Below are positions 1-64,000 of a stretch of 64,000 bases of DNA, one piece after another; position 1 is the first letter of the stretch; each line of letters starts with the position of its first letter. The stretch comes from an uncultured bacterium. Lineage in GTDB: Bacteria; Oederibacteriota; JAAXVQ01; JAUVAV01. The stretch spans positions 128,001 through 192,000 of the forward strand of contig CAVQBK010000001.1 of NCBI GenBank assembly GCA_963710755.1, in the 5' to 3' direction. A program made the position numbers and the translations under genes. Below the pieces are notes generated by a model that saw nothing but the letters and a program-made list of their open reading frames with translations, was not told the DNA's origin and made no database searches.

Positions 1-1781
<1,781 letters not shown>

Positions 1782-1890
1782 TATTATTTGGCAGCTTAGC
1801 TATAAACTGTAGAGATTATATGTGCGGTATTCATTTTGATAAAAGACGATGACGATTATATTTCGTCAAAAAAACAACAATAATAACGCT

Positions 1891-2007
<117 letters not shown>

Positions 2008-2017
2008 TTTAAATATC

Positions 2018-2055
2018 AAGCCCTCGCATCTTTTAAAGGTGCGAGGGCTTTTTTT
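2018..2055 (+). terminator. Rho-independent terminator of the rRNA operon
   Basis: AAGCCCTCGCATC / GGTGCGAGGGCTT hairpin followed by a T7 run. Confidence 0.9.
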
Positions 2056-2156
2056 ATGAAATAGTTATCTTTTTAATTAATGGATACGTTAGTTATGCTT
2101 AGCACGTAATCAAAAATAAAAATGTTAATTAAAAGGGCTCGGTGTACTTTTATAGC

Positions 2157-2185
2157 TTGGAAAAAATTAAAGTTAAGTGTAAAAT
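2157..2185 (+). promoter_or_regulatory. Putative sigma70 promoter for the PilZ gene
   Basis: TTGGAA-N17-TAAAAT in an AT-rich intergenic region. Confidence 0.35.
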
Positions 2186-2306
2186 TTGAAACTTGAATGG
2201 TCGCGTTTTTTCTGTTTTAAATAAAGTCATCGCAGATGTGCGTATAAAAAGAATAGCAACTTAAGTGGAGTGCCTGAATCATCATTAACCTTTAAGGCGG
2301 GAGTGG

Positions 2307-2735
2307 ATGCACGAGAAATCGTTGGTAGGACGTATAAAAGTTGAAAACAGGAAATTTCCCAGACTGCATTTGGAACTCAAGGTACAGTATGCTCCTCTAA
2401 AGCCCGGGGAGCTGCCTCAGCCGTCTAAAAGTACGGTTAAGGACCTCGGTGCCGGCGGCATGGCCATGACAACCAAAACCCCTTTGGAAATCGACCAGCT
2501 CCTAACGTTGATTTTATATTTGCCACCGCTCAACCCGGACCGCAATGCACACTTGGTGGCAAGATATGATCGTCATGAATGTGAACCTGTGGTACTATGC
2601 GCGCGTGTACTTTGGGTGAAAGAAGATCCTTCCGGAAGATATGTGAGCGGACTGTCATTTTATGATATTGACTCTAAAAATAAAAAAAGGCTGAAACATT
2701 TTTTAGTGGATTTTGAATTGGACCAAATATTCTGA
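2307..2735 (+). CDS. PilZ domain protein (c-di-GMP receptor)
   Basis: RxxxR (RKFPR) and DxxxxG (DLGAGG) motifs; ARVLWV...GLSF beta-barrel pattern. Confidence 0.85.
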   Translation: MHEKSLVGRIKVENRKFPRLHLELKVQYAPLKPGELPQPSKSTVKDLGAGGMAMTTKTPLEIDQLLTLILYLPPLNPDRNAHLVARYDRHECEPVVLCARVLWVKEDPSGRYVSGLSFYDIDSKNKKRLKHFLVDFELDQIF

Positions 2736-2784
2736 ATTATACAATTAGCCTCGCTGGCTACAGACCCCTAAGGACCTAATACTA

Positions 2785-3414
2785 ATGACCATACCGGAGC
2801 ACAACGGGAATTACCGTGCCCTTTCTTATTATTCCGCTGAACGGCTGGGACAATATTATCATCAAATCAAAACCGTGGAAAAAATAGCGCCTAAAAATAT
2901 TTTGGAGATAGGCGTTGGCCCTGGAGTTGTGACCCACATACTGCGTCAAGCCGGCTACAAGGTAACGACCTGCGATGTCAATCAAGAGCTTAAACCGGAT
3001 ATTGTAGCTGATTTAATCAACTTACCCCTCAAGGACAATGCGATGGACATGGTCCTTTGTTGTCAGGTTTTGGAACACCTTCCTTTGTCATCTTTCCCCA
3101 GCGCCTTAATCGAGTTAAGAAGGGTCTGCCGCCTGGCCATACTAATTTCCGTCCCCTATGCCGGACATGCCTTTTTTAACCTGCATAAGTATCCGGGTGG
3201 ACGTAAACGCTCCTGGGTATTGCATGTGCCGCGATGGTTTAGAAAGGCGCCTATGGATCGGGAACATTGCTGGGAAGTGAGCATGCCAGGATGTTCTGTT
3301 AAACAACTTAAAAACCTTATAAGCCAATCGGGCTTAAATTTGCAAAAATTATTTACACCGGCGGAATCACCAAATAATTATTACTTTTTACTTACAAAGG
3401 AAAAATTATTATGA
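2785..3414 (+). CDS. Class I SAM-dependent methyltransferase
   Basis: ILEIGVGPG motif I, LPLKDNAMDMVLCCQVLEHL; ATGA overlap with the next gene. Confidence 0.88.
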   Translation: MTIPEHNGNYRALSYYSAERLGQYYHQIKTVEKIAPKNILEIGVGPGVVTHILRQAGYKVTTCDVNQELKPDIVADLINLPLKDNAMDMVLCCQVLEHLPLSSFPSALIELRRVCRLAILISVPYAGHAFFNLHKYPGGRKRSWVLHVPRWFRKAPMDREHCWEVSMPGCSVKQLKNLISQSGLNLQKLFTPAESPNNYYFLLTKEKLL

Positions 3415-4244
3415 TATCCATTATCTCCATGGGTTTCAATCAACGCCATTATACGGAAATGTTTTTAAAAAGTCTGAGTGATCCCAATTGTGCGGATATG
3501 CCTTTTGAATTGGTTTTTATTGATAATGGGTCCGACGATGGCTCGGCGGAATTGATCAAACAATACGACTTGAAAAAAAATCCTAATTTTATAAATCTTA
3601 TTTATTTTGCTTTTGAAACTAACCAGGGCGTGGCAGCGGCCATCAATAAGGCTGTTGACTTGGCCAAACGGGAAATCATACTGCAGGCTGATAATGACGT
3701 TATTTTTGGACCGGGTAGCCTATCTGTTCTGAACCATTGGCGCAAGCTGGACCCAACAGCAGTAATATCGCCCAATTGGCCATGGATCCAAAAAAAACTG
3801 GGTACATCTTTTTTCAAAAGTCCGCAAGACCTTGGGCCGCATAAACTCAAGCAACTACGACGGGTGGGCATGCATGCTCCGTTGGAGCGTTTCCGAGCTA
3901 CTGGTTCCTGTTGGATGGCCACTAAAAATCTTTTTGACCAAATTGGAGGCTGGGATACGGGCTATAAAAATATTTGTGCTTCTGATGATTTTTTGATGAA
4001 AGTGGCTATTTCAGGAGTACAACGCATGACGGTTCCTTGTCCAGTTTACCATCCGGGAAAAGTGACCAGAACCACCATTGCTAAAAATGGAGAACAACAA
4101 CAGCGAGATATGAAACGTTTTCAAGAAAAATGGGGCGGCCACCCAGAGGATAAAGGGTTATTTAGGCAACAGCAAATTAAAGCCGGTGTGGCCCCTGATC
4201 CGATCCTAAAAACGAACTTTTGGCAACGAATTTTTAAACGATAA
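3411..4244 (+). CDS. Glycosyltransferase family 2
   Basis: FIDNGSDDGS, NQGVAAAINKA, ADND (DxD), IGGWD motifs. Confidence 0.9.
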   Translation: MISIISMGFNQRHYTEMFLKSLSDPNCADMPFELVFIDNGSDDGSAELIKQYDLKKNPNFINLIYFAFETNQGVAAAINKAVDLAKREIILQADNDVIFGPGSLSVLNHWRKLDPTAVISPNWPWIQKKLGTSFFKSPQDLGPHKLKQLRRVGMHAPLERFRATGSCWMATKNLFDQIGGWDTGYKNICASDDFLMKVAISGVQRMTVPCPVYHPGKVTRTTIAKNGEQQQRDMKRFQEKWGGHPEDKGLFRQQQIKAGVAPDPILKTNFWQRIFKR

Positions 4245-4339
4245 TTAGGCCTTTGATTTTTTGACTAGACTATATACACTAACTGGTCGTGATGGCCAGT
4301 TGATCAAATCATCACTTTATAACGCTGACGGAGCAATGC

Positions 4340-5125
4340 ATGAAAACCATTCTTTTTTACTATACGGGCACGGGTAATTCCCTATGGATAAGCCGGCAAC
4401 TGGGCGATATTATTCGCAGCGACGTATCCATATATGCCATGAAAAATTGGCAAAGCAAGGCTGTGCCTCAGGATATGGATGCAGTAGGTTTGGTATTTCC
4501 GGTTCATATTTGGGGACTGCCCCAAGCGGTAATTGATTTTGTGAACCAATTACCCGTTGACAGCTCAACCTATAATTTTGCCTTGGCGGTTAATGGCGGT
4601 CAAGTGGCGGCGACCCTGGTGCAACTGCAAAAGCTAATGAAAAAGAGAGGGCTGAATTTGGATGCTGGCTTTGATTTGACCATGCCCAGCAATTACATTC
4701 CCTGGGGAGGTCCCGGTTCTGGAGAAGAAATTGAAAAACGGTATAAGAATGCCAGAGGTAAATTAGCCGAGATTGCTTATACGGTTGAGAAAAAGTATCC
4801 TATGGAAGTCGAGAAGGGGCCGCTATGGCAGAGAACGATCTTTTCCTTGCTTTACAAACTTTCTTTTAAAAATATACGGTTCATGGATAAGGGTTTTTGG
4901 GTGGATGACAAATGTACTCAATGCGGCCTATGCGAAAAGGTTTGTCCTACTCACAACATCAAAATGAACAAAGTGCCCCAATGGCAGCATCAATGCGAAC
5001 AATGCCTGGCCTGCATCCAGTGGTGTCCTGTTAAAGCTATTCAATACGGCAAGAAAACCCCGCAGCTTGAACGCTACCATCATCCGGAAGTCACCATCAC
5101 CGATATCATCAATAGCCATCCTTGA
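4340..5125 (+). CDS. EFR1-family ferrodoxin (flavodoxin-like domain + 2x[4Fe-4S])
   Basis: YYTGTGNS, FPVHIWG, MPSNY; CTQCGLCEKVCP and CEQCLACIQWCP. Confidence 0.9.
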   Translation: MKTILFYYTGTGNSLWISRQLGDIIRSDVSIYAMKNWQSKAVPQDMDAVGLVFPVHIWGLPQAVIDFVNQLPVDSSTYNFALAVNGGQVAATLVQLQKLMKKRGLNLDAGFDLTMPSNYIPWGGPGSGEEIEKRYKNARGKLAEIAYTVEKKYPMEVEKGPLWQRTIFSLLYKLSFKNIRFMDKGFWVDDKCTQCGLCEKVCPTHNIKMNKVPQWQHQCEQCLACIQWCPVKAIQYGKKTPQLERYHHPEVTITDIINSHP

Positions 5126-5192
5126 GTGGCTTTGGCTTTCTTAGCTGGTTGCTGCTGCTGAAAAGCTGTTGTATCCCTGATCGCTCAACGCC

Positions 5193-5219
5193 GTAGGGAA
5201 CAGGCAGGGCTGTTCCTTA
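5193..5219 (+). repeat. GTAG-type REP-like palindrome between convergent genes
   Basis: GTAGGGAACAG-GCAGGG-CTGTTCCTTA: GTAG leader plus GGAACAG/CTGTTCC stem. Confidence 0.55.
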
Positions 5220-5295
5220 TACATGCCGATTTTTCAATACCCCTCAATGCAACCCGCGGATTCGTTGGGATGAAATAGCTTTGGCGCATCCGCAA

Positions 5296-6990
5296 CTATT
5301 TATCCTTTAATTTAGCCCAACTATCTTTTAGAGTCACCGTGCGATTGAAAACCAGACAAGAAGGTGTCGAGGTTTTATCGGGATAAAAGTAACCATGCCT
5401 GAGAAATTGATAATAGTGGTGGGCTACTATATCTCCCAAGGAAGGCTCCACCTTGCATCCCCTAAGCACCGTCAAGGAGGCAGGATTGAGATTGCTCTTG
5501 AAATCCTTGCCTTCCGGGGCTTTTTCCGGATTGGGAGTCAGAAACAGACGGTCATAGAGCCTAACCTCAGCTTCCAGTGCGTGCTGGCAGGAAACCCAAT
5601 GCAAGGTACCTTTGACTTTGCGTCCGTCGGGCGTTCCGCCGCCACGGGACTGGGGATCATAAGAACAATGCAGCTCCACCACCTCGCCTTGTTCGTTTTT
5701 AAGGACATTGTCACAAGTGACATAATAGGCATGCTTAAGCCGGACTTCGCGGCCTGGAGCCAGGCGAAACCATTTTTTAGGCGGATCTTCCATAAAATCA
5801 TTTCGCTCGATGAACAATTCTTTGCTAAATGGAATCATGCGGGTTCCATCGCTTGGATTTTCCGGATTATTGTCAGCAGTCAGATCTTCTACCTGGCCGT
5901 CCGGATAATTGGTAATCACAATTTTTAAGGGATTAAGTACGGCCATGACGCGCTGCGCTCTTTGATTGAGGTCTTCGCGAAGATGGTATTCCAGGTTCTC
6001 AATGTCAATGGTGCTGTTGGTTTTATCCACACCAATAGCCTCACAGAAGGCCCGAATGGCTTCAGGTGAGTACCCCCGGCGCCGCAAACCGGAAATGGTG
6101 GGCATGCGCGGATCATCCCATCCATTGACATCATGGTCTTTGACCAGTTGCAACAATTTGCGTTTGCTCATCACCGTATAGGTAAGATTCAGACGGGCAA
6201 ATTCAATCTGCTGGGGATGGCTGGGCGTGCTGATATTCTCCAGCACCCAATCGTAAAGGGGACGATGATCCTCGAATTCCAATGTGCAGATGGAATGAGT
6301 GATATTTTCGATGGCATCGGAAATGCAGTGAGCAAAATCATACATAGGATAGATACACCATTTATTGCCGGTCCGGGGATGGGTGGCTTTTCTAATACGG
6401 TAAAGAGCCGGATCACGCATGTTCATATTGGGGGAGGCCATGTCGATTTTGGCCCGAAGTACGCAAGCCCCTTCATCATAATCGCCATTCTTCATTTTAT
6501 CGAAATCACGAAGATTCTCTTCCGGGCTACGGTCGCGATAAGGACTGTTTTTACCCTTTTCTGTCAAGGTGCCGCGGTATTGGCGGATTTCATCGGCGGA
6601 CAAATGGCAAACATAAGCCAAACCTTTTTGGATGAGTTCTTTGGCATACTCAAAAAAGCGGTCGTAATAATCAGAGGCATAGTAGAGATGGTGCTGCCAG
6701 TCGAAACCCAGCCATTGGACATCTTCTTGGATGGATTGAATGTACTCGTTTTCCTCTTTTTCGGGGTTGGTATCATCAAAGCGTAAATGACATGCCCCGT
6801 TATAGTCCCGGGCAATACCGAAGTTCAAATTGATGGATTTGGCATGCCCGATGTGAAGGTAACCGTTGGGTTCCGGAGGAAAGCGCGTTTCCACCCGGCC
6901 GTTATGTTTATTGGTCTCGAGATCGTGGTTAATGATTTTGCGAATGAAATCAAGGGATTTTTTTTCTGATGGTTCCAAAGCGTCGGACAT
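5296..6990 (-). CDS. glnS: Glutaminyl-tRNA synthetase
   Basis: [15 protein letters not shown] (HIGH), [33 protein letters not shown]. Confidence 0.97.
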
Positions 6991-7160
6991 GAACGTAACC
7001 TCTTTATTAGAATGCCATGATTGTACAAGGTGGCAGTATTATATGGATTTTCAATTCCAATGTAAAGAAATAGGATGCGTGCTCTAAGTCATTGCGGATT
7101 GGCGATGGCTCGGGTACAATGTCCTCCTGATGATATCGCGTTTGTCGGAAAGGAGCATAA

Positions 7161-8225
7161 ATGACCAGTCAAGTCTATTTTTCTCCCATGGCCAATCAGA
7201 AAACCCAATCGCCCTTGCTTAAAATCCAACGGCTTCTGGACGCTTGTGGTGTACGCGGCAAGTTTTCCGCCCGCCAACTTATCGCAGTGAAAACTCATTT
7301 TGGAGAATGGGGCAACACGGCTTTTTTACGTCCTATTTATTTCAGACCTGTGTTGGAGGTGTTAAAAAACATGGACACCAGACCGTTTTTAACCGATACC
7401 AATACAGTCTATGTGGGTATGCGTACCAATAGTGTAGATCACCTGCATAATGCCAACCTTAACGGCTTTAATTACAGCACCTTGCAGGTACCGGTGATTA
7501 TAGCCGATGGGCTGCGTGGAGAAAACATCGTGGAAATGGAAACAGGACTGCCCCTGGTACCGCGGGCCAAACTGGCCGCTGAGATCGTGCGTGCCGACGG
7601 CATGATCGTGGTATCTCATTTTAAGGGCCATGAAGTTTCCGGGTTTGGCGGGGCTATTAAAAATTTATCCATGGGGTGTGCCGCCCGGGCAGGGAAACTG
7701 GAAATGCATTCCAGTGCCAAACCCTATGTGAACCAGGATCAGTGCACAACCTGCGGTCTTTGTGCTTCCCATTGTGGTTCACAGGCAATTACTCTTGATC
7801 CCAAAGCTGAAATAACAGAGGATTGTGTGGGGTGTGCCCGTTGCATAGCCGTCTGCCCGGAACAAGCCATAAAAATTGATTGGAATGAATCGAGCGAGCA
7901 GACCATGAAAAAAATGGTGGCTTATGCCATGGCCACCTATAAGGCGCTCAAAGGAAATATTCTGTTTGTAAATATTATGACCTCCATCAGCCCGGCCTGC
8001 GACTGTTACCCCGGCAATAGTGAACCCATTACTCACGATATTGGCTTTGCCGCCTCCGGCGATCCGGTGGCATTGGACAAAGCCTGCTGGGATTTGGTGT
8101 GTCGGCAGATGGGGCACGAACCATTTCATGAAATATACAATTACCTCGATCCATCCATCCAGTTTAATTATGCGCACTCCATTGGTTTTGGTTCGTCGGA
8201 TTATGACCTGACAACACTGGAATAA
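7161..8225 (+). CDS. DUF362-domain protein with an inserted 2x[4Fe-4S] ferredoxin domain
   Basis: VKTHFGEWGN, FLTDTNTVYVGMR, SHFKGHEVSGFGGAIKNLSMGCA, CTTCGLCASHC, CVGCARCIAVCP, ISPACDC, DPVALDKAC. Confidence 0.88.
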   Translation: MTSQVYFSPMANQKTQSPLLKIQRLLDACGVRGKFSARQLIAVKTHFGEWGNTAFLRPIYFRPVLEVLKNMDTRPFLTDTNTVYVGMRTNSVDHLHNANLNGFNYSTLQVPVIIADGLRGENIVEMETGLPLVPRAKLAAEIVRADGMIVVSHFKGHEVSGFGGAIKNLSMGCAARAGKLEMHSSAKPYVNQDQCTTCGLCASHCGSQAITLDPKAEITEDCVGCARCIAVCPEQAIKIDWNESSEQTMKKMVAYAMATYKALKGNILFVNIMTSISPACDCYPGNSEPITHDIGFAASGDPVALDKACWDLVCRQMGHEPFHEIYNYLDPSIQFNYAHSIGFGSSDYDLTTLE

Positions 8226-8324
8226 ATAACCTGAAATTGTAAGGCTTTTAATGCTGAGGCCAAAACCGATTTGAAAACAGGTCACAACCGCTTAGTTTCC
8301 AAGTGTATCCGCCGATAATAGGAT

Positions 8325-9194
8325 ATGAGCCAATCGAAACCTCAGGATGCCATGGAACCGATTAAACCGTCTGACATACTAAGTCTACCGCCACTGCCCA
8401 TCTCGGTGGTCCAATTGTCTAAAATGGTGGCCGATCCCACAGTAGATATTAAGGCGTATAAAAAAGTTATCGAGATGGATCCGGTGCTCACGGCCAGTGT
8501 GCTTCGCTGGGCCAATTCCTCCTGGAGCCAAAGCCAGGTGGCTATCACTACGGTGGAGCAGGCTGCTACCCGGTTGGGTGCGGATAATATACTGCAATTG
8601 GCCTTGGGTGTGCATATGATGGCCACCATGCGCAAACTATTGGGTAAGATAGATTTAAGTGAAAACCAACTTTGGCGCCATAGTATGGTCACCGCCCTGG
8701 CCACCCGAGTTATAACCTCCTATTTGAAATGGGACATACCCGGGGGCGCCTTCTCCGCCGCTGTAATTCACGATATTGGCAAGATTCTTATAGCCCGCCA
8801 TCTGACCTTCGATGAAACCAATAATCTTATCGATAAAACAGCTCAGGAAGAAGGATATACCTATCTGGAGGCTGAGGAAAAAGTAATGAGGACCAATCAT
8901 GTGAAACTGGGCATAGACATCGCCATGCATTGGAAATTACCTGATGACTTGGTGGAGACCATTGCACACCATCATGAATTCACAGAAAAAAACACGCCGA
9001 TTTTAAAAACTGTACAACTGGCTAACGCTCTGGTGACCAGAATTGGGCTAAGTGCAGGAACCACCCAAAAAGATCAGCAGGAACAAGAGCGTTTTATCAA
9101 TCTGCTTAATATCAACCCACTTTTACAAACAACCCTTAGGGAAGAAATTCAAAGTACTTTCCAGAAAGCGGTTGAAGAAAATGGGTTGTTTTAA
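8325..9194 (+). CDS. HDOD domain protein
   Basis: LPPLP, DPVLTASVLRWANS, LWRHS, IHDIGK, NH...HWKLP...IAHHH. Confidence 0.92.
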   Translation: MSQSKPQDAMEPIKPSDILSLPPLPISVVQLSKMVADPTVDIKAYKKVIEMDPVLTASVLRWANSSWSQSQVAITTVEQAATRLGADNILQLALGVHMMATMRKLLGKIDLSENQLWRHSMVTALATRVITSYLKWDIPGGAFSAAVIHDIGKILIARHLTFDETNNLIDKTAQEEGYTYLEAEEKVMRTNHVKLGIDIAMHWKLPDDLVETIAHHHEFTEKNTPILKTVQLANALVTRIGLSAGTTQKDQQEQERFINLLNINPLLQTTLREEIQSTFQKAVEENGLF

Positions 9195-9361
9195 TGCAAT
9201 CCTATTTGCGCATGGAGGTGTCGCGATCATCCCCGATTAAGGTTTCCTAATCCAGGTTGTTTTAAGCCGGGATGAAGCGAAGATGTAGTAACAAAGATTA
9301 ACTTGATCATTTTGATTTTTTGGTCTATGGTGATGGTGATTCACAGGGGAGGCCAAAGATT

Positions 9362-9922
9362 ATGGTCAACCGGACACTCACTATTCCCATACCTCAAGGA
9401 TCGTCCATCATTATTCGGGAATGGCTTACCTCGGATATTGAACAGTTGCCAGCGATTGCCAATAACCGCCACATCTGGCTCAACTTAAAAGACATCTTTC
9501 CTTATCCCTATACACACAAACACGCAACCCTTTGGGTCCGAATGTGTACTCGTCAGGAACCTAAATGCTGGTTTGCCATCGCTGATGGTGATACCCTTTT
9601 AGGCAGTATTGGTATAGAACCTAAAAAAGATATTTATAGTATTAATGGCGAAATCGGCTATTGGTTGGGGGAACCTTACTGGGGAAAAGGGATTGCTACA
9701 GCGGCGGTAGAAGGCTTTACGGACTATGTTTTTGATCAGTTTCCAAATCTGCATCGTGTCTATGGCAGCGTGTTTGAGTACAACTATGCTTCGCAAAAGG
9801 TACTACAAAAAGCCGGGTTTCAGTGGGAATGCACATTGAAAAAGAGCATTGTGAAGGACGGGGCTGTGCATGATGAACTGATTTATGCCAAATGGCGAAA
9901 ACATAACCACACCACTTATTAA
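9362..9922 (+). CDS. GNAT family N-acetyltransferase (RimJ/RimL-like)
   Basis: EIGYWLGEPYWGKGIAT, NYASQKVLQKAGF; ATG at 9362 preceded by a GGAGG RBS. Confidence 0.9.
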   Translation: MVNRTLTIPIPQGSSIIIREWLTSDIEQLPAIANNRHIWLNLKDIFPYPYTHKHATLWVRMCTRQEPKCWFAIADGDTLLGSIGIEPKKDIYSINGEIGYWLGEPYWGKGIATAAVEGFTDYVFDQFPNLHRVYGSVFEYNYASQKVLQKAGFQWECTLKKSIVKDGAVHDELIYAKWRKHNHTTY

Positions 9923-9999
9923 AACTATCGTCACACAACACTAATTTAGGTCGATTAGAATTTAAATGCCTGCTGATGGAACGAAAGGAGTGGAGGATC

Positions 10000-10386
10000 A
10001 TGCTGACGGAAAAGCAACTGGCACCCAAAATGGTGGGGCTTTTAAGCTTGTTTAAAGAATTTTATGATGGTCATGAAGTGGCGCGGGAAGACTTACCTGC
10101 TTTACAAACGGCCATAATCACCAAGCTACGCGCCCGGCGATGGCTTGTAGAAACCGCCGATTGTCCTTCCATGGCCAACCATTTTAATTTGTTGACCAGC
10201 TACGGTCTGCCTGACTTGATTATCGACAAAACCATTACCCTTTCTCTAAGACACCAAAGCAAAGTACGCTGCCAATTGGATCTCAATTACATTAAGGATT
10301 ATGTTCGTGCCAAAGGGTTGGACTACGGTGTGCTCTTGAATTTTAATGTTACCCACAAGGATGAAGGCATTTACATTGTTAAATGA
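10000..10386 (+). CDS. Divergent GxxExxY-like (PD-(D/E)xK fold) protein
   Basis: PDLIIDKTITLSLR...NYIKDYVRAKGLDYGVLLNF resembles the GxxExxY C-terminus (Y....G...G.L.NF); GGAGG RBS. Confidence 0.55.
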   Translation: MLTEKQLAPKMVGLLSLFKEFYDGHEVAREDLPALQTAIITKLRARRWLVETADCPSMANHFNLLTSYGLPDLIIDKTITLSLRHQSKVRCQLDLNYIKDYVRAKGLDYGVLLNFNVTHKDEGIYIVK

Positions 10387-10546
10387 CAACTTGGTGGACC
10401 GCCTGGACCGGCTTGCTATCTATGCCTATCATGATCACAGCGACACTTTGGCCACTATTCTGCAATGCCTAGGAGTCTGTCGGACTTAAAATCATTAAAA
10501 ACCTTATGTATGTTGCGTCTCCATTAATAACTGCACCTATATGCTT

Positions 10547-10585
10547 TTTCCCCCTTTTGCAAAGGGGGATACAGGGGGATTTGAT
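10547..10585 (+). repeat. REP-like subterminal repeat, left copy
   Basis: TTTCCCCCTTTTGCAAAGGGGGATACAGGGGGATTTGAT; 37/39 identical to the reverse complement of 12322-12360; contains a CCCCCTTT/AAAGGGGG hairpin. Confidence 0.9.
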
Positions 10586-11948
10586 TATACCTGAGATGAT
10601 TTCAGCCCGTGCAGCCGCTTCATGTTCCGAGCCAGACAGACCAAAGTCCATTCGCTGCTGACAGCTTGCAAACCTCGCAGCATGAACTGGCGAAAGCCCA
10701 TGGCAGATTTAATAATTCCAAATACCGGCTCAACCGTGCTTTTACGTCGGGCATACAGTTTTCGGCCAGCTGGCATTTGCAACCGCCTCTTCATTCTTTC
10801 CACCGCATCAGCACGTTCAGGCAACGGCGGTGGTCCTGAAAAACGTTTTTTTAGCGATGGGTAGTGTTGCTCCCGCCTGTTGGCAATATATGGTTTGATC
10901 CCCTTGGATTCGCAAAGTTTAACATTGCTTTGGCTAAAGTATCCGCTGTCTGCTACCAATGCTTTTGCCTTTCCCAGCTCTTCTGGAAGAGCGGTTAATT
11001 GCACAAGTGCAGGCTCAAGTTGTTCTTTATCATTGGTCGCTTGAGTAACATGCTCAGTGACTATCAACATCGTTTCCATGTCCACCCCGGCTTGCGCATT
11101 ATAAGCTTGTTCGAACCCGCCACCGGAAACAGGCATGATGCGCGACTCGCCGTCGGTCAGGTTAACCTGATCTTTTGCTTGTGGGCCTTTATCGCTTGGC
11201 GGTTGTGGTTCTGGACCGCGGGATTTTTGACCTCTTTTATTTTCACGCTCACGACGCTCGGTCAGCTTCTGTTCATACTCTTTTTGGGCTTGTTGGTCAC
11301 GTTCAACGGCTCGTTGCTTGATGGCTGCTTTGGCTTTGGCAATAGCAGCCAAGCGATCTTCGCGACGAGCCAGCTCATCGGGCAGGTTCATCCCGTCAGG
11401 CTGGTCGGCCTCATCGGCTGCTTCGGCCAGTTGCAATAGGCGATTCACTTCCGCCCGGAGTTGCTTCTCTATCTTGTTGGCATGTCCCCAGGAAAGGGCA
11501 CGATGTTTTGATGCATTCGCATGAACCTTGCTCCCGTCCAAACTGATTTTACCGAGCTTCAATAGTTTCATGTCCTGAGCCAGGACCAGGACTTGTACGA
11601 ATAATGATTCCAATTCGGGGAGAAATCGTTTGCGGAATTGGGCTATTGTATCATGATCGGGATGGGTGTTTGCCGCCAGATAACGAAAAGCTATCGAATC
11701 ATAAGTGCTGCGTTCCAGCTGACGGCTCGAGAATAGGCCCGTGGCATATCCATACACCAGCACAGCCAGCAACATTTCAGGATGATAGGCCGACGATCCC
11801 CGCCCCGCTATGATTCTTTTAACTTCGTCAAGTCAAGTTGGGCGACAATTTCCGTTACAAACCGCGCCAAATGATTGACTGGGAGCCAATCATTCAACGA
11901 TGGCGGCAGTAAAAAATCCGTATCACGATCGCAGGGAACAAAACTCAT
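10585..11948 (-). pseudogene. IS1182-family DDE transposase, frameshifted near 11810
   Basis: N-terminus MSFVPCDRDTDFLLPPSLNDWLPVNHLARFV...KES* then -1 frame AGRGSSAYHPEMLLAVLVYGYATG; later LDGSKV, ADSGY, RKSTVEPVFG; adding one base restores a 454-aa protein. Confidence 0.88.
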
Positions 11949-12319
11949 AATGCCTCCCTGCTTTGCAGGCAAGCTTGAGCCAGGATTTGCTTCAAGACGC
12001 CTTCCGTGTTTATGAACACGTCGCGATCGGAAAAACGCAATGTCTGCAAGCCTTGCGTTTTCAAATAACGGTCACGTTCCGCATCGCGGAGGATTCCATC
12101 GTCGGTATAATGCTGACCGCCATCCAGTTCAATTACCAGGCTTGCTTTGGGACAGAAAAAATCCACGATGTAGTTGCCGATGATTTTTTGCCGATAGAAT
12201 TGCAAACCGCCAATTTGTTTTCCGCGAAGCCGTTTCCATAGATGTTTTTCAGCTTCGGTCATGTTATTCCTGAGAACCTGCGAGTTTCGTTTGAGGCCGC
12301 GATGGTAGGTTAAAATCAT
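11945..12319 (-). CDS. DUF559 / Vsr-like endonuclease domain protein
   Basis: LRNNMTEAEKHLWKRLR...FYRQKIIGNYIVDFFC...LVIELDGGQH...DAERDRYL...LRF; its stop overlaps the transposase start (ATGA). Confidence 0.92.
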   Translation of the reverse strand: MILTYHRGLKRNSQVLRNNMTEAEKHLWKRLRGKQIGGLQFYRQKIIGNYIVDFFCPKASLVIELDGGQHYTDDGILRDAERDRYLKTQGLQTLRFSDRDVFINTEGVLKQILAQACLQSREAL

Positions 12320-12321
12320 TT

Positions 12322-12360
12322 ATCAAATCCCCCTTGATCCCCCTTTGCAAAAGGGGGAAA
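12322..12360 (-). repeat. REP-like subterminal repeat, right copy
   Basis: Inverted copy of 10547-10585; its G-rich end (AAGGGGG) sits at SD distance from the DUF559 ATG. Confidence 0.9.
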
Positions 12361-12562
12361 CTTCGTTATTATACCATATCATCAAACGAAAAAGTCCGAC
12401 AGGCTCCTAGGCTGTGCAAACCAGGAAGCCTATTTGTCCGAAACGGCCAAACCTAATAGACCTAAACGTCCCTCGTCTTTGCCTGTCGTTGACTATACTA
12501 TTGATGCCGATTGGCTGTGATGGATAGACCTGTCTGGAAATCAACCAGTCAGGTCGCCATCA

Positions 12563-13768
12563 TTAGCCCGGACGAACTTTTGTGCGACGAAAGGCAGCGC
12601 CGTGTGTTTTGATAAGCAGGGTTAACACATCCTGGATAGGCAATTGCAGATGGCGCGCAGCTTTTTGAACATCCTCCGCTTCTGGTTTGGTTTTCACAAG
12701 CCGGTCTCCCCAGTAGGCCTCTTTTATCCTAATGGATTGCCCCTGGACCGTTACCGTTTTAATAATGCGTTTAAGGATCAGGCGGGGGCATTCTTCCAAC
12801 CGAACGCCCAAGGTGGATGTTTCCTGGAGTATAAGCTTGGCTAATGATTCTGCCTGATCTCTGGTGCACATGACTTCCAATTGCATGCCTAAACGATTTT
12901 TTTTCATTTGAATAGGCACCACCGCTGTGTCCAGTGCCTTATTTTTCATCAATAAATCCTGGACATAGGCGACGACTTCCGGTGTTTGATCGTCGATGTT
13001 GGTTTTAAGCATAATGATGGTGTCCTGCTGGGCATGGGAGGCGGGCCTGTGAAGCCAGAAGGCACGCAATAGATTGGGATGAGATTTAAAAGTTTTGGTA
13101 CCAGCTCCATAGCCTTGGGCTTTTAAAACACCCAGCGGCAGCAGGGAAGCGGGCTTGGCGAAATGTCGGACCAGGGCCGCGCCAGTGGGGGTAGTTAATT
13201 CCGCCTGCGGACCTTTGGCGTAAATGGGATAGTGTTGCAACAGCGCCGACACAGCCGGTGCAGGCACGGGCAAGGTACCATGCGCGCTTTTAATAAGCCC
13301 GGCACCGACATTGATGGGGGACACCAGGATGTCGTCAATGGCCAGTTCATGCAGAGCACTACAAACGCCCACAATATCAAAAATAGTATCCAAGGCACCT
13401 AGTTCATGAAAATGGATCCGGGCCAGTGGTAGATGATGGCATTCGGCTTCTACCTGTCCCAATAGCTTGAAAACAGCCAGCACATTTTTTTTAATCCCAG
13501 CAGGCAGGGAGGCCCTGGCGATGAGGTGCACGATGTCGCGGTAGGATCGGTGGTGAGGGTTTGGCTGAGACCAATGGGGGGCAATATGCAATCCCTGCAA
13601 ACCTTGGCGCACTACCAGCGCTTTTTCCAACTTAAAAGGACCAAGTTTTAAAGCGTTGATATGACGGTTCAAGGTTTTTTCAGCATAGCCGAGATCCAGG
13701 AGCGCGGCTAAGGTCATATCACCGCTAATGCCGCTAAAACAATCAAAATAAAGGGTATTGGTCATCAT
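12563..13768 (-). CDS. larC: Nickel pincer cofactor biosynthesis protein LarC (nickel insertase)
   Basis: YFDCFSGISGDMTLAALLDLG, HFHELGALD, AHGTLPVPAPA, ELTTPTGAA, TNIDD, MKKNR, ETSTLGVR; single fused ORF. Confidence 0.93.
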   Translation of the reverse strand: MMTNTLYFDCFSGISGDMTLAALLDLGYAEKTLNRHINALKLGPFKLEKALVVRQGLQGLHIAPHWSQPNPHHRSYRDIVHLIARASLPAGIKKNVLAVFKLLGQVEAECHHLPLARIHFHELGALDTIFDIVGVCSALHELAIDDILVSPINVGAGLIKSAHGTLPVPAPAVSALLQHYPIYAKGPQAELTTPTGAALVRHFAKPASLLPLGVLKAQGYGAGTKTFKSHPNLLRAFWLHRPASHAQQDTIIMLKTNIDDQTPEVVAYVQDLLMKNKALDTAVVPIQMKKNRLGMQLEVMCTRDQAESLAKLILQETSTLGVRLEECPRLILKRIIKTVTVQGQSIRIKEAYWGDRLVKTKPEAEDVQKAARHLQLPIQDVLTLLIKTHGAAFRRTKVRPG

Positions 13769-13868
13769 GCCTCCCCTGAAAATGCCTGTCATGTAAGATG
13801 GCAGGGTCCAACAAATTAAATACTATTATCTAATTGGATTCAATGAAAAAAGAGGAAGGTAAGCCTAT

Positions 13869-14486
13869 TTAAACCCATTTGCGGAAGTGTTCTGCCAAGG
13901 GCTGTAGCTGATCCTGATAAAGGTTGATTTTGTTATTGTCCTTAATGATCGCTCCCTCGTTCTCAGAGACGATCTTCTCCCGGATCGTATCCTGACCAGC
14001 GGAGGGCGAATTGGTCGTTTCTTCTTCAGTTTGTTCCACCCTTGCTTGCGCTTCTTTCTGTGATGCGGCAGCTGCGACCGCTTGATCAGCCGAAGAAGGA
14101 TTGGCCGGGGCCAAAGCAGCCTTTTTGACTTGGTCCATTTTTCGAATAGTGGCTTCGGGCGTGGAGGCGGGGCTGACATCGATATGGACTTCACCTTCCA
14201 CAGCATAACGTTGGCCATCAGGGCCGGTTTGATAGCCAAAGGTAGCGCCGCTGGTGGCCAGACCACCTGCTGCTGCCAAGTGGGCAGCCTCGTGGGCACG
14301 CACTTCCTGATCGCGGGCTTTGAGTTTTTGCACCTGTTTTTGCTCTTCCGCGCTCAACGTCTGGGAAGACTGGTTTTTAGCCGGGGCATTAGGATTATGG
14401 CCTGCAGCGCCATCTGGCGGCGCCAACCCATGGTCAATAGGGGCGAAATAGGATGATGGTATCTGGCTGTCTATGGCATCGAACAT
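13869..14486 (-). CDS. SprA-related putative metalloprotease (CJM1_0395-like)
   Basis: LKARDQEVRAHEAAH, YQTGPDGQRYAVEGEV, AALAPANPSSAD. Confidence 0.85.
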   Translation of the reverse strand: MFDAIDSQIPSSYFAPIDHGLAPPDGAAGHNPNAPAKNQSSQTLSAEEQKQVQKLKARDQEVRAHEAAHLAAAGGLATSGATFGYQTGPDGQRYAVEGEVHIDVSPASTPEATIRKMDQVKKAALAPANPSSADQAVAAAASQKEAQARVEQTEEETTNSPSAGQDTIREKIVSENEGAIIKDNNKINLYQDQLQPLAEHFRKWV

Positions 14487-14628
14487 AGGGTTTTATATCT
14501 CCCGTCAAGTCTTGTCACTTTTGAAATCGTTACAAAAGTGATAAAACTTTAACGATCCAACTGCGAAAAGGTACTTTTAGGGCAAGTGGTCAGACCAGCG
14601 AGGAGAAATAGGATGTTTGAGAAAAAGG

Positions 14629-15384
14629 TTAAGCAGACCGATTGATCAGGCCGGCACTAAATCCGGCTCCAAAACCATTGTCAATGTTGACCACGGACAC
14701 ATTGGGGGCACAAGCATTGAGCATGGTTAAAAGGGCGCTGACGCCTTCAAAGGAAGCACCATAACCAATAGATGTAGGTACACCAATCACAGGACAGGCC
14801 ACTAATCCGCCCAAAACGGAGGCTAACGCTCCTTCCATGCCGGCTACGGCTACAATACAGCGGGCTTGCTGCAACCAAGCCGTATGGGTCAGCAGACGAT
14901 GAATGCCGGCCACCCCTACATCATAGAGCTTTTCCACCTTAGCTTTGAGCAAATGGGCCGTGAGGGCGGCTTCCTCAGCCACAGGAATATCGGCAGTTCC
15001 TGCTGCAGCCACCACCACCAACCCTTCACCAACAGGCAGGGGTTTTGAGCCGATAATTATAGCTTGGGCCTCATGGTGGTAAACAGACGGAAGCGAAGAA
15101 GCTTTTATGAAACGGGCTTTGGCAGGATCCACCCTGGTTATTAGCACATGATCGCTGGTTTTGGCCAAGGCCCGGGCGATGGCGATGATTTGTTTTGCAC
15201 TTTTGTTTTGGCCGAAAATGACTTCTGGTGTACCTTGACGTAAGTGACGGTGATGGTCCGTTTTGGCAAATCCCAGATCTTCAAAGGGCAGATGTTTTAA
15301 GTCCTGCTGGGCTTGGGCTACCGATTTTTTTCCCTGAGCCACCAGCTGCAACAGTTGTTCCAGCTTTTTAGGATGCATGATCAT
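14629..15384 (-). CDS. larB: Nickel pincer cofactor biosynthesis protein LarB
   Basis: FAKTDHHRHLRQGTPEVIFG, AGTADIPVAEEA, DVGVAGIHRL, AGMEGAL, PTSIGYG, VVNIDNGFGA. Confidence 0.96.
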   Translation of the reverse strand: MIMHPKKLEQLLQLVAQGKKSVAQAQQDLKHLPFEDLGFAKTDHHRHLRQGTPEVIFGQNKSAKQIIAIARALAKTSDHVLITRVDPAKARFIKASSLPSVYHHEAQAIIIGSKPLPVGEGLVVVAAAGTADIPVAEEAALTAHLLKAKVEKLYDVGVAGIHRLLTHTAWLQQARCIVAVAGMEGALASVLGGLVACPVIGVPTSIGYGASFEGVSALLTMLNACAPNVSVVNIDNGFGAGFSAGLINRSA

Positions 15385-16300
15385 CTCCTTTTGCTTGCGG
15401 GTCCTTTAAAAGATCTCCCTTGATGGCTAATAGTTCATTACCACTGCCGGAGCGAAACCCTTCCAAATCAAGGGCCACATAGGGAAACCCCAGGTTTTTA
15501 ATTCTGCTGGTGACGGTGGCTCTGAAAACAGGGTCTTCAAAACGCTTCATTTCTTTAAGCCCTACTTCCAGCCTGATCAGATCTTTATGCCATCGGGCGC
15601 GAACGATGTTGAATCCCTGCTCGATTAAAAAAGTTTCAATTTCTTCCAATTTGGATAACAGTTCCACGGTGATGGGTTGCCCATAGGGCACACGAGTGGC
15701 CAGACAGGCGGTGGACGGTTTGTTAGACCACTCCGCTTGATACACTTCTTTGGCCAGCGTTCGGATGTCATCCTTGCTCAATCCGGCCTGCACCATGGGG
15801 CTGATAATCCCCAGTTGGTTCAGAGCCTTACGCCCGGGCCGGAAATCCTTTGAATCGGCGGTGTTGGACCCCTCCATAACCGTAGCATAACCATGTTGTT
15901 CAGCCAGTTGTTTTATTTTTGAAAAAAGATCCAACTTGCAATAGAAACAACGGTCACGGGTGTTGAGACGAAAACTGGATCTTTTGTACTCGTCAGGGGC
16001 GATCACTTGATAAGGAATAGCTTTATCCTTGAGCCATTGCAAGGCGGAAGCAAGCTCTTTCCGGGGTAAGGTAGGCGCATCGCCCAGTACAGCCAGGCAA
16101 TGACCGTCCAGGCTATCCCAGGCCGTCTGGGTTAAAAAAGTGCTGTCCACACCACCGGAAAAGGCGATGACCGCACCGCCCGATTCCTTTAAAATATTCT
16201 TTAAATAATCAAATTTAGCCTTTAGCAACGTATTATTCAAGATTTCACCTTCCGACACGTCGATGGCGTTATTATCACCTGAATGGGTCTGTATGATCAA
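15368..16300 (-). CDS. larE: ATP-dependent sulfur transferase LarE (start codon uncertain)
   Basis: PP-loop AFSGGVDS, RCFYCK, DFRPG, ACLATRVPYG, LDLEGFRSGS. Confidence 0.94.
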   Translation of the reverse strand: MIIQTHSGDNNAIDVSEGEILNNTLLKAKFDYLKNILKESGGAVIAFSGGVDSTFLTQTAWDSLDGHCLAVLGDAPTLPRKELASALQWLKDKAIPYQVIAPDEYKRSSFRLNTRDRCFYCKLDLFSKIKQLAEQHGYATVMEGSNTADSKDFRPGRKALNQLGIISPMVQAGLSKDDIRTLAKEVYQAEWSNKPSTACLATRVPYGQPITVELLSKLEEIETFLIEQGFNIVRARWHKDLIRLEVGLKEMKRFEDPVFRATVTSRIKNLGFPYVALDLEGFRSGSGNELLAIKGDLLKDPQAKGDDHAS

Positions 16301-16413
16301 GACAAAGAAATTAAAATCAGGTTACAATACGATGTAAGAGGTCACAAGCCATTTTATGATCAAATGCGTGTCCAATTAAAGTGGAGGAGCCTGTTGGAAG
16401 GAAGGTGGTTTAA

Positions 16414-17148
16414 ATGGGAAACAGTTTAATGAAAGATCGAATTTGTTTAATCACAGGTGCTAATCGTGGTATTGGATTGGCCTTGGCCAAAGTATTGGCT
16501 GGTCTGGGAGCCCAATTAATATTGCAGGGCCGGAATGCGAAAGCTTTGGAAAAGGTAAGAAAAAGCTTGCAATACAAGGAAAAACATATTATTGCCCTAG
16601 CGGATCTGCGTTTTCGAGAAGCCATAGATAAAATGGCCAACAACCTTTTGGAAGGCCTGCCGCGTCTCGATGTCCTCGTCCATAATGCTGGCTTACTAGG
16701 CATCCGCGAAAAGGTAGAAAATTATCCGGAACGACTTTGGGATGAGGTAATGGACGTGAATTTAACCGCACCGCGCTTGTTGACCGTACGGTTGTTACCT
16801 CTATTACGCAAGGGGAACCATCCGTCGGTTATTTTTGTGACCAGCGGCATTGGCCGAAGGGCGCAGGCCCAGTGGGGGGCGTATGCAGTTTCCAAATTCG
16901 GCATTGAAGGCTTAAACCAGGTAATGGCCAAAGAGCTGGAGGAAGACGGGATTATGGTCAATGCCGTGAATCCAGGCGGAACCAGAACGGATATGCGCGC
17001 AGCTGCTTTTCCCGAGGAAGATCCGAAGACCTTGCCTACAGGCCTGGATATTGCACCATTATTTGTTTATCTGGCCAGGCCGGATATTACGATTACCGGT
17101 CAGAGCTTGGAAGCAAAGGATTGGATAGGGAAGGATCCTTTGGACTGA
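16414..17148 (+). CDS. SDR family oxidoreductase (YciK-like)
   Basis: TGANRGIG, HNAG, YAVSK (YxxxK), NPGGTRTDMRAAAFPEEDP. Confidence 0.9.
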   Translation: MGNSLMKDRICLITGANRGIGLALAKVLAGLGAQLILQGRNAKALEKVRKSLQYKEKHIIALADLRFREAIDKMANNLLEGLPRLDVLVHNAGLLGIREKVENYPERLWDEVMDVNLTAPRLLTVRLLPLLRKGNHPSVIFVTSGIGRRAQAQWGAYAVSKFGIEGLNQVMAKELEEDGIMVNAVNPGGTRTDMRAAAFPEEDPKTLPTGLDIAPLFVYLARPDITITGQSLEAKDWIGKDPLD

Positions 17149-17407
17149 ATATAACCAAGTGCCGCTGATATATAAAAGTTGATTTGAAATTTGGAATGGG
17201 AGAAAGTCGAGAAGACGGCAAGTTTATTTTAAGTGTATATTTTTAAATTTTACCAACAACAAACGTTGCGAAATGAAACAGTAACATATTATATCCTTTA
17301 AATTTAAGAAATAAAATTAGTTGTAGGTGGATAATTTATTACGTTCTGATATAGTTAAATCAATCAAAATAGTTAACATAAGACAATCCTTTTCTTGAGG
17401 AGTTTGA

Positions 17408-20400
17408 TTGATGGCGCTTTATCAGCAACCAGTCTTCCAACGGCGCAAGTCCATGATTTTCCAGATCAAGGCCTGCGCACTTATAACCATTGCTAGTTTT
17501 TTACTACCCATTGTTTCATGGGCTTTTGAACCAGCGACTTATGGCATCAATCAACCTGCGCTCATTCATTTCAACCACCTCGCTAAACCGCTTGCCATTC
17601 CGGAAAACTTGGGAAACGTCAGAGAAAGTTTCCAGGGCAGCGACAAAGTTATCGTCAGTATTGAAGACCTTCATTGTAACTATGAAGTACAAAAAAATAT
17701 TGCAGGACTTATTTCCTACTTGGCTAAAACCCAACACTTAAAATTGGTGGGCGAAGAAGGCGCTTTTCACCGGGTGGACACATCGGTCATTACCAGTTTT
17801 CCAGTCGACCGAATCAGGGAAAAAGTAAGTGACTATTTTGTACGTCAGGGAAAAATGACAGGGGCCGAATATGTGGCTGCCGTTAATCATACCCCCATTA
17901 TTCTGGAAGGCATTGAAAGTCCTCAATTATATTTAGCCAGCGAGAAAGTTGTGCATACATTTCTAAATGCCGAAAGCCAGGGGTATATTTATGACTTGCG
18001 GGCGTTGCTGGAGCAACTTAAAAAAACAGTTTATTCCAAAGCTTTGATGGAGTTTGATCGCAAACGTCAAGCCTATCGAACAGGACACTTAACGCTGCTC
18101 CACTATGCAGCTTTTCTGGGGAAAACAGCCTTGCACCATGGTTTGACGCCGGCCGATTATCCTGCCTTGGATCAATATCTGCAAGGCCATGAAGGAGGTT
18201 TTTCATCGGATCAATTAATTCAGGAGATGGATGACCTTGATGCAAAGCTGCGTGGCTTTTTATATCAAGACCCAAAAGAACGGCAAATGGATGAAGCCTG
18301 GCAACGGGTGGACCTGATGGAAAAGCTGCTTAATATTTCCGCCACCCAGAAGGAATTGGCTGCTTTTAGACAAGAACGTTCCGCGTTTACCGTCTCGTCT
18401 ATGGCCGCTGCACTCGCCAGCTTGCAGCAGAGTCAATCAGAACACCGAGTCCTCTCGATGGATCCTGAGCTTTATCAGTTGGATAATTACCTCAAACAGG
18501 CAGAAACCTTTTATCATCTCGCTGATCGGCGTAGCAAAGCCTTTGTGGACAAATTGCTGGCCAAAATGGAGGATCATCATCAGAATCTGGCGGTGATGAT
18601 CAACGGCGGGTTCCACGCACAAGAAGTGCTCAAAGACCTTAAAAAAAGAGGCGTCAGTTACATTGCCATAAGACCACGCCTGACCCACCCCGATGTCCTC
18701 AACCCCTATTTTGAATTACTGCAGGGCCGCCAGACCCCCTTGGAAAAATTGTTGGCCAAGCACCAGAAAATCATGGCCCTGCGCAGCGGGTTTGAAGAAA
18801 TTACATTCAAGGGTTTATTACTTGTTGCATTAAAACCCTTTGGACTGCTACTTCGTAAGAGGAGAATGCCACTTATTTTGTCTGGGAACCTTGAACGCGC
18901 TTTGGAAACTTTTCAAAGGAAAAATGAAACCCTATTTAAACTTGCCAGTGAGTTTACGCCCCAAGAATATATGAAATATCACCTGCCATCAGGAATCATC
19001 GCTTATCATACAGAAATCAATCAAACTAAAAGTATTTTACTAATCGTACCTACTAGAAAAGTGGATCAATCGAAGTTACAACTTCAACGTGTTCTTGAAT
19101 ATGAGATTTATTCCGATTTTACATTTATTCATTTGAATAATTTTAATCGTGACCTAAATGATGACGAGAGTCTAGATGCCCAGATGCGCAAAACGGTGAA
19201 TACTGTGATTGCTAAATCCACCAACACCGGACTTGATTTTTACCAAATAATAAAAAATGCTTTTAAATCAATAAATAATCGCCCCCTTTCATGGCGGCAT
19301 TTCGTTTTTCCGGCGAGTGGGATAGATTTAAAAGGTCTTTATACGCCATTTGCCGGTTTTGACATAAATAAAGTGATGACATCAGCCATGCAGATCTCTG
19401 TGCGATGCTCTCTTTATTTTGGAATACTGGCTATTGCCTGGATGACCGTAGTTGATAAAAATGAGTTTGTAAAATGGATGATGTCTGTAGGTGCCGTGGT
19501 TCTTGGAAGTCTGACTGCTAATTTATTCGGTTCGGGATCGGTGAATTTATCAACTCCTTCCGGCCTTGCCCAGGTGATTGAGGAGACAGGTATTTTAAAT
19601 ATTTGCAATTATTTGGACGACAAAACTTCATGCAGTAAGTTCAGGGAAATGGCCAATAATTATAATGTCCCGTTTCTGGCAGGACCCGATGGTGACACCA
19701 TTCTTCATGGCATGGTTAACTATTTTCACAAACTTCAGACAGAAGGCGATATAAAAAAAATCAGATCTGCTTTGAAAGAGATGAAAAAAATATCCAGCGA
19801 TTTTTTCAAGCAAGAATCGGTAGTGATCGTTACAAATAATTATTACACCAACATGGAAACCATCAATGGATTGTCGCTTATTGGTGATGAACCATTGATG
19901 AATGTACTGAATTCCGAACATCAAAGAAAAGACGTTCTTTTGGATAAGGTTTATCGTAGTTTGAGGGAAGGAAGACATCGCTTCATTTTTTGGAAAAAAG
20001 AAGAAGCCGATCAGCAAAGTGTTGAAAAGCGCAAGGAAGCGCAATCTGTTTTGGATAGTCATATAAGATTGATAGAGGCTAATTTCCAAGCCTTGCCGAT
20101 GATGTCGCAAGAACAAGAAAAAATGACACGTGCCCGGCTGGAATTGATTTTGAGAATAGTAAAAACAATGGTTGAAGAATCGGCCGCTGTATATAACTCC
20201 ATGCGTTCTCCTTCCTTCAACCCCGACAGGCAAATCAACGCCCTGCGTGGCAAATTGGAGGCGTTGACCAGAGCTATCTCGGATTTGCCCGAAAATCAAT
20301 TGGATGGCAAATCGGCTTATAATCTGATCTACGATCCCACGCCATGGCATAATTTCGCGGATGTACATTCTTTGTCGCAATTTATCAACTTTGTCCATCA

Positions 20401-23400
20401 AAACAGTTTCGATATTCTTAAGAGCAGTCTTGACGCTTTGCACTACCATCCGCTGAATTTAAAAGTTCATGGGAAGAAGGTACGGCTGATTGATGTTAAT
20501 CCGGAAATTCAATTTGATGCTGGTGGGATCCATTCGAAAGCTTTGGGGCTGTTTCTTAACGGATTTGATGTGACGGTGGGATTTGCCATTAATCCTATAA
20601 TTATTATTTATAAGGATATGGTAATTGCTGACTTGAACCTTGAACAAGCCAGATTTGTTAATGATGCCACCGACTCGGGTCATTCCATCGATGTTCAATG
20701 TAAACTCGCCCCGCCCGATGAAGGAGGCATGATTAAGGTCCGACATGTGGAACATAACAGATCGCGTGCGTTGATGATACAGACCATTATGAAAGCCCTG
20801 GGTGCACAATCCGATTATAATCCAACACGATTGAACCATGTTTTAACCATTCGGCTTGATAAAGACCATGGAGCGCGAAGTGCCTTCCACATAGAAAAAA
20901 ACCTTACATTGATTGTGAAAGTTTTAATGTCCATATGGGACAATGATTTGTTGCTGGATGATGACCGGAAAGCCGTTGCTGCCGCAGAACGATTTTTGAC
21001 TACCCACCAAATCGGACATTTTGAAACTTGGAAACCTATAATTCTCAACGAGGAACAACGTGAAAAAATCAATAATAGACTTAAACATTTGAGGCTTGAA
21101 GGGACAGTGACCGCAGGGCGCTTGACACAACCAATATTGGAGAAATATGTAAACGGTCCTATTCAGCATGCTTTAGCAAGAGGTGAATTGGAGTGGAATA
21201 AAAATGAAACGAGGTTAAAACGCAATCCGAACTATCGACCTATTGATCGTTTGGTGAAGGATATTAACAAGAGAGCGTCAGCCAAGGAAATGATCCAGAG
21301 TGCCGAAGCGATTTTACCTATATTAGATAATGTTAATTGGGAACCTGTTGGAAGTGTTGGTCAATATATAGCCGAGATCGGCACCTTTTACGATAGTAAG
21401 GGAAAGGCTTATGTGGCAACGATTTTAAGGGACTATCAATACAATGACATTGCATTTGCACGTGTAACGTTGAAAACAACACCGGGAAAGCGAATGTCGT
21501 CGTCAACAGTGCGCCGTTTGATAGGAAGTAAAATTGGACATGAACTAAAACCCATAGAAGCTATTGCTGATGAAGAATTGAATAATTCTCTGGCATTGCT
21601 TACTATCCCGTGGAAAAAAACAGAAGTGCCGGGACTGACGATGTTTCAGGGAAGGACAATGGGGGCAAATAAGACAGGGCAAAATCGATTGATTTTACCT
21701 GTTACCTTTAGGGCTGAAGATAGTGCCGGCAAACTTTACATCGCGCAAAGTTTAAAACCGGAGGATGTGACTTTTATCCCTCACTTGGGTGGAATAATAC
21801 AAGAGGGTACTGCTTTGCTCTCTCATGTTTCAGTACTGGTTCGTGAATTTGGTGTGCCGTCCATAAATTTGCCTAATATGAACATTCTTACCACAGATGA
21901 AGGTAAAAAAATATGCTATCTGGAAAATTTCGAACCTCTTCGCCAAGTGCCAACAAGAGATGGGTATTGGATATCGCGAACGATCAGGAAACATATACAT
22001 GTTTTAACTGAAGGTCAGAGGGTAATGATTGATGCCGGAAGCGGTGCACTTGTTGTATCGGAGAAGACTTCAGGGAATACGGATTTGTTGAAATTGGCCT
22101 ATGGTACCAGGTCGAAAAAATATAGTCGGCCTGTTCGAAGACAAGGTGGAAAAGGTGTTAAGATCAATAACCCGATTGTTCCGAAAACATCAACCATTCG
22201 CCGGCTGGGCAACGAAATGTCCACGTATGTGAGAATTGGTGAACTGGAAAGCAAGGATTATCCTGCCGTCGGGCCAAAAGCTGAGCAATTAGATCAATTA
22301 GCCAAAAATGCAGAGACCATGCCTTATGAGGTGCCGGGAGGGATCGTTGTTACCGCAAAGTTTTATCAAGACTTATTAGAAAAAAACGGAATCGAAGAAA
22401 AGTTGACACGTTTATTGAATGAGCAAACCATGTCGCCGCAGGAGGTGGCAAAACAATTTGACGACGTTTTACAGGACTTATTGGAAAATAAAACCAAATG
22501 GCTAGAAGAACAGGAAAAGAAAATATCAACGTTTCTCAAGGGGATTGATCCTGATGAAAGATGGTGGGCGGTACGGTCGGCCGGTCTGATCGAAGACACC
22601 AAAGACTTTTCGTTTACCGGATTGGGGATAACTGATTTATATGTACATCGTGATCATGTCCTTGAACATGTTATCTTAAATTTACGATCCCTGGCTTCGC
22701 CAAGTGCTGTCGCTTATTTGAGGGAGAATGGTCTTTCGCTTAAAGGTCTTTTTCATTCAGTGATTGTTCAAAAAATGCAACCTGGTGACGTTTCGGGCGT
22801 TGCTTTTACTAGCGACCCCGTAATTCCATCGGATCATGTTGTTATTAATGCAGCATATGGTTTAAATGAGGGGATCGTTAGCGGCATTGTAGCCCAGCCC
22901 GATGAATATACGGTGGATGAAAATAATTATCACGAGGTTGGCAAAAAAATAGGGAATAAGCGGTTGAAAGTTGTACCTGATCCGGATAACCAAAATGTGC
23001 AAATTATGATGGTCCAGGAGGGGGCAAGGGAACGTGCCTTAACGAGAAGACAAGTGGCGCTTTTAGCGAGACTGGCCAAAAAGATCAAGGAACGATATGG
23101 CGATTCGGATTTTGAATGGACCATTGATAAAGGAAAACTGTATTTATTTCAAAGACGACCTATTACGACTAAAGGAAACACCAATATTAAGAATGGGCGA
23201 TCCATGACAGGCGGAAGTTGGCCATGGATGAGAAGTTTGTGGCTGAGAGCGGGTCTTCCAGGTCGGTTGTATGATCAATGGTTTGCATGGTTGTTGGAAA
23301 ATGGGATTTCCCAAATAGTGGGTACTCCGGCATTGGGAATGGCGTTAATAATAATTGATTTAATCACTAATTCCCATTTGGGCGGCCTTTCAGAAGCAAC

Positions 23401-26400
23401 TATTGGTTGGTTTGTTTTTTTTCTATTGCATTTTATCCAAATGTTGGACTTGGAAACCAAGCCCAATCTTGGATTGTCCCTGCACTCGGATAGAGCGCCG
23501 CCGGCCACGGTCCTTATTCCTGCTTTGGTTATAACAATTCTAGGCATTACTTTTCAAATGTTACCTCTATCGCCACTTGGATTGGGTATACACTTTTTCA
23601 TGAATATCATTTCGCCTTATTTGGCTGAACATATATGGCTGCCTTTGAGAAATTTGGCCTTTCATTTTTTTATACAAAAAACAAACAAAGCCGCAGGCCC
23701 TAGCAGAGGGAGCAAATACTATCGTTTGGTGCTCGTTGCCTCTATCGTAGCTTACCTATTTTGGTTGGGAGGGCTTCTCGATCTAATTGTAGGGTGTTAT
23801 TTGGTTTATCATTTTATGTCGCCGGAAATCCTTACCAGGGCAAAAGCAGCCGGTACGCCACATGATCGGGTATTTGCCTTGAGGAAATTCGAACTGTCGG
23901 AAAAAGCAGAAAACAGTGTGAATTTAATTGCTGCGGATTCAGAAGGAAACATTGCCATCGCCCCCAGAGTGGCTACGTTTTCTCCTTACCGGCAATATGT
24001 GATTTTGGCTCAAATTTTAATGGGTCCCAAATTTTATTTATCCACCTTTTTAGGGAGATTTCTTACACCATTAGTTGGTGTGTATTTACTGGTACAAAAT
24101 AAATTGTATCATTATCAAATGATGGAGTTTGCTCAAAAAATTGAAGATACAGGTCTTTTGCATGCCCTTATATTGATTGATAATCAGAGAACCATGAACC
24201 GATTTGTGCGAATGGCCAAGCAAGATCGATTTGGATTATCTCGGTTAGATCTCAATGCCGATAGTGCCAAGGAGTTGTTGGCCCGCTTCGCTGATTTTTT
24301 AGAAGAACATAAAGATGACAAAAACGGGGATGCATTGTTGGAAAAGACCAGGGCGCTTGCATCGGCTTTTACTAAAGCCATGGATGTCCTGTTGGTAGAA
24401 AACACCTATCACTACCCAATGACTTATGCTAACGATTTAAAGATTGTGGCGGACGAAACATTGTCGGATGCATTGGCTCCCGCTGAAACTGTTTCCGAGC
24501 CTTTACTCCATCAACTTCTTGGTCGATATGAAAATGCCAAAGGACGATATTTCATATTCAGAAATAAAGAACAGGCTATTGCAGCTTTTGACAACCAAAG
24601 ACGGCAAGGAAACCGCTTTCAACATCAAAGGAAACTGATTGAAACTTATTTTACTGGTTTGCAATTGTTCGCTCAGAAACCTAGAAAGCTGAATCGTGAA
24701 TACATCAAAAGGATGTTTGAGATAGTTGGAACAATGGTTCGGGAAACGAGTGGTATTTACGAAAATATGCGCATGTTGGGAGAAGATCCGGGTAATAGAA
24801 TAAAATTAATGACAGACAAATTAGATTATTTCGAGAAAAGAATAAGCCGTATTCCGGATGAAGAATTGAACAACGCTTCAACTTTTGAATTCATCTTTGG
24901 TAAAAAAAGATGGATTACTTTTAACGATATCCAAACCTTGGCTCAGTATATGGATTTTTTACAAGCCAATGGGGTTTTGCTGCTTAAGGGTTCTCTGGAG
25001 AAGGTGGCTCAACCGCCCTTGCAACTGCGCTTGGAAGGCAAAAGAGTGAGAATGATAGACATTGATGAAGGTCCGATGTTTGATAAAGGCGGTGTCCACA
25101 GCAAGGTGTTAAGGCGTTTTTTTTATGGGTGGGATATCCCGGTCAATGCTATTGATATTCAACCTACTGTTATTTTGTATAGAGATATGATCATTGCTGA
25201 TCTTAACAGGGAAAGACATCAATTTGGAGATGATGCTTATCAAACCGGCCATTGGATAGACATACAATGCAAATTGAAGGCTCCTTCGGAAGGAGGGTTA
25301 ATTAACATCCGCTATTTGGAGCAAAATGCCAGCCGGTCAATCGCGATTCAGAAGGTACTAAGAGCATTAGGATTTTCCACACAATATGAACATAAATTAC
25401 TGACGGCCCAATTTAACAGTATTACCGGGGCCAGGAGTATAAGTGATATCGAAAACGTCCTTCCTGTGGTTGTTAAGTTGTTGTTGTCGACATGGGACAA
25501 CGATGAGTTTATAGATAACGAAAAGCGCGCTCATTTGGTGGCCGATAATTACTTGGCGACCCGTCAAATCATACGCTATAGCCGGTGGCCTTTATTAAAA
25601 ATTGATGAAAGAATAAGACAACTTATTAATGCGCGTATGAGACAGCTAGGGTTGAAGACAAGATACCCAGAAGAGATCTTGTCTCAAGGTAATTTAGACC
25701 AATATGTGAACGAACCAATCGAACATGCATTAGAAAGGGATGAATTGGAATGGGACGCTCGTAGGTCACGATTGGTTCTTAATCCGGATTACAAACCGAT
25801 GGAACGCTTGCTGAAAGATTTAAATGAGCCCGTGGAAGCTAAAGAATTATTAAAAGCGGCGGAAATTATATTGCCTCTTTATGAAAATGTCCGTTGGGAT
25901 GCCATTGGCGCAGTCGGGAAATATTTAATGGAAGTCGGTGTTTTTCGGGATGAAAATGGCATTGCTTTTGTTATGACCATCCTAAAGGACATTCGGACCA
26001 ATGATATTGCTTTTGCAAGGGTTTCATCAAAAAAATATCCGGGTGTAAAAGTCGGTGCAGATGAATTGCGTGAGATGGTTAGTTACAAAATTGGTCATCA
26101 ACTCAAGCCGATTGAGGATATCCCTGATGAAGAAGTGGACAATTATTTGTCGATGCTGAGAAAGCCATGGAGAGACAGCTATGGCGGGAATGCTACGGTC
26201 TATCCCGGAAAAATTATCAGTTACGGACCCCGAAAAACATTGCTCGAGGCATTACGAGTAACTTTTAACCCTGAAAATAGTCAGGGAAAACTCTATATTA
26301 CAGAAAATCTTTCTCCTGATAATGTGACGTTTATGCCGGGCTTGGGGGGCGTTTTGCAAGAAGGGACATCTTTACTTTCCCATACGGCCGTTTTACTTCG

Positions 26401-29400
26401 GGAGTTTAAAATACCATGCTTAAACTTGATGAACATGGACATCATCTTGAAACCGGATGGGACAAAATGTGCACGCTTGGAAAGTTACGAACCAACGGAC
26501 ATTCATGTAACTGCGGAAGGATACCAGGTAGCCCGGAGAATAATCGAACGTTCTTATAATTTGGAGGAAGGGCAATTTGTAATATTTAATCAAATGGCTG
26601 GAGAGATAAGCTTAGCGCAAGATTTCAAAGATTTATTGCGCTTACTGAGAGACAAGAAGAGGAGACGAGAAGAGGGGAGAAAATTAGCCAAAGAAAAGAA
26701 GAAAATTATTCATGAATACCAAAAGAAAAAGCTGGCCGATGACACAAGATATTTTGTGCGAATTGGTGATATGAAAAATAATGAAATTGATGCCACGGGT
26801 ACGAAAGCAAGAGAAATAGATCGCCTGCAGCATGACGCAAACGAATTAGACTATCAAATCCCTCCGGGAATAATTGTTACGGCGAAATTCTATGAAGACC
26901 TCATCAGTAAACACGGTTTGAGAAAACCATTAATGGAGCTCCTGAATAATACAAGACTTTCTCCAGAAGAAGTAGCACGACAATTTAAGCAAATATTGCT
27001 GGCGGTAATGCACCAAAAAAGTCCGTGGTTATTGGAACAGGAAGAAAGCCTTGAAAAGGCACTAAAAGCTGTCGGTGGTAATGAGCAGTGGTGGGCCGTA
27101 CGTTCGGCAGGAATAGAAGAAGACCAATTAGACCATTCCTTTGCGGGGCTCGGATTAACGGACTTATACGTTCACAGTGACCATATCATGGAACACCTCA
27201 TATTGAATGTGGCGGCTTTGGCCGAACCAAGTGCCATGAAATACCGGCAGGAAAACGGGCTACAAATTAGAAGGATATTACATTCAGCGATTGTGGAAAA
27301 AATGCAACCAGGGCAGGTCTCGGGGGTCACCTTTAGCAAAGATCCGGTAACAGGCGACAACACGCATTATGTGATTACGGCCGCCTTTGGATTGAACGAG
27401 GGGATATTAAAAGGTCATGTAGCAACACCAGATGAATATTTGGTACGTGCAGACAACAATCACGAACAAGGGAAAACCATTGGCGACAAAAAATTTAAAG
27501 TAGTGCCTGATTTAGATCATCAGAATGTAAAGGTTGTAGTCAATGAAGACAATCCGCGCGAACGAGCATTGTCACGTGAACAAGTTAGTCGCTTGGCCCA
27601 TCTGGCTTCGGTGTTGAAAAACCGGTATGGCCATTGTGATTTTGAATGGACAATCTCCGATGGTCAATTGTATTTGTTCCAGAGAAGACCGATCACTACC
27701 GGTCAGACCAAAGAGGGGGATGTAGAATATCTGACAAAAACAAATGACTTTCAGAAAAAATATTTTAAAAAGAATGTATTTGAAGTGTTGTTTCGTCAAG
27801 AAGGAAATGCTAGAGAAATGATCGCGATATTGTTAAAACTGATCCCTTCACTTGGCGTGCTAACGGGATTGTTCTTTTGGAATGTCGGATATACGATCTT
27901 GGGCATAGGGGTTATAACGATTGGAATGCTCATAATTATTATGGGAAAAATATTGCTAACCCATGACTACGCCCGCAACGGTAATGACGAGAAGGGTATA
28001 AGTGCAGACGCTAAATCGGGTTTGCCCAACTGGTTCGACGTAATAAAATTCCTGATTGCAACAGCTATTGTTTTAATTTTGCTGAGTTTTTCGCCATGTG
28101 CTTTTGGAATGATGGAGGGTATTACCCAAACAGGCAGTGTGGTGGTGGTTGGCATTGTTGCGACGATAGGATCATTAACCATTTTAGCCCGGAATTTTAA
28201 GCCTATTATTTTTGACGATAAAGGTCACCGCCATGGTGTTTTTGATGGCTCCAAAAACGAGAGTAGGGACTCACAGAGAGCGAAAAAAGCGATAGAAACA
28301 TATTCCTCCGAGGATTTGATAAAAAGTAATCAAGCCGTTGATTTTAAAAACTACCAAAAAGATGGCAGTAACCTTTCGTTGGGTGCTTTGGTCAATCAAT
28401 TGCTCGATTTTTCTGCGACCACCGAAGATGGGGGCAATGGGTTTGTTCGCTGGAATCCCGCTAAAGCGATGTTCAAAAAACTGGGCGATCGGTTTGTTTT
28501 GAAATTCATTCCCGGACGGGCCAAGGAAAGCAATCGCCGCGCTGCCGGCCAAAGTGCTGTTTTAAATGGTCAAAGAGGGTCGTTTTTATTAAAAATAACG
28601 CCTCCATTAATCATTGGCGGTATTGGTATGTTTTTTATATTAAACGTATCACCTTGGTTTGGGATTGCCTTTATGTCAGCCTGGGGGTTGGCTTATTTTA
28701 TTTATAAAAAATTGGGTGATAAGCCTGTGAAATCGACCGTAGAGTGGCTAGAAGATTTAAACAGATCCCAACGCCAAAAGCCTTTCTGGACATGGCCTAA
28801 ATTATTGCTTGCCGTGGCGATAATAGCAGCCGTGGCAGCCTATTTTAATCAGGATATTATATCCTTATACCACTTTTTATTTTTTAATATCGCTAGTGTT
28901 TTTGAGGTAAACCGTTTTTCCAAGACCGGTCAAGCAGCTGCCACCAGCACAGCTTCAACTAAAGATCTAACGCAGCAGGTGGCGCCGACCAGTCCTTCAG
29001 AAGAGGTCCAGCTTGATGCCGTAATTCGAGCTCAGGGATTTAATCATCAAATATTAGGTGCCTTGTCAGAGCAGTCAAACACGCCCTGGCAGCAGATCTG
29101 GCTCAATCTAACGCAATACCTCACCAGCCGCTGGATGATGAGTATTAGGGGGCAAGAAGATAAATTACAGGGACCAATTCAGGAAAAGGACCAGCAACTT
29201 ATTTTGAATTTGTTTATAAAGCATTATATCCATTCCGTACCGCAACTGTTTGGCCTTTTAGGGAAAAACGTCAAAATAGCCATGGCCAAAACCACGGAGA
29301 CGAACAATGAAGGGATGCTCCACTTTGATGCGGCCACTAAAACTTATAGTTTAAAACTGCCGGCTTATTGCTTCAACAATCAGGGAAGATTAAGCAAATC

Positions 29401-29788
29401 AGGTCAGTGGCTGCTGGGCATGACCATGTCTCAAATCCGTATGGACGAACAGAAGCAAGTCGACGTGAATTATAATAGGGAAGAACTCCTCGTTGCTCAA
29501 CTGCAGCGACTCGTACTTGACCATCAGAGCCTGAAAGATGCTTGGTTAAGCCATTTAGACCAGGGAAAAGAAAATAGTCCTAATGGGTTAATGGTCGTCA
29601 TTAAGTCCGAGGTTTACAAACATGATCTCACTCAATTGCAGCGTGAAATTAAAATAATTGCTCAACAAGCTAAAAAAGATAGTCTTTTACAAAATGAGTT
29701 AAACGCTCTTCTCAAGTCCATTGCAAATGGGGATAGGCATCGCCAACGTCAAAGGCATATGATGAAGTATGTTAATCAGGCGGTATAA
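17408..29788 (+). CDS. Giant 4126-aa membrane protein with two PEP-utiliser (phospho-His) + PPDK_N (ATP-grasp) modules
   Basis: Uninterrupted 12.4-kb ORF; N-terminal signal-like segment; LLSHVSVLVREFGVP and LLSHTAVLLREFKIP; twice WAVRSAG..ED, (Q/E)KMQPG.VSGV.F..DP, GLNEGI..G....PDEY, DFEWTI..G.LYLFQRRPITT; hydrophobic helix clusters. Confidence 0.9.
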   Translation: MMALYQQPVFQRRKSMIFQIKACALITIASFLLPIVSWAFEPATYGINQPALIHFNHLAKPLAIPENLGNVRESFQGSDKVIVSIEDLHCNYEVQKNIAGLISYLAKTQHLKLVGEEGAFHRVDTSVITSFPVDRIREKVSDYFVRQGKMTGAEYVAAVNHTPIILEGIESPQLYLASEKVVHTFLNAESQGYIYDLRALLEQLKKTVYSKALMEFDRKRQAYRTGHLTLLHYAAFLGKTALHHGLTPADYPALDQYLQGHEGGFSSDQLIQEMDDLDAKLRGFLYQDPKERQMDEAWQRVDLMEKLLNISATQKELAAFRQERSAFTVSSMAAALASLQQSQSEHRVLSMDPELYQLDNYLKQAETFYHLADRRSKAFVDKLLAKMEDHHQNLAVMINGGFHAQEVLKDLKKRGVSYIAIRPRLTHPDVLNPYFELLQGRQTPLEKLLAKHQKIMALRSGFEEITFKGLLLVALKPFGLLLRKRRMPLILSGNLERALETFQRKNETLFKLASEFTPQEYMKYHLPSGIIAYHTEINQTKSILLIVPTRKVDQSKLQLQRVLEYEIYSDFTFIHLNNFNRDLNDDESLDAQMRKTVNTVIAKSTNTGLDFYQIIKNAFKSINNRPLSWRHFVFPASGIDLKGLYTPFAGFDINKVMTSAMQISVRCSLYFGILAIAWMTVVDKNEFVKWMMSVGAVVLGSLTANLFGSGSVNLSTPSGLAQVIEETGILNICNYLDDKTSCSKFREMANNYNVPFLAGPDGDTILHGMVNYFHKLQTEGDIKKIRSALKEMKKISSDFFKQESVVIVTNNYYTNMETINGLSLIGDEPLMNVLNSEHQRKDVLLDKVYRSLREGRHRFIFWKKEEADQQSVEKRKEAQSVLDSHIRLIEANFQALPMMSQEQEKMTRARLELILRIVKTMVEESAAVYNSMRSPSFNPDRQINALRGKLEALTRAISDLPENQLDGKSAYNLIYDPTPWHNFADVHSLSQFINFVHQNSFDILKSSLDALHYHPLNLKVHGKKVRLIDVNPEIQFDAGGIHSKALGLFLNGFDVTVGFAINPIIIIYKDMVIADLNLEQARFVNDATDSGHSIDVQCKLAPPDEGGMIKVRHVEHNRSRALMIQTIMKALGAQSDYNPTRLNHVLTIRLDKDHGARSAFHIEKNLTLIVKVLMSIWDNDLLLDDDRKAVAAAERFLTTHQIGHFETWKPIILNEEQREKINNRLKHLRLEGTVTAGRLTQPILEKYVNGPIQHALARGELEWNKNETRLKRNPNYRPIDRLVKDINKRASAKEMIQSAEAILPILDNVNWEPVGSVGQYIAEIGTFYDSKGKAYVATILRDYQYNDIAFARVTLKTTPGKRMSSSTVRRLIGSKIGHELKPIEAIADEELNNSLALLTIPWKKTEVPGLTMFQGRTMGANKTGQNRLILPVTFRAEDSAGKLYIAQSLKPEDVTFIPHLGGIIQEGTALLSHVSVLVREFGVPSINLPNMNILTTDEGKKICYLENFEPLRQVPTRDGYWISRTIRKHIHVLTEGQRVMIDAGSGALVVSEKTSGNTDLLKLAYGTRSKKYSRPVRRQGGKGVKINNPIVPKTSTIRRLGNEMSTYVRIGELESKDYPAVGPKAEQLDQLAKNAETMPYEVPGGIVVTAKFYQDLLEKNGIEEKLTRLLNEQTMSPQEVAKQFDDVLQDLLENKTKWLEEQEKKISTFLKGIDPDERWWAVRSAGLIEDTKDFSFTGLGITDLYVHRDHVLEHVILNLRSLASPSAVAYLRENGLSLKGLFHSVIVQKMQPGDVSGVAFTSDPVIPSDHVVINAAYGLNEGIVSGIVAQPDEYTVDENNYHEVGKKIGNKRLKVVPDPDNQNVQIMMVQEGARERALTRRQVALLARLAKKIKERYGDSDFEWTIDKGKLYLFQRRPITTKGNTNIKNGRSMTGGSWPWMRSLWLRAGLPGRLYDQWFAWLLENGISQIVGTPALGMALIIIDLITNSHLGGLSEATIGWFVFFLLHFIQMLDLETKPNLGLSLHSDRAPPATVLIPALVITILGITFQMLPLSPLGLGIHFFMNIISPYLAEHIWLPLRNLAFHFFIQKTNKAAGPSRGSKYYRLVLVASIVAYLFWLGGLLDLIVGCYLVYHFMSPEILTRAKAAGTPHDRVFALRKFELSEKAENSVNLIAADSEGNIAIAPRVATFSPYRQYVILAQILMGPKFYLSTFLGRFLTPLVGVYLLVQNKLYHYQMMEFAQKIEDTGLLHALILIDNQRTMNRFVRMAKQDRFGLSRLDLNADSAKELLARFADFLEEHKDDKNGDALLEKTRALASAFTKAMDVLLVENTYHYPMTYANDLKIVADETLSDALAPAETVSEPLLHQLLGRYENAKGRYFIFRNKEQAIAAFDNQRRQGNRFQHQRKLIETYFTGLQLFAQKPRKLNREYIKRMFEIVGTMVRETSGIYENMRMLGEDPGNRIKLMTDKLDYFEKRISRIPDEELNNASTFEFIFGKKRWITFNDIQTLAQYMDFLQANGVLLLKGSLEKVAQPPLQLRLEGKRVRMIDIDEGPMFDKGGVHSKVLRRFFYGWDIPVNAIDIQPTVILYRDMIIADLNRERHQFGDDAYQTGHWIDIQCKLKAPSEGGLINIRYLEQNASRSIAIQKVLRALGFSTQYEHKLLTAQFNSITGARSISDIENVLPVVVKLLLSTWDNDEFIDNEKRAHLVADNYLATRQIIRYSRWPLLKIDERIRQLINARMRQLGLKTRYPEEILSQGNLDQYVNEPIEHALERDELEWDARRSRLVLNPDYKPMERLLKDLNEPVEAKELLKAAEIILPLYENVRWDAIGAVGKYLMEVGVFRDENGIAFVMTILKDIRTNDIAFARVSSKKYPGVKVGADELREMVSYKIGHQLKPIEDIPDEEVDNYLSMLRKPWRDSYGGNATVYPGKIISYGPRKTLLEALRVTFNPENSQGKLYITENLSPDNVTFMPGLGGVLQEGTSLLSHTAVLLREFKIPCLNLMNMDIILKPDGTKCARLESYEPTDIHVTAEGYQVARRIIERSYNLEEGQFVIFNQMAGEISLAQDFKDLLRLLRDKKRRREEGRKLAKEKKKIIHEYQKKKLADDTRYFVRIGDMKNNEIDATGTKAREIDRLQHDANELDYQIPPGIIVTAKFYEDLISKHGLRKPLMELLNNTRLSPEEVARQFKQILLAVMHQKSPWLLEQEESLEKALKAVGGNEQWWAVRSAGIEEDQLDHSFAGLGLTDLYVHSDHIMEHLILNVAALAEPSAMKYRQENGLQIRRILHSAIVEKMQPGQVSGVTFSKDPVTGDNTHYVITAAFGLNEGILKGHVATPDEYLVRADNNHEQGKTIGDKKFKVVPDLDHQNVKVVVNEDNPRERALSREQVSRLAHLASVLKNRYGHCDFEWTISDGQLYLFQRRPITTGQTKEGDVEYLTKTNDFQKKYFKKNVFEVLFRQEGNAREMIAILLKLIPSLGVLTGLFFWNVGYTILGIGVITIGMLIIIMGKILLTHDYARNGNDEKGISADAKSGLPNWFDVIKFLIATAIVLILLSFSPCAFGMMEGITQTGSVVVVGIVATIGSLTILARNFKPIIFDDKGHRHGVFDGSKNESRDSQRAKKAIETYSSEDLIKSNQAVDFKNYQKDGSNLSLGALVNQLLDFSATTEDGGNGFVRWNPAKAMFKKLGDRFVLKFIPGRAKESNRRAAGQSAVLNGQRGSFLLKITPPLIIGGIGMFFILNVSPWFGIAFMSAWGLAYFIYKKLGDKPVKSTVEWLEDLNRSQRQKPFWTWPKLLLAVAIIAAVAAYFNQDIISLYHFLFFNIASVFEVNRFSKTGQAAATSTASTKDLTQQVAPTSPSEEVQLDAVIRAQGFNHQILGALSEQSNTPWQQIWLNLTQYLTSRWMMSIRGQEDKLQGPIQEKDQQLILNLFIKHYIHSVPQLFGLLGKNVKIAMAKTTETNNEGMLHFDAATKTYSLKLPAYCFNNQGRLSKSGQWLLGMTMSQIRMDEQKQVDVNYNREELLVAQLQRLVLDHQSLKDAWLSHLDQGKENSPNGLMVVIKSEVYKHDLTQLQREIKIIAQQAKKDSLLQNELNALLKSIANGDRHRQRQRHMMKYVNQAV
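19565..23170 (+). repeat. Giant-protein internal repeat unit 1 (~1200 aa dikinase-like module)
   Basis: LAQVIEETG ... LFQRRPITT, collinear with unit 2. Confidence 0.85.
24128..27700 (+). repeat. Giant-protein internal repeat unit 2 (~1190 aa dikinase-like module)
   Basis: FAQKIEDTG ... LFQRRPITT; shares blocks such as GH.ID.QCKL, WDND, YVN.PI.HAL.R.ELEW, NDIAFARV. Confidence 0.85.
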
Positions 29789-30010
29789 ACAATGCTGGCT
29801 CTGAACTTCTATGTCAGCGCTGGTCCAAATCAATTTTCAAAAGAAAATAATGGTTTGAAATCATTGGAAATGGATAAATTAGAGTGGAAAACTGTACTCT
29901 GACTTTACCTACCTTCTGCGAACCCAGAAAACATACCTTACTTTAATCAATTATTCAAAACCACTTGATGCATAATAAAATAGGCAATACTGTAAGTTAA
30001 ATTAAACTAT

Positions 30011-30100
30011 TTTTTCACATATTATCCTAGTGGTTTTCAACAGCTTATTAACATTGTTTATAAATATGGATCTAAATATTTTTAATACAATATATAGTAC
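30011..30100. promoter_or_regulatory. Cluster of DnaA-box-like 9-mers plus an NrdR-box-like palindrome
   Basis: TTTTTCACA (30011), TTTTCAACA (30034), TTATTAACA (30045), TGTTTATAA (30055, reverse); ATACAATATATAGTAC (30085-30100); AT-rich background weakens significance. Confidence 0.3.
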
Positions 30101-30242
30101 TTACTCCAAATAATAGTTCATTATAAGGTGCTATCATAAAATCAATCAATAATCCCTATAAAATCATTAGTGCAAAAAAGTTGGTTAAAAAATTGCTATA
30201 TATATTAAACTGAAAGAAAAAAGACATACCAAGGAGTGGAGA

Positions 30243-31766
30243 ATGTCAACGGTTCTAGTCGTGGATGACGAACAGGGTATAAGGGAATCTTTAAACATCC
30301 TATTATCCAGCGATGGGCATGAAGTTGTACTCGTCGAGAATGGGAAATCAGCCCTCGACTATCTTAAGAATGAAACTGTGGACGTGGTATTGACAGATAT
30401 TCGTATGCCTGAAATGAATGGTCTTACTTTGCTAAAGACCATTCGCAAGGAATGGCAAGACCGCATTCCGGTCATCATCTTAACCGCCTATGGGGCCATT
30501 CCTTCTGCAGTGGATGCAGTGAAGGAAGGCGCGGCCGATTTTATTACCAAGCCTTTTGATATTGAACGTTTGAAAACAGCCGTGACTGAAGCAGTGGATT
30601 TGCGCAATCAAGCACTCAACCAAGCGTTTAAAGAAAATGACCAAGAAAACAAGTTTTTAAAAACCATGAACCAAAAACTAGACCGCGCTGTTTTCGAATT
30701 GGCTATCCTGCACGAGATCGGCAAAATCATCAATTCCACTCTTGAATTAAAAAAAATCGTCTCCATCATCTTGGAAATGACCCGGCAGGCAGTTAATGCA
30801 GACCGTGCCCGCCTGGTATTATTTAAACCGGATTCCAAGGACATTGAAATGGATCTTTCGTATACGGTTGATGAAAGCATTGCCCGCCGTTACTCTGTTT
30901 TGGATAATTATGCCATGGATTGGGTATTGAAAAAAGATGAAGCTTTATTGATCGAAGATATCACGCAATTGAGTTATTTCAAGACCTTGCCGGGATCCCA
31001 CAATGGTTTGCGCTCTTTCATGGTCGTGCCTTTTAAACGCAAAAATCATACCGTGGGGGCCATTCTTCTGGCTAAATTCACATGTAACGATAAATTTTAT
31101 CCTGAAGATTTTCGATTTGTCAAAACTCTGGCCAATCAGGTGGCCATTGCCATCGAGAATGCCCAACTGTACAACGAGCTACAGGTTCATTTCGGAGAAA
31201 CAATTCGTGCCCTGATTACAGCTATAGAAACCAAAGATGCCTATACCTATGGCCACTCTGACCGGGTCACAGAATACTCAACCATGATTGGCAATGCCTT
31301 GGGACTTGATTTTCTTGACATCCGAAGACTGGAATATTTGGCTCTGCTTCATGATGTGGGTAAGGTTGGCGTGGACGGTCAGATTTTAAGGAAAACCGGT
31401 AAACTTGACCATCAGGAATGGGAAGCGATCAAGGATCATCCTAAATTAGGCAGTATGATTATCAAGCCTATTAAATTTTTAGAAGACGACGGTGCGCGTA
31501 CCATCCGTCATCATCATGAATGGTATAATGGTCATGGTTATCCTGATGGCCTCAAAGGAGACGCGATTCCAATTTTTTCGAGAATCATTGCTATTGCCGA
31601 TGCGTTTGATGCGATGACCAGTATGCGTCCTTACCGCGGCAGTCTGGCTGTGGAAGAAGCATTGAAAGAATTGAAAAGGTGCGCAGGGGAACAGTTTGAC
31701 CCTTCGCTTGTGGACCTGTTTTGCAGTTCTTATGCCAACAAACCGGCATCAGAATCTAAAAAATAA
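30243..31766 (+). CDS. Response regulator with REC, GAF and HD-GYP (c-di-GMP phosphodiesterase) domains
   Basis: VLVVDDE...TDIRMP...KPF; GAF ending LANQVAIAIENAQLY; GHSDRV, LHDVGK, HHHEWYNGHGYPDGL, IADAFDAMTS.RPYR. Confidence 0.94.
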   Translation: MSTVLVVDDEQGIRESLNILLSSDGHEVVLVENGKSALDYLKNETVDVVLTDIRMPEMNGLTLLKTIRKEWQDRIPVIILTAYGAIPSAVDAVKEGAADFITKPFDIERLKTAVTEAVDLRNQALNQAFKENDQENKFLKTMNQKLDRAVFELAILHEIGKIINSTLELKKIVSIILEMTRQAVNADRARLVLFKPDSKDIEMDLSYTVDESIARRYSVLDNYAMDWVLKKDEALLIEDITQLSYFKTLPGSHNGLRSFMVVPFKRKNHTVGAILLAKFTCNDKFYPEDFRFVKTLANQVAIAIENAQLYNELQVHFGETIRALITAIETKDAYTYGHSDRVTEYSTMIGNALGLDFLDIRRLEYLALLHDVGKVGVDGQILRKTGKLDHQEWEAIKDHPKLGSMIIKPIKFLEDDGARTIRHHHEWYNGHGYPDGLKGDAIPIFSRIIAIADAFDAMTSMRPYRGSLAVEEALKELKRCAGEQFDPSLVDLFCSSYANKPASESKK

Positions 31767-31915
31767 CGTTGTCTGTAAAGGTTTTTATTGATCATTGGAA
31801 AGGATAGGAGAGGGATAATCATTGGCCGATTATTCCAGAAAGCACCATTGAAAATAGCATTTTTCTAAAAGGGCATTAGTTCAAATTCGGGTGACCAATA
31901 CGGGGGGGGACGACT

Positions 31916-33145
31916 TTGAGTGGGAAATTGCTTATCGTAGATGATGAAGTCGGGATTCGGACTGCTTTGGAGTTGTTACTGGAAGAAGAAGGCTATTTGG
32001 TTAAGACCGTACCTGATGGTAAAACCGCTATTGAAGCGGTACGCAGTGAGCCATTTGATGTGGTGCTGTCGGATGTACGTATGCCCGGTGCCAGCGGACT
32101 GGAATTGTTGGACGAGATTCGTCATATGACCGCAGGGCCGGAACTCATCATCATGACGGCTTACGGTAGCATCGAAACCGCCATTCAAGCCTTGAAAAAT
32201 GGGGCTCGTGATTTTCTCATCAAGCCCTTTTCCAATGACCTACTCAAGATGACCATCAAGCGTGTGCTCCAGATCCGGGAACTTTCGGAGGAGAATATGA
32301 AATTGCGCGAACTGGAGCGCATGAAAAAAGAATTTATTACTATGATTGCCCATGAACTGCGCACCCCCTTGACCGCGATCAAAGGGTATCTGAAGCTGGT
32401 GCTCTCCGGTATGGCCGGCGAATTAAGAACCAACCAGAAAGAGTACCTGGGCGTGGTTCATCAGAATTCAGAACGCCTGCAGAGCATCATTAACAAAATG
32501 ATCGATATGGGACAGCTCGAATCGGCTGATTTTGTACTGCATACCATGACCGCTAACACCCTCAATGTGATTTGGGAATCCATTTCGGAAATTCAGGAAA
32601 CCTACGAAAAGAAAAGATTGCAGTTGGAAGTTAACCTGTCCTCCACCTTAAAACCTATTGTGGTGGACCCACAACGCATGAAACAGGTTATCAATGTCTT
32701 GCTTGATAATGCCGTCAGTTTCAGTCCACCCAATAAACGCATATGGTTGTCCGTACAACGGTGGGATGGGGCGGAAAATATGCGTGATGATCAACGGCCT
32801 ACTTCCTATGTGGAGTTCGATGATCTCAAGGAAATGGAGTATTTGGAAATTACGATAAGGGATGAAGGCCCGGGTATTCCTGAGGACAAGCTGTCCCAAG
32901 TATTTGAAAAATTTTATCAAGTGGACGATCTTTATGTCCGGCATGTGGGCGGCATGGGTGTAGGATTATCATTATGTAAAAAAATCGTGGAGTTAATGGG
33001 CGGGAAAATATGGGTGAAAAGCAGTCTTGGCCAAGGTTGCGAATTTACATTTATTCTGCCCTGGTATACCCCGCCGGAGGGTTTTAGTGAAGTCGTCGAA
33101 CGCTCGGATAGTCGCAATGAAGCCAAAACGACCATAGCGGCTTAA
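31916..33145 (+). CDS. Hybrid REC-histidine kinase
   Basis: LLIVDDE...SDVRMP; AHELRTPL H-box; LLDNAV, DEGPGI, GMGVGL. Confidence 0.93.
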   Translation: MSGKLLIVDDEVGIRTALELLLEEEGYLVKTVPDGKTAIEAVRSEPFDVVLSDVRMPGASGLELLDEIRHMTAGPELIIMTAYGSIETAIQALKNGARDFLIKPFSNDLLKMTIKRVLQIRELSEENMKLRELERMKKEFITMIAHELRTPLTAIKGYLKLVLSGMAGELRTNQKEYLGVVHQNSERLQSIINKMIDMGQLESADFVLHTMTANTLNVIWESISEIQETYEKKRLQLEVNLSSTLKPIVVDPQRMKQVINVLLDNAVSFSPPNKRIWLSVQRWDGAENMRDDQRPTSYVEFDDLKEMEYLEITIRDEGPGIPEDKLSQVFEKFYQVDDLYVRHVGGMGVGLSLCKKIVELMGGKIWVKSSLGQGCEFTFILPWYTPPEGFSEVVERSDSRNEAKTTIAA

Positions 33146-33412
33146 AGCACGCCTGGCATTGGCCGAGTTAGAAAATCGGGAAAAATGTCATTTCTCCGCG
33201 GGGCATGCGCGCAAAGGTAATAAAGGAAACATGGTTTGTCATTCTTTGCGATCTTGCTTAAATGCAGAAGTACAGCAAGTCGCACCTTCAACAACACAAC
33301 CTGTACAAACAAATCCGGCATGCCGGCCCAAGGAGCCCCTTAATGCTACAAGAGGGGCTGGTAAAGAATATTGTTTTATGGACGTGGATCTTGCTGGTAC
33401 GAAATTATTTTC

Positions 33413-34078
33413 TTAGCCGGCGGATTGGTCGGAGGCACGTAAACGGGCTATTAGTTCGCTGCGGTTTCGAGCTTTGAAGATGGCCGACCCAGCCACCAAC
33501 ACTGTCGCCCCGGAGGCCGCTGCCAAGGGAGCTGTGCTGGGGTCAATACCGCCATCCACTTCCAGGGCGATGGTTAATTGGCGCTCAGCAATGAGGCGGC
33601 GGGCTTCCTCTATCTTAGGCAAGACCTCAGGCATGAACGCCTGCCCTCCAAAACCAGGTTCCACGGTCATGAATAAAATCAAATCAATTGCATCCAAATA
33701 AGGCAATAACGTGTTGAAGGGCGTCTTAGGTTTTATGGAGACGCCGGCTTGAGCGCCCAATTGTTTGATTTTACTGAGAAGTTCAGGAACATTGTCCGCG
33801 GCCTCGGCATGGATAATGATGCGGTCTGCTCCTGCTTGACGGAACGGTTCGATAAACGTTTCGGGATTGCTGATCATCAAATGCGTTTCCAGGGGAAGGG
33901 AAGTGAACTGACGTATGGAATGTACCAACGGGGGGCCGAAGGTGATGTTGGGCACCATATGGCCATCCATTACATCCAAATGCAGCCAATCGGCTCCACC
34001 CTCTTCCAGAGTTTTTATTTCTTCGCCCAATTTGATGAAATCAGCAGACAAAATTGAAGGTGCTATTTGAAGGGTCAT
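33413..34078 (-). CDS. rpe: Ribulose-phosphate 3-epimerase
   Basis: IAPSILSADF, HLDVMDGH.VPNITFG, MTVEPGFGGQ, EVDGGI, VAGSAIF. Confidence 0.97.
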   Translation of the reverse strand: MTLQIAPSILSADFIKLGEEIKTLEEGGADWLHLDVMDGHMVPNITFGPPLVHSIRQFTSLPLETHLMISNPETFIEPFRQAGADRIIIHAEAADNVPELLSKIKQLGAQAGVSIKPKTPFNTLLPYLDAIDLILFMTVEPGFGGQAFMPEVLPKIEEARRLIAERQLTIALEVDGGIDPSTAPLAAASGATVLVAGSAIFKARNRSELIARLRASDQSAG

Positions 34079-34091
34079 GGCAATGCCTTTC

Positions 34092-34147
34092 TTAATACGT
34101 CCTCCCGAATTCACCGCATTTCAACGCGGGAATAAAACGACAATGAT
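34092..34147 (-). promoter_or_regulatory. Conserved upstream element, copy before rpe
   Basis: ATCATTGTCGTTTTATTCCCGCGTTGAAATGCGGTGAATTCGGGAGGACGTATTAA; 43/56 gapless identity to 54931-54986. Confidence 0.75.
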
Positions 34148-34228
34148 TCGTTGCGGGATGTTTTGTTAAATTTGTAAATAACGTGCCCAGCTTGACCGTA
34201 GATTATGACGGCCTTGACTCATTAGCAA

Positions 34229-35200
34229 TTAGATGATTCGTTCTTCGGTAAATTTACCGTTGATATAGACCTTGAGGACAGCGGTAGTCCCATTGAGGAT
34301 CTTGCGTACCACCAAATCGGTTCCCGGTGTTTCCATGGCATTATAAAGTTCACGCAAACCATTGTCATCGCGCACCACCAGCTTGACACGCACGTCACGA
34401 CCACCGGAGGGCACGTGATAATGAATGCTGACAAAGCGTGTGGTTAGGTTTTGATTGTCGCTTCGGGTAGTGGCCACCAATCCGGCCGGCATGCCGGCCT
34501 GCACCCGGGATCCGGGCAAAGGAGTTTGCGCCATAATAGTGCCCGAGGGTTTGGTATTATCCACTTTACGTTTGATCTCGCTAAGGTCCATGTTGAGGTT
34601 TTCCAGCGTGCTGGTGGCCTGGTCAATAGGGTAGCCGATCAGGTCGGGCATGATATACCACAGAGGACGAGGACCACTTGACACCAAGAGATTGACATTG
34701 CTACCACTGGTGATGTTATGGCCATGCTTTGGCCACTGGTCCAGGACTTGATCCTTGGCAATGCGTTCATTGGCAATATGTGTAACCCGTCCAACGTGCA
34801 GCCCGGCATTGTCAATGGCCAAGGTGCCTTCGCGCAGGGAATGGCCCATTACCTCAGGCACAGTAATAGTGCGGCTGCCGCGTGATACCACTACTTGAAT
34901 AAGTCGTCCGCTTTTTACTTTTTCTTCCGCTTTGGGATCCTGGTCAAGAATGAAATTAGCTGCTATTTTGGGGTCGAAACGGTACTCTTTAACCGAGATA
35001 TTAAGCCGGTTGACGCGGCACAAACTCCGGGCTGATTCCAAGGTGCGGTGCGTGAGATCAGGCACCACCTCGATTTTTGCGACCGTTAAAAACTTGATGG
35101 TGGTTAGGGTGCTGAGGGCGAATACGGTCAGTGAAGCGATCAATACCGTAAAAAAAAACGTGCTGGATTTGGTGCTTTTTAAAGGTAAAGCTTCGGTCAT
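34229..35200 (-). CDS. PASTA domain protein (N-terminal TM + 3 PASTA repeats)
   Basis: VVPDLT...ILDQDP...VVSRG; VPEVMG...VLDQWP...LVSSG; MPDLIG...IMAQTP. Confidence 0.9.
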   Translation of the reverse strand: MTEALPLKSTKSSTFFFTVLIASLTVFALSTLTTIKFLTVAKIEVVPDLTHRTLESARSLCRVNRLNISVKEYRFDPKIAANFILDQDPKAEEKVKSGRLIQVVVSRGSRTITVPEVMGHSLREGTLAIDNAGLHVGRVTHIANERIAKDQVLDQWPKHGHNITSGSNVNLLVSSGPRPLWYIMPDLIGYPIDQATSTLENLNMDLSEIKRKVDNTKPSGTIMAQTPLPGSRVQAGMPAGLVATTRSDNQNLTTRFVSIHYHVPSGGRDVRVKLVVRDDNGLRELYNAMETPGTDLVVRKILNGTTAVLKVYINGKFTEERII

Positions 35201-36240
35201 GCCATCCTCCGTGACTGCGTGACCGCCAATTGGCCACAGGCAGCGTTGATGCTTTGCCCTTGAGATCGGCGACAGGTGGCGGTAATCCCTGCGCGCTTTA
35301 AAGTGGCCAAAAAAAGATCAACGGCCCTTTCCTCCGGGGGCATAAAGGATTGATTATGAACAGGATTATAAGGGATTATGTTGACCTTGGCATTAATATT
35401 TTTCAACAAACGGCATAAAATTCGGGCATCTGTTTCGTGGTCATTGAGGTCCCTGATGAGGATATATTCGAAAGTGACCTGCTTGCCGGAGAGATGGGCA
35501 TACCGCCTCACGGCTGCCATCACTTTTTCCAAGGGATAGCGACGATTGATCGGCATCAGGCGGTCGCGGACCGCGTTGGTGGCAGCGTTCAAGGACACCG
35601 CCAAATGTGCTGGAATTGGTTTGTGGATTAATTCCTCCAGTCCCGGCAGCCATCCACAGGTAGAAACTGTAATGCGATGGCTCGACCAATTCCATCCATG
35701 TTTATTGGTTAAGATGTCCAACGTGGAGCGCAGTGCTTCCAGATTTTGTAGCGGTTCGCCCATGCCCATGAACACCAAATTGGTGGGGGGGCGGTGATAA
35801 AGAGCGTTTAAACCGCGAAGCTGACCGATCATTTCACTGGTGGTCAACTGCCGCACCAGCCCCATGGTGGCGGTGGCGCAAAAATGGCAGTTCATGGCGC
35901 AACCGACCTGGGTGGAGAGACAAAAACTTAACGCGCCACCGGGTTTGGGGAGTCCCACGCTTTCCACCATGGCCTTGTCAGCCAAAGCAAAAAGCACTTT
36001 TTGGGTGTTGTCCGTTGCGGTTAGGATTTTGACCGGTGCCCAGGGTGCGGGCAAGACAAAATGTTCCGTCAGCAAGGATCTCAGGGGTTTGGGGAAAACG
36101 GTCAGCTCATCGAACGATGAAAGCTGTTGTCGCCATAGGCCCTGCATAAGTTGATGTGCTCTGAATGCCGGGTACCCGTGCTCCTGCAACCAAAGCTGTA
36201 AGGCTTCCGGGTTTAAATTAAAAATATCCTGTTGGGTCAT
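35197..36240 (-). CDS. rlmN: Dual-specificity RNA methyltransferase RlmN (radical SAM)
   Basis: CLSTQVGCAMNCHFCAT, FMGMGEPL, ITVSTCG, AVSLNA, FEYILI, INAACGQL. Confidence 0.95.
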   Translation of the reverse strand: MTQQDIFNLNPEALQLWLQEHGYPAFRAHQLMQGLWRQQLSSFDELTVFPKPLRSLLTEHFVLPAPWAPVKILTATDNTQKVLFALADKAMVESVGLPKPGGALSFCLSTQVGCAMNCHFCATATMGLVRQLTTSEMIGQLRGLNALYHRPPTNLVFMGMGEPLQNLEALRSTLDILTNKHGWNWSSHRITVSTCGWLPGLEELIHKPIPAHLAVSLNAATNAVRDRLMPINRRYPLEKVMAAVRRYAHLSGKQVTFEYILIRDLNDHETDARILCRLLKNINAKVNIIPYNPVHNQSFMPPEERAVDLFLATLKRAGITATCRRSQGQSINAACGQLAVTQSRRMA

Positions 36241-36289
36241 TGCATAGCCACCGCTGGTTAGGTTGTTGGCAGACTTATTGGTCGCGTGT

Positions 36290-36355
36290 TTAATACGACC
36301 TTGCATTATTTCTGCATTTCAAGGTGGGGATGAAGTGATAATAAAAACAATGATC
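36290..36355 (-). promoter_or_regulatory. Conserved upstream element, copy before rlmN
   Basis: GATCATTGTTTTTATTATCACTTCATCCCCACCTTGAAATGCAGAAATAATGCAAGGTCGTATTAA; 47/66 gapless identity to 54921-54986. Confidence 0.72.
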
Positions 36356-36409
36356 ATCTCCCATTCGTATCAAAATAGTCATTGGCAAGGTAATTGTCAA
36401 ACAAAAACC

Positions 36410-36438
36410 TTGCGATAAGCGAATGAGGATGTTATAAA
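36410..36438 (+). promoter_or_regulatory. Putative sigma70 promoter for hisG
   Basis: TTGCGA-N17-TATAAA with an extended -10 TG. Confidence 0.5.
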
Positions 36439-36461
36439 AATAGCCTAAAAATTCAGATGAG

Positions 36462-37340
36462 GTGATCTTCGTGTTGTTAAAATTAGCTCTTCCTGCAGGA
36501 AGTTTGAAAGAATCGACCTTCATGATGCTTAAAAAAGCCGGGTTTCGCGTGTCCACCACCGCCCGGTCTTATTATCCCACCATTGACGACCCGGAAATTG
36601 AGTTGATGTTGGTACGGGCCCAAGAAATTCCGCGCTATGTGGAGGGGGGGGTGTTCGATGCCGGACTCACCGGTGCCGATTGGACCGCTGAGAATAAAGC
36701 CAAAGTGCATAAAGTAGCTGAATTGATTTATGCCAAACAAGGGTTGCGTCCGGTGCGTTGGGTAATAGCCGTGCCTGAAAATTCCAAAATCAAAACCGTC
36801 AAAGATTTAAATGGCAAGCGCATTGCCACGGAATTGGTTAACTATGTCAAAAGTTATCTGAAAAAGAACAAGGTGAAAGCGGACGTGGAATTTTCCTGGG
36901 GAGCGACGGAGGCCAAACCGCCTGTTTTGGCCGATGCCATTGTGGAATTGACCGAAACCGGCAGTTCTTTAAGAGCCAATAAACTGCGTATTGTTGAGAC
37001 TATTTTAACTTCCAATACACTTTTAATTGCCAATAAACAATCATGGCTGGATGAAAAAAAACGAAAAAAAATCGAAACCTTGAATATGCTTCTCCAAGGG
37101 GCCTTGATGGCGGAATCCAAAGTTGGCATTAAAATGAATGTGCATAAAGATAATGTTGGAAAAGTGCTGACGTTGCTTCCAGCCATGAAAAAACCCACTA
37201 TTAGCGCTTTGACCGACGGTGAGTGGATGGACGTGGAAACCATTATCGAAGAGAAAAAAGTTCGGGAAATGATAGTAAAATTAAAGGATTCCGGGGCTCA
37301 GGATATTATCGAATATCCTTTGAATAAAGTGGTACTTTAA
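36462..37340 (+). CDS. hisG: ATP phosphoribosyltransferase, long form
   Basis: [58 protein letters not shown]-terminal regulatory domain. Confidence 0.96.
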
Positions 37341-37453
37341 CCCTATTAAGACCATGTCCGTTAAAGCACGTTTTATGTTATGGATAAAGTTGAAGCAAGC
37401 TGCGGTGGCAGATGGGCTGGGATCAGTAAGAGACAACGTGTCGAGGACACCCC

Positions 37454-37972
37454 ATGATGAGTAAGTGGTTTGGCACATGTATGATCTTATTAGCCGCAGT
37501 GGCGCTGAACGCCCTGGTTCATGGCGTGGATGTGGTTGTCCCTGATATAGCGGGTAATACTGGCGCCGGCCAGACTGGTATTAGTCAGCCTGCAGACAAA
37601 GCCCAGGAACAGGGCCCTAAAAGCATTGAGCAACCTGTTTATACTAAAAATAACCCTCTGGCCGATTTTCAAATCCATTTTTTTATATCATTGCCCTTTA
37701 CGGCTTTATACAGCTATCTGGCTGTGAGTTCTATGGACGCCATTGTGCAAGGGCAATATCCCACGGCTTTTCGAACCACCAATTCGTGGATGATTATAGG
37801 CTTGGCTGTGGGCTCTTCTCTGGCCATTGCTTTGGGCAATATTGGCAGAGTGCCCGACCAATCAGTGCCTGTCTTGGCCTCGGGATTGAATTGGCAGGAG
37901 GCCCGTGAAGCTGAGCCGAGTGATAACGTGGTCGTGGCAGAAAAAATGGAATTGTTGAGAATTTTGTATTAG
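37454..37972 (+). CDS. Hypothetical membrane/exported protein
   Basis: Signal-like N-terminus and two hydrophobic segments (DFQIHFFISLPFTALYSYL; WMIIGLAVGSSLAIAL). Confidence 0.6.
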   Translation: MMSKWFGTCMILLAAVALNALVHGVDVVVPDIAGNTGAGQTGISQPADKAQEQGPKSIEQPVYTKNNPLADFQIHFFISLPFTALYSYLAVSSMDAIVQGQYPTAFRTTNSWMIIGLAVGSSLAIALGNIGRVPDQSVPVLASGLNWQEAREAEPSDNVVVAEKMELLRILY

Positions 37973-38198
37973 AATTATCCGTTTTGGGGTACACTATTTG
38001 TTCAAGAAATAAAATATTAGTCCCCAGAAACAGTCTTGTTTTTAAAGATGGTCTGGAAATGATGCAAAAAAACTTAGGCCCGAAGCATATTCCTGGGAGG
38101 CCAGGCTGGCGGGCGTCAGGGCAGGTAGCATAGCATCTGCATTCAAATGATGGTTTCGTTTTTGTTGTTGTCATGGTTTATTAGAATGGAGGCAGGTT

Positions 38199-38690
38199 AT
38201 GGAAGTCAGTTTATTACGCACCATTAATATTTTTGAAGGTCTCAGTGATGAAGATCTTGAAAAAATATTTAAATTGGCCCGTATCAAACTCTACCCGGCC
38301 AAAGCCATTATTCTGGAAGAAGGCAAATTAGGCGGCGCGCTGCATATTGTTATTAAAGGCAAGGTAAAAATCACCAAAAAAGTGGAAGGCAAGAAGGATA
38401 AATTCATTACCAAGTTGGGTCCCCAATCCATATTTGGTGAAATGTCCCTATTTGACAATTTGCCTTATTCCGCCAATGTTGTTGCCGATGAAGAAACCCG
38501 TTGCATGGTCATACCCAAGGATCGCTTTGATGAACTGTTGAAAAGGGATTTGACCTTGGCAGTAAAATTAATGACTCAGATCATCACTATTTTATCGCAA
38601 CGCCTACGAAATACCAACGAAGAGCTGGTGGCCATGACTACATGGAAAGACCGCATTCAGGAAGCGAGTAAAAAAAACACTAATGGCTAA
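38199..38690 (+). CDS. Cyclic-nucleotide-binding domain protein (Crp/Fnr-like, no HTH)
   Basis: IFEGLS, ILEEG, FGEMSLFDNLPYSANV, LSQRLRNTN. Confidence 0.9.
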   Translation: MEVSLLRTINIFEGLSDEDLEKIFKLARIKLYPAKAIILEEGKLGGALHIVIKGKVKITKKVEGKKDKFITKLGPQSIFGEMSLFDNLPYSANVVADEETRCMVIPKDRFDELLKRDLTLAVKLMTQIITILSQRLRNTNEELVAMTTWKDRIQEASKKNTNG

Positions 38691-39996
38691 AGTCATCCCT
38701 TTCAAAGGACTAAGTTATTCCGATAAATATTCCAAAAAAATGGGCGAATTGATCACACCGCCCTACGATATTATTACCCCCTCAGCTCAGCAGAAATTTT
38801 ACAAACAGCATGACTATAATATTATCCGGCTGGAATTGGGGAAATCCAAGCTCAGAGACAATGAAACCAATAATCGCTATACCCGGGCCCGTCAAATTCT
38901 GAAGGACTGGTTGAACCGGCAAGTGCTCACGGTGGATAACAAACCCGCCTATTATTTTTTACAATCAGAATACAAAGCGCCTAATGGTGAGATGAAGAGT
39001 GTTCGTGCGTTATATGCACTGGTGGAATTGGAAGAATTGAACGGTGGTAAAATTCTGCCCCATGAAAATACTTACGCCGGCCCCAAAGCAGATCGTTTTA
39101 ATTTGCTTAAGGAAACGGGTGTCAGCTTTTCTCCGGTTTATGCGCTTTACCGGGATCCCTCGGCCAAAATCACCATGGTCTTGAACAAAGTGATGCGCCG
39201 TAAACCCAAACTGGAGTTCAAAGACTGGGATCAAGCCACCCATCGCGTTTGGATCATTAACAAGCCCGATGAATGCGAGGCCATTCAACTGGGATTTCGG
39301 GGAAAAAAACTGTTGATCGCCGACGGGCATCATCGCTATTCCACGGCTTTGAGCTACAAAAACACTTATGGTGCTACGGCGGGTGAACAAGCCGATTATG
39401 TCATGATGTGCCTGACTGAAACCAATGATCCCGGACTCACCGTGTTGCCGGTTTACCGTCTGGTCAATGGAGTATCCAGAAAGCAATGGAACTATTTTAA
39501 AACCAATTTGGAAGATGCCTTTGATATCGAAAAAGTCAGCACCATTTTAGACCTTCCCAGGGCCCAGGCCGCGGCTTTTAAGGCCAGCAAACAGCCGGTT
39601 ATTGGTTATATTCCTGAAGGCGGGAAGGAAGCTTATTTACTCAAAATAAAAAAAGAAACTTTGGAATCTTTCAGCAGTAATCCGGCTTCAGGCCATTCAC
39701 GCATATTTTATAGATTGGATGTAGTGGTCCTCAATCAGATCATCCTGGAAGCTCTGTTGGGCATTATCCCCGGCGAAGAAAAAGACCGTTTGAGCTACAC
39801 CAAAAACCTTGGCGAGGCCGTTGCTTTGGTTAAAAAAAGCAGCGTGCAAGCCGCCTTTTTGCCGGGATTGCCCAATCTCAATGCGATTTGGGACCTGGCG
39901 AAAAAAGGCGAGACCATGCCACAAAAATCCACTTATTTTCTTCCCAAATTGGTTACCGGCATTGTCATGAATCCGGTTAATATTGACCGTAGCTAA
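38683..39996 (+). CDS. DUF1015 family protein
   Basis: PPYDII, ILPHENT, LIADGHHRY, MPQKSTYFLPK. Confidence 0.92.
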   Translation: MAKVIPFKGLSYSDKYSKKMGELITPPYDIITPSAQQKFYKQHDYNIIRLELGKSKLRDNETNNRYTRARQILKDWLNRQVLTVDNKPAYYFLQSEYKAPNGEMKSVRALYALVELEELNGGKILPHENTYAGPKADRFNLLKETGVSFSPVYALYRDPSAKITMVLNKVMRRKPKLEFKDWDQATHRVWIINKPDECEAIQLGFRGKKLLIADGHHRYSTALSYKNTYGATAGEQADYVMMCLTETNDPGLTVLPVYRLVNGVSRKQWNYFKTNLEDAFDIEKVSTILDLPRAQAAAFKASKQPVIGYIPEGGKEAYLLKIKKETLESFSSNPASGHSRIFYRLDVVVLNQIILEALLGIIPGEEKDRLSYTKNLGEAVALVKKSSVQAAFLPGLPNLNAIWDLAKKGETMPQKSTYFLPKLVTGIVMNPVNIDRS

Positions 39997-40042
39997 GTAG
40001 TGCTCGTTGTGGAAAATCCTCTTTTTTATAAAGGACAGTATT

Positions 40043-40150
40043 TGTAGGCGCACGGCCCTCCGTGCCCTTGTAAAATTACTTTTTATTTAAAGAGGGGATA
40101 AGGGCATAGTGTTCCTTCGAGACGGGCATCAATAACCATACGCTCCTACA
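40043..40150. repeat. Inverted pair of GTAG-type REP-like elements
   Basis: TGTAGGCGCACGG-CCCT-CCGTGCCCT (40043-40068) and an inverted TGTAGGAGCGTATGG...TGCCCG (40123-40150). Confidence 0.55.
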
Positions 40151-40257
40151 TAGAGTCCTATAGGAACAATGAGGCTTTCCACAGTAGAATCTAAGTGGGT
40201 TTTTACCTGCTTGATATAATCAGGCTGCGCTTACTACTGCTATGAGGGAGATTTTTA

Positions 40258-41625
40258 ATGGACTTATTTGAACAAGCCCTGTCTCACGATAATCCCCAAG
40301 CTCCCTTGGCTGATCGCATGCGCCCGCAGGAATTAGATCAAGTACTGGGGCAAGCGCATCTTCTTGACCGCGGTAAGTTTTTAAGATCTGCTATTGAAGA
40401 AGACCGGCTGCCTTCTCTGATCTTTTGGGGCCCGCCGGGCACCGGCAAAACCACCCTGGCCATGGTTATTGCCAAGCATTCGGGAGCTCGCTTTCAATCC
40501 TATTCCGCAGTCACCTCAGGGATTAAGGAATTAAAGGCCGTCATGGAACAGGCTAGAACCCATTTGGCCTACCAGCATCAAAAAACCATTTTATTCATCG
40601 ATGAGATCCACCGTTTTAACAAAGCCCAACAGGACGCTTTTTTGCCCTTTGTAGAACAAGGGATCGTCACCCTAATTGGGGCCACAACGGAAAATCCGAG
40701 TTTTGAAGTCAACGCCGCTCTCCTTTCGCGCTGTCAGGTGCTGGTACTGAAGGCCCTGGATCGGGAATCTCTCGTAGCATTGATGCAGCGCGCGTTGGAG
40801 GATAAACAACGGGGGTTGGGTGCATTAGAACTTGCCTTTGACGAGAAAGCCCTCAGCCTAATAGCACAGAAAGCTTACGGTGATGCGCGGGCTGCTTTGA
40901 ATCAGTTGGAACAGGTAGCCAATTTCTGTGCCCAAACTCCACGGTCCAGGTCGATTCAAGTGGAGGATGTGGAAGAAGCGCTGCAGGAAAAAGCCCTGCT
41001 CTATGACAAAGGCGGGGAAGAACACTATAATCTTATTTCGGCCCTGCATAAATCAGTACGAGGGTCTGATCCGGATGCCGCTTTATACTGGCTGGGACGA
41101 ATGCTCGAAGCTGGTGAAGATCCACATTATCTCTTGAGACGAATGGCACGGATGGCCAGTGAAGATATCGGCCTGGCTGATCCCAACGCACTCCATATGG
41201 CGGTCTCAGCACGGCAAGCCTTTGACTTCGTCGGTCTGCCGGAAGGCAAACTAGCCTTGGCAGAATTAGTGGTCTATCTTTGTCTGGCGCCCAAAAGCAA
41301 TACTCTCGAGGTGGGCTACAACGCCGTCCAAAAGGCCATCAAACAGCAGGGCCCCCTGCCCGTGCCCATGCACATCCGTAATGCCCCCACCGGTTTGATG
41401 CGCAACTTGGGCTATGGCAAGGATTATCATTATGCCCATGACTTTGAAGGCCATTGGGTGCCTGACGACTATCTGCCGGAAGAGCTTAGGGATGAGCGCT
41501 TTTTTCAGCCTGGGTCTATGGGGTGGGAGGGTAAAATGAAACCCCTTCTTGAACAACGGCTGGAAAAAAGGGCTAAAACCAGAAAATCATTCTCTCCCGC
41601 TGATCCTCATAACCATCAGAAATAA
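40258..41625 (+). CDS. rarA: Replication-associated recombination protein A (RarA/MgsA)
   Basis: [67 protein letters not shown]. Confidence 0.96.
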
Positions 41626-41807
41626 AAACAAAGTTGCCTTTAATCCATGGCTATTCCTCTGGGAATTTCAGTTAAATACCAAGGCTCTATAATTTCACCT
41701 CCCGTGGGACAAGTTGGTTAAGACAGGGACGCCGGCCGACGATAATACCTGTAATGATCTCCATATTAATGGCCTGACGCAGGTTGATGACGGCCGAACG
41801 GGAGTCT

Positions 41808-42551
41808 ATGCCCATGGGCTTGCAGGGTCAACGCCGGAAAACACCTTGGTATGTGATAACGGAAATTATCTTTTTTATATTACCGCTGGCCGGATTGTGG
41901 ACTACCTTGAAAAAGATGAATCGCCGTGCCTTTGGTCTGACCCTGGTTATCATCATGGTCCTGGGTTACAGTTGGAGTATGCTGGTGTCCAGTCATGGTT
42001 GGTGGCAATTTAACCCCCAGACCATGCTGGGCTGGCAGGTTTTACCACATTTACCGCTGGAAGAAGCCTTGTTCTATCCCTTGGGAGGTGCGCTCAGCAT
42101 TTTGGTGTATGGATTTCTGGCTGATAAAATGGCTAATCCTCGTTGGAAATCCTTGGGATTTTACTTTCTTTTCCTGGCCTTAACGCTGGTGGTTCTGGGA
42201 GCGGCTACCACGGCGGTGGCGAATAATTTTCATCCTGCCTATATCCTCAGTCAGGTGGTGCTTTACAACGGCCTGGCGTTGCTTCTCTGGCCGGTGGCAG
42301 GCCCCAAATTCCACCTGCCCGGGCTGTTGGTCACTATCGTTATCTTAACTGCTGTTGGAGTTTTCTGGAATTATGTGGGATTTACCCAACGCCTTTGGTG
42401 GTACACGGCTGTTTTGGGGTGGAACTGGCCCAAAGCAGTGCCTGTGGATGACTGGAATTTTTATATTTTTGCACCCCTGGCTGCAATCTCGCTGTATATA
42501 TTGTTGGATTCCAAGCATAGCCGCCGGTCAACCCATCCAGGGGATTTATGA
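41808..42551 (+). CDS. Lycopene-cyclase-like membrane protein, two domains (CrtYcd-like)
   Basis: GWWQFNP...HLPLEEALFY and LWWY...AVPVDDWNFY (Px[ED][ED] motifs); ~7 TM helices; GGGAG RBS before ATG 41808. Confidence 0.7.
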   Translation: MPMGLQGQRRKTPWYVITEIIFFILPLAGLWTTLKKMNRRAFGLTLVIIMVLGYSWSMLVSSHGWWQFNPQTMLGWQVLPHLPLEEALFYPLGGALSILVYGFLADKMANPRWKSLGFYFLFLALTLVVLGAATTAVANNFHPAYILSQVVLYNGLALLLWPVAGPKFHLPGLLVTIVILTAVGVFWNYVGFTQRLWWYTAVLGWNWPKAVPVDDWNFYIFAPLAAISLYILLDSKHSRRSTHPGDL

Positions 42552-42889
42552 TGCGTCCCTGGCCATGGTATTTTATGATGGACCTTATATTGTGGGGGAT
42601 AAGTCTGGCTTTGGTGAAATGGAGTTGGTCCAAGTTGAGCCGTTCTTGGAAAACAACAGCAATGGTCACTGCTACCTTGGTGATGGGATTGCAAACCTGG
42701 AATGAGTGGCTCAGCTTCAATGTCTATAAAGCTTGGGGGTTTTCCCAGGCCCATAATACTCTGCTGGGTATCCATTTCTTAGGAGCACCGGTGGAAGAAC
42801 ATTTGTTTTGGTACGCCTTTGCCTGGATGGTGCCTTTTTTGTATGCCCGCCTGGCTGGCGGAAAGGAAGCTCATGATGGCCGCGCCTAG
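42548..42889 (+). CDS. Lycopene-cyclase-domain membrane protein
   Basis: WNEW...AWGF...LGIHFLGAPVEEHLFWY; ATGA overlap with the upstream gene. Confidence 0.72.
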   Translation: MMRPWPWYFMMDLILWGISLALVKWSWSKLSRSWKTTAMVTATLVMGLQTWNEWLSFNVYKAWGFSQAHNTLLGIHFLGAPVEEHLFWYAFAWMVPFLYARLAGGKEAHDGRA

Positions 42890-43265
42890 TAGCCCACCAT
42901 CAAAACAGGCGCACCTGGCTTTGGATAAGGGATCAAGGAAACAACTCTACCTGATCTGGTGGGTGCTGGGCGTGGCGGCTCAAATCCTGCTCAGCCTGCC
43001 AATGGTGATGAAAACTATTTCCTGGAAGGCGGTTGGCTTGACCTCACTGGTGTTTGTCCCGCTCATGTTTGCGGTTGAAAGCGTCAGTGTTTATTGGGGA
43101 TGGTGGGTATGGAATGAAGATAAACTTTGTGGTCTTAAGGCGGGCTTTATTCCGCTGGAAGAGGTAGCTTTGTATTTTCTGGTAGTGCCGTCGGTGGCGG
43201 TGATGTTTCATCTTGTCTGCCGTCTGTTGAAAGCCGTTTTTCCCAGCTTGAAGGCAGACAATTAA
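42873..43265 (+). CDS. Lycopene-cyclase-domain membrane protein
   Basis: VESVSVYWGWWVWN...GFIPLEEVALYF; AAGGA RBS; overlaps the upstream stop. Confidence 0.72.
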   Translation: MMAAPSSPPSKQAHLALDKGSRKQLYLIWWVLGVAAQILLSLPMVMKTISWKAVGLTSLVFVPLMFAVESVSVYWGWWVWNEDKLCGLKAGFIPLEEVALYFLVVPSVAVMFHLVCRLLKAVFPSLKADN

Positions 43266-43303
43266 AATCCGGCAAGTAGCATCGAAAGGAAGGACTTGGA
43301 AAA

Positions 43304-43825
43304 ATGAATTTTCTTTATGCATGGCGTGGGGAACTATACACCCTGGCAAGCATTGTTTCGACTTGGTTTGCCATTAAATGGATTTTTAAAAAGAATCCGA
43401 CCATTTATATGCTGGCCGGGGCTCTGGTAGGTCTGGCCAATGAGTTTATGACCGAGCCGCTTTGGACTTACCATATGCAGTTTTACTTATGGCGGGACAT
43501 CTCGCCGTTCACTATTCTGGGATGGGGCCCGCTTTTTGCCATTATAGTGCTTGGCTCGGAAGCACTTTATAAAAAGTTGTTCCCTTCCAGTCCAGTGCGA
43601 AATTGGAAAATTATTCTTACTGATTTAATGGTGGGAGCGCCTTTGATGGTGGCAGGCGAGACTTTGGGACTAAGGGTGCTGCACATCTGGGAATATAATA
43701 GTGTCCTGCAATGGCATGCTATGGTGCCCTTGATTAATTACCCCTTGGCCGGACTGGTCAGCATGGCCTTTTTCATTATGGCCATGCCGGCTGTTGTGCG
43801 CTACTGGGCGGAGAAAGGAGCCTGA
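43304..43825 (+). CDS. Membrane protein, paralog A (carotenoid cyclase/CruF-like E..WxY..P pattern)
   Basis: EFMTEPLWTY...WRDISPFTILGWG; ETLGL...WEYN...INYPLAGL. Confidence 0.6.
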   Translation: MNFLYAWRGELYTLASIVSTWFAIKWIFKKNPTIYMLAGALVGLANEFMTEPLWTYHMQFYLWRDISPFTILGWGPLFAIIVLGSEALYKKLFPSSPVRNWKIILTDLMVGAPLMVAGETLGLRVLHIWEYNSVLQWHAMVPLINYPLAGLVSMAFFIMAMPAVVRYWAEKGA

Positions 43826-43826
43826 C

Positions 43827-44366
43827 ATGTGGACATTGGTGACGGCCTGGAGGTCTGAATTGCTCACGGTTTTGGCGTTTGCTTTTTCCTGGTGGTTTTT
43901 CAGTCGCATGCTGCACCTGTCTTTTTTAAAGACCTGGGTTCCCGGATTTTTACTAGGAGCAGCGGTGGAGATCATGACCGAGCCGGAATGGACTTACACC
44001 ATGCAATGTTACATCTGGCGTGATGTCTCGCCTTTTGTCATGATGGGATGGGGGATTATGTTTTCTTGGATGATATTATTTTCCGACAAACTTTACCGTA
44101 CTTTTTTCCATGTGACCATGTCAGAACGGGCGCCCCAGGATCCCCGATTATGGCTGACCGATGTGCTGGTGGGCCTGCCGTTTTTTTTAGGAAATGAACT
44201 TTTTGGACTTCATATTTTAAAGAGTTGGAAATATAATGCAGTTTTACAATGGACTACGATGCTGCCGGGTATTAATTATCCACTGGAAGGCTTGGTCGCC
44301 ATTTTATTTTTTAGTCTGGGACTACCGGCCGCAGTACGCTTTTGGAAAGGATACCCTGTGCCTTGA
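43827..44366 (+). CDS. Membrane protein, paralog B of 43304-43825
   Basis: EIMTEPEWTY...WRDVSPFVMMGWG; ELFGL...WKYN...INYPLEGL; AAGGAG RBS; aligns full-length with paralog A. Confidence 0.62.
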   Translation: MWTLVTAWRSELLTVLAFAFSWWFFSRMLHLSFLKTWVPGFLLGAAVEIMTEPEWTYTMQCYIWRDVSPFVMMGWGIMFSWMILFSDKLYRTFFHVTMSERAPQDPRLWLTDVLVGLPFFLGNELFGLHILKSWKYNAVLQWTTMLPGINYPLEGLVAILFFSLGLPAAVRFWKGYPVP

Positions 44367-46063
44367 AAGCCCTTGTCAACCTGGATGTTAAACTTCTGCG
44401 TCTTAGTATTTGGATCACCCTTGGGGCGGCCTTGTTGTTTCTGCCGGTACAGCACTTTTTTGTTCCACCTGCCACACGGCCCATGGTCTACGCAGCCTTG
44501 GGATTTACGCTGGTTTACACGGGCGTGTTGTTTCTGGGGTTTCATTTAAAAAAATACCGTTTAACCGCAATTGCTTTTGTTTTTTTTCACCTCATTACCG
44601 ATTCTTTTGCCATTAGCGCTCATCCGGACAATTTGTTGATTTATGCCTTCTTGCTGGTATTCCTGTTCATTTTTATCTTCAATATACTTCTGGTGCGTTG
44701 GCCGGAAGTGATCGGAAGTGATGTGGTACTGCTGGCGGGCGTGCTGGTTTATATGCTATGGCCGGTCACCGGATTCTTGGGAGCTTTGCGGGAATGGAAT
44801 GTGGATCCGGGATTTGGGGTCGGCGCTATATTTGTTTTTTTTAGTCTGCTTGCCCTATTGGGTACCGCTGCTATTGAGACTATCCGCAGGAAAGAAGAAA
44901 AACTAATCATCATTAATGCCAATCTTCACCGCTTGGTAGCCGAACAGGTAAATAAAATCATTCAGTCTGACAAGGAAAAGCGGGCTTATCAGGAACAGGT
45001 GGAGAGCATTTTGCGCCACATTCCCGTAGGCGTGGTCATTGTAGATCGGGAACTAAATGTGCTCTACAGCAATGGCGTGCACATCAAGGAAGCCCGAGCG
45101 CAGGGCCCTGATAATGACGACCAGGAATCAATATTGCCACAGGACGTGCTTAAAAGTGATTTGTTAAAAGCCAAATTTGATCTGGCCCTAAGTTCTCAAA
45201 AAAAATTGGTAGGGCAGCATTTTACTCATGTTGGAAAAAATGACCAGACGCGAATTATTCGTTATTCTTATGTGCCGGTTAATTTGGATCCCGACGATCA
45301 ACACCTAAAGCTAGTCTTGATCACCGAAGATATTACCCAGGAAGAAAATATGCGCGAAAAGTTGATGCGTACGGAGCATATGGCGGAAATGGGCAAGATG
45401 GCCGCCAATTTGGCCCATGAAGTTAATAATCCACTGGCGGGTATCAAGCTTTATTTGGAATTACTGGAACAGGGGATTGAAGATGACGGTAAACGCAAAC
45501 GTATTTTCACCATCCTTGATACCAGCATTGCCCGCATCGACAAGATTATCAAAGGTTTCTTAACCTTTTCCCGGCAGGAAAAAGCCCGGAAAGACCAGAT
45601 TAACCTGGCCGCGGTTATGAAAGAAACACTGGATATTGCTGTTGGATTTAAACCGTTGCATCATATTGATATTGACATTAACTTATCCAAAGACTTGCCT
45701 TTTGTTGCGGCTGACCGCTACAAAATGGGCCAGGTGTTTCTTAATTTAATCAATAATGCTAAAGATGCCATGCCCCAGGGCGGCCGCCTGCAGATATCCG
45801 CGCGTAGGGAGGAGGATCACATTGTCTTGGTGTTTGCAGATAATGGAATGGGTATTAAAAAAGAAGATGTTCCCCATGTTTTTACTCCTTTTTACACCAC
45901 CAAGGAAAGAGGTCATGGTACGGGTTTGGGCTTGTCTACCTGCTATGGGATTATTCAGGATCATGGTGGTACCATTGATGTCAGCAGTCGGGAAGGGGTA
46001 GGGACTACTTTCACGATAAAAATACCTATTGTCTTGACCAAGAAAGGATTATTCCATGGCTAG
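44363..46063 (+). CDS. Membrane sensor histidine kinase (multi-TM, PAS, NtrB-type)
   Basis: ~6 TM helices, PAS-like IPVGVVIVD, LAHEVNNPL, QVFLNLINNA, DNGMGI, FTPFYTTK, GTGLGL; TTG start overlaps the upstream TGA. Confidence 0.92.
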   Translation: MKALVNLDVKLLRLSIWITLGAALLFLPVQHFFVPPATRPMVYAALGFTLVYTGVLFLGFHLKKYRLTAIAFVFFHLITDSFAISAHPDNLLIYAFLLVFLFIFIFNILLVRWPEVIGSDVVLLAGVLVYMLWPVTGFLGALREWNVDPGFGVGAIFVFFSLLALLGTAAIETIRRKEEKLIIINANLHRLVAEQVNKIIQSDKEKRAYQEQVESILRHIPVGVVIVDRELNVLYSNGVHIKEARAQGPDNDDQESILPQDVLKSDLLKAKFDLALSSQKKLVGQHFTHVGKNDQTRIIRYSYVPVNLDPDDQHLKLVLITEDITQEENMREKLMRTEHMAEMGKMAANLAHEVNNPLAGIKLYLELLEQGIEDDGKRKRIFTILDTSIARIDKIIKGFLTFSRQEKARKDQINLAAVMKETLDIAVGFKPLHHIDIDINLSKDLPFVAADRYKMGQVFLNLINNAKDAMPQGGRLQISARREEDHIVLVFADNGMGIKKEDVPHVFTPFYTTKERGHGTGLGLSTCYGIIQDHGGTIDVSSREGVGTTFTIKIPIVLTKKGLFHG

Positions 46064-46406
46064 ACGCCTTTTAGTGGTTGATGATGAAATGGTTATTCGC
46101 GATCCCATAACCATTTATTTGGAACAACTGGGGTATACAGTTGACCATGCGGAAAATGGTGTGGAAGCTCTGCATTTAATTTGTTCCAAAACCTATGATT
46201 TGGTGATTCTTGACATCAGTATGCCCTATATGAATGGCCATGAGTTGAGCCAAGCTTTGAAGGACGAAGGACAAACCGTGCCCATTTTGATTATTTCCGC
46301 CAAAGTGCCCAGCACGCCGCTCCATCAAGAGGCAGGCCGGCTCATCAAACCTTTTTCGTTGAAAGCTCTGGCCCAGGAAATCGAAAATATTTTAAACACT
46401 CCTTAA
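46056..46406 (+). CDS. Single-domain response regulator
   Basis: LLVVDDE, ILDISMP, IISA, IKPF. Confidence 0.92.
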   Translation: MARRLLVVDDEMVIRDPITIYLEQLGYTVDHAENGVEALHLICSKTYDLVILDISMPYMNGHELSQALKDEGQTVPILIISAKVPSTPLHQEAGRLIKPFSLKALAQEIENILNTP

Positions 46407-46567
46407 GTGTGCTATGATTAAACGCGCTTGGGTTGGGACGTCTTGTTGCGGCCGGCTGGTAGGTTGAATGAAGCTGAACAGGACGTTGGTTTTTAGACAA
46501 AGCGGACTTGACCATTCCGAAGAGATCTCAAAGCAATAATAGTATATCAGACGGGGGATTAGTGTTC

Positions 46568-46846
46568 ATGGCAAAAAAAGTCAATACCAAGCTTGAAAAA
46601 AAGCAGTTTTTTATGGGATTCTTTACGTTTTTAGGTGTTTTTTTGCTTTCTTACGTATGGGTGTTGTTTATTACCCCTATTCCTTATACCTCGGCCGGCT
46701 TATATGCCTTGATCAGCTTTTTAACGGGTGTGCTGGCCTCGGTAGTCTTGATATTTACACGTCATTCTCTAATGGGGTTAGGTGGTAGTTTGGCAGCAAT
46801 CCTCTATGTGGTTTTCTTCGCCGTGACCTGGAGTCTGGTGCGCTAA
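46568..46846 (+). CDS. Small hypothetical 3-TM membrane protein
   Basis: Three hydrophobic helices; convergent overlap with the next gene. Confidence 0.55.
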   Translation: MAKKVNTKLEKKQFFMGFFTFLGVFLLSYVWVLFITPIPYTSAGLYALISFLTGVLASVVLIFTRHSLMGLGGSLAAILYVVFFAVTWSLVR

Positions 46847-48109
46847 GATCTTGAGGTCAAAACGATCGAGGCTGAACAGGAAACTGTTGCCGCCACGCTG
46901 ATTGACGGTGGTCCATAAATGACCCTGATGTTTGGCAATGATTTTTTGGCAAATGGCCAGCCCCAATCCGCTTCCTGTTTTTTTAGATGTTGACTTGATG
47001 CGGTAAAACTTTTCGAAGACCCGATTCCGCTGATCCTCGGTCAGGGGCGTTCCCAAATCATCGATCGAAAAAATGACCTTCTCACCTTTGCTGTAACAAT
47101 TAATATAGACTGGTGTTTGATCAGGAGCATATTTCAAGGCGTTGGAGATCAAGTTGGACAAGACTTGCAACAAACGAAGTTTATCCGCTTTGACCATAAG
47201 CGCCTTTTGGATCTGTTCCAATTGCACTCGATCCAACTGTCCCGGCTCACTGCCTTTGATGGAAGCCAAAGCTTCAGTGATCAAGTTAGCGCAGGAAACA
47301 GGTTCGAATTTCAGATCCAATTTATCCAATTCCAATTTGGTCAATACTAAAAGATCATTAATCATACGTTCGATATAACTGCTGTTCTTTTTAATGATGG
47401 TACTGAATTCCAATTGATCGTCGGTAAGGGGTCCCAGTTTGCCTTTCATGAAAAGTGTGGCGAATCCGCCGATGGAAGTGATAGGGGTGCGCAATTCATG
47501 GGCCACCATAGAAATGCTTTCCGAACGGGCCAATTCAGCTTCGCGCAACTCATCATTAGCTTTGCGTAATTGATCAGTTGTACTTCTTATTTCTTTTTCG
47601 AGTTCCTGATTAAAGGTTTCCTGGCGTTCAAAAGCCTTGGCATTGGCCAGGGCCGAGGCCAGCATAGTACTGATTTTTTCAAGCAGGGTTAAATCTTCTC
47701 CGGTAAAGACCGGGGTTTCGGCGTCGAGAGAAAGCTGGATAGCACCAATGGGACGGCCCTCCACCAGCAAGGGCAGGGTCATAAAATGTCCTTTCTCCTG
47801 TTCTTCGACTTGGTGGGAGGGAGCTGCCTGGGTTTGAGCATTCAAGATGGTGCGCTCACCCGTCGTGATTACCCATTGGGCCAAACCGCTGGCCGTATCA
47901 GGGCTCGATTTTTGAAGTAAATGGTCTTGAGCGTCCAAAGTAAAGGACTTTAGATCAGCGGCGGGTGCGGTTAGATAGAGAAAGACCTGAGCCTGGCGAT
48001 AGAGATCCTTTAAAGCCAGCAACCCATGGTAAATGACTTTTTTGACCCGCAGGGATTGGTGCAGCGATTGCGCCAGATCCAATAATTTCAACATTTGGGG
48101 AAGATACAT
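46778..48109 (-). CDS. GAF-domain sensor histidine kinase
   Basis: GAF (LPLLVEGRPIGAI), AHELRTP, QVLSNLISNALKY, FEKFYR, GSGLGL. Confidence 0.92.
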   Translation of the reverse strand: MYLPQMLKLLDLAQSLHQSLRVKKVIYHGLLALKDLYRQAQVFLYLTAPAADLKSFTLDAQDHLLQKSSPDTASGLAQWVITTGERTILNAQTQAAPSHQVEEQEKGHFMTLPLLVEGRPIGAIQLSLDAETPVFTGEDLTLLEKISTMLASALANAKAFERQETFNQELEKEIRSTTDQLRKANDELREAELARSESISMVAHELRTPITSIGGFATLFMKGKLGPLTDDQLEFSTIIKKNSSYIERMINDLLVLTKLELDKLDLKFEPVSCANLITEALASIKGSEPGQLDRVQLEQIQKALMVKADKLRLLQVLSNLISNALKYAPDQTPVYINCYSKGEKVIFSIDDLGTPLTEDQRNRVFEKFYRIKSTSKKTGSGLGLAICQKIIAKHQGHLWTTVNQRGGNSFLFSLDRFDLKILAHQTPGHGEENHIEDCCQTTT

Positions 48110-48245
48110 GCCAAAGACTCCGGGACAATCAGGTTAGGCCACGAATTAAATGCTACTGTGAACTGATGCGTTGTATTATACGGTAGCCGGTTTAGGAGAA
48201 CAACCTTTATTCCCGCTAATTAGGCCTGGACTGGTTTCTGGGCTA

Positions 48246-48274
48246 TTGACATTTGGGGAGCAAGCGTCAATAAT
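48246..48274 (+). promoter_or_regulatory. Putative sigma70 promoter
   Basis: TTGACA-N17-AATAAT. Confidence 0.45.
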
Positions 48275-48310
48275 GATTCTCGCTTATCCTATCAGGGGGT
48301 CAACCGTTCG

Positions 48311-48697
48311 ATGGATCAACATATGTCGGATTTTATGAAATTGGACGATGATTTCGAGCTGTTTATAAAAGATTTTGTCAATACCTTCGTGAAATGGGAG
48401 TTGGTCCAATTTTTTCATGATCATCAGGAGGCGTCTTTTTCGCTTGATGACTTGTCCCAGAAATTGAACCGTTCTCCCAAAACACTTAAAAGCGAGATGG
48501 ATGAGCTGGTGGATAAAGGCTTTTTACAGACTCGCAAGGGCAAGGACGTCACTTATCGTTTGCTGGATTCCAAATCAATCCGCTATACGGAATTAACAGG
48601 ATTGTTGGAACGCTTTGTGGAATTTTGCAAAAGCCGTGAAGGCCGGCTGCGTGTTATTTATAAAATTCTCAAGGATGGCAAACCGCTCCAAAGTTGA
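48311..48697 (+). CDS. Putative winged helix-turn-helix protein
   Basis: FSLDDLSQKLNRSPKTLKSEMDELVDKGFL...VTYRL. Confidence 0.65.
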   Translation: MDQHMSDFMKLDDDFELFIKDFVNTFVKWELVQFFHDHQEASFSLDDLSQKLNRSPKTLKSEMDELVDKGFLQTRKGKDVTYRLLDSKSIRYTELTGLLERFVEFCKSREGRLRVIYKILKDGKPLQS

Positions 48698-48852
48698 ACC
48701 ATACTGGAATGGATTTCCTTGGAATGCTGGAGCTCACGGCGAAAAGTTGAAATAACAGGTTTGGACCAAACCGACAGGACCCGCAAAGCGTGAATAATAC
48801 GCTGCCATGAATTACGGTGTATTTGGATATGAAAGGAAGAAAAATATTGTTT

Positions 48853-48906
48853 CTTTATTGTCGCTTGTTCCGCATTTAAGTAGGGAATGAAGCGAGGACG
48901 TATTAA
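48853..48906 (+). promoter_or_regulatory. Conserved upstream element, copy before the amrB/A fusion
   Basis: TTTATTGTCGCTTGTTCCGCATTTAAGTAGGGAATGAAGCGAGGACGTATTAA; TCGCTT/AAGCGA stem. Confidence 0.72.
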
Positions 48907-48923
48907 AATGGAGGCAAGCAAGT

Positions 48924-50483
48924 ATGGTTAGGGTTAAAGCTCAGTTTTGGGTTTATACAATAACGATTCTAGGAATCATAAATCTCCTGACCGGATGTAC
49001 CAATATTCAAGATCTTCAAAAGCAAATTCACTCTACCGCTGCGGCGGGCCACTATTTTCCTCAAAAAGCCAAAGATTTGAACGCCTTGCTAAAAAAAGCC
49101 TTTCAGGCAGCGCCCAGCCCCAAACTAGATGGCAACCCCATCGGGTTGATGGTACCCCATGGCGCTATGAAATATACGGGGGTTATCACGGCCATGGCCA
49201 TGCGGACCTTAACCCGTACGGACGTGGATACCATTTATATTCTGGGGACATCCCATTTTGCCAATGTTCGAGGGGCCATTACCTGGCAAGGCCAGGCTTG
49301 GCGCACACCTTTGGGTCTGTACGCCATTGATCAACAGGCCGTGCGCGAACTCCTGCGAGACTGCCCCTATATCCATCTATGGCCTTCAGCTTGGAAACAG
49401 GAGTACTCGGTGGATGTGCCCATACCCTTTCTCCAAACAGTGGCACCCAAGGCAAAGATGGTCCCCCTTATATTTGGCACCACCAATTGGGAAGAGACCT
49501 GGGCTATTGCCAGGGCCATCGCGGCCAATGCCAAAGGCAAGAAGGCCCTGGTGCTCATTTCGGTTGACCTGGCCCATTATCCCTCTGCCGAGGATAGCAT
49601 GGTCATCGACCGGCAAGTTTTAAGTACCATTCAGCGTTTTGATCCTTATGCTTTGGAAAAGCTGGATGCTCGGTTACTGGCCAAAGATATTCCTAATTTA
49701 ATATGCACCGTCTGTGGCTTAGCGGCCCTGAAAACCGGCATGGTGGCCACCAATTTGATGGGGGCCAATAAAATTCAAAAGATCCAATATGCCAATACAG
49801 CCATGATTGCAGGCAAGAAGACCAAGGTCGTGGGGTACGGCAGTCTGGCTTTCGTTAACGATCCCCAACAATCGCCGGTCACCCTGGTAGAGAAACATCC
49901 AAGTCAGGAATCTGTCCGGTGGCATGAAGCAGATATTCAGGAACTTCTGGACATTGCCCGTGCGGCGATTGTCGAAGGTATTGCCACGGGCAAACAATTG
50001 CGCCCTACCACCGCCAACCCCAGGCTCCTGGAGAAACATGCTGTATTCATTGAATTGACCAATCGGGACGGTGATGTCAGAGGCAGTATGGGGGTTATGG
50101 AACCGCGATTACCTTTATACCAGAGTGTGGCACAAATGGCCGTGGCCGCAGCATTTAAAGATCCCCGTTATGATCACATAAAAGCATCGGAACTTCCTGA
50201 CCTCAATATTGAGTTGTCCTTAATTTCACCTTTAAAACCCATAAGCGATGTGGGGGAAATTAAGCTGGGGCAGGAGGGTGTCTTAATTAGAAGAGGCAGA
50301 CGGGAAGGGTTTTATTTTCCGCAAGTGCCTATCCAAAAAAAATGGTCCAAAGAGGAGTTGTTAACCAACCTTTGCCTCCAAAAAGCCCGATTGCCTGAAA
50401 AGGCTTGGCAGGAGAAAGGGTCCCAGCTTTATGTTTTTACAGTGAGGTCTTTTAAACAGCCTGCACCAGGGCGAAATCCATAG
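48924..50483 (+). CDS. AmmeMemoRadiSam protein B (MEMO1-like) fused to protein A (AMMECR1-like), predicted lipoprotein
   Basis: Lipobox LTGC; AAGHYFP, VPHG, GTSH, DLAHY, VCG, VVGYG; AVFIEL...VRGSMG, AAFKDPRY, IELSLIS, FPQV, LCLQKA. Confidence 0.85.
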   Translation: MVRVKAQFWVYTITILGIINLLTGCTNIQDLQKQIHSTAAAGHYFPQKAKDLNALLKKAFQAAPSPKLDGNPIGLMVPHGAMKYTGVITAMAMRTLTRTDVDTIYILGTSHFANVRGAITWQGQAWRTPLGLYAIDQQAVRELLRDCPYIHLWPSAWKQEYSVDVPIPFLQTVAPKAKMVPLIFGTTNWEETWAIARAIAANAKGKKALVLISVDLAHYPSAEDSMVIDRQVLSTIQRFDPYALEKLDARLLAKDIPNLICTVCGLAALKTGMVATNLMGANKIQKIQYANTAMIAGKKTKVVGYGSLAFVNDPQQSPVTLVEKHPSQESVRWHEADIQELLDIARAAIVEGIATGKQLRPTTANPRLLEKHAVFIELTNRDGDVRGSMGVMEPRLPLYQSVAQMAVAAAFKDPRYDHIKASELPDLNIELSLISPLKPISDVGEIKLGQEGVLIRRGRREGFYFPQVPIQKKWSKEELLTNLCLQKARLPEKAWQEKGSQLYVFTVRSFKQPAPGRNP

Positions 50484-50537
50484 GCAGATATTGCGTGCCG
50501 GAATTGTTCATTAAGTTTAGCAGGGAGTAGTATTTTA

Positions 50538-51149
50538 ATGATAGTTTTATTCGGCCTGCTTTTGGGGGCGTCCTTGGCAACCTATCCTGTTTTATCCTCA
50601 TCATCGCTTGGCTACGCTTTTCCCAACATTAATGGCCAAGTTTCAGCTCGCCCTACTTTTGGGCGGGTTTTTCGTTTTTTTATTGGACGTTATTTGGGAA
50701 CGCTTTTGTTGGCCATGATTTGCAGCACTGTTGGCGTTTTATTTAAAATGGAATGGACCCAACGTCTGCTGTTGGTGGGATTGATTTTCCTTGGGATTTT
50801 TATCATCCTTTATGCCCTTACCAATGATTCGCCGGAGCTCATTTTAGCGAAAAAAAGTGATGTTACGGGCACGTCCTTACCCCTCATACTCCTGGGATTT
50901 TTGTCTGCTTTTATACTGGCAGCACCCAACATCATTGCGATTTTATGGGTTTTTTTCAATTTTAATTTACAAACAAATTATATTTTTTTTACAAATTTAT
51001 TTCTCGGCCATATGCTCTTTTTTTTACCCTTCCTTTTAAACCGAACCTGGTCAAATAGCCGATTTTACTATTATTTTGCAAGGACAATCCTTATTTTTAA
51101 CGGATGTGTGGTGTTGTTTTATAGTGTGAAGAACCTGTTGTTAAAATGA
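50538..51149 (+). CDS. Multi-pass membrane protein (TauE/DsbD_2-like)
   Basis: ~6 TM helices, FFIGRYLGTLLL pattern. Confidence 0.5.
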   Translation: MIVLFGLLLGASLATYPVLSSSSLGYAFPNINGQVSARPTFGRVFRFFIGRYLGTLLLAMICSTVGVLFKMEWTQRLLLVGLIFLGIFIILYALTNDSPELILAKKSDVTGTSLPLILLGFLSAFILAAPNIIAILWVFFNFNLQTNYIFFTNLFLGHMLFFLPFLLNRTWSNSRFYYYFARTILIFNGCVVLFYSVKNLLLK

Positions 51150-51189
51150 AACATTGGGCTTGCAAATAAAATAATTAGTGAAATCAAAT

Positions 51190-51218
51190 TTGACTTGTCA
51201 TTTTCCAGGTGCTATATT
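51190..51218 (+). promoter_or_regulatory. Putative sigma70 promoter for the surface-protein cluster
   Basis: TTGACT-N17-TATATT with an extended -10 TG. Confidence 0.5.
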
Positions 51219-51279
51219 TAGAAAAATTGAGAAAATAGGTTCGGTATCAGCAGGTAATGGCTTTAGAAAAAAGTGAGGA

Positions 51280-51564
51280 TTGATGGACCAGGACTTTTCG
51301 ATTTTAAAAAAATCAGTCGGTATTTTGAAGATATTTTCGTATGTTTTGGCAGGAATTGGTATTGCTGGCGCACTAATTATTTTATTAAGTAAAACACCCG
51401 GATCTGGTAAGTTGGCCAGTTTGGGTGTTTTGTTTATGGGGACTTTATATTTTGCAATTGTGTATTTAGTTGCAGAAGTAATTAAGTTGCTGTTGGAAAT
51501 TAATGAACGTTTAAAAAACCTATCGCAGACCGTCCAGCAGCCTTCTAAGCGTGAAATTCGATAA
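51280..51564 (+). CDS. Small 2-TM hypothetical protein
   Basis: Two hydrophobic helices followed by AEVIKLLLEINE. Confidence 0.65.
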   Translation: MMDQDFSILKKSVGILKIFSYVLAGIGIAGALIILLSKTPGSGKLASLGVLFMGTLYFAIVYLVAEVIKLLLEINERLKNLSQTVQQPSKREIR

Positions 51565-51588
51565 TGATAACTGGAGGGTCGTCATTTC

Positions 51589-54500
51589 ATGAAACACCAA
51601 TTCTGCATTGCCAGCATCTTTAAAAAAAGCTTTCTTTTTCTTTCTTCTCTGGCCATCCTGGCCACACTCTGTTTTGTGGTTACAACACCTAGCTTTGGTA
51701 AGGAATTCACCGATGATTTGACCACCGACTTCTATGGCGGATCGGAAGATAATATCATCATCCGCCAAAACCTGAAAGGCAGCCTGCAATTGGCGCCGTA
51801 CGCAGTTCTGGGCAATTGGAATGCAGTTAATGCACCGTCGAGTGCCTCGCTGTATATGGCGTCCACCACTGTTTATAATGGGAAATTATATTTAAGCGGC
51901 GGCTTTGGCAACGCTGACTCGGGAGGCCTTAATAATACAGGCACTGATAATGCTATTAATAAAATCTGGTACGCCACTGTTCTGGCGGACGGAAAAATTG
52001 AAGAATGGAAACCAATCGATGAGACATCACGATTGCCACAACCCACCTATGGTCATTCTTCCACGGTAGTGAATGGCCGTTTATATATTATCGGCGGCAG
52101 CAATTCGGTTGATAAAAAACCGGTCAGCTCTGTTTACTGGGCCAAAATCATCGGCCATGACGGGAGCATCAAGGCTTATTACAAGTCCAATACTTGGACA
52201 GCCGTAGCTTCCTTGCCAACGCCCTTATTTAAAGCAGCTGCCGCTCAATATGAAGGCCGGATTTATGTGGCCGGTGGCATTGATTCGTCCAATGTGGCCC
52301 AAAATGTTGTGTATTATACGGATGTTCACCCTGATGGTGATATCACGGCCTGGCAAACCGCCAGTGCCCAGCTTCCTGGCAATTTGGCAGGTCATTCCAT
52401 GGTGCAGAGCAATGGCCGGCTCTATGTAGTAGGGGGCTCCACCACCGGGGAACAAATCAATGCTACTAATAGTGTTTATATCGGCAATATCGATCCCACG
52501 ACAGGAGATGTGGTCAGCTGGACTACCGCTACCAGCCTGCCGGAAGCCTTATTTGGGGCGGCTGCGGCTGTTTCTGCCGGTAAAATCTGGGTCAGCGGCG
52601 GCATTGTCTCCGGAACCGCCAGAGCTAATGTTTATTATGCACTTATCGACCGCCTAGCCGGTCTGATTCCGGGTCCCGGACAACCCGATACATGGACCAG
52701 AACCACTGATTTACCGATACCCCTTTACAATCATAATATGGTGGCCTTTAATGGCCGTTTATTTATTACAGGCGGTTATAATGCCGGAGCCAGCGATAAA
52801 TGTTATACCAGCACCCTTTTAAGCAATAAAACCAATATCAAAAAATGGGAGCCAACCACATCTTTATTTATTTCTGAGTATGGGGAAGGCAGCTTAAAAA
52901 CCTGGACCGGTCATACGGCTATTCTAAGGGTGCCTTTGCAGCAATCGTCATCTTCGTCTGTCGGATCACCCCAGGTTTATGTGCTGGGCGGCGGATCGAA
53001 TAGCTATAGTGCCTACGCTGACGGACAGGCTTTTACCGGGGCTGCTCGACCTGAGGCCTACTCGACCATATACAATGCGGCTATAGATTCCAATGGCGAG
53101 TTGAAGACTTGGAAAGCCGAGGACTCTGCTGGAACCATTCCTGTGGCCAGCATCATGCATATGTCCACGCTCTGTAATGGGGCGATGTACGTCATTGGGG
53201 GTGCCAATTCACTTAATGCCACCATCTGGGCCGATGCCCCGGCGGGTTCAATAACTGCTGTAGGCAACACCGCCACGCCAACGTCGCAAGCTATTGCCTA
53301 CGGTGAAACCATGGTTTTTTATGAGCAGGTAAAACAAGGGGGAACCAGCAGTGGCGGTTCTGCCGGCACTATTGAAAAAACAGCGCCCATTCCCATTTTT
53401 GATCCCAAATATGAATTTGATACTTATAATACAATCCGTGGATTACCTGCAGCCGATCCTTTCCCCGCAGTAAATGCTAAAACAAGTGAGCCCATATATC
53501 AACCCTTGATACGTGCTGCCGTGACCTCCTACAACGGCTATATTTATGTTATTGGCGGTATTTCCAGGGAGAATGATGATTGGGATACGGTCAATACACC
53601 AAATTTACCCATATCCAGCAGACGCTATTTTGAAGACAGGGTATGGTATTGCCGACCCAATCCTTCTGGGAGTATCAATGAGTTTGGTGGTCCCGGCGGA
53701 TGGAAAAACACGACAGCCTTATCCCCTACGATCCATGCCTCTGATTTAGTACCACTTTATGATGCCCAAGCTTGTGTGGCTTATGGCCGGATTTATCTCT
53801 TTGGCGGCCGTGATGCCAGTGGTGTTGTGCGATCAGAAGTGTATTATGCCCGTATTCTGGATGACGGCACCTTGGGGGCTTGGATAGAGGATACCCCTAT
53901 GCCCACCACTTTGGCGGAGCATCAAGTGGTCTTCACTTCCGGCCGCTTTTATGTAATAGGTGGGGTTATTGATGCTGCCGGTAATTTGACGGACGATGTT
54001 TTTTATTGTACCCCTGCTGCTCAAGTGGCCCTGGATACGCCTTCCATTCCTACGGTATCTAATCCAGGCGCCTGGGAATTATCTTTAACGGCCTTGGAAT
54101 ACCCTGTGGCCGGCCATCAATGTGTGAGTAACAATGGCTATATTTATCTGTTGGGCGGACGATACAATCCCACGGATCCGCACACCTCCAGCGCTTACCT
54201 TACCAATATTGCAGATATGTATCATACTCAAACTTTGGTTTTTGCCTGGGCAGGCAATTATGAACGTTATGTAGATCTTGACAAAGATCAGTTGGTGCAA
54301 TTTATCAACTGGGATGCCTTACCCAACAATGAAACCATACGATTCCGGTATCGCTATGCTTTGGAAAAGGGGCAGTGGTCTCCCTGGACCTTATCCCAAT
54401 CCCTGGGACCTGTTAATGTAAACCATTTCTGCCGCTATATCCATTACAAGGTCCATTTTGAAACCCTGACCAATGATCCTGCTAACTTTGCCAATACACC

Positions 54501-54852
54501 GGAAATCTCCAGGGTCTTCATTGATTATGCAGCCTCAAAACGAGTAGATGAAGATAACTTCCAGATCAATCACAACAAATTTGATCCTCAGGTGCAATCT
54601 CTGACTGTTTCTTATAAAACCCGTGATCATAGCGTTGATGGCGTGGTTATCCGTGTATACAATCTTGAAGGTGAAATGATTAAAAAACAGGAGTTTGCCA
54701 TTGCGCCGGGAACAATCTTGCCGGTCACTGGTTCCTGGATTTGGGATGGCACCAATGACAATGACGAATTGGTGGCCAATGGTGTTTATATTATTCAGTA
54801 TAATTCTGGTAATACCCACAAAATCAGAAAAGTGGTTGTTTATAAACAATAA
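51589..54852 (+). CDS. Secreted Kelch-repeat (beta-propeller) protein with C-terminal FlgD-Ig/T9SS-like sorting domain
   Basis: Signal peptide; many (L/I)Y(V/I)xGG...W...LP repeats; C-terminal NHNKFDP...IRVYNLEGEMIK...WDGTNDNDELVANGVYII. Confidence 0.88.
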   Translation: MKHQFCIASIFKKSFLFLSSLAILATLCFVVTTPSFGKEFTDDLTTDFYGGSEDNIIIRQNLKGSLQLAPYAVLGNWNAVNAPSSASLYMASTTVYNGKLYLSGGFGNADSGGLNNTGTDNAINKIWYATVLADGKIEEWKPIDETSRLPQPTYGHSSTVVNGRLYIIGGSNSVDKKPVSSVYWAKIIGHDGSIKAYYKSNTWTAVASLPTPLFKAAAAQYEGRIYVAGGIDSSNVAQNVVYYTDVHPDGDITAWQTASAQLPGNLAGHSMVQSNGRLYVVGGSTTGEQINATNSVYIGNIDPTTGDVVSWTTATSLPEALFGAAAAVSAGKIWVSGGIVSGTARANVYYALIDRLAGLIPGPGQPDTWTRTTDLPIPLYNHNMVAFNGRLFITGGYNAGASDKCYTSTLLSNKTNIKKWEPTTSLFISEYGEGSLKTWTGHTAILRVPLQQSSSSSVGSPQVYVLGGGSNSYSAYADGQAFTGAARPEAYSTIYNAAIDSNGELKTWKAEDSAGTIPVASIMHMSTLCNGAMYVIGGANSLNATIWADAPAGSITAVGNTATPTSQAIAYGETMVFYEQVKQGGTSSGGSAGTIEKTAPIPIFDPKYEFDTYNTIRGLPAADPFPAVNAKTSEPIYQPLIRAAVTSYNGYIYVIGGISRENDDWDTVNTPNLPISSRRYFEDRVWYCRPNPSGSINEFGGPGGWKNTTALSPTIHASDLVPLYDAQACVAYGRIYLFGGRDASGVVRSEVYYARILDDGTLGAWIEDTPMPTTLAEHQVVFTSGRFYVIGGVIDAAGNLTDDVFYCTPAAQVALDTPSIPTVSNPGAWELSLTALEYPVAGHQCVSNNGYIYLLGGRYNPTDPHTSSAYLTNIADMYHTQTLVFAWAGNYERYVDLDKDQLVQFINWDALPNNETIRFRYRYALEKGQWSPWTLSQSLGPVNVNHFCRYIHYKVHFETLTNDPANFANTPEISRVFIDYAASKRVDEDNFQINHNKFDPQVQSLTVSYKTRDHSVDGVVIRVYNLEGEMIKKQEFAIAPGTILPVTGSWIWDGTNDNDELVANGVYIIQYNSGNTHKIRKVVVYKQ

Positions 54853-54920
54853 TCAAGGTTCTCAAGAAATAAAATACCTCGCCATTCATTGGGGAGTATT
54901 TGGATAGCAGCGGAAAAGAA

Positions 54921-54986
54921 GATCATTATTTTTATGGTCGCTTCATCTCTGTATTGAAATACGGGGAATTCGCGAGGACGTATTAA
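54921..54986 (+). promoter_or_regulatory. Conserved upstream element, copy before the first PorV-like gene
   Basis: GATCATTATTTTTATGGTCGCTTCATCTCTGTATTGAAATACGGGGAATTCGCGAGGACGTATTAA, directly followed by the GGAG SD. Confidence 0.78.
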
Positions 54987-54996
54987 GGAGATCAAT

Positions 54997-55944
54997 ATGC
55001 GCAGAACGGCATTTATTTTCATGATGTTAATGGCACTCCTGGCCGGGCAAGTTTGGGGAAGAGGTGTGGGCACCTCGGTCATGAACTTCCTTAAAGTAAC
55101 TCATGGTCCGCGGTTTGACGGCATGGGAGGCGTAGGTGTGGCGCTAGTGGACGATATCAACAGTATCACCTGGAACCCGGCAGGTCTATCTCATCTGGCT
55201 CCTGATTATTTTGATGCGTCTTTTGAACACGATTTCTGGATTGGTGATATTGAATATGAAGCCCTTAATTTTGCTACTTACTTGGGGGACACCTACGGTG
55301 GAGGGCTGCAGTTGCTCTATCGGCATATGCCTGATATTGACAATGATTTAGCCGATGAGCAACCGCAAAAAGTTTGGGATTTTGCAGGCACCCTTGGTTT
55401 GGGAATCACTATTACCAATTTTTCGGTGGGGGTAAATTTAAAAGCGATTGCTTCTCAGCTGGGAGACGCCCAACTGATGGGCATTGCCGGAGATTTGGGT
55501 ATGCAGATCAGGTTCATGGAAGATAAATTCAGCGTCGGCCTGGCCGTACAGAATTTGGGACCTGATATTAAGACAGATTCCCTGCCCCTGTTTATCCGTG
55601 GTGGTATTGGTTACAAAGATTCCTTTGGCTCTAAAAAACAACATGAGCTTCTGGGGGCTTTCGAGATTAATCAGCCCTTGGATAACAAATTGGTGATCAG
55701 ATTGGGCGCTGAATATTGGTATGCCAAAACAGTAGCCGCACGGGTAGGTTACGTGCAACAGATTGGTGCTGATGACTTGCAGTCAGATAAATTTTTGGAC
55801 CGTCTAACCTGGGGCGCCAGTGTGCGCTGGGCTGATTTGCAGATTGATTACGCTTTTATTCCTTTTGCAGATTTGGGTTCAGTGCATAAACTGGCGTTGA
55901 AATTGCATTATGGCCCGCTGACCGATACAGTGGAAAATTTCTGA
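54997..55944 (+). CDS. PorV/PorQ-family outer-membrane beta-barrel
   Basis: [46 protein letters not shown]. Confidence 0.85.
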
Positions 55945-55957
55945 CAGGGAGTATCCG

Positions 55958-58138
55958 GTGAAATTGATCAGTGAACGGATGAAAATTGTTTTTTTTATCA
56001 CGGCTGTCTTCTTGGGGGTCAACACCATAACGTTGGCGGCCACCGCGATTTATCGTTCCGTTGGGCCCGGCAATAGTTCCGCTTTGGCTGATGATAATGG
56101 TGGAACCAATGATTTAAATATTACCAATGGGATCATCACTTTTTCGGCTTCCGTGGCAAACAATATCGGCGTTGGTGATGTGGTGCAATACAATGACGGC
56201 AGTTTTCACATTGTGTTTATTCATGACCGCATTAATTCCACTCGATTTCAAGTTCGCAGCGCCGATGGGACGCTGCCTTCTGATGTGGCGTCCAATAGCA
56301 GTTGGTCCATTTTCCGGGCCTACACATCTTTGAATAATGCTGTGAATGGAACGGAAAACAGCGTCATCGACGGATCAGTAAACGATTTTGATAGTGGCGC
56401 GCGTGATCTCACGGTCTATAACGAGGTTTGGAATATCGCTTGTTATAATGATGGTATTGACAGCACGGTAGTTAAGATTTCTTCCTGGACCACGTCGTCC
56501 ACTCAATATTTACATATTTTTACACCTTATGATGCAACCCAAGTGGGCAGCTCCCAGCGTCATAATGGGGTTTGGACCAATGGAGCCTATCGATTGATTT
56601 TAAACAACAAAAACGCTCTACAATTGGATACCAATCATATCCTGATCGAAGGACTGCAAATTCAAGTTTCCGGCGTCAATAATACTGACCAAAGCGCCAT
56701 TTATTTGAAAGGTCAAACCGGTCCGACTGAAATTAAAATAACCGGATGTATTTTGCAAGGTGCCAATGACAGTGGGAATAATAAAAATGGTCATTGGGGA
56801 GTTCAGACCGATTCAACCAACGTCAACGGCAATATTATTATATGGAACAACATTATTTACGGTTTTTTAGGTGATAATGCCCATTCGGATAATGGCGGGT
56901 TGGGTCTTAAATATGGCAACCAAAATTATTTTATCTACAATAATACGGTCGATAATTGCAAGCAAGGCATTTTATTATCATCCGGTACGGCCGAAGCGAT
57001 AAATAATATTACTCAAAATTGCAGTGACGGGTTTGTCGGACTTTTTTCGGCAACTTCCGATTATAATCTCTCCGATATTAATAATGATGCGCCCGGAACC
57101 CATTCCAAGAACAATGCTGCCGTTAATTTTGTGGGGGCTTCAGACTATCATTTGGCCCCATCCGATACCAGTGCCAGAGCTTCGGGACTGGAGCTTTCCG
57201 GCTATGGAAGCTATGCCTTTAATGATGATATTGACCGGCAAAGCCGCAGCTGGCGTTGGGATATGGGTGCTGATGAGCAAACCTTGGCCGCCAATCCAAC
57301 CTATACGCCAACCTATACGGATACACCAACTTTTACACCAACCTTTACACCGACCATTACGCCTACAAGTACCGTAACCCTTACATTTACACGCACGATC
57401 ACAAAAACCCATACGCCCACTGTTACTCATACGCCGACGTTCACGCCGACGTTCACACCCAGTGCGACCTTGACCGCTTCACCTACGTTTACACATACAC
57501 CCACGGCTTCACCCACCTTTACCCATACGCCTACGGTGACGCCGACTTTTACCCGTACGCATACGCCAACGGCTACGCCTACCTTTACCCATACGCAGAC
57601 AGCCACACCAACTAAAACAGTGACCGCCACCAATACCCATACTCCTACGGTAACACCCACCAGGACAGCCACGCCGACCTGTACACATTCTCCCACCATT
57701 ACTGCAACCTCTACGCACACACCTACCTTTACTTCTACTAGTACCATGACGCCGACGGTAACTGTCACGCCCACGTTTACTCATTCGGCGACATCTACCA
57801 ATACACCTACCGTGACCCCGACCAGCTCACCGACCACTACCGCTCAACCCAGCGAATCCTTGGCCAAAGTAGTGGTTTTTCCTAACCCTTATATAGAACA
57901 TAAGGAAAATTACCGAACCATCAATTTTATCTATCTAACCTTTAATGCGAAAATTCGCGTGTATAATCTGGCCGGGAAACTGGTATGGGAAGCGGAAAAA
58001 AATGATGGTTCCGACCGTATCGGCTGGATTGGCGTAAAAAATAATGAAGGCCAAAAATTGGCTTCCGGCGTTTATATTTATATGATTACCAATAGGCAAG
58101 GCGAGAAGAAAACAGGCAAAATTGCAATTTTGAGATAA
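55958..58138 (+). CDS. Secreted parallel beta-helix protein with Thr/Pro linker and T9SS-like C-terminal domain
   Basis: Signal peptide; IWNNIIY/IYNNTV/AINNI repeats; DYHL...DDID...WDMGADE; C-terminal VFPNPY...[11 protein letters not shown]...LASGVYIY...KTGKIAILR. Confidence 0.85.
57296..57841 (+). repeat. Thr/Pro-rich low-complexity linker (TPTxTxT repeats, ~180 aa)
   Basis: Degenerate coding repeats such as [17 protein letters not shown]. Confidence 0.9.
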
Positions 58139-58151
58139 GCGGCAATGACCC

Positions 58152-60095
58152 ATGCACAGCACCCTCACGAAGGAGGATAGGATAATGAATGAAGAAAAAA
58201 ATAGAGTGATCAGTGCAGCTCATCGCCTAGGGTTGGCCTTGCTGATGATGGTCATGATTCTGCCCAATCTCTGGGCGGCCGGCGAAGGGACGACAGGAGC
58301 TTCCTTTTTAAATATCGGAACCTCAGCCCGGGCCGCGGGTATGGGTGGGGCCTACACAGCAGCAGTGGATGATGTGGATTCCACCTTTTGGAATCCTGCA
58401 GGCCTGATGCAGCTGCAGCGCAGCACCGTGGGGTTAACCCATCTGGAATGGTTTCAGGATATACGCTATGAGTATGTGTCCTACGCGAGTAAATTTGATT
58501 ATGTCGGTGCCATTGGCGTCAATCTGGGCTTTCTTTATCTGGGCGATATTCCCAAGACCGTGACCACCCTCAATGGGACGGATTATGACCCTGAGGCTAG
58601 TCAAAAACTGGGCACTTTCGGAGCTTCCGATTTATTACTTGATTTTGCTTGGGCCGGCCGCTTGGGGTTTGACGAAAATATGTTCGGAGTAGCTGTGAAA
58701 ATCATTCAGGAAAGTATTGATGATAATGCCTCCTTTAGTGTAGCCCTCGATTTGGGTGAACAATATTTAATCGATAAATCCGCCTGGTATCAAAGCTTGG
58801 CGGAAACGTCATGGACTTCGGGCTTGATCCCCAACGTGGTAAGCCTGGTGGTGAAAAATCTTGGCACGCCAGTAAAATATTTTAATCAAAACGATCCCCT
58901 GCCACTCTCCGCCAGCCTGGGGGCTGCTTATAAATTTTTCGATGATCATTTGACCGCCGCTGTGGATTTTAATTATTTGACCATGGAATCGCTGGCCGGA
59001 ATTAATGTTGGTGCTGAATATTGGTACGACAATCTGATTCAAGGTGATGGCGAACATCATCTCGATGTGGCTTTGCGTGCCGGTTATCGCACCGGCTATG
59101 ATGCCACTTCGGCGCCGGGGTTTGCCTTTGGAGGCGGGTTGCGCTATGGTGGTCTGATCATGGACTATGTTTACATGCCTTTTGGAGATTTGGGCAGCAC
59201 TCATCGGGTCTCTTTGAAAGTTTCTTGGGGCGATATTCTGAAGGATAAGATGGCCGCTAAACCCAAGAAGACTGTGAAAAAGAACTTATCCGCCTCGGAA
59301 AGAGAATTGTTGAAAACGGCCAACAGGTTGGTGCGGCAAAAGAGAGAAATGGAAGGTAAAACCAGTATTCAGAAGAGTGAAGCCGCGAAACGCTCCATGA
59401 CCGCTGTTGAAGCTAAAAAACCGGAAGATCATGAAGTGGTCAAGGAAACCAAATCCCTTGGTGCTGAAATCGAGGCCTCCAAGGATGTGCCGCGTGAAGT
59501 CGTTATTGGCAAAGGCGCAATTATCAAGGCGCGCAGTTCCAAAGTTGACAGTGAATTAATAGCCAAAATCACAAGTGCCAGCAAAATGGAACCGAATAAC
59601 AACAGGACCAGAAGTAAATATATGCGCCGCACGCAGGAAGATGTAGTGCGTGCGGCCAGACGGGAAGCAGAGCGGCAAAGTCAAGCCATGAATGCTGTAG
59701 AAGAGGCAGCCAAGCAGGAGGCTGGCAACCAAGCCACTCAGGTAAAAGGTAAATTGGTGACCCGGACCACGGTTTATTTTGCCAGAAACAGCTTTAAGCT
59801 TAATGACCGGTATCTTTTCGCATTGGATAAAATTGCCGTAAGTTTTGATCGCTATCCGGAAAGAACCATATTGGTGCACGGACATGCTTCGGGTGACGAA
59901 GGTAATAAAAAAGAGTTGTCGCTCAAACGTGCAGCCGCGGTAAAAGAATATTTGATCCAGATTAAGAGCATTCCCAATAACAAGGTGGCGATTAAAGCCT
60001 TGGCGGATACTCAACCCTTGGCTGAAGAAAAGGACGCCAAAGGAAAGGCACGTAACCGTTGTGTCCGCGTGCAATTAATTAAATCAGGGAACTAG
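58152..60095 (+). CDS. PorV/PorQ-family barrel fused to a charged linker and an OmpA-like peptidoglycan-binding domain
   Basis: FLNIGTSARAAGMGGA, FWNPAGL, GAEYW, DYVYMPFGDLGSTHRVS; C-terminal VYFARNS...VHGHAS...LSLKRAAAVKEYL...RNRCV. Confidence 0.87.
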   Translation: MHSTLTKEDRIMNEEKNRVISAAHRLGLALLMMVMILPNLWAAGEGTTGASFLNIGTSARAAGMGGAYTAAVDDVDSTFWNPAGLMQLQRSTVGLTHLEWFQDIRYEYVSYASKFDYVGAIGVNLGFLYLGDIPKTVTTLNGTDYDPEASQKLGTFGASDLLLDFAWAGRLGFDENMFGVAVKIIQESIDDNASFSVALDLGEQYLIDKSAWYQSLAETSWTSGLIPNVVSLVVKNLGTPVKYFNQNDPLPLSASLGAAYKFFDDHLTAAVDFNYLTMESLAGINVGAEYWYDNLIQGDGEHHLDVALRAGYRTGYDATSAPGFAFGGGLRYGGLIMDYVYMPFGDLGSTHRVSLKVSWGDILKDKMAAKPKKTVKKNLSASERELLKTANRLVRQKREMEGKTSIQKSEAAKRSMTAVEAKKPEDHEVVKETKSLGAEIEASKDVPREVVIGKGAIIKARSSKVDSELIAKITSASKMEPNNNRTRSKYMRRTQEDVVRAARREAERQSQAMNAVEEAAKQEAGNQATQVKGKLVTRTTVYFARNSFKLNDRYLFALDKIAVSFDRYPERTILVHGHASGDEGNKKELSLKRAAAVKEYLIQIKSIPNNKVAIKALADTQPLAEEKDAKGKARNRCVRVQLIKSGN

Positions 60096-60153
60096 GGTGC
60101 TGTGCAATTGCTCAGTTTAAAAAGGTGTTTTATCTATAATTTAGGAGGGTGCA

Positions 60154-61536
60154 ATGAGCCCGATATTTGGCGACGATAAAAATAGTGAAGAGAAGGACAA
60201 AGACCAATCTTCACAAGAGGAACAGAAAAAATCCAAGATTGTCTCTTCATATAATTTGACCTATGATCAAATTAAGAAAAAAGAGATGGGCGAAGACAAG
60301 GACAGCACCACTGGGACATCGGAAAAACCAGCGGAAACTCAAAACGCGGACCAAGCAGGGAAGAAAAAACCGGCCGGCCGGTTTTCCAGATTGGCTACTC
60401 AATTTAAAAAAATTGATGTACAGGAATCAATTGGGAAAATTAAGGGCCAACATCAGGGTAGCTTGGCTGGTATCGGCCAATGGGTCAAGGAACACAAAGC
60501 TATCGTCATCGTTGCGGTGGTGCTGGTGGGTTTGGCAGCCTCTTGGGGACTGTCGCGGTTGTTTTTTGGGGAAAAGAAAAAGGCGGTCGATGAAAAAGCC
60601 GGCATTCAGTTTGCGGAGATTGGCAGCCGGGTCAATGTCTTGAAGGTGGCTAAAACCGATTTTTCCGACTCGATTTTAGCCATGGGTACGGTTAAGGGAT
60701 TTGCCCAGGTCAATTTGGGTTTTCAACTTTCCGGTGTCGTTTCAGCTTTTTATTTTCGAGAGGGCGACGAAATCAAAGCTGGCGAAATTATTGCGCAGCT
60801 TGATCCACAAGAACAATTACTTAAGTATGAACAATCCAAGGTGCAATATGAAAATTCGCAGTCTTTGTATGACCTAGGGGCAATTATCCCTGCCAAATTG
60901 CAGGAGGCCAAGATCAATATGGATCTGGCGCAGACCGAATTGAGCAAAACGGCCATCGTGGCTCCTTCAGACGGCATTTTGGGGAGCCGTGATGCGGAGG
61001 TGGGAAGTGCTGTTAATCCCAACATGAAAATCGCCACGTTTTTGGATATTGACGATGTCTTTGCGGAAGTGGGTATTATGGAGCGGGAAATCAACAAGGT
61101 GGTGCTGGGCCAGTCCGTCAAGGTCAATGTGGATGCTTACCCGGATTTGGATTTTGGCGGCACCGTAACCAACGTGGCACCAATGGTTAAAGGCAAGAGT
61201 AAAACCCTGGATGTAAAAGTTCAAATTGCCAACCCCTACCGGCTGCTGTTACCGGGAATGTTTGTGCGGGTAAGGATCAAAATCTTTGAAACTAAAAATG
61301 CGATTATTATTCCACGCCCGGCTTTGAAAAAGGTAAAGGGCGCCTACCATGTCTTTACAGTCAATCAAAACAACAAAGCTGAATTCAAGCCGGTGAAACT
61401 GGGTTATGTGACTACTGATAATGTGCAAATTACCGAAGGGCTGAACGAAGGCGATTTGGTAGTGGTGGATGGTATGGAAGAATTAAAAGACGGTGCCAAA
61501 GTTCAAATTATGGAATATCAAAGTACAGCTTTTTAA
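60154..61536 (+). CDS. Efflux RND transporter periplasmic adaptor subunit
   Basis: Single TM, lipoyl halves (SGVV...EGDEIKAGEII; APSDGIL), LLPGMFVRV, GLNEGDLVVVDG. Confidence 0.92.
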   Translation: MSPIFGDDKNSEEKDKDQSSQEEQKKSKIVSSYNLTYDQIKKKEMGEDKDSTTGTSEKPAETQNADQAGKKKPAGRFSRLATQFKKIDVQESIGKIKGQHQGSLAGIGQWVKEHKAIVIVAVVLVGLAASWGLSRLFFGEKKKAVDEKAGIQFAEIGSRVNVLKVAKTDFSDSILAMGTVKGFAQVNLGFQLSGVVSAFYFREGDEIKAGEIIAQLDPQEQLLKYEQSKVQYENSQSLYDLGAIIPAKLQEAKINMDLAQTELSKTAIVAPSDGILGSRDAEVGSAVNPNMKIATFLDIDDVFAEVGIMEREINKVVLGQSVKVNVDAYPDLDFGGTVTNVAPMVKGKSKTLDVKVQIANPYRLLLPGMFVRVRIKIFETKNAIIIPRPALKKVKGAYHVFTVNQNNKAEFKPVKLGYVTTDNVQITEGLNEGDLVVVDGMEELKDGAKVQIMEYQSTAF

Positions 61537-61610
61537 TCACGGTAGTGAGCGGCAGTACTTAATCAATCTGGTTGAAAACGATAAGATTATAAGACGGGAG
61601 AAGATGTCCC

Positions 61611-64000
61611 TTGGGAAGTTTGCCTGAATTTGCAGTTCGACGTCCAGTAACCGTAGCCATGTTATTTCTGGCCGTGGTGCTTTTGGGGGCCATTTCTTAT
61701 TTGCGCCTGCCTCGGGAATTGTTTCCGCCCATTACTTACCCGCAGTTGACTGTGGTTACCAATTATGAAAATGCAGCGCCGGAAGAAATTGAAACCTTGA
61801 TAACCAAACCCATCGAGGATGCCTGCAGTTCGGTCAATAATGTCAAACGGATTACATCCACCTCGCGTGAAGGTGTCTCTTTGGTGATGTTGGAGTTTGG
61901 TTGGGGCACCAGCATGGATTTTGCAGCCCTTAATGTGCGGGAAAAAATTGACCTGGTGAAGGAAAAACTGCCCAAGGATGCTGATGATCCTATTGTTATG
62001 AAATTCAACCCTTTTGAACTACCGGTCCTGACTTTGTCTGTCACTGCTGATTTGCCCATCTATGAAGTACGGGAAATTTCAAAGAAAATCATTAAAAATC
62101 AGCTGGAAAAAGCCGAAGGGGTGGCGGCTGTTCAAATCACGGGAGGATTGGAAAGGGAAATCCTGGTTACGCTGGACTTGGGCCGATTGAATGCTTCCCG
62201 CCTTTCAACGCTGGCCGTAGTGGATTCCCTGAAGAATTCCAATGTCAATTATCCGGCTGGCACAATTCACGGTCATTTTTACGACTACTTGATCAGAACC
62301 ATGGGTGAATTTACCTCGATCTCGGAAATATCGGAATCTCCGGTAGGCCTGGATAAAAGCGAGGAATATGAAGCCACCGATGAACAGGAAGGCAGCATTA
62401 ATCAAGCCCCCATTACCAAAGCCTCGGACAGTGAGAAACGACCTTACGATAACCGGGTGGTCCAGCTCTCAGATGTGGGCAAAGTGGAGGACACCTTTAA
62501 AGAACAAACATCCATTTCCCGATACAACGGCAGAGAAAATATCTCCATCACTATTCAAAAGCAAGCCGGCACCAATACTATGGAAGTGGTAAAAAATGTC
62601 AAAACAGCTCTGAAAAAATTAGAAGCAGACCTTCCCAAGGGACGTAATATTAAAATTGTCACGGTTTACGATCAGTCTATCTTTGTCAAAAAATCCATTG
62701 ATGATGTTTTTCGGGATGCTATTATCGGTGGGATTCTGGCATTTTTGGTGATCCTGATTTTCCTGCGTAATTTGAGGGCTTCCATCATTGTCATTACTTC
62801 TATTCCCATTTCGATCCTGGCAACTTTTTCATTGATGTATTTTCAAGGCATCACCCTGAATATGATGTCCTTGGGCGGTTTAGCCCTGGGGATAGGGCGA
62901 TTAGTGGATGATGCCATTGTTTGTATTGAAAATATTTATCGCCATTGTCAATTAGGTCTGAAACCCAAGGAAGCAGCGGTGGTGGGTACCCGGGAAGTCA
63001 CCATGGCCGCCATCGCCTCCACGCTGACTACCATAACCGTATTTTTGCCCATGGTTTTTGTGCAGGGTGTAGCCGGTCAGCTGTTTTCCGAATTGGCCTT
63101 GACCGTGACGTTTTCCCTGTTGGCTTCCACAGCCGGCGCGCTGATGCTTATTCCCATGCTGGTATCGCGAGGTGGGGATAATCAACTCAATGAAGTTAAA
63201 CTGTTGCGCCGCACGGAACCCTTTATCCACGGGATTGAGGTTTTTTTCTCACGGCTTTTAATGCTCTTTTTAAAACACCGTTCCACAGGACTAACCTTGA
63301 TTTTTATATTATTTGTGGCCAGTGTCCTCTTGGCCATTCCTTTGAAAAAGGAATTTATGCCCAAAGTGGACCAGGGGCAATTTGTGGTTAAAGTCAACAT
63401 GCCGACAGGCACTATGTTGAAGGTTACTGATGAAGTTTGTAAAAAAGTGGAGAAGATCCTGCTGGCCATTCCGGAGATTTACGATGTTACCGTCAATGTG
63501 GGTTCTTCCAAGGATGGGGAAGCAGGAGAAGCCGTCGACGCGATGGGGCCCCATCAAGCGGCCTTCATGGTGAATCTGAAGCGGGAACGGGAACGAAGCA
63601 CCAACGATGTGGTCCAGGAGTTAAAACAAAAAGTGGATGCTCTCGATACGGGGCCTGCCCAGTTTGAATATCTGGTGCAGGACAGTGCCCTGCAAGTGTC
63701 AGCCTTCACCGGCGGCGCTCCGGTTGCGGTGATCATTAAAGGTAAAGATCTTCACTTAATGAAAAAAATGACATCAGATGTGGAAGATTTGCTCATGGGC
63801 GTGAAGGGCATTTATGGCATCAAAAATACGATTGTGGAAGAAGCCCCTGAAACCAAAGTATATATTCAGCGTGATAAAGCTGCCTTATATAACCTGTCCG
63901 TGGATGATATTTCCAAAACCGCCAAGATCGCCATTAAAGGTGCCACGGAAACCAAGTTCAAAGAACCGGGTAAGGATGAAGTGGATATACGGGTGCGCTT
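61611..64000 (+). CDS. Efflux RND transporter permease subunit (AcrB family), truncated by the window end
   Basis: TTG start; AVRRPVTVAM, APEEIETLITKPIE, NMMSLGGLALGIGRLVDDAIVCIENI, ASTLTTITVFLPM, EFMPKVDQGQF. Confidence 0.93.
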   Translation, partial: MGSLPEFAVRRPVTVAMLFLAVVLLGAISYLRLPRELFPPITYPQLTVVTNYENAAPEEIETLITKPIEDACSSVNNVKRITSTSREGVSLVMLEFGWGTSMDFAALNVREKIDLVKEKLPKDADDPIVMKFNPFELPVLTLSVTADLPIYEVREISKKIIKNQLEKAEGVAAVQITGGLEREILVTLDLGRLNASRLSTLAVVDSLKNSNVNYPAGTIHGHFYDYLIRTMGEFTSISEISESPVGLDKSEEYEATDEQEGSINQAPITKASDSEKRPYDNRVVQLSDVGKVEDTFKEQTSISRYNGRENISITIQKQAGTNTMEVVKNVKTALKKLEADLPKGRNIKIVTVYDQSIFVKKSIDDVFRDAIIGGILAFLVILIFLRNLRASIIVITSIPISILATFSLMYFQGITLNMMSLGGLALGIGRLVDDAIVCIENIYRHCQLGLKPKEAAVVGTREVTMAAIASTLTTITVFLPMVFVQGVAGQLFSELALTVTFSLLASTAGALMLIPMLVSRGGDNQLNEVKLLRRTEPFIHGIEVFFSRLLMLFLKHRSTGLTLIFILFVASVLLAIPLKKEFMPKVDQGQFVVKVNMPTGTMLKVTDEVCKKVEKILLAIPEIYDVTVNVGSSKDGEAGEAVDAMGPHQAAFMVNLKRERERSTNDVVQELKQKVDALDTGPAQFEYLVQDSALQVSAFTGGAPVAVIIKGKDLHLMKKMTSDVEDLLMGVKGIYGIKNTIVEEAPETKVYIQRDKAALYNLSVDDISKTAKIAIKGATETKFKEPGKDEVDIRVR

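Follow-up and report, generated by a model that had tools for sequence, protein, structure and literature searches.

A membrane-threaded giant protein with two permuted dikinase-like modules belongs to a family of giants sharing one head domain

Analysis of a 64-kb window, the whole stretch of DNA considered here, revealed a real and intact gene for a membrane protein of about 4,100 residues (hereafter the giant) that carries two dikinase-like modules. We consider it probable that the giant is anchored in the membrane as a multi-enzyme protein and that its modules transfer phosphate from ATP to a histidine and on to an acceptor held by a preceding domain, here termed X. Its N-terminal head domain places it in a large undescribed family in which one head is followed by very different enzymes. 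The open reading frame proposed in the earlier note (17408..29788, stop codon included; 4126 aa from TTG 17408) corresponds exactly to an entry of the ORF list and translates without an internal stop; it lies on the forward (+) strand, as do all features of the giant given below in window coordinates.

A Pfam search with the whole protein matched PPDK_N (PF01326) in two stretches (E 9.8e-106, best at residues 1620-1928) and the PEP-utilizers swivel domain (PF00391) likewise in two (E 1e-13), E-values far removed from chance, and the diagnostic motifs are retained in each, so that the earlier description of two complete modules with His-swivel and ATP-grasp domains stands. Module 1 (19730..23203, residues ~775-1932) consists of a lead-in, the X1 domain (19985..21652, residues ~860-1415), phospho-His swivel domain 1 (21665..21997) with the catalytic His1473 (codon 21824-21826), and ATP-grasp (PPDK_N) domain 1 (22220..23203) with the motifs WAVRSAG (1720), FEWTI (1902) and FQRRPITT (1914). 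Module 2, its paralog (24125..27757, residues ~2240-3450, ~41-42% identity), comprises the X2 domain (24554..26212), swivel domain 2 (26240..26557; His2992, codon 26381-26383) and ATP-grasp domain 2 (26747..27757), with the motifs at 3229, 3412 and 3424. These limits are close to the 19565-23170 and 24128-27700 given previously, and the codons singled out at 21824 and 26381 indeed encode H1473 and H2992. Each of these histidines lies inside ...LLSH(V/T)..L.REF... and aligns with the catalytic-His helix of Listeria rifampin phosphotransferase (RPH); the His positions and the ATP-grasp motifs are kept in both modules. The best matches among PDB sequences were the ATP-grasp domains of RPH and PEP synthase (E 4e-31). 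The NCBIfam equivalogs for PEP synthase, PPDK, RPH, PigC and RedH all remained far under their cut-offs, the best scoring 357.8 bits against a cut-off of 883 and the PPDK models 13.9-19.6 bits. Comparison of the modules gave 41% identity over 1207 aa, and they are each other's best match, with 42% as against at most 30% for any other relative; because of this identity and mutual closeness, their sequences indicate an old intragenic duplication and no assembly repeat.

The swivel histidine precedes the ATP-grasp domain in both modules, as the earlier note had recognized. This order is the reverse of that in RPH and PEP synthase and agrees with the order central domain, His domain, ATP-binding domain described for potato GWD1 in the available part of PMC13553574. 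According to the same account, the ATP-binding domain of GWD1 is more similar to the RPH domain than to its PPDK counterpart, and GWD1 and the giant are alike in having an acceptor-side domain, a His swivel and a C-terminal ATP-binding domain, the acceptor of GWD1 not being pyruvate. In contrast to GWD1, the giant is membrane-threaded and tandem-duplicated, and whereas GWD1 has CBM45, Pfam detected no CBM in the giant, either in the whole protein or in its pieces. X also seems to differ from the GWD1 central domain when the two are compared by description, since the X model is mixed alpha/beta and the latter (PDB 9HA9) is all-alpha with 20 helices; no GWD entry appeared among the PDB fold matches listed for the X model. 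The claim that a pyruvate TIM barrel is missing likewise held, as PEP-utilizers_C (PF02896) was absent from the giant by Pfam at E<=0.1 and by NCBIfam, and the pre-His region, as modelled by AF2, shows no (alpha/beta)8 barrel. Our literature search found no paper treating PPDK_N together with PEP-utilizers.

What the earlier note had left as an uncharacterized stretch ahead of the histidine is a conserved domain, and the module as a whole is a recurrent evolutionary unit. X, the ~550-aa region ahead of each swivel His, has 58 non-self relatives among 1.84 billion representatives, with E-values down to 7e-57. An ATP-grasp domain also occurs in 48 of them and a His domain in 43 by phmmer, to which Pfam adds P0027, P0028 and P0051. 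The order X, His, ATP-grasp was found in 36/58 and ATP-grasp, X, His in 2/58, with a median gap of 79 aa from X to His as compared with 276 aa from His to ATP-grasp. Judged by sequence, X, the swivel His and ATP-grasp thus co-occur in unrelated large proteins; X always sits just ahead of the predicted swivel domain, and the predicted ATP-grasp follows the swivel or precedes X. Both modules of the giant fit this definition of the family, with X directly upstream of the swivel His and an ATP-grasp domain in the same protein.

The conserved motifs of the X family are H, PDEGG, E, R, DKDH and GQ. X1 keeps 50 of the 73 family-conserved positions, including H1092, PDEGG 1103-1107, E1115, R1120 and DKDH 1151-1154. 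X2 keeps 38/73 and has lost the other 35, with NSIT in place of DKDH and an S where PDEGG has its D; X2 is degenerate, and module 2 may be regulatory or of different specificity. The AF2 model of X (pLDDT 79) is mixed alpha/beta and multi-subdomain, and X is a real, previously unclassified alpha/beta domain. In isolation it matched no Pfam or NCBIfam family at E<=0.01, it gave no usable match in the ESM Atlas, and Foldseek of the model against PDB returned nothing below E 0.03. Of the fold candidates, STAT3, DHH and histidine-kinase cores (probability <=0.5) and the C-terminal domain of T4 MotA (a short match of 145 columns, probability 0.77, E 0.16) were treated as noise, and Hsp82, the best match of the X profile to PDB sequences, was rejected at E 0.077.

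We infer how a module might work from the chemistry established for PEP synthase, PPDK, glucan water dikinase and RPH. ATP would be bound by the ATP-grasp domain, its beta-phosphate would be transferred to His1473 (or His2992), and the swivel domain would then carry the phosphate to an acceptor held by X, with release of AMP and phosphate. X is assigned as the putative acceptor-binding domain from its position, and the module would accordingly represent a permuted, non-pyruvate dikinase. An intact LMWPc domain (CX5R[ST]) was found in 7 of the 20 X relatives scanned, and fusions of X relatives to HEAT and WD40 repeats also occur; because of these fusions we lean towards a protein or another macromolecule as acceptor, phosphorylated reversibly. 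To our knowledge, the His-swivel dikinases form a small enzyme class for which only a few acceptors are known, namely pyruvate, starch, rifamycins, some flavonoids, aromatics and prodiginine precursors. X is conserved although only 58 clusters among 1.84 billion contain it, its place in the chain is permuted when set against the bacterial enzymes, and it is often joined to an intact LMW phosphatase; these features point to a new acceptor and possibly to a reversible phosphorylation system.

The head domain (17528..19087, residues ~41-560, core to ~460) was delimited from alignments and an AF2 model, which shows an alpha/beta core with strands at 69-75, 81-87, 113-116, 165-168, 394-400 and 417-423, flanking helices and a helical insertion of ~220 aa. 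D87 and H89 are near-invariant in an alignment of 19 sequences and invariant in one of 9 sequences, whereas E117 shows no variation in either; at least 90% of the 19 rows carry G400-G401-x-H403, and H403 is near-invariant in the 19-sequence alignment only. The isolated head matched no Pfam or NCBIfam family at E<=0.01. PF04187 (ChaN) matched one of the 19 head members at E 0.055, and P0009 at E 0.0011, under the cut-off. The head profile gave no Ere or TIKI match among PDB sequences, and CLIC2, its sole match there (E 0.07), was rejected. The best folds by Foldseek were EreC (6xcs) and Bcr135 (3b55), with probability 0.84-0.87, E 0.025 and TM 0.17-0.22. In the head model, strands lead into D87-x-H89, E117 and G400-G401-x-H403, a candidate likeness to TIKI, Ere and ChaN proteins, and the 28 residues between H89 and E117 equal the spacing of the His85-Glu113 pair of Bcr135 reported in the available part of PMC6254334. 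D87, H89, E117 and H403 may correspond to the 2His/2Glu set of Ere and RRSP, an equivalence taken from spacing and post-strand position rather than superposition. The head is unlike these proteins in its weak E-values, low TM scores, ~220-aa helical insertion and lack of recognition by Pfam or the PDB profile search. Taken together, the model weakly suggests a TIKI/erythromycin-esterase-like domain.

The head also defines a much-expanded family of giants whose enzyme cargo is interchangeable, which the earlier note had missed. We found 185 relatives in giant ORFs of FCPU426/Goldiibacteriota and Firestonebacteria MAGs. A locus search with the 9-sequence alignment left 77 loci, 18 of them from a single MAG, and the cargo behind the head varied from enolase plus TIM, hexokinase and DnaJ to protein kinase, CheR and SNF2. 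Head and X occur together in 14 other proteins, of which 12 have a detected ATP-grasp and 8 both His and ATP-grasp. X was found near none of the 77 head-domain loci (0/77) within the DNA examined around each, and one of these loci (L029) has ATP-grasp followed by His, the canonical order. Matches to the head in the ESM Atlas were confined to unnamed clusters of ~500-560 aa, commonest in Omnitrophota, and a literature search on giant genes and proteins of Firestonebacteria and Goldbacteria brought up no account of the head-domain family. As this family shows, poorly known phyla spend a large share of their genomes on membrane-threaded giants with exchangeable enzymes.

Membrane segments were derived from Kyte-Doolittle hydropathy only and lie where the earlier note had placed them. 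About 14-17 hydrophobic segments fall outside the globular domains, at residues 20-36, 667-707, 1970-2229, 3472-3594 and 3734-3832. The first (17465..17527, residues ~20-40; model helix 10-39) is signal-peptide- or signal-anchor-like, with three K/R, a hydrophobic core and then the family-conserved WAFE, and a moderately hydrophobic pair (19394..19543, residues 667-683 and 691-707; hydropathy only) leads from the head to module 1. The inter-module membrane region (23213..24103) starts with a conserved cassette (residues 1936-~2070; G-WPW..., four hydrophobic helices and an RAPPA loop) that recurs in other head-domain giants, and its hydrophobic segments continue to residue 2229. Behind module 2, the C-terminal membrane region (27815..28906) has four strong segments (3472-3594), a polar loop of ~130 aa and two or three further segments (3734-3832). 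It is followed by a C-terminal region of ~290 aa (28907..29785), for which neither a family match nor a relative in the compared proteins and loci was found. Neither the inter-module region nor the C-terminal 686 aa, searched in isolation, matched a Pfam or NCBIfam family at E<=0.01.

The favoured reading would thus describe one integral-membrane chain in which a signal-like segment, a head of ~450 aa and two modules of ~1,150-1,200 aa are joined and followed by hydrophobic cassettes, with the modules in the cytoplasm and the head, a probable TIKI/Ere-type hydrolase, outside. The modules are placed in the cytoplasm for their ATP requirement and not by prediction. The number of segments between the modules is odd both at threshold 1.5 (five) and at 1.4 (seven), and a topology built from hydropathy and K/R counts was set aside for its inconsistent parity. 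A simpler arrangement is seen in P0029, which has just two hydrophobic segments, at residues 17 and 560 on either side of the head, with X-His-ATP-grasp beyond, as in the topology proposed here. The absence of DKDH from module 2, the odd parity of the segments and the weakness of the TIKI/Ere assignment count against this explanation.

The earlier note had regarded the giant as apparently exported and, as one possibility, had suggested a polyprotein or effector delivered into another cell. Membrane-crossing parity is beyond what hydropathy can settle, and the gene is flanked by no secretion genes, so that this suggestion was not borne out. In its explicit form, in which the head or another protease would cut an exported or delivered polyprotein and the modules would work inside another cell's cytoplasm, we consider it unlikely. 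The signal-like N-terminus with its conserved WAFE speaks for it, and naive parity (N-in for segment 1, then the pair at 667-707) sets module 1 outside, on the side of the head. One head with highly variable cargo and many paralogs per genome (18/77 loci in one MAG) would also fit, and the TIKI superfamily, according to the available part of PMC6254334, includes proteases, one of them in a MARTX effector; published readings of Omnitrophota giants, as far as the accessible texts go, favour effectors. However, neither secretion nor pilus nor lysis genes flank the gene, the spread of at least ten hydrophobic segments over the chain fits a protein that stays integrated in the membrane better than one that is released, and the cargo (enolase, TIM, hexokinase, DnaJ) is of housekeeping type and not toxin-like. 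Furthermore, neither processing sites nor an autoprocessing domain came to light, and the protease assignment of the head is weak. Delivery would make the head family a polymorphic cargo-delivery system.

A broader proposal, which we regard as rather speculative, is that the head marks an unrecognized cargo system of FCPU426/Goldiibacteriota, Firestonebacteria and their neighbours. Dozens of paralogous giants per genome, built from an exported TIKI-like hydrolase head and reusable TM cassettes, would present enzymes that need ATP or cofactors outside the producer cytoplasm, or release them there once cleaved, for example into a partner or prey cell, and the X-His-ATP-grasp module would constitute a novel dikinase class acting on proteins or polymers. 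If this were true, the enzymes concerned would include dikinase modules, glycolytic enzymes, kinases and chaperone domains.

We see still less probability in a membrane-tethered small-molecule phosphotransferase of the RPH or flavonoid/aromatic kinase type, in which X would bind a hydroxylated compound. The nearest solved ATP-grasp structures are those of Listeria RPH (5hv1, 5hv2, 5fbs), the NCBIfam models rph, PigC and RedH match the ATP-grasp domain, and the two X relatives with the order ATP-grasp, X, His resemble RPH in this respect. RPH and the giant further share a three-domain logic of ATP-grasp, substrate domain and His swivel. However, RPH has the order ATP-grasp, rifampin-binding domain, His, of which X-His-ATP-grasp is a permutation, and its equivalog (NF041857) scored 260 against a cut-off of 999. 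X appears unrelated to the RPH substrate domain and much larger; hhalign against the central domains of three RPH-like proteins gave a probability of 0.2%, a weak negative given the thin profile. With 550 aa and several subdomains, X is also far bigger than such a pocket requires, and fusions of its relatives to LMW phosphatase, HEAT and WD40 domains argue against this function.

That the gene is an assembly chimera, or a decaying and unexpressed gene, is very improbable. The source is probably a metagenome, misassembly is common in giant ORFs, and the GC content of the gene (0.40-0.43) is slightly below that of the neighbouring DNA. Against this stand 12.4 kb of unbroken frame, the intact catalytic motifs of both modules and P0002, a database protein identical to the giant and encoded on another contig, of 25 kb. 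The joining of head and X in 14 other proteins, 12 with a detected ATP-grasp, points the same way, and modules only 41% identical represent neither a collapsed nor an expanded repeat; a chimera, which the earlier note had named as grounds for giving up its reading, is contradicted by these findings. No further copy of any part of the giant was found elsewhere within the window, and promoter and terminator scans at both ends of the gene gave nothing over background. Its flanking genes encode an SDR, LarB/LarC and two-component regulators, and the window also carries 23S rRNA at 1-1782. Since P0002 comprises 4125 aa, ATG 17411, a second possible start with GAGGAG 8 nt upstream, is likelier than TTG 17408.

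A duplicated PEP synthase or pyruvate phosphate dikinase in fusion, acting on pyruvate/PEP, is hardly credible, because, although the giant shares PPDK_N and PEP-utilizers with these enzymes and PEP synthase models are the top NCBIfam names, the match is limited to the first ~320-340 positions of models ~800-900 long at scores far below cut-off, the domain order is reversed, and neither PF02896 nor a barrel in the X model was found.

The giant resembles the published giants of Omnitrophota and neighbouring lineages, as far as the accessible texts of two preprints describe them, in its long ORF, its many TM helices and the interspersed enzymes of cytoplasmic type, and the West-Roberts et al. 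2023 preprint names PPDK_N in the legend to a supplementary figure. It differs from them in size (4.1 kaa versus >10-100 kaa) and, by Pfam, in the absence of the SecA-DEAD, C39 and S8 domains that feature in the giants of the 2023 preprint. Neither the shared head nor the X-His-ATP-grasp module is brought up in the accessible parts of the two preprints, whose supplementary domain tables might list something similar. The 2026 Omnitrophota preprint, in its accessible part, discusses the same topology paradox and reads comparable enzymes in giants with signal peptide and TM segments as periplasmic or extracellular, which counts against the cytoplasmic modules of our favoured explanation. With 4.1 kaa and clear catalytic motifs, the giant is small enough to ask which side of the membrane its enzyme domains use, a question already posed for Omnitrophota proteins of far greater size. 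Its own relatives, in contrast to the published giants from Omnitrophota, are found in FCPU426/Goldiibacteriota and Firestonebacteria MAGs.

The open reading frame at window positions 17408–29788 (+) translates stop-free over 4126 codons when counted from a TTG, with an alternative ATG start at 17411 that carries GAGGAG 8 nt upstream. As the identical database protein (P0002) comprises 4125 residues, the ATG at 17411 and not the TTG is probably the translation start. In Pfam analysis, the ATP-grasp family PPDK_N (E 9.8e-106) and the swivel family PEP-utilizers (E 1e-13) each matched two stretches, with no further noteworthy family; together with the uninterrupted frame, these pairs confirm the claim of an earlier note that the gene encodes a giant protein with two dikinase-like modules (bounded here at residues ~775–1932 and ~2240–3450). 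The codons at 21824 and 26381, assigned there to the swivel histidines, encode H1473 and H2992 within the motif GT(A/S)LLSH..(V/L)L.REF, a stretch matched in alignment to the catalytic-His helix in the rifampin phosphotransferase (RPH) of Listeria, and the hydrophobic layout described in the same note was recovered as segments at the N-terminus and at residues 667–707, 1970–2229, 3472–3594 and 3734–3832.

The His and ATP-grasp motifs are intact in both modules. Because the modules are 41% identical across 1207 residues and are reciprocal best matches (42%, versus ≤30% for anything else fetched), the pair stems from an old intragenic duplication, and an assembly repeat is ruled out on these sequence grounds. 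No segment of the giant recurs outside the gene in the 64-kb window. The GC content of the gene is 0.40–0.43, compared with 0.41–0.51 in nearby DNA, and two antisense frames within it (19628–20449 (−), 273 aa; 20459–20839 (−), 126 aa) are probably chance frames.

The region preceding each swivel His is a separate domain, here termed X. Searches with X gave no Pfam family and no usable match in the ESM Atlas, a six-sequence profile found no match among PDB sequences (best E 0.077), and comparison with the central domain of three RPH-like proteins gave an hhalign probability of 0.2% with a thin profile. The AlphaFold2 model (16-row alignment, pLDDT 79.4, pTM 0.54) begins with a helical bundle and continues into subdomains of alpha/beta and beta-rich type; nothing better than E 0.03 was found for it among PDB folds. 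An (alpha/beta)8 barrel was rejected for X, as the model folds otherwise; with no Pfam family assigned either, the reported lack of a pyruvate-binding TIM barrel holds. Conserved positions comprise H1092, P-D-E-G-G 1103–1107, E1115, R1120, G1132, D-K-D-H 1151–1154 and Q1241. Among the 73 positions conserved in at least 75% of relatives, the X domain of module 1 keeps 50 and that of module 2 keeps 38, the latter carrying NSIT in place of DKDH (window 25421–25432, aligned with module 1 residues 1151–1154) and S for the D of PDEGG; because of these losses, the acceptor site of module 2 may be changed, degenerate or lost.

An exhaustive phmmer search of 1.84 billion representatives with residues 775–1420 (E≤1e-3) yielded 58 non-self relatives of X; of the 59 matches listed including self, 34 reached E≤1e-10 and five E≤1e-30, spanning query positions ~85–640 (residues ~860–1415 of the giant). 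When the 58 relatives were screened locally with the window's own domains as queries, 48 also contained an ATP-grasp domain and 43 a swivel domain, to which a Pfam scan of 20 relatives added P0027, P0028 and P0051. The order X–His–ATP-grasp was found in 36 of the 58, and the RPH order ATP-grasp–X–His in two. The gap between the end of X and the swivel domain has a median of 79 residues, whereas swivel and ATP-grasp domains lie farther apart (median 276 residues), often with insertions between them. From these spacings and the two domain orders, X and His form a tight unit with ATP-grasp as the movable part, as expected were X the acceptor-side domain for the swivelling His. As 14/58 relatives open with the same N-terminal (head) domain as the giant, the combination of head and X is recurrent. 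In addition, 7/20 relatives scanned (P0018, P0019, P0033, P0045, P0062, P0063 and P0075) carry a low-molecular-weight (LMW) phosphatase domain, placed in most cases after His and ahead of ATP-grasp, whose CX5R[ST] loop is intact, while HEAT repeats occur in 5/20 and WD40 repeats in 1/20. Several of these phosphatase domains have the loop sequence CTGNTCRS, which we take to resemble arginine-phosphatase-type LMW phosphatases.

Four types of NCBIfam models (PEP synthase, RPH, PigC and RedH) aligned with the giant over the first ~320–340 model positions only, with scores far under the curated cut-offs. The module thus falls outside PEP synthase/PPDK (pyruvate phosphate dikinase), from which it differs by the missing barrel, reversed domain order and sub-cut-off score, and outside RPH, from which it differs in order, in its unrelated substrate domain and again in score. 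As the earlier note had pointed out, its X–His–ATP-grasp order is that of glucan water dikinase (GWD); in contrast to GWD, the giant lacks CBM45, and, in a comparison made by description, X is mixed alpha/beta whereas passages on GWD1 describe an all-helical central domain. By analogy with the established chemistry of PEP synthase, PPDK, GWD and RPH (GWD1 passages), the module would function as a dikinase: ATP would be bound in the ATP-grasp domain, the beta-phosphate passed to the swivel His, and the swivel domain would travel to the acceptor domain, with release of AMP and phosphate. We infer that X would serve as acceptor domain and that pyruvate is not the substrate it accepts. Because relatives carry LMW phosphatase domains, HEAT repeats and WD40 repeats, we tentatively favour as acceptor a protein or another macromolecule, which would be both phosphorylated and dephosphorylated.

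A search with the whole giant returned P0002, the giant itself, as the sole full-length match, while 14 other proteins of 2,512–7,206 aa showed similarity confined to residues ~4–560, the head domain. Behind this head follow an SNF2 helicase and a methyltransferase in P0009, hexokinase and GH77 in P0011 (precomputed Pfam), CheR in P0012, EF-hands in P0013, and a GlnD-type nucleotidyltransferase with HATPase in P0006. Residues 1–560 alone retrieved 26 proteins of 382–944 aa, many annotated as partial; their sources are Candidatus Firestonebacteria, candidate division FCPU426 and unnamed bacteria. When one genome was scanned for each species, 185 head-domain relatives emerged. The best 80 fall into 77 loci, spread over 13 assemblies that bear the names FCPU426, Firestonebacteria, Goldiibacteriota or 'uncultured bacterium', with a single FCPU426 MAG supplying 18/77. 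FCPU426 is regarded, in a passage of PMC7031533, as the same lineage as Goldbacteria, with Firestonebacteria and Elusimicrobia as neighbours. Since L035 and L065, and likewise L049 and L069, adjoin on one contig, head-domain genes are suggested to form tandem arrays.

Across the 77 loci, the head domain nearly always starts a very long frame; complete frames span 710–3,811 aa (mostly 1,500–3,800), and many others exceed 3,800 aa and extend past the DNA fetched. Pfam analysis of 16 complete frames gave nothing at E≤1e-5 in six, and otherwise DnaJ, Armadillo repeats, protein kinase, calcineurin-like phosphoesterase, saccharopine dehydrogenase, CheR, PPDK_N followed by PEP-utilizers, HATPase_c and glycosyltransferase 1. 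A 3,553-aa frame among the 16 (L041:316–10974 (+)) combines enolase and triosephosphate isomerase, and L001, L003, L004, L028, L029, L034 and L038 are further examples of varied cargo. X was absent from the 77 head-domain frames within the DNA fetched per locus. Directly behind module 1 lies a hydrophobic cassette of ~135 residues (window 23213–23620, residues 1936–~2070) made up of G-WPW..., four hydrophobic helices and an RAPPA loop, which recurs between the cargo blocks of four other head-domain giants (L070, L021, L010 and L030; twice in L010). Given the shared head, differing cargo and recurring cassette, the family seems to be assembled from three kinds of part: the head, blocks of cargo, and membrane cassettes that are used repeatedly.

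The AlphaFold2 model of the head (19-row alignment, pLDDT 77, pTM 0.72) consists of an N-terminal helix (10–39) and an alpha/beta core with strands 69–75, 81–87, 113–116, 165–168, 394–400 and 417–423, interrupted by a helical insertion of ~220 residues. Conserved residues are located right after strands: the 19-sequence alignment shows near-invariance of D87, L88 and H89, which do not vary in a 9-sequence alignment; neither alignment varies at E117 or E170, and at least 90% of the 19 rows have G400-G401-x-H403. Among PDB folds, the erythromycin esterase EreC (6xcs) and Bcr135 (3b55) matched best (probability 0.84–0.87, but a weak E of 0.025 and a low TM-score of 0.17–0.22). For the TIKI superfamily, a passage of PMC6254334 describes a core built on a parallel sheet and a catalytic set of 2His/2Glu, naming His85-Glu113 for Bcr135, and the H89–E117 spacing of 28 residues equals that pair. 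Against such an assignment, the Pfam ChaN/Tiki model matched only 1/19 family members (E 0.055) and one distant member, P0009 (E 0.0011), and the head profile found no Ere/TIKI entry among PDB sequences. Overall, a TIKI/Ere-like hydrolase fold is likely but unproven for the head.

Membrane giants with multiple enzymes are already known as a general phenomenon from preprints on Omnitrophota, whose TM-threaded, multi-enzyme proteins the present giant resembles; PPDK_N appears in a supplementary legend of the 2023 preprint. In contrast to those proteins, the giant is far smaller and lacks their SecA-DEAD, C39 and S8 domains. Neither X and the X–His–ATP-grasp module nor, for FCPU426, Goldiibacteriota or Firestonebacteria, a family sharing this head is described in the literature searched, although the preprints' supplements may contain similar architectures. 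We read the module as a putative His-swivel dikinase of permuted order and non-pyruvate type, with a new candidate acceptor domain; it is present as a duplicated pair in one protein of a so far undescribed family of membrane-threaded giants.

ATP dependence requires the cytoplasm. Three K/R ahead of the N-terminal segment predict an N-in orientation, from which the pair 667–707 would place module 1 outside unless a weaker segment at 465–481 also spans the membrane; with five inter-module hydrophobic segments at a threshold of 1.5 and seven at 1.4, hydropathy leaves the topology unsettled. In P0029, hydrophobic segments solely flank the head and precede X–His–ATP-grasp, giving a simple topology with head outside and cargo inside. 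The main rival is an exported or delivered polyprotein, as would fit a signal-like N-terminus, a head that is possibly a protease, and the pattern of a single conserved head with variable cargo and many paralogs. Against export, and in favour of a membrane-anchored protein with modules in the cytoplasm, which we hold to be moderately the more probable, stand the number of hydrophobic segments and their distribution over the whole chain, the housekeeping-type enzymes carried by paralogs, and neighbours without secretion or lysis genes. The question is shared with much larger giants: passages of the 2023 preprint call TM-based localisation unreliable, and those of a 2026 preprint read enzymes of giants with signal peptide and TM as periplasmic or extracellular and those of TM-only giants as lying on the cytoplasmic face.

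The immediate upstream neighbour of the giant gene encodes a short-chain dehydrogenase, and directly downstream (30243–33145 (+)) follow a response regulator-GAF-HD(HD_5) protein and a receiver-HisKA-HATPase hybrid kinase. At its start, the window contains 1.8 kb from the 3' end of a 23S rRNA gene, truncated at the window edge, together with a 5S rRNA gene (1–2008), and the rest looks like an ordinary anaerobe-type chromosome with GlnRS, ferredoxins, LarB/LarC, RlmN, HisG, MgsA and several two-component proteins. An IS-type DDE transposase gene (396 aa) adjoins a DUF559 endonuclease-like gene (10585–12319 (−)), and genes for a LarC-like nickel insertion protein, a SprA-related protein and a LarB-like AIR carboxylase homolog, along with a 310-aa frame without family match (12563–16300 (−)), possibly constitute a lactate-racemase cofactor cluster. 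Some 22 kb downstream of the giant, a type IX secretion-like cluster encodes a 1,087-aa Kelch-repeat protein, a UPF0164 protein, a CHU_C (type IX secretion signal) protein and a PorV/OmpA protein (51589–60095 (+)), followed by an RND efflux system with an HlyD/AcrB pair (60154–63998).

Follow-up and report, generated by a model that had tools for sequence, protein, structure and literature searches.

Gene organization of the operon

The window, the 64,000-nucleotide stretch of DNA analyzed here, carries seven co-oriented genes on the plus strand at positions 41808–46406, according to the reading of its open reading frames. The host of the operon is an uncultured soil bacterium. The seven genes, and a small gene downstream of them, are as follows:

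g1, 41808..42551, plus strand: 247 aa, 7 membrane helices, two CarR/lycopene-cyclase domains (PLEE, PVDD)
g2, 42548..42889, plus strand: 113 aa, one CarR domain (PVEE)
g3, 42873..43265, plus strand: 130 aa, one CarR domain (GWWxWNE...PLEE)
g4, 43304..43825, plus strand: 173 aa, paralog of g5
g5, 43827..44366, plus strand: 179 aa, 5-helix membrane protein with an internal repeat E...WxY, member of a rare unnamed family
Sensor histidine kinase, 44363..46063, plus strand: multi-TM N-terminal region (~1–175), PAS, HisKA, HATPase_c
Single-domain response regulator, 46056..46406, plus strand: 116 aa, REC only
Small membrane protein 3' of the receiver, 46508..46846, plus strand: membership of the system uncertain

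The genes g1 and g2 overlap in ATGA, g2 and g3 overlap by 17 nt, g3 and g4 are separated by 38 nt, g4 and g5 by 1 nt, the g5 and kinase genes overlap in TTGA, and the kinase and receiver genes overlap by 8 nt. All of the junctions described in the initial annotation were reproduced exactly. A purine-rich stretch was found 5' of most start codons of the operon. There was no substrate-supplying enzyme among the operon genes in Pfam and NCBIfam scans, and a Pfam scan of 32 further ORFs of the window revealed no carotenoid or isoprenoid gene.

CarR-type domains of g1, g2 and g3

The g1 protein matched PF18916 (Lycopene_cyc) and TIGR03462 with 28.5 bits and, in two stretches, 56.5 bits, above the cut-offs of 27 and 39.4, respectively. 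Scores against these two models were under the cut-offs for g2 (25.4 and 26.6 bits) and g3 (23.7 and 30.1 bits), and both proteins were homologous to the N-terminal domain of g1 by hhalign, with probabilities of 91.8% (E 7e-7) and 96.4% (E 1e-9), respectively. The placement of the first three genes in the CarR/lycopene-cyclase family was thus borne out by HMM matches for g1 and by hhalign for g2 and g3.

An acidic PxE(E/D) motif is the signature of the CarR family. The four motifs reported earlier were present in these genes, PLEE and PVDD in g1, PVEE in g2 and PLEE in g3, and in each of them the proline and the two acidic residues were invariant among 6–7 orthologs with 35–50% identity (the motifs of g1 in 6 orthologs; P81, E83 and E84 of g2 and P94, L95, E96 and E97 of g3 in 7 orthologs each). 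Related motifs (VPIEE, IPVEN, APVEE and VPIEE) are kept in the distant family f5. The AlphaFold model of g1 had a pLDDT of 91.5. The single-domain genes g2 and g3 were adjacent in every case, and g1 is a two-domain protein. Known CarR-type cyclases have two domains per functional unit, either fused or as a heterodimeric pair, and by analogy with these enzymes the domains of g1–g3 may act pairwise. The invariant PxEE/PxDD motifs would suit catalysis at least as well as pure binding.

The divergent paralogs g4 and g5

The genes g4 and g5 are paralogs, as first annotated, with 43% identity, and neither had a Pfam or NCBIfam match. The g4 gene was confined to the genus of the window (G000 and G001 only) and was placed by FastTree as the sister of the entire g5 clade of families f1 and f2. 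A search of 1.84 billion proteins yielded 24 representatives of the g5 family at E≤1e-3, with G44, E48, Y57, W75, G76, D112, E124, W134, Y136 and R171 invariant, and the g5 model had a pLDDT of 92.2. The description of all five genes as lycopene-cyclase-like holds for g1–g3 and is too strong for g4 and g5, because the hhalign probability of g4 and g5 against CarR profiles was just 7–14%; the sequence similarity between g5 and CarR was not significant. Their likeness to CarR consists of a helix-helix-hairpin-helix pattern and a best PDB neighbor in common with g1. In G017 and in the metagenome locus L045, a distant g5-like gene lay directly 5' of a different multi-TM kinase gene, with no CarR gene in view.

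The sensor kinase and the receiver

The N-terminal ~175 residues of the kinase are hydrophobic, with segments near-continuous over residues 7–175 in the hydropathy profile, and the kinase has no extracytoplasmic sensor domain. In this TM region P28, H87, W113 and P114 were invariant among 10 orthologs with 39–45% identity. Pfam matches were HisKA (54.4 bits), HATPase_c (97.1 bits) and PAS_4 (22.2 bits, slightly below the cut-off of 23.1). The receiver matched PF00072 (Response_reg) with 79.4 bits and contained neither an output domain nor a DNA-binding domain. With HisKA and HATPase_c in the kinase and REC in its partner, the pair is a two-component system. In our reading, the putative phospho-accepting His lies within AHEVNNPL of the kinase and the putative acceptor Asp within LVILDISMP of the receiver. 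Receiver orthologs were located 3' of the kinase in L017, L018, L019, L021, L023, L033, L034 and L035; none adjoined the kinase in L016 or L022. Homology among the kinase TM regions of the four contexts was not detected (hhalign probability <1%), which gives no indication of one receptor domain co-evolving across them. A weak search revealed no CarR–kinase or g5–kinase fusion protein.

Conservation of the kinase linkage

The linkage of these membrane genes to a kinase was conserved across genomes, in two families (f1 and f2) of the taxonomic order to which the window belongs and, rearranged, in a third. In families f1 and f2 the kinase gene lay directly 3' of g2–g3, or after g5, in 10/10 loci with readable flanks (G000, G003, G004, G005, G006, G007, G009, G011, G013 and G014). 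The block itself persisted in f1 and f2 with different flanking genes. In the distant family f5, the gene order in G035 was g1-like, kinase, g2-like and g3-like, and G024 had this order again, spread over two contig ends; in this family 4 nt separate the kinase stop from the g2 start. With the kinase gene between CarR genes, the linkage therefore outlasts rearrangement.

G002 (98% complete) and G008 (96%) had no CarR genes, no g5 and no kinase sensor region; all three were present in G010, which belongs to the same genus. The g1 gene was missing from G012 and G013, and the modules of G006, G007 and G009 had no g5. In G012 (99% complete), g2–g3 lay at a contig end and a search of the assembly yielded no kinase sensor region. 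The gene 5' of g2 in G030 was not a kinase gene. The split pair of g2 and g3 is the constant core of the module, to which the fused g1 and the divergent g5 and its paralog g4 are variably added. HisKA genes numbered 34 in a 3.44-Mb genome, an estimated ~1 gene in 90, a density at which recurrent chance adjacency is unlikely. The whole f1 neighborhood was syntenic (upstream, a cNMP-binding protein, DUF1015 and rarA; downstream, the small membrane protein and a GAF kinase), and the conservation is therefore in part simple inheritance.

Carotenoid genes in module-bearing genomes

The locus had been described as lacking carotenoid genes, which is correct for the window and incorrect for the genome: two crtI_fam genes (483 and 348 bits) were found on another contig, unlinked to the operon. 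Their cluster also holds an aldehyde dehydrogenase, a CruG/HpnB-like glycosyltransferase and a PEMT-like methyltransferase, a photolyase gene adjoins it, and it contained no SQS_PSY synthase. SQS_PSY was found in 0/15 genomes of f1 and f2, including the genome of the window, which is 98% complete. In family f5, SQS_PSY was present, and crtI_fam was found at E≤1e-20 in 0/5 genomes. Among the 17 module-bearing genomes, crtI_fam was below the cut-off or missing in 10, for example in G003 and G004 (97% complete) and G012 (99%), and six (G003, G004, G005, G006, G010 and G012) had neither SQS_PSY nor crtI_fam above the cut-off. The CarR module was present in 7/7 of the f1 and f2 genomes with crtI_fam above the cut-off; crtI_fam was also common among the CarR-less families of the phylum. 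SQS_PSY and crtI_fam, both above the cut-off, were found together in 0/17 module-bearing genomes, so the check for crt genes suggested earlier detected no lycopene route in any of them, and a role of g1–g3 as plain lycopene cyclases is therefore unlikely.

Possible structural similarity to Insig

Insig proteins are small, polytopic and lipid-binding, and they control other membrane proteins with which they partner. The best PDB neighbor of both models was the mycobacterial Insig homolog MvINS (4xu4_A), with VIA-align Z scores of 9.4 for g1 (162/189 residues, rmsd 4.6) and 7.6 for g5 (132 residues, rmsd 3.4), which fall beneath the level of about 13 at which helical membrane folds are trusted and lie in the range in which helical bundles can match through arrangement alone. 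Human Insig (6m49_A) ranked second for g1 and third for g5 in VIA-align. Foldseek probabilities for the Insig fold were 0.99 (E 0.077) and 0.75 (E 0.37) for g1 and g5, respectively. The INSIG family (PF07281) was absent from the Pfam matches of the operon proteins at E≤0.1, and profile searches of PDB sequences revealed no Insig chain. Any likeness of g1 and g5 to Insig and MvINS would be one of structure, with modest scores, and is not accompanied by sequence similarity; the partner of Insig is SCAP or HMG-CoA reductase, whereas here it would be a bacterial kinase. MvINS was crystallized with diacylglycerol, according to PMC10903944.

Possible role of the CarR-fold proteins

An operon shared with a sensor kinase in a host without a detectable lycopene route suggests that the CarR-family proteins serve signaling rather than pigment synthesis. 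We tentatively favor an intramembrane-sensing two-component system in which the CarR-fold proteins form the input module and face the lipid. They would be located in the cytoplasmic membrane next to the multi-TM kinase. Their ligand, which they might also turn over, would be a membrane lipid other than lycopene, of polyprenyl type or another kind; lipid occupancy would be passed to the kinase via transmembrane contacts, leading to phosphorylation of the single-domain receiver by the kinase. In this scheme we infer complex formation, the class of ligand, the direction of signaling and the output of the receiver. Counted in its favor were the tight operon, the linkage in f1 and f2 loci and its rearrangement in f5, the joint absence in G002 and G008, the g5-like genes beside other multi-TM kinases, the HisKA density, the lack of a lycopene route and of a substrate-supplying enzyme in the operon, and the Insig-homolog neighbor of the g1 and g5 models, with its modest scores. 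Counted against it were the invariant acidic motifs, which suit catalysis no less than binding, the kinase TM regions from four contexts without detectable homology, Insig scores below the trust level, the non-significant g5–CarR sequence similarity, G012 without a kinase sensor region, the non-kinase neighbor in G030, and the lack of fusions in the weak search.

The CarR proteins could instead form an active, proton-initiated cyclase complex acting on a non-carotenoid polyprenyl lipid, such as a quinone or polyprenol tail or, in family f5, squalene, with a product that signals to the kinase or is controlled via it. We consider this maker-plus-receptor logic, as in other operons pairing a membrane enzyme with a multi-TM kinase, rather unlikely here. 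The kinase linkage counts equally for it and for an input module; the invariant proline and acidic residues of all four motifs, the related motifs of f5 and the g1 scores above the curated thresholds of cyclase domain models speak for it, and polyprenyl substrates are available, since the genome of the window encodes polyprenyl synthases along with four UbiA-type prenyltransferases. However, no substrate-supplying or product-modifying gene was linked to the module in any locus read, in G017 and L045 a g5-like gene accompanies a kinase and no CarR gene is in view, some modules dispense with g1 (G012 and G013) or g5 (G006, G007 and G009), and we know of no cyclized polyprenyl product of CarR-type enzymes apart from carotenoids.

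It is very improbable that the CarR proteins are ordinary carotenoid cyclases for an unlinked pigment pathway, in the genome of the window that of the crtI-family cluster on the other contig, with a kinase that merely regulates pigment. The two crtI_fam genes, with their aldehyde dehydrogenase, glycosyltransferase and methyltransferase neighbors near a photolyase, and the module in 7/7 f1 and f2 genomes with crtI_fam above the cut-off would fit such a pathway, but SQS_PSY was found in none of the 15 genomes of these families, 10 of the 17 module genomes have no crtI_fam above the cut-off, f5 has SQS_PSY and no crtI_fam at E≤1e-20, crtI_fam is frequent in CarR-less families too, and the receiver has no DNA-binding domain. 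Improbable as well is the view that the CarR-fold and two-component genes are independent neighbors held by synteny, or that the membrane proteins are mere regulated targets. Synteny throughout the f1 neighborhood and the different kinase TM regions between contexts agree with it; against it, the block is retained in f1 and f2 with different flanks, the kinase lies between the CarR genes in f5, G002 and G008 lost the module in its entirety, and g5-like genes recur beside kinases in unrelated contexts.

A more specific form of the input module, which we regard as doubtful, is that a branch of the CarR-fold proteins are bacterial Insig-like lipid sensors that gate the histidine kinase by helix-helix contact, with a polyprenyl or other membrane lipid held in an intramembrane pocket. 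If true, this would be a prokaryotic counterpart of Insig–SCAP logic and would hint at one ancestral lipid-binding fold behind cyclase and sensor; the possible fold link would join bacterial with eukaryotic lipid sensing.

Comparison with known systems

The heterodimeric CrtYc/CrtYd lycopene beta-cyclases, the CrtYe/Yf C50 cyclases and the R domain of fungal CarRA/CrtYB belong to the same family by HMM as g1 and, more weakly, g2 and g3. CrtYc/CrtYd-type cyclases have three-helix domains working in pairs, with counterparts here in the split g2 and g3 and the fused g1, and share with g1–g3 an acidic PxE(E/D)-type motif starting the third helix of each domain. They have two domains, whereas the operon encodes four canonical domains and one or two divergent proteins; in contrast to CrtYc/CrtYd, the module lies outside a crt cluster, its constant neighbor is a histidine kinase, and phytoene/squalene synthase and CrtI-family desaturase were found together in none of the module-bearing genomes.

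Intramembrane-sensing kinases with accessory membrane proteins include LiaF–LiaS and BceAB–BceS, and DesK is a thermosensor of this type. The system described here resembles them in its several TM helices, the lack of an extracytoplasmic sensor domain and the co-encoded small polytopic membrane proteins, but its putative accessory proteins have a CarR fold and its receiver has no output domain. To our knowledge, CarR-fold proteins have so far been known solely as carotenoid cyclases, and we know of no report of a CarR fold as the accessory of an intramembrane-sensing kinase. Annotations universally treat the CarR/lycopene-cyclase domain as a pigment enzyme. The conserved CarR module described here is tied to a sensor kinase through rearrangement and joint loss, in genomes without a detectable lycopene route. 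If the kinase responds to a membrane lipid that the CarR proteins sense or produce, this would be a new kind of input module in two-component signaling and would give a function to the rare unnamed g5 family, and "lycopene cyclase domain-containing protein" would be an unsafe basis for inferring carotenoid synthesis in uncultured lineages.

FigP of Bacillus spores, a partner of the SpoVAF channel, has a predicted Insig-like fold, and lipid binding was suggested by its authors (PMC10903944). It is likewise a bacterial protein and a partner subunit of another membrane protein; its partner is an ion channel in another group of organisms, and it is not known to be related to the CarR family.

The small membrane protein encoded 3' of the receiver had no family match. 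It was found in family f1 only, with 61–86% identity in L017, L019, L021, L023 and L035.

Organization of the operon

Seven ORFs in the same orientation were located at positions 41808-46406 of the window. A script bore out all of the junctions read in the initial annotation, namely an ATGA overlap, a 17-nt overlap, a 38-nt gap, a 1-nt gap, a TTGA overlap and an 8-nt overlap. A purine-rich stretch precedes most of the starts. A scan for promoters and terminators within the operon gave nothing decisive, with terminator-like sites at or below the shuffled expectation. The sequencing runs listed were three of soil DNA, all from one study, and none of RNA. The operon contained polytopic membrane proteins and a signalling pair and nothing else: three genes with CarR, the lycopene-cyclase-type domain (g1, g2 and g3), two paralogous membrane genes (g4 and g5), a kinase and a receiver. 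The kinase has no extracytoplasmic domain. The domain families are already known; their combination was new to us.

Features of the encoded proteins (bit scores against family cut-offs)
g1: 247 aa; PF18916, 28.5 bits against 27; TIGR03462, 56.5 bits against 39.4, in two stretches
g2: 113 aa; PF18916 and TIGR03462 below threshold; hhalign to g1 N-domain, 91.8%
g3: 130 aa; PF18916 and TIGR03462 below threshold; hhalign to g1 N-domain, 96.4%
kinase: hydrophobic N-terminal region of about 175 residues, then PAS_4 (just under the cut-off), HisKA and HATPase_c
receiver: last gene of the operon; receiver domain alone, no output domain

CarR proteins and the g4/g5 family

The profile comparisons mark g2 and g3 as clear homologues of the g1 N-domain. 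Alignments of 6-7 orthologs (35-50% identity) showed that the proline and both acidic residues are invariant in all four motifs, PLEE and PVDD in g1, PVEE in g2 and PLEE in g3, and that the tryptophan-rich stretch ahead of each motif is likewise conserved. The g1 subfamily is small, with 25 proteins at E<=1e-3 in a word-based search, each at least 36% identical; all are named either 'lycopene cyclase domain-containing protein' or hypothetical.

Neither g4 nor g5 matched anything in Pfam or NCBIfam, and a protein atlas placed g5 in unnamed clusters only. When 1.84 billion representatives were scanned in full with HMMER, 24 proteins of the g5 family came out at E<=1e-3, of which 8 reached E<=1e-10. 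Residues G44, E48, Y57, W75, G76, D112, E124, W134, Y136 and R171 are invariant in the family alignment and form the E...WxY pattern twice. Against the CarR profiles the g5 family reached hhalign probabilities of 7-14% (E 2e-3 to 5e-3), which is not significant, in a comparison where the control, g2 against g3, gets 31% and no more. In these non-significant alignments, segment 106-170 of g5 was every time in register with the helix-hairpin-PxEE part of CarR. The initial annotation had counted five lycopene-cyclase-like genes; CarR models and homology uphold g1-g3, whereas g4 and g5 were rejected as members because of the low profile probability. The AlphaFold models of g5 and g1 were both confident (pLDDT 92.2 and 91.5, respectively) and are built of helix-helix-hairpin-helix units: in g1 a linker helix connects two full units, and in g5 a full unit is accompanied by a shortened one. 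Given these shared units and the non-significant profile match, g4 and g5 are predicted to be CarR-like in architecture only. In a FastTree phylogeny, g4, which is confined to the window's genus, falls outside the clade formed by all g5 sequences of the order.

Comparison with Insig folds

The mycobacterial Insig homolog MvINS (4xu4_A) was the first match for both models, and human Insig (6m49_A) also scored.

Structural matches of the models
g1: VIA-align 4xu4_A, Z 9.4, rmsd 4.6 Å, 162/189 residues; 6m49_A, Z 6.5; next unrelated chain, 5.3; Foldseek probability 0.99, E 0.077
g5: VIA-align 4xu4_A, Z 7.6, rmsd 3.4 Å, 132 residues; 6m49_A, Z 5.6, rank 3; Foldseek probability 0.75, E 0.37

The common first match agrees with g1 and g5 being built alike in the models. 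Because the Insig scores are modest for helical membrane proteins, the putative fold relation of g1 and g5 to Insig is a lead. Neither the g1 nor the g5 profile retrieved anything meaningful from PDB sequences. As described in PMC10903944, MvINS was crystallised with diacylglycerol, and FigP, another bacterial Insig-like protein, is the partner subunit of a membrane channel.

Distribution and gene neighbourhood

With the g3 profile, the CarR module was found in 17 of the 99 genomes of the phylum: 9/11 in family f1 (window counted) and 4/4 in f2, the two families of the window's order, 4/5 in the distant family f5, and 0/79 in the other genomes. The kinase sensor region, g5 and the CarR genes were all missing from G002 (98% complete) and G008 (96%); G010, which belongs to the same genus, carries every one of these.

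The initial annotation had proposed neighbourhood conservation as a check, and the kinase linkage was kept: the kinase lies directly after g2-g3 or after g5 in 10/10 loci of the order with readable flanks, window counted. When the window's proteins were searched by tblastn on fetched regions, the block g1-g2-g3-g5-kinase, mostly with the receiver after it, was recovered in five genomes (G003, G004, G005, G011 and G014), the same block minus g5 in three (G006, G007 and G009) and minus g1 in G013. The module was split over contigs in G001 and G010, consistent with the block order. The upstream flank differs, being rarA in f1 and a 2TM-domain (PF13239) protein, directly upstream of the module, in f2. 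On the other side of the module, past the kinase, f2 has a membrane phosphatase of the PAP2 superfamily, which runs convergently to the kinase or receiver.

Flanking genes in f2 (PAP2-superfamily phosphatase, 2TM-domain protein)
L016:6048-7187, L018:11060-12895, L022:9-557; L016:10956-11237

PAP2 enzymes include lipid-phosphate phosphatases, and this neighbour possibly hints at a lipid-phosphate ligand.

In f5 the linkage is rearranged: the order is g1-like, multi-TM kinase, g2-like and g3-like in G035, and the same across two contig ends in G024. An HTH-REC regulator lies near the module in this family and is divergent from g2-g3 in G040. In G024 the kinase upstream of g2-g3 (L037:7647-9139) was read as two overlapping ORFs, a TM part and a catalytic part, which is a frameshift or an assembly error. 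The g3-like proteins of G040 (L042:709-1686) and G030 (L043:1149-1841) are extended at the C-terminus by about 200 residues that the window's order lacks. Two exceptions were G030, with an unrelated gene ahead of g2 on a 1.8-kb contig, and G012, which lacks g1 and has 2TM-g2-g3 at the end of a contig; a search of its assembly did not find the kinase sensor region. The constant partners of the kinase are g2 and g3. With 34 HisKA matches in the window's genome, kinase adjacency in several independent arrangements was estimated to be more than chance would give.

In G017 and in the metagenome locus L045, a distant g5-like gene directly precedes a different multi-TM kinase. No CarR gene was found in the G017 genome. 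At its locus (L020:7099-11263) the g5-like gene lies between a gene for a 559-aa FAD-binding protein and one for a multi-TM hybrid kinase whose C-terminus is a receiver. The N-terminal matches of the FAD protein were too weak to be of use: 23.6 bits for the geranylgeranyl reductase family, whose cut-off is 158.8, and 16.9 bits for the lycopene cyclase family.

Carotenoid genes and the proposed role

The claim that carotenoid genes are missing held for the window, which has no isoprenoid gene, but not for the genome (3.44 Mb, 13 contigs, 98% complete). Outside the window, contig C7 carries a carotenoid-like cluster (L030:6199-15703) with two genes of the CrtI-type desaturase family (483 and 348 bits), an aldehyde dehydrogenase, a PEMT-like methyltransferase, a CruG/HpnB-like glycosyltransferase and an unnamed 288-aa protein, adjoined by a photolyase. 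The genome check for crt and hopanoid genes otherwise found neither a phytoene/squalene synthase (SQS_PSY) nor a squalene-hopene cyclase N-domain; two polyprenyl synthases and four UbiA-type genes are present. In a survey of 61 relatives, SQS_PSY was found in 0/15 genomes of f1 and f2. The CrtI family was above the cut-off in 7 of the 17 module-bearing genomes, and at E<=1e-20 in 0/5 genomes of f5. The two families occurred together in 0/17 module-bearing genomes, and six had neither, so a role as a plain lycopene cyclase appears unlikely. In the seven crtI-bearing genomes such a role may apply, provided a synthase of unrecognised type exists. The CrtI family (E<=1e-20) was also present in families without any SQS_PSY, namely f4 (3/5), f7 (4/4), f11 (3/4) and f12 (2/4).

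Our preferred reading is an intramembrane-sensing system whose lipid-facing input module would consist of the CarR-fold proteins, because the operon holds only polytopic proteins and a signalling pair, the kinase lacks an extracytoplasmic domain, and g2 and g3 are constant. As the receiver has no output domain, output would proceed by protein contact or phosphorelay; in f5 an HTH is carried by the nearby regulator. The main alternative, in keeping with the invariant acidic motifs, is that the CarR proteins may be catalytic as well, acting on a non-carotenoid polyprenyl lipid through a reaction started by a proton. Against the sensing reading, kinases from the different contexts show no detectable relationship in their TM regions (hhalign probability <1% when the TM profile of this kinase was compared with those regions in L045, G035 and G017), and a weak search found no fusion proteins, including longer, fused forms of the g5 family. 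Complex prediction for g1-g3 together with residues 1-190 of the kinase, its TM region, was run twice without control folds; both scores were 0.00 and speak neither for nor against contact. Among titles and the beginnings of abstracts, no paper was found linking the lycopene cyclase domain (PF18916/TIGR03462) to histidine kinases. The matches listed held no link between Insig and lycopene-cyclase folds, and among those listed for Firestonebacteria the module was not a subject by title.

Other genes of the window

10585-11775 (-): DDE transposase (DDE_Tnp_1, DUF772), about 30 kb upstream of the module
17408-29788 (+): single 4126-aa ORF
46508-46846 (+): small membrane protein without a family match
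46778-48109 (-): GAF-HisKA kinase ORF

Conservation in the neighbourhood is highest for the gene of the small membrane protein (61-86% identity among f1 genomes). This gene and the convergent GAF-HisKA kinase ORF overlap at their 3' ends by 69 nt. The 4126-aa ORF had Pfam matches only to PPDK_N (354 bits, two stretches) and the PEP-utilizers mobile domain, and it far exceeds known PEP-utilising enzymes in size.
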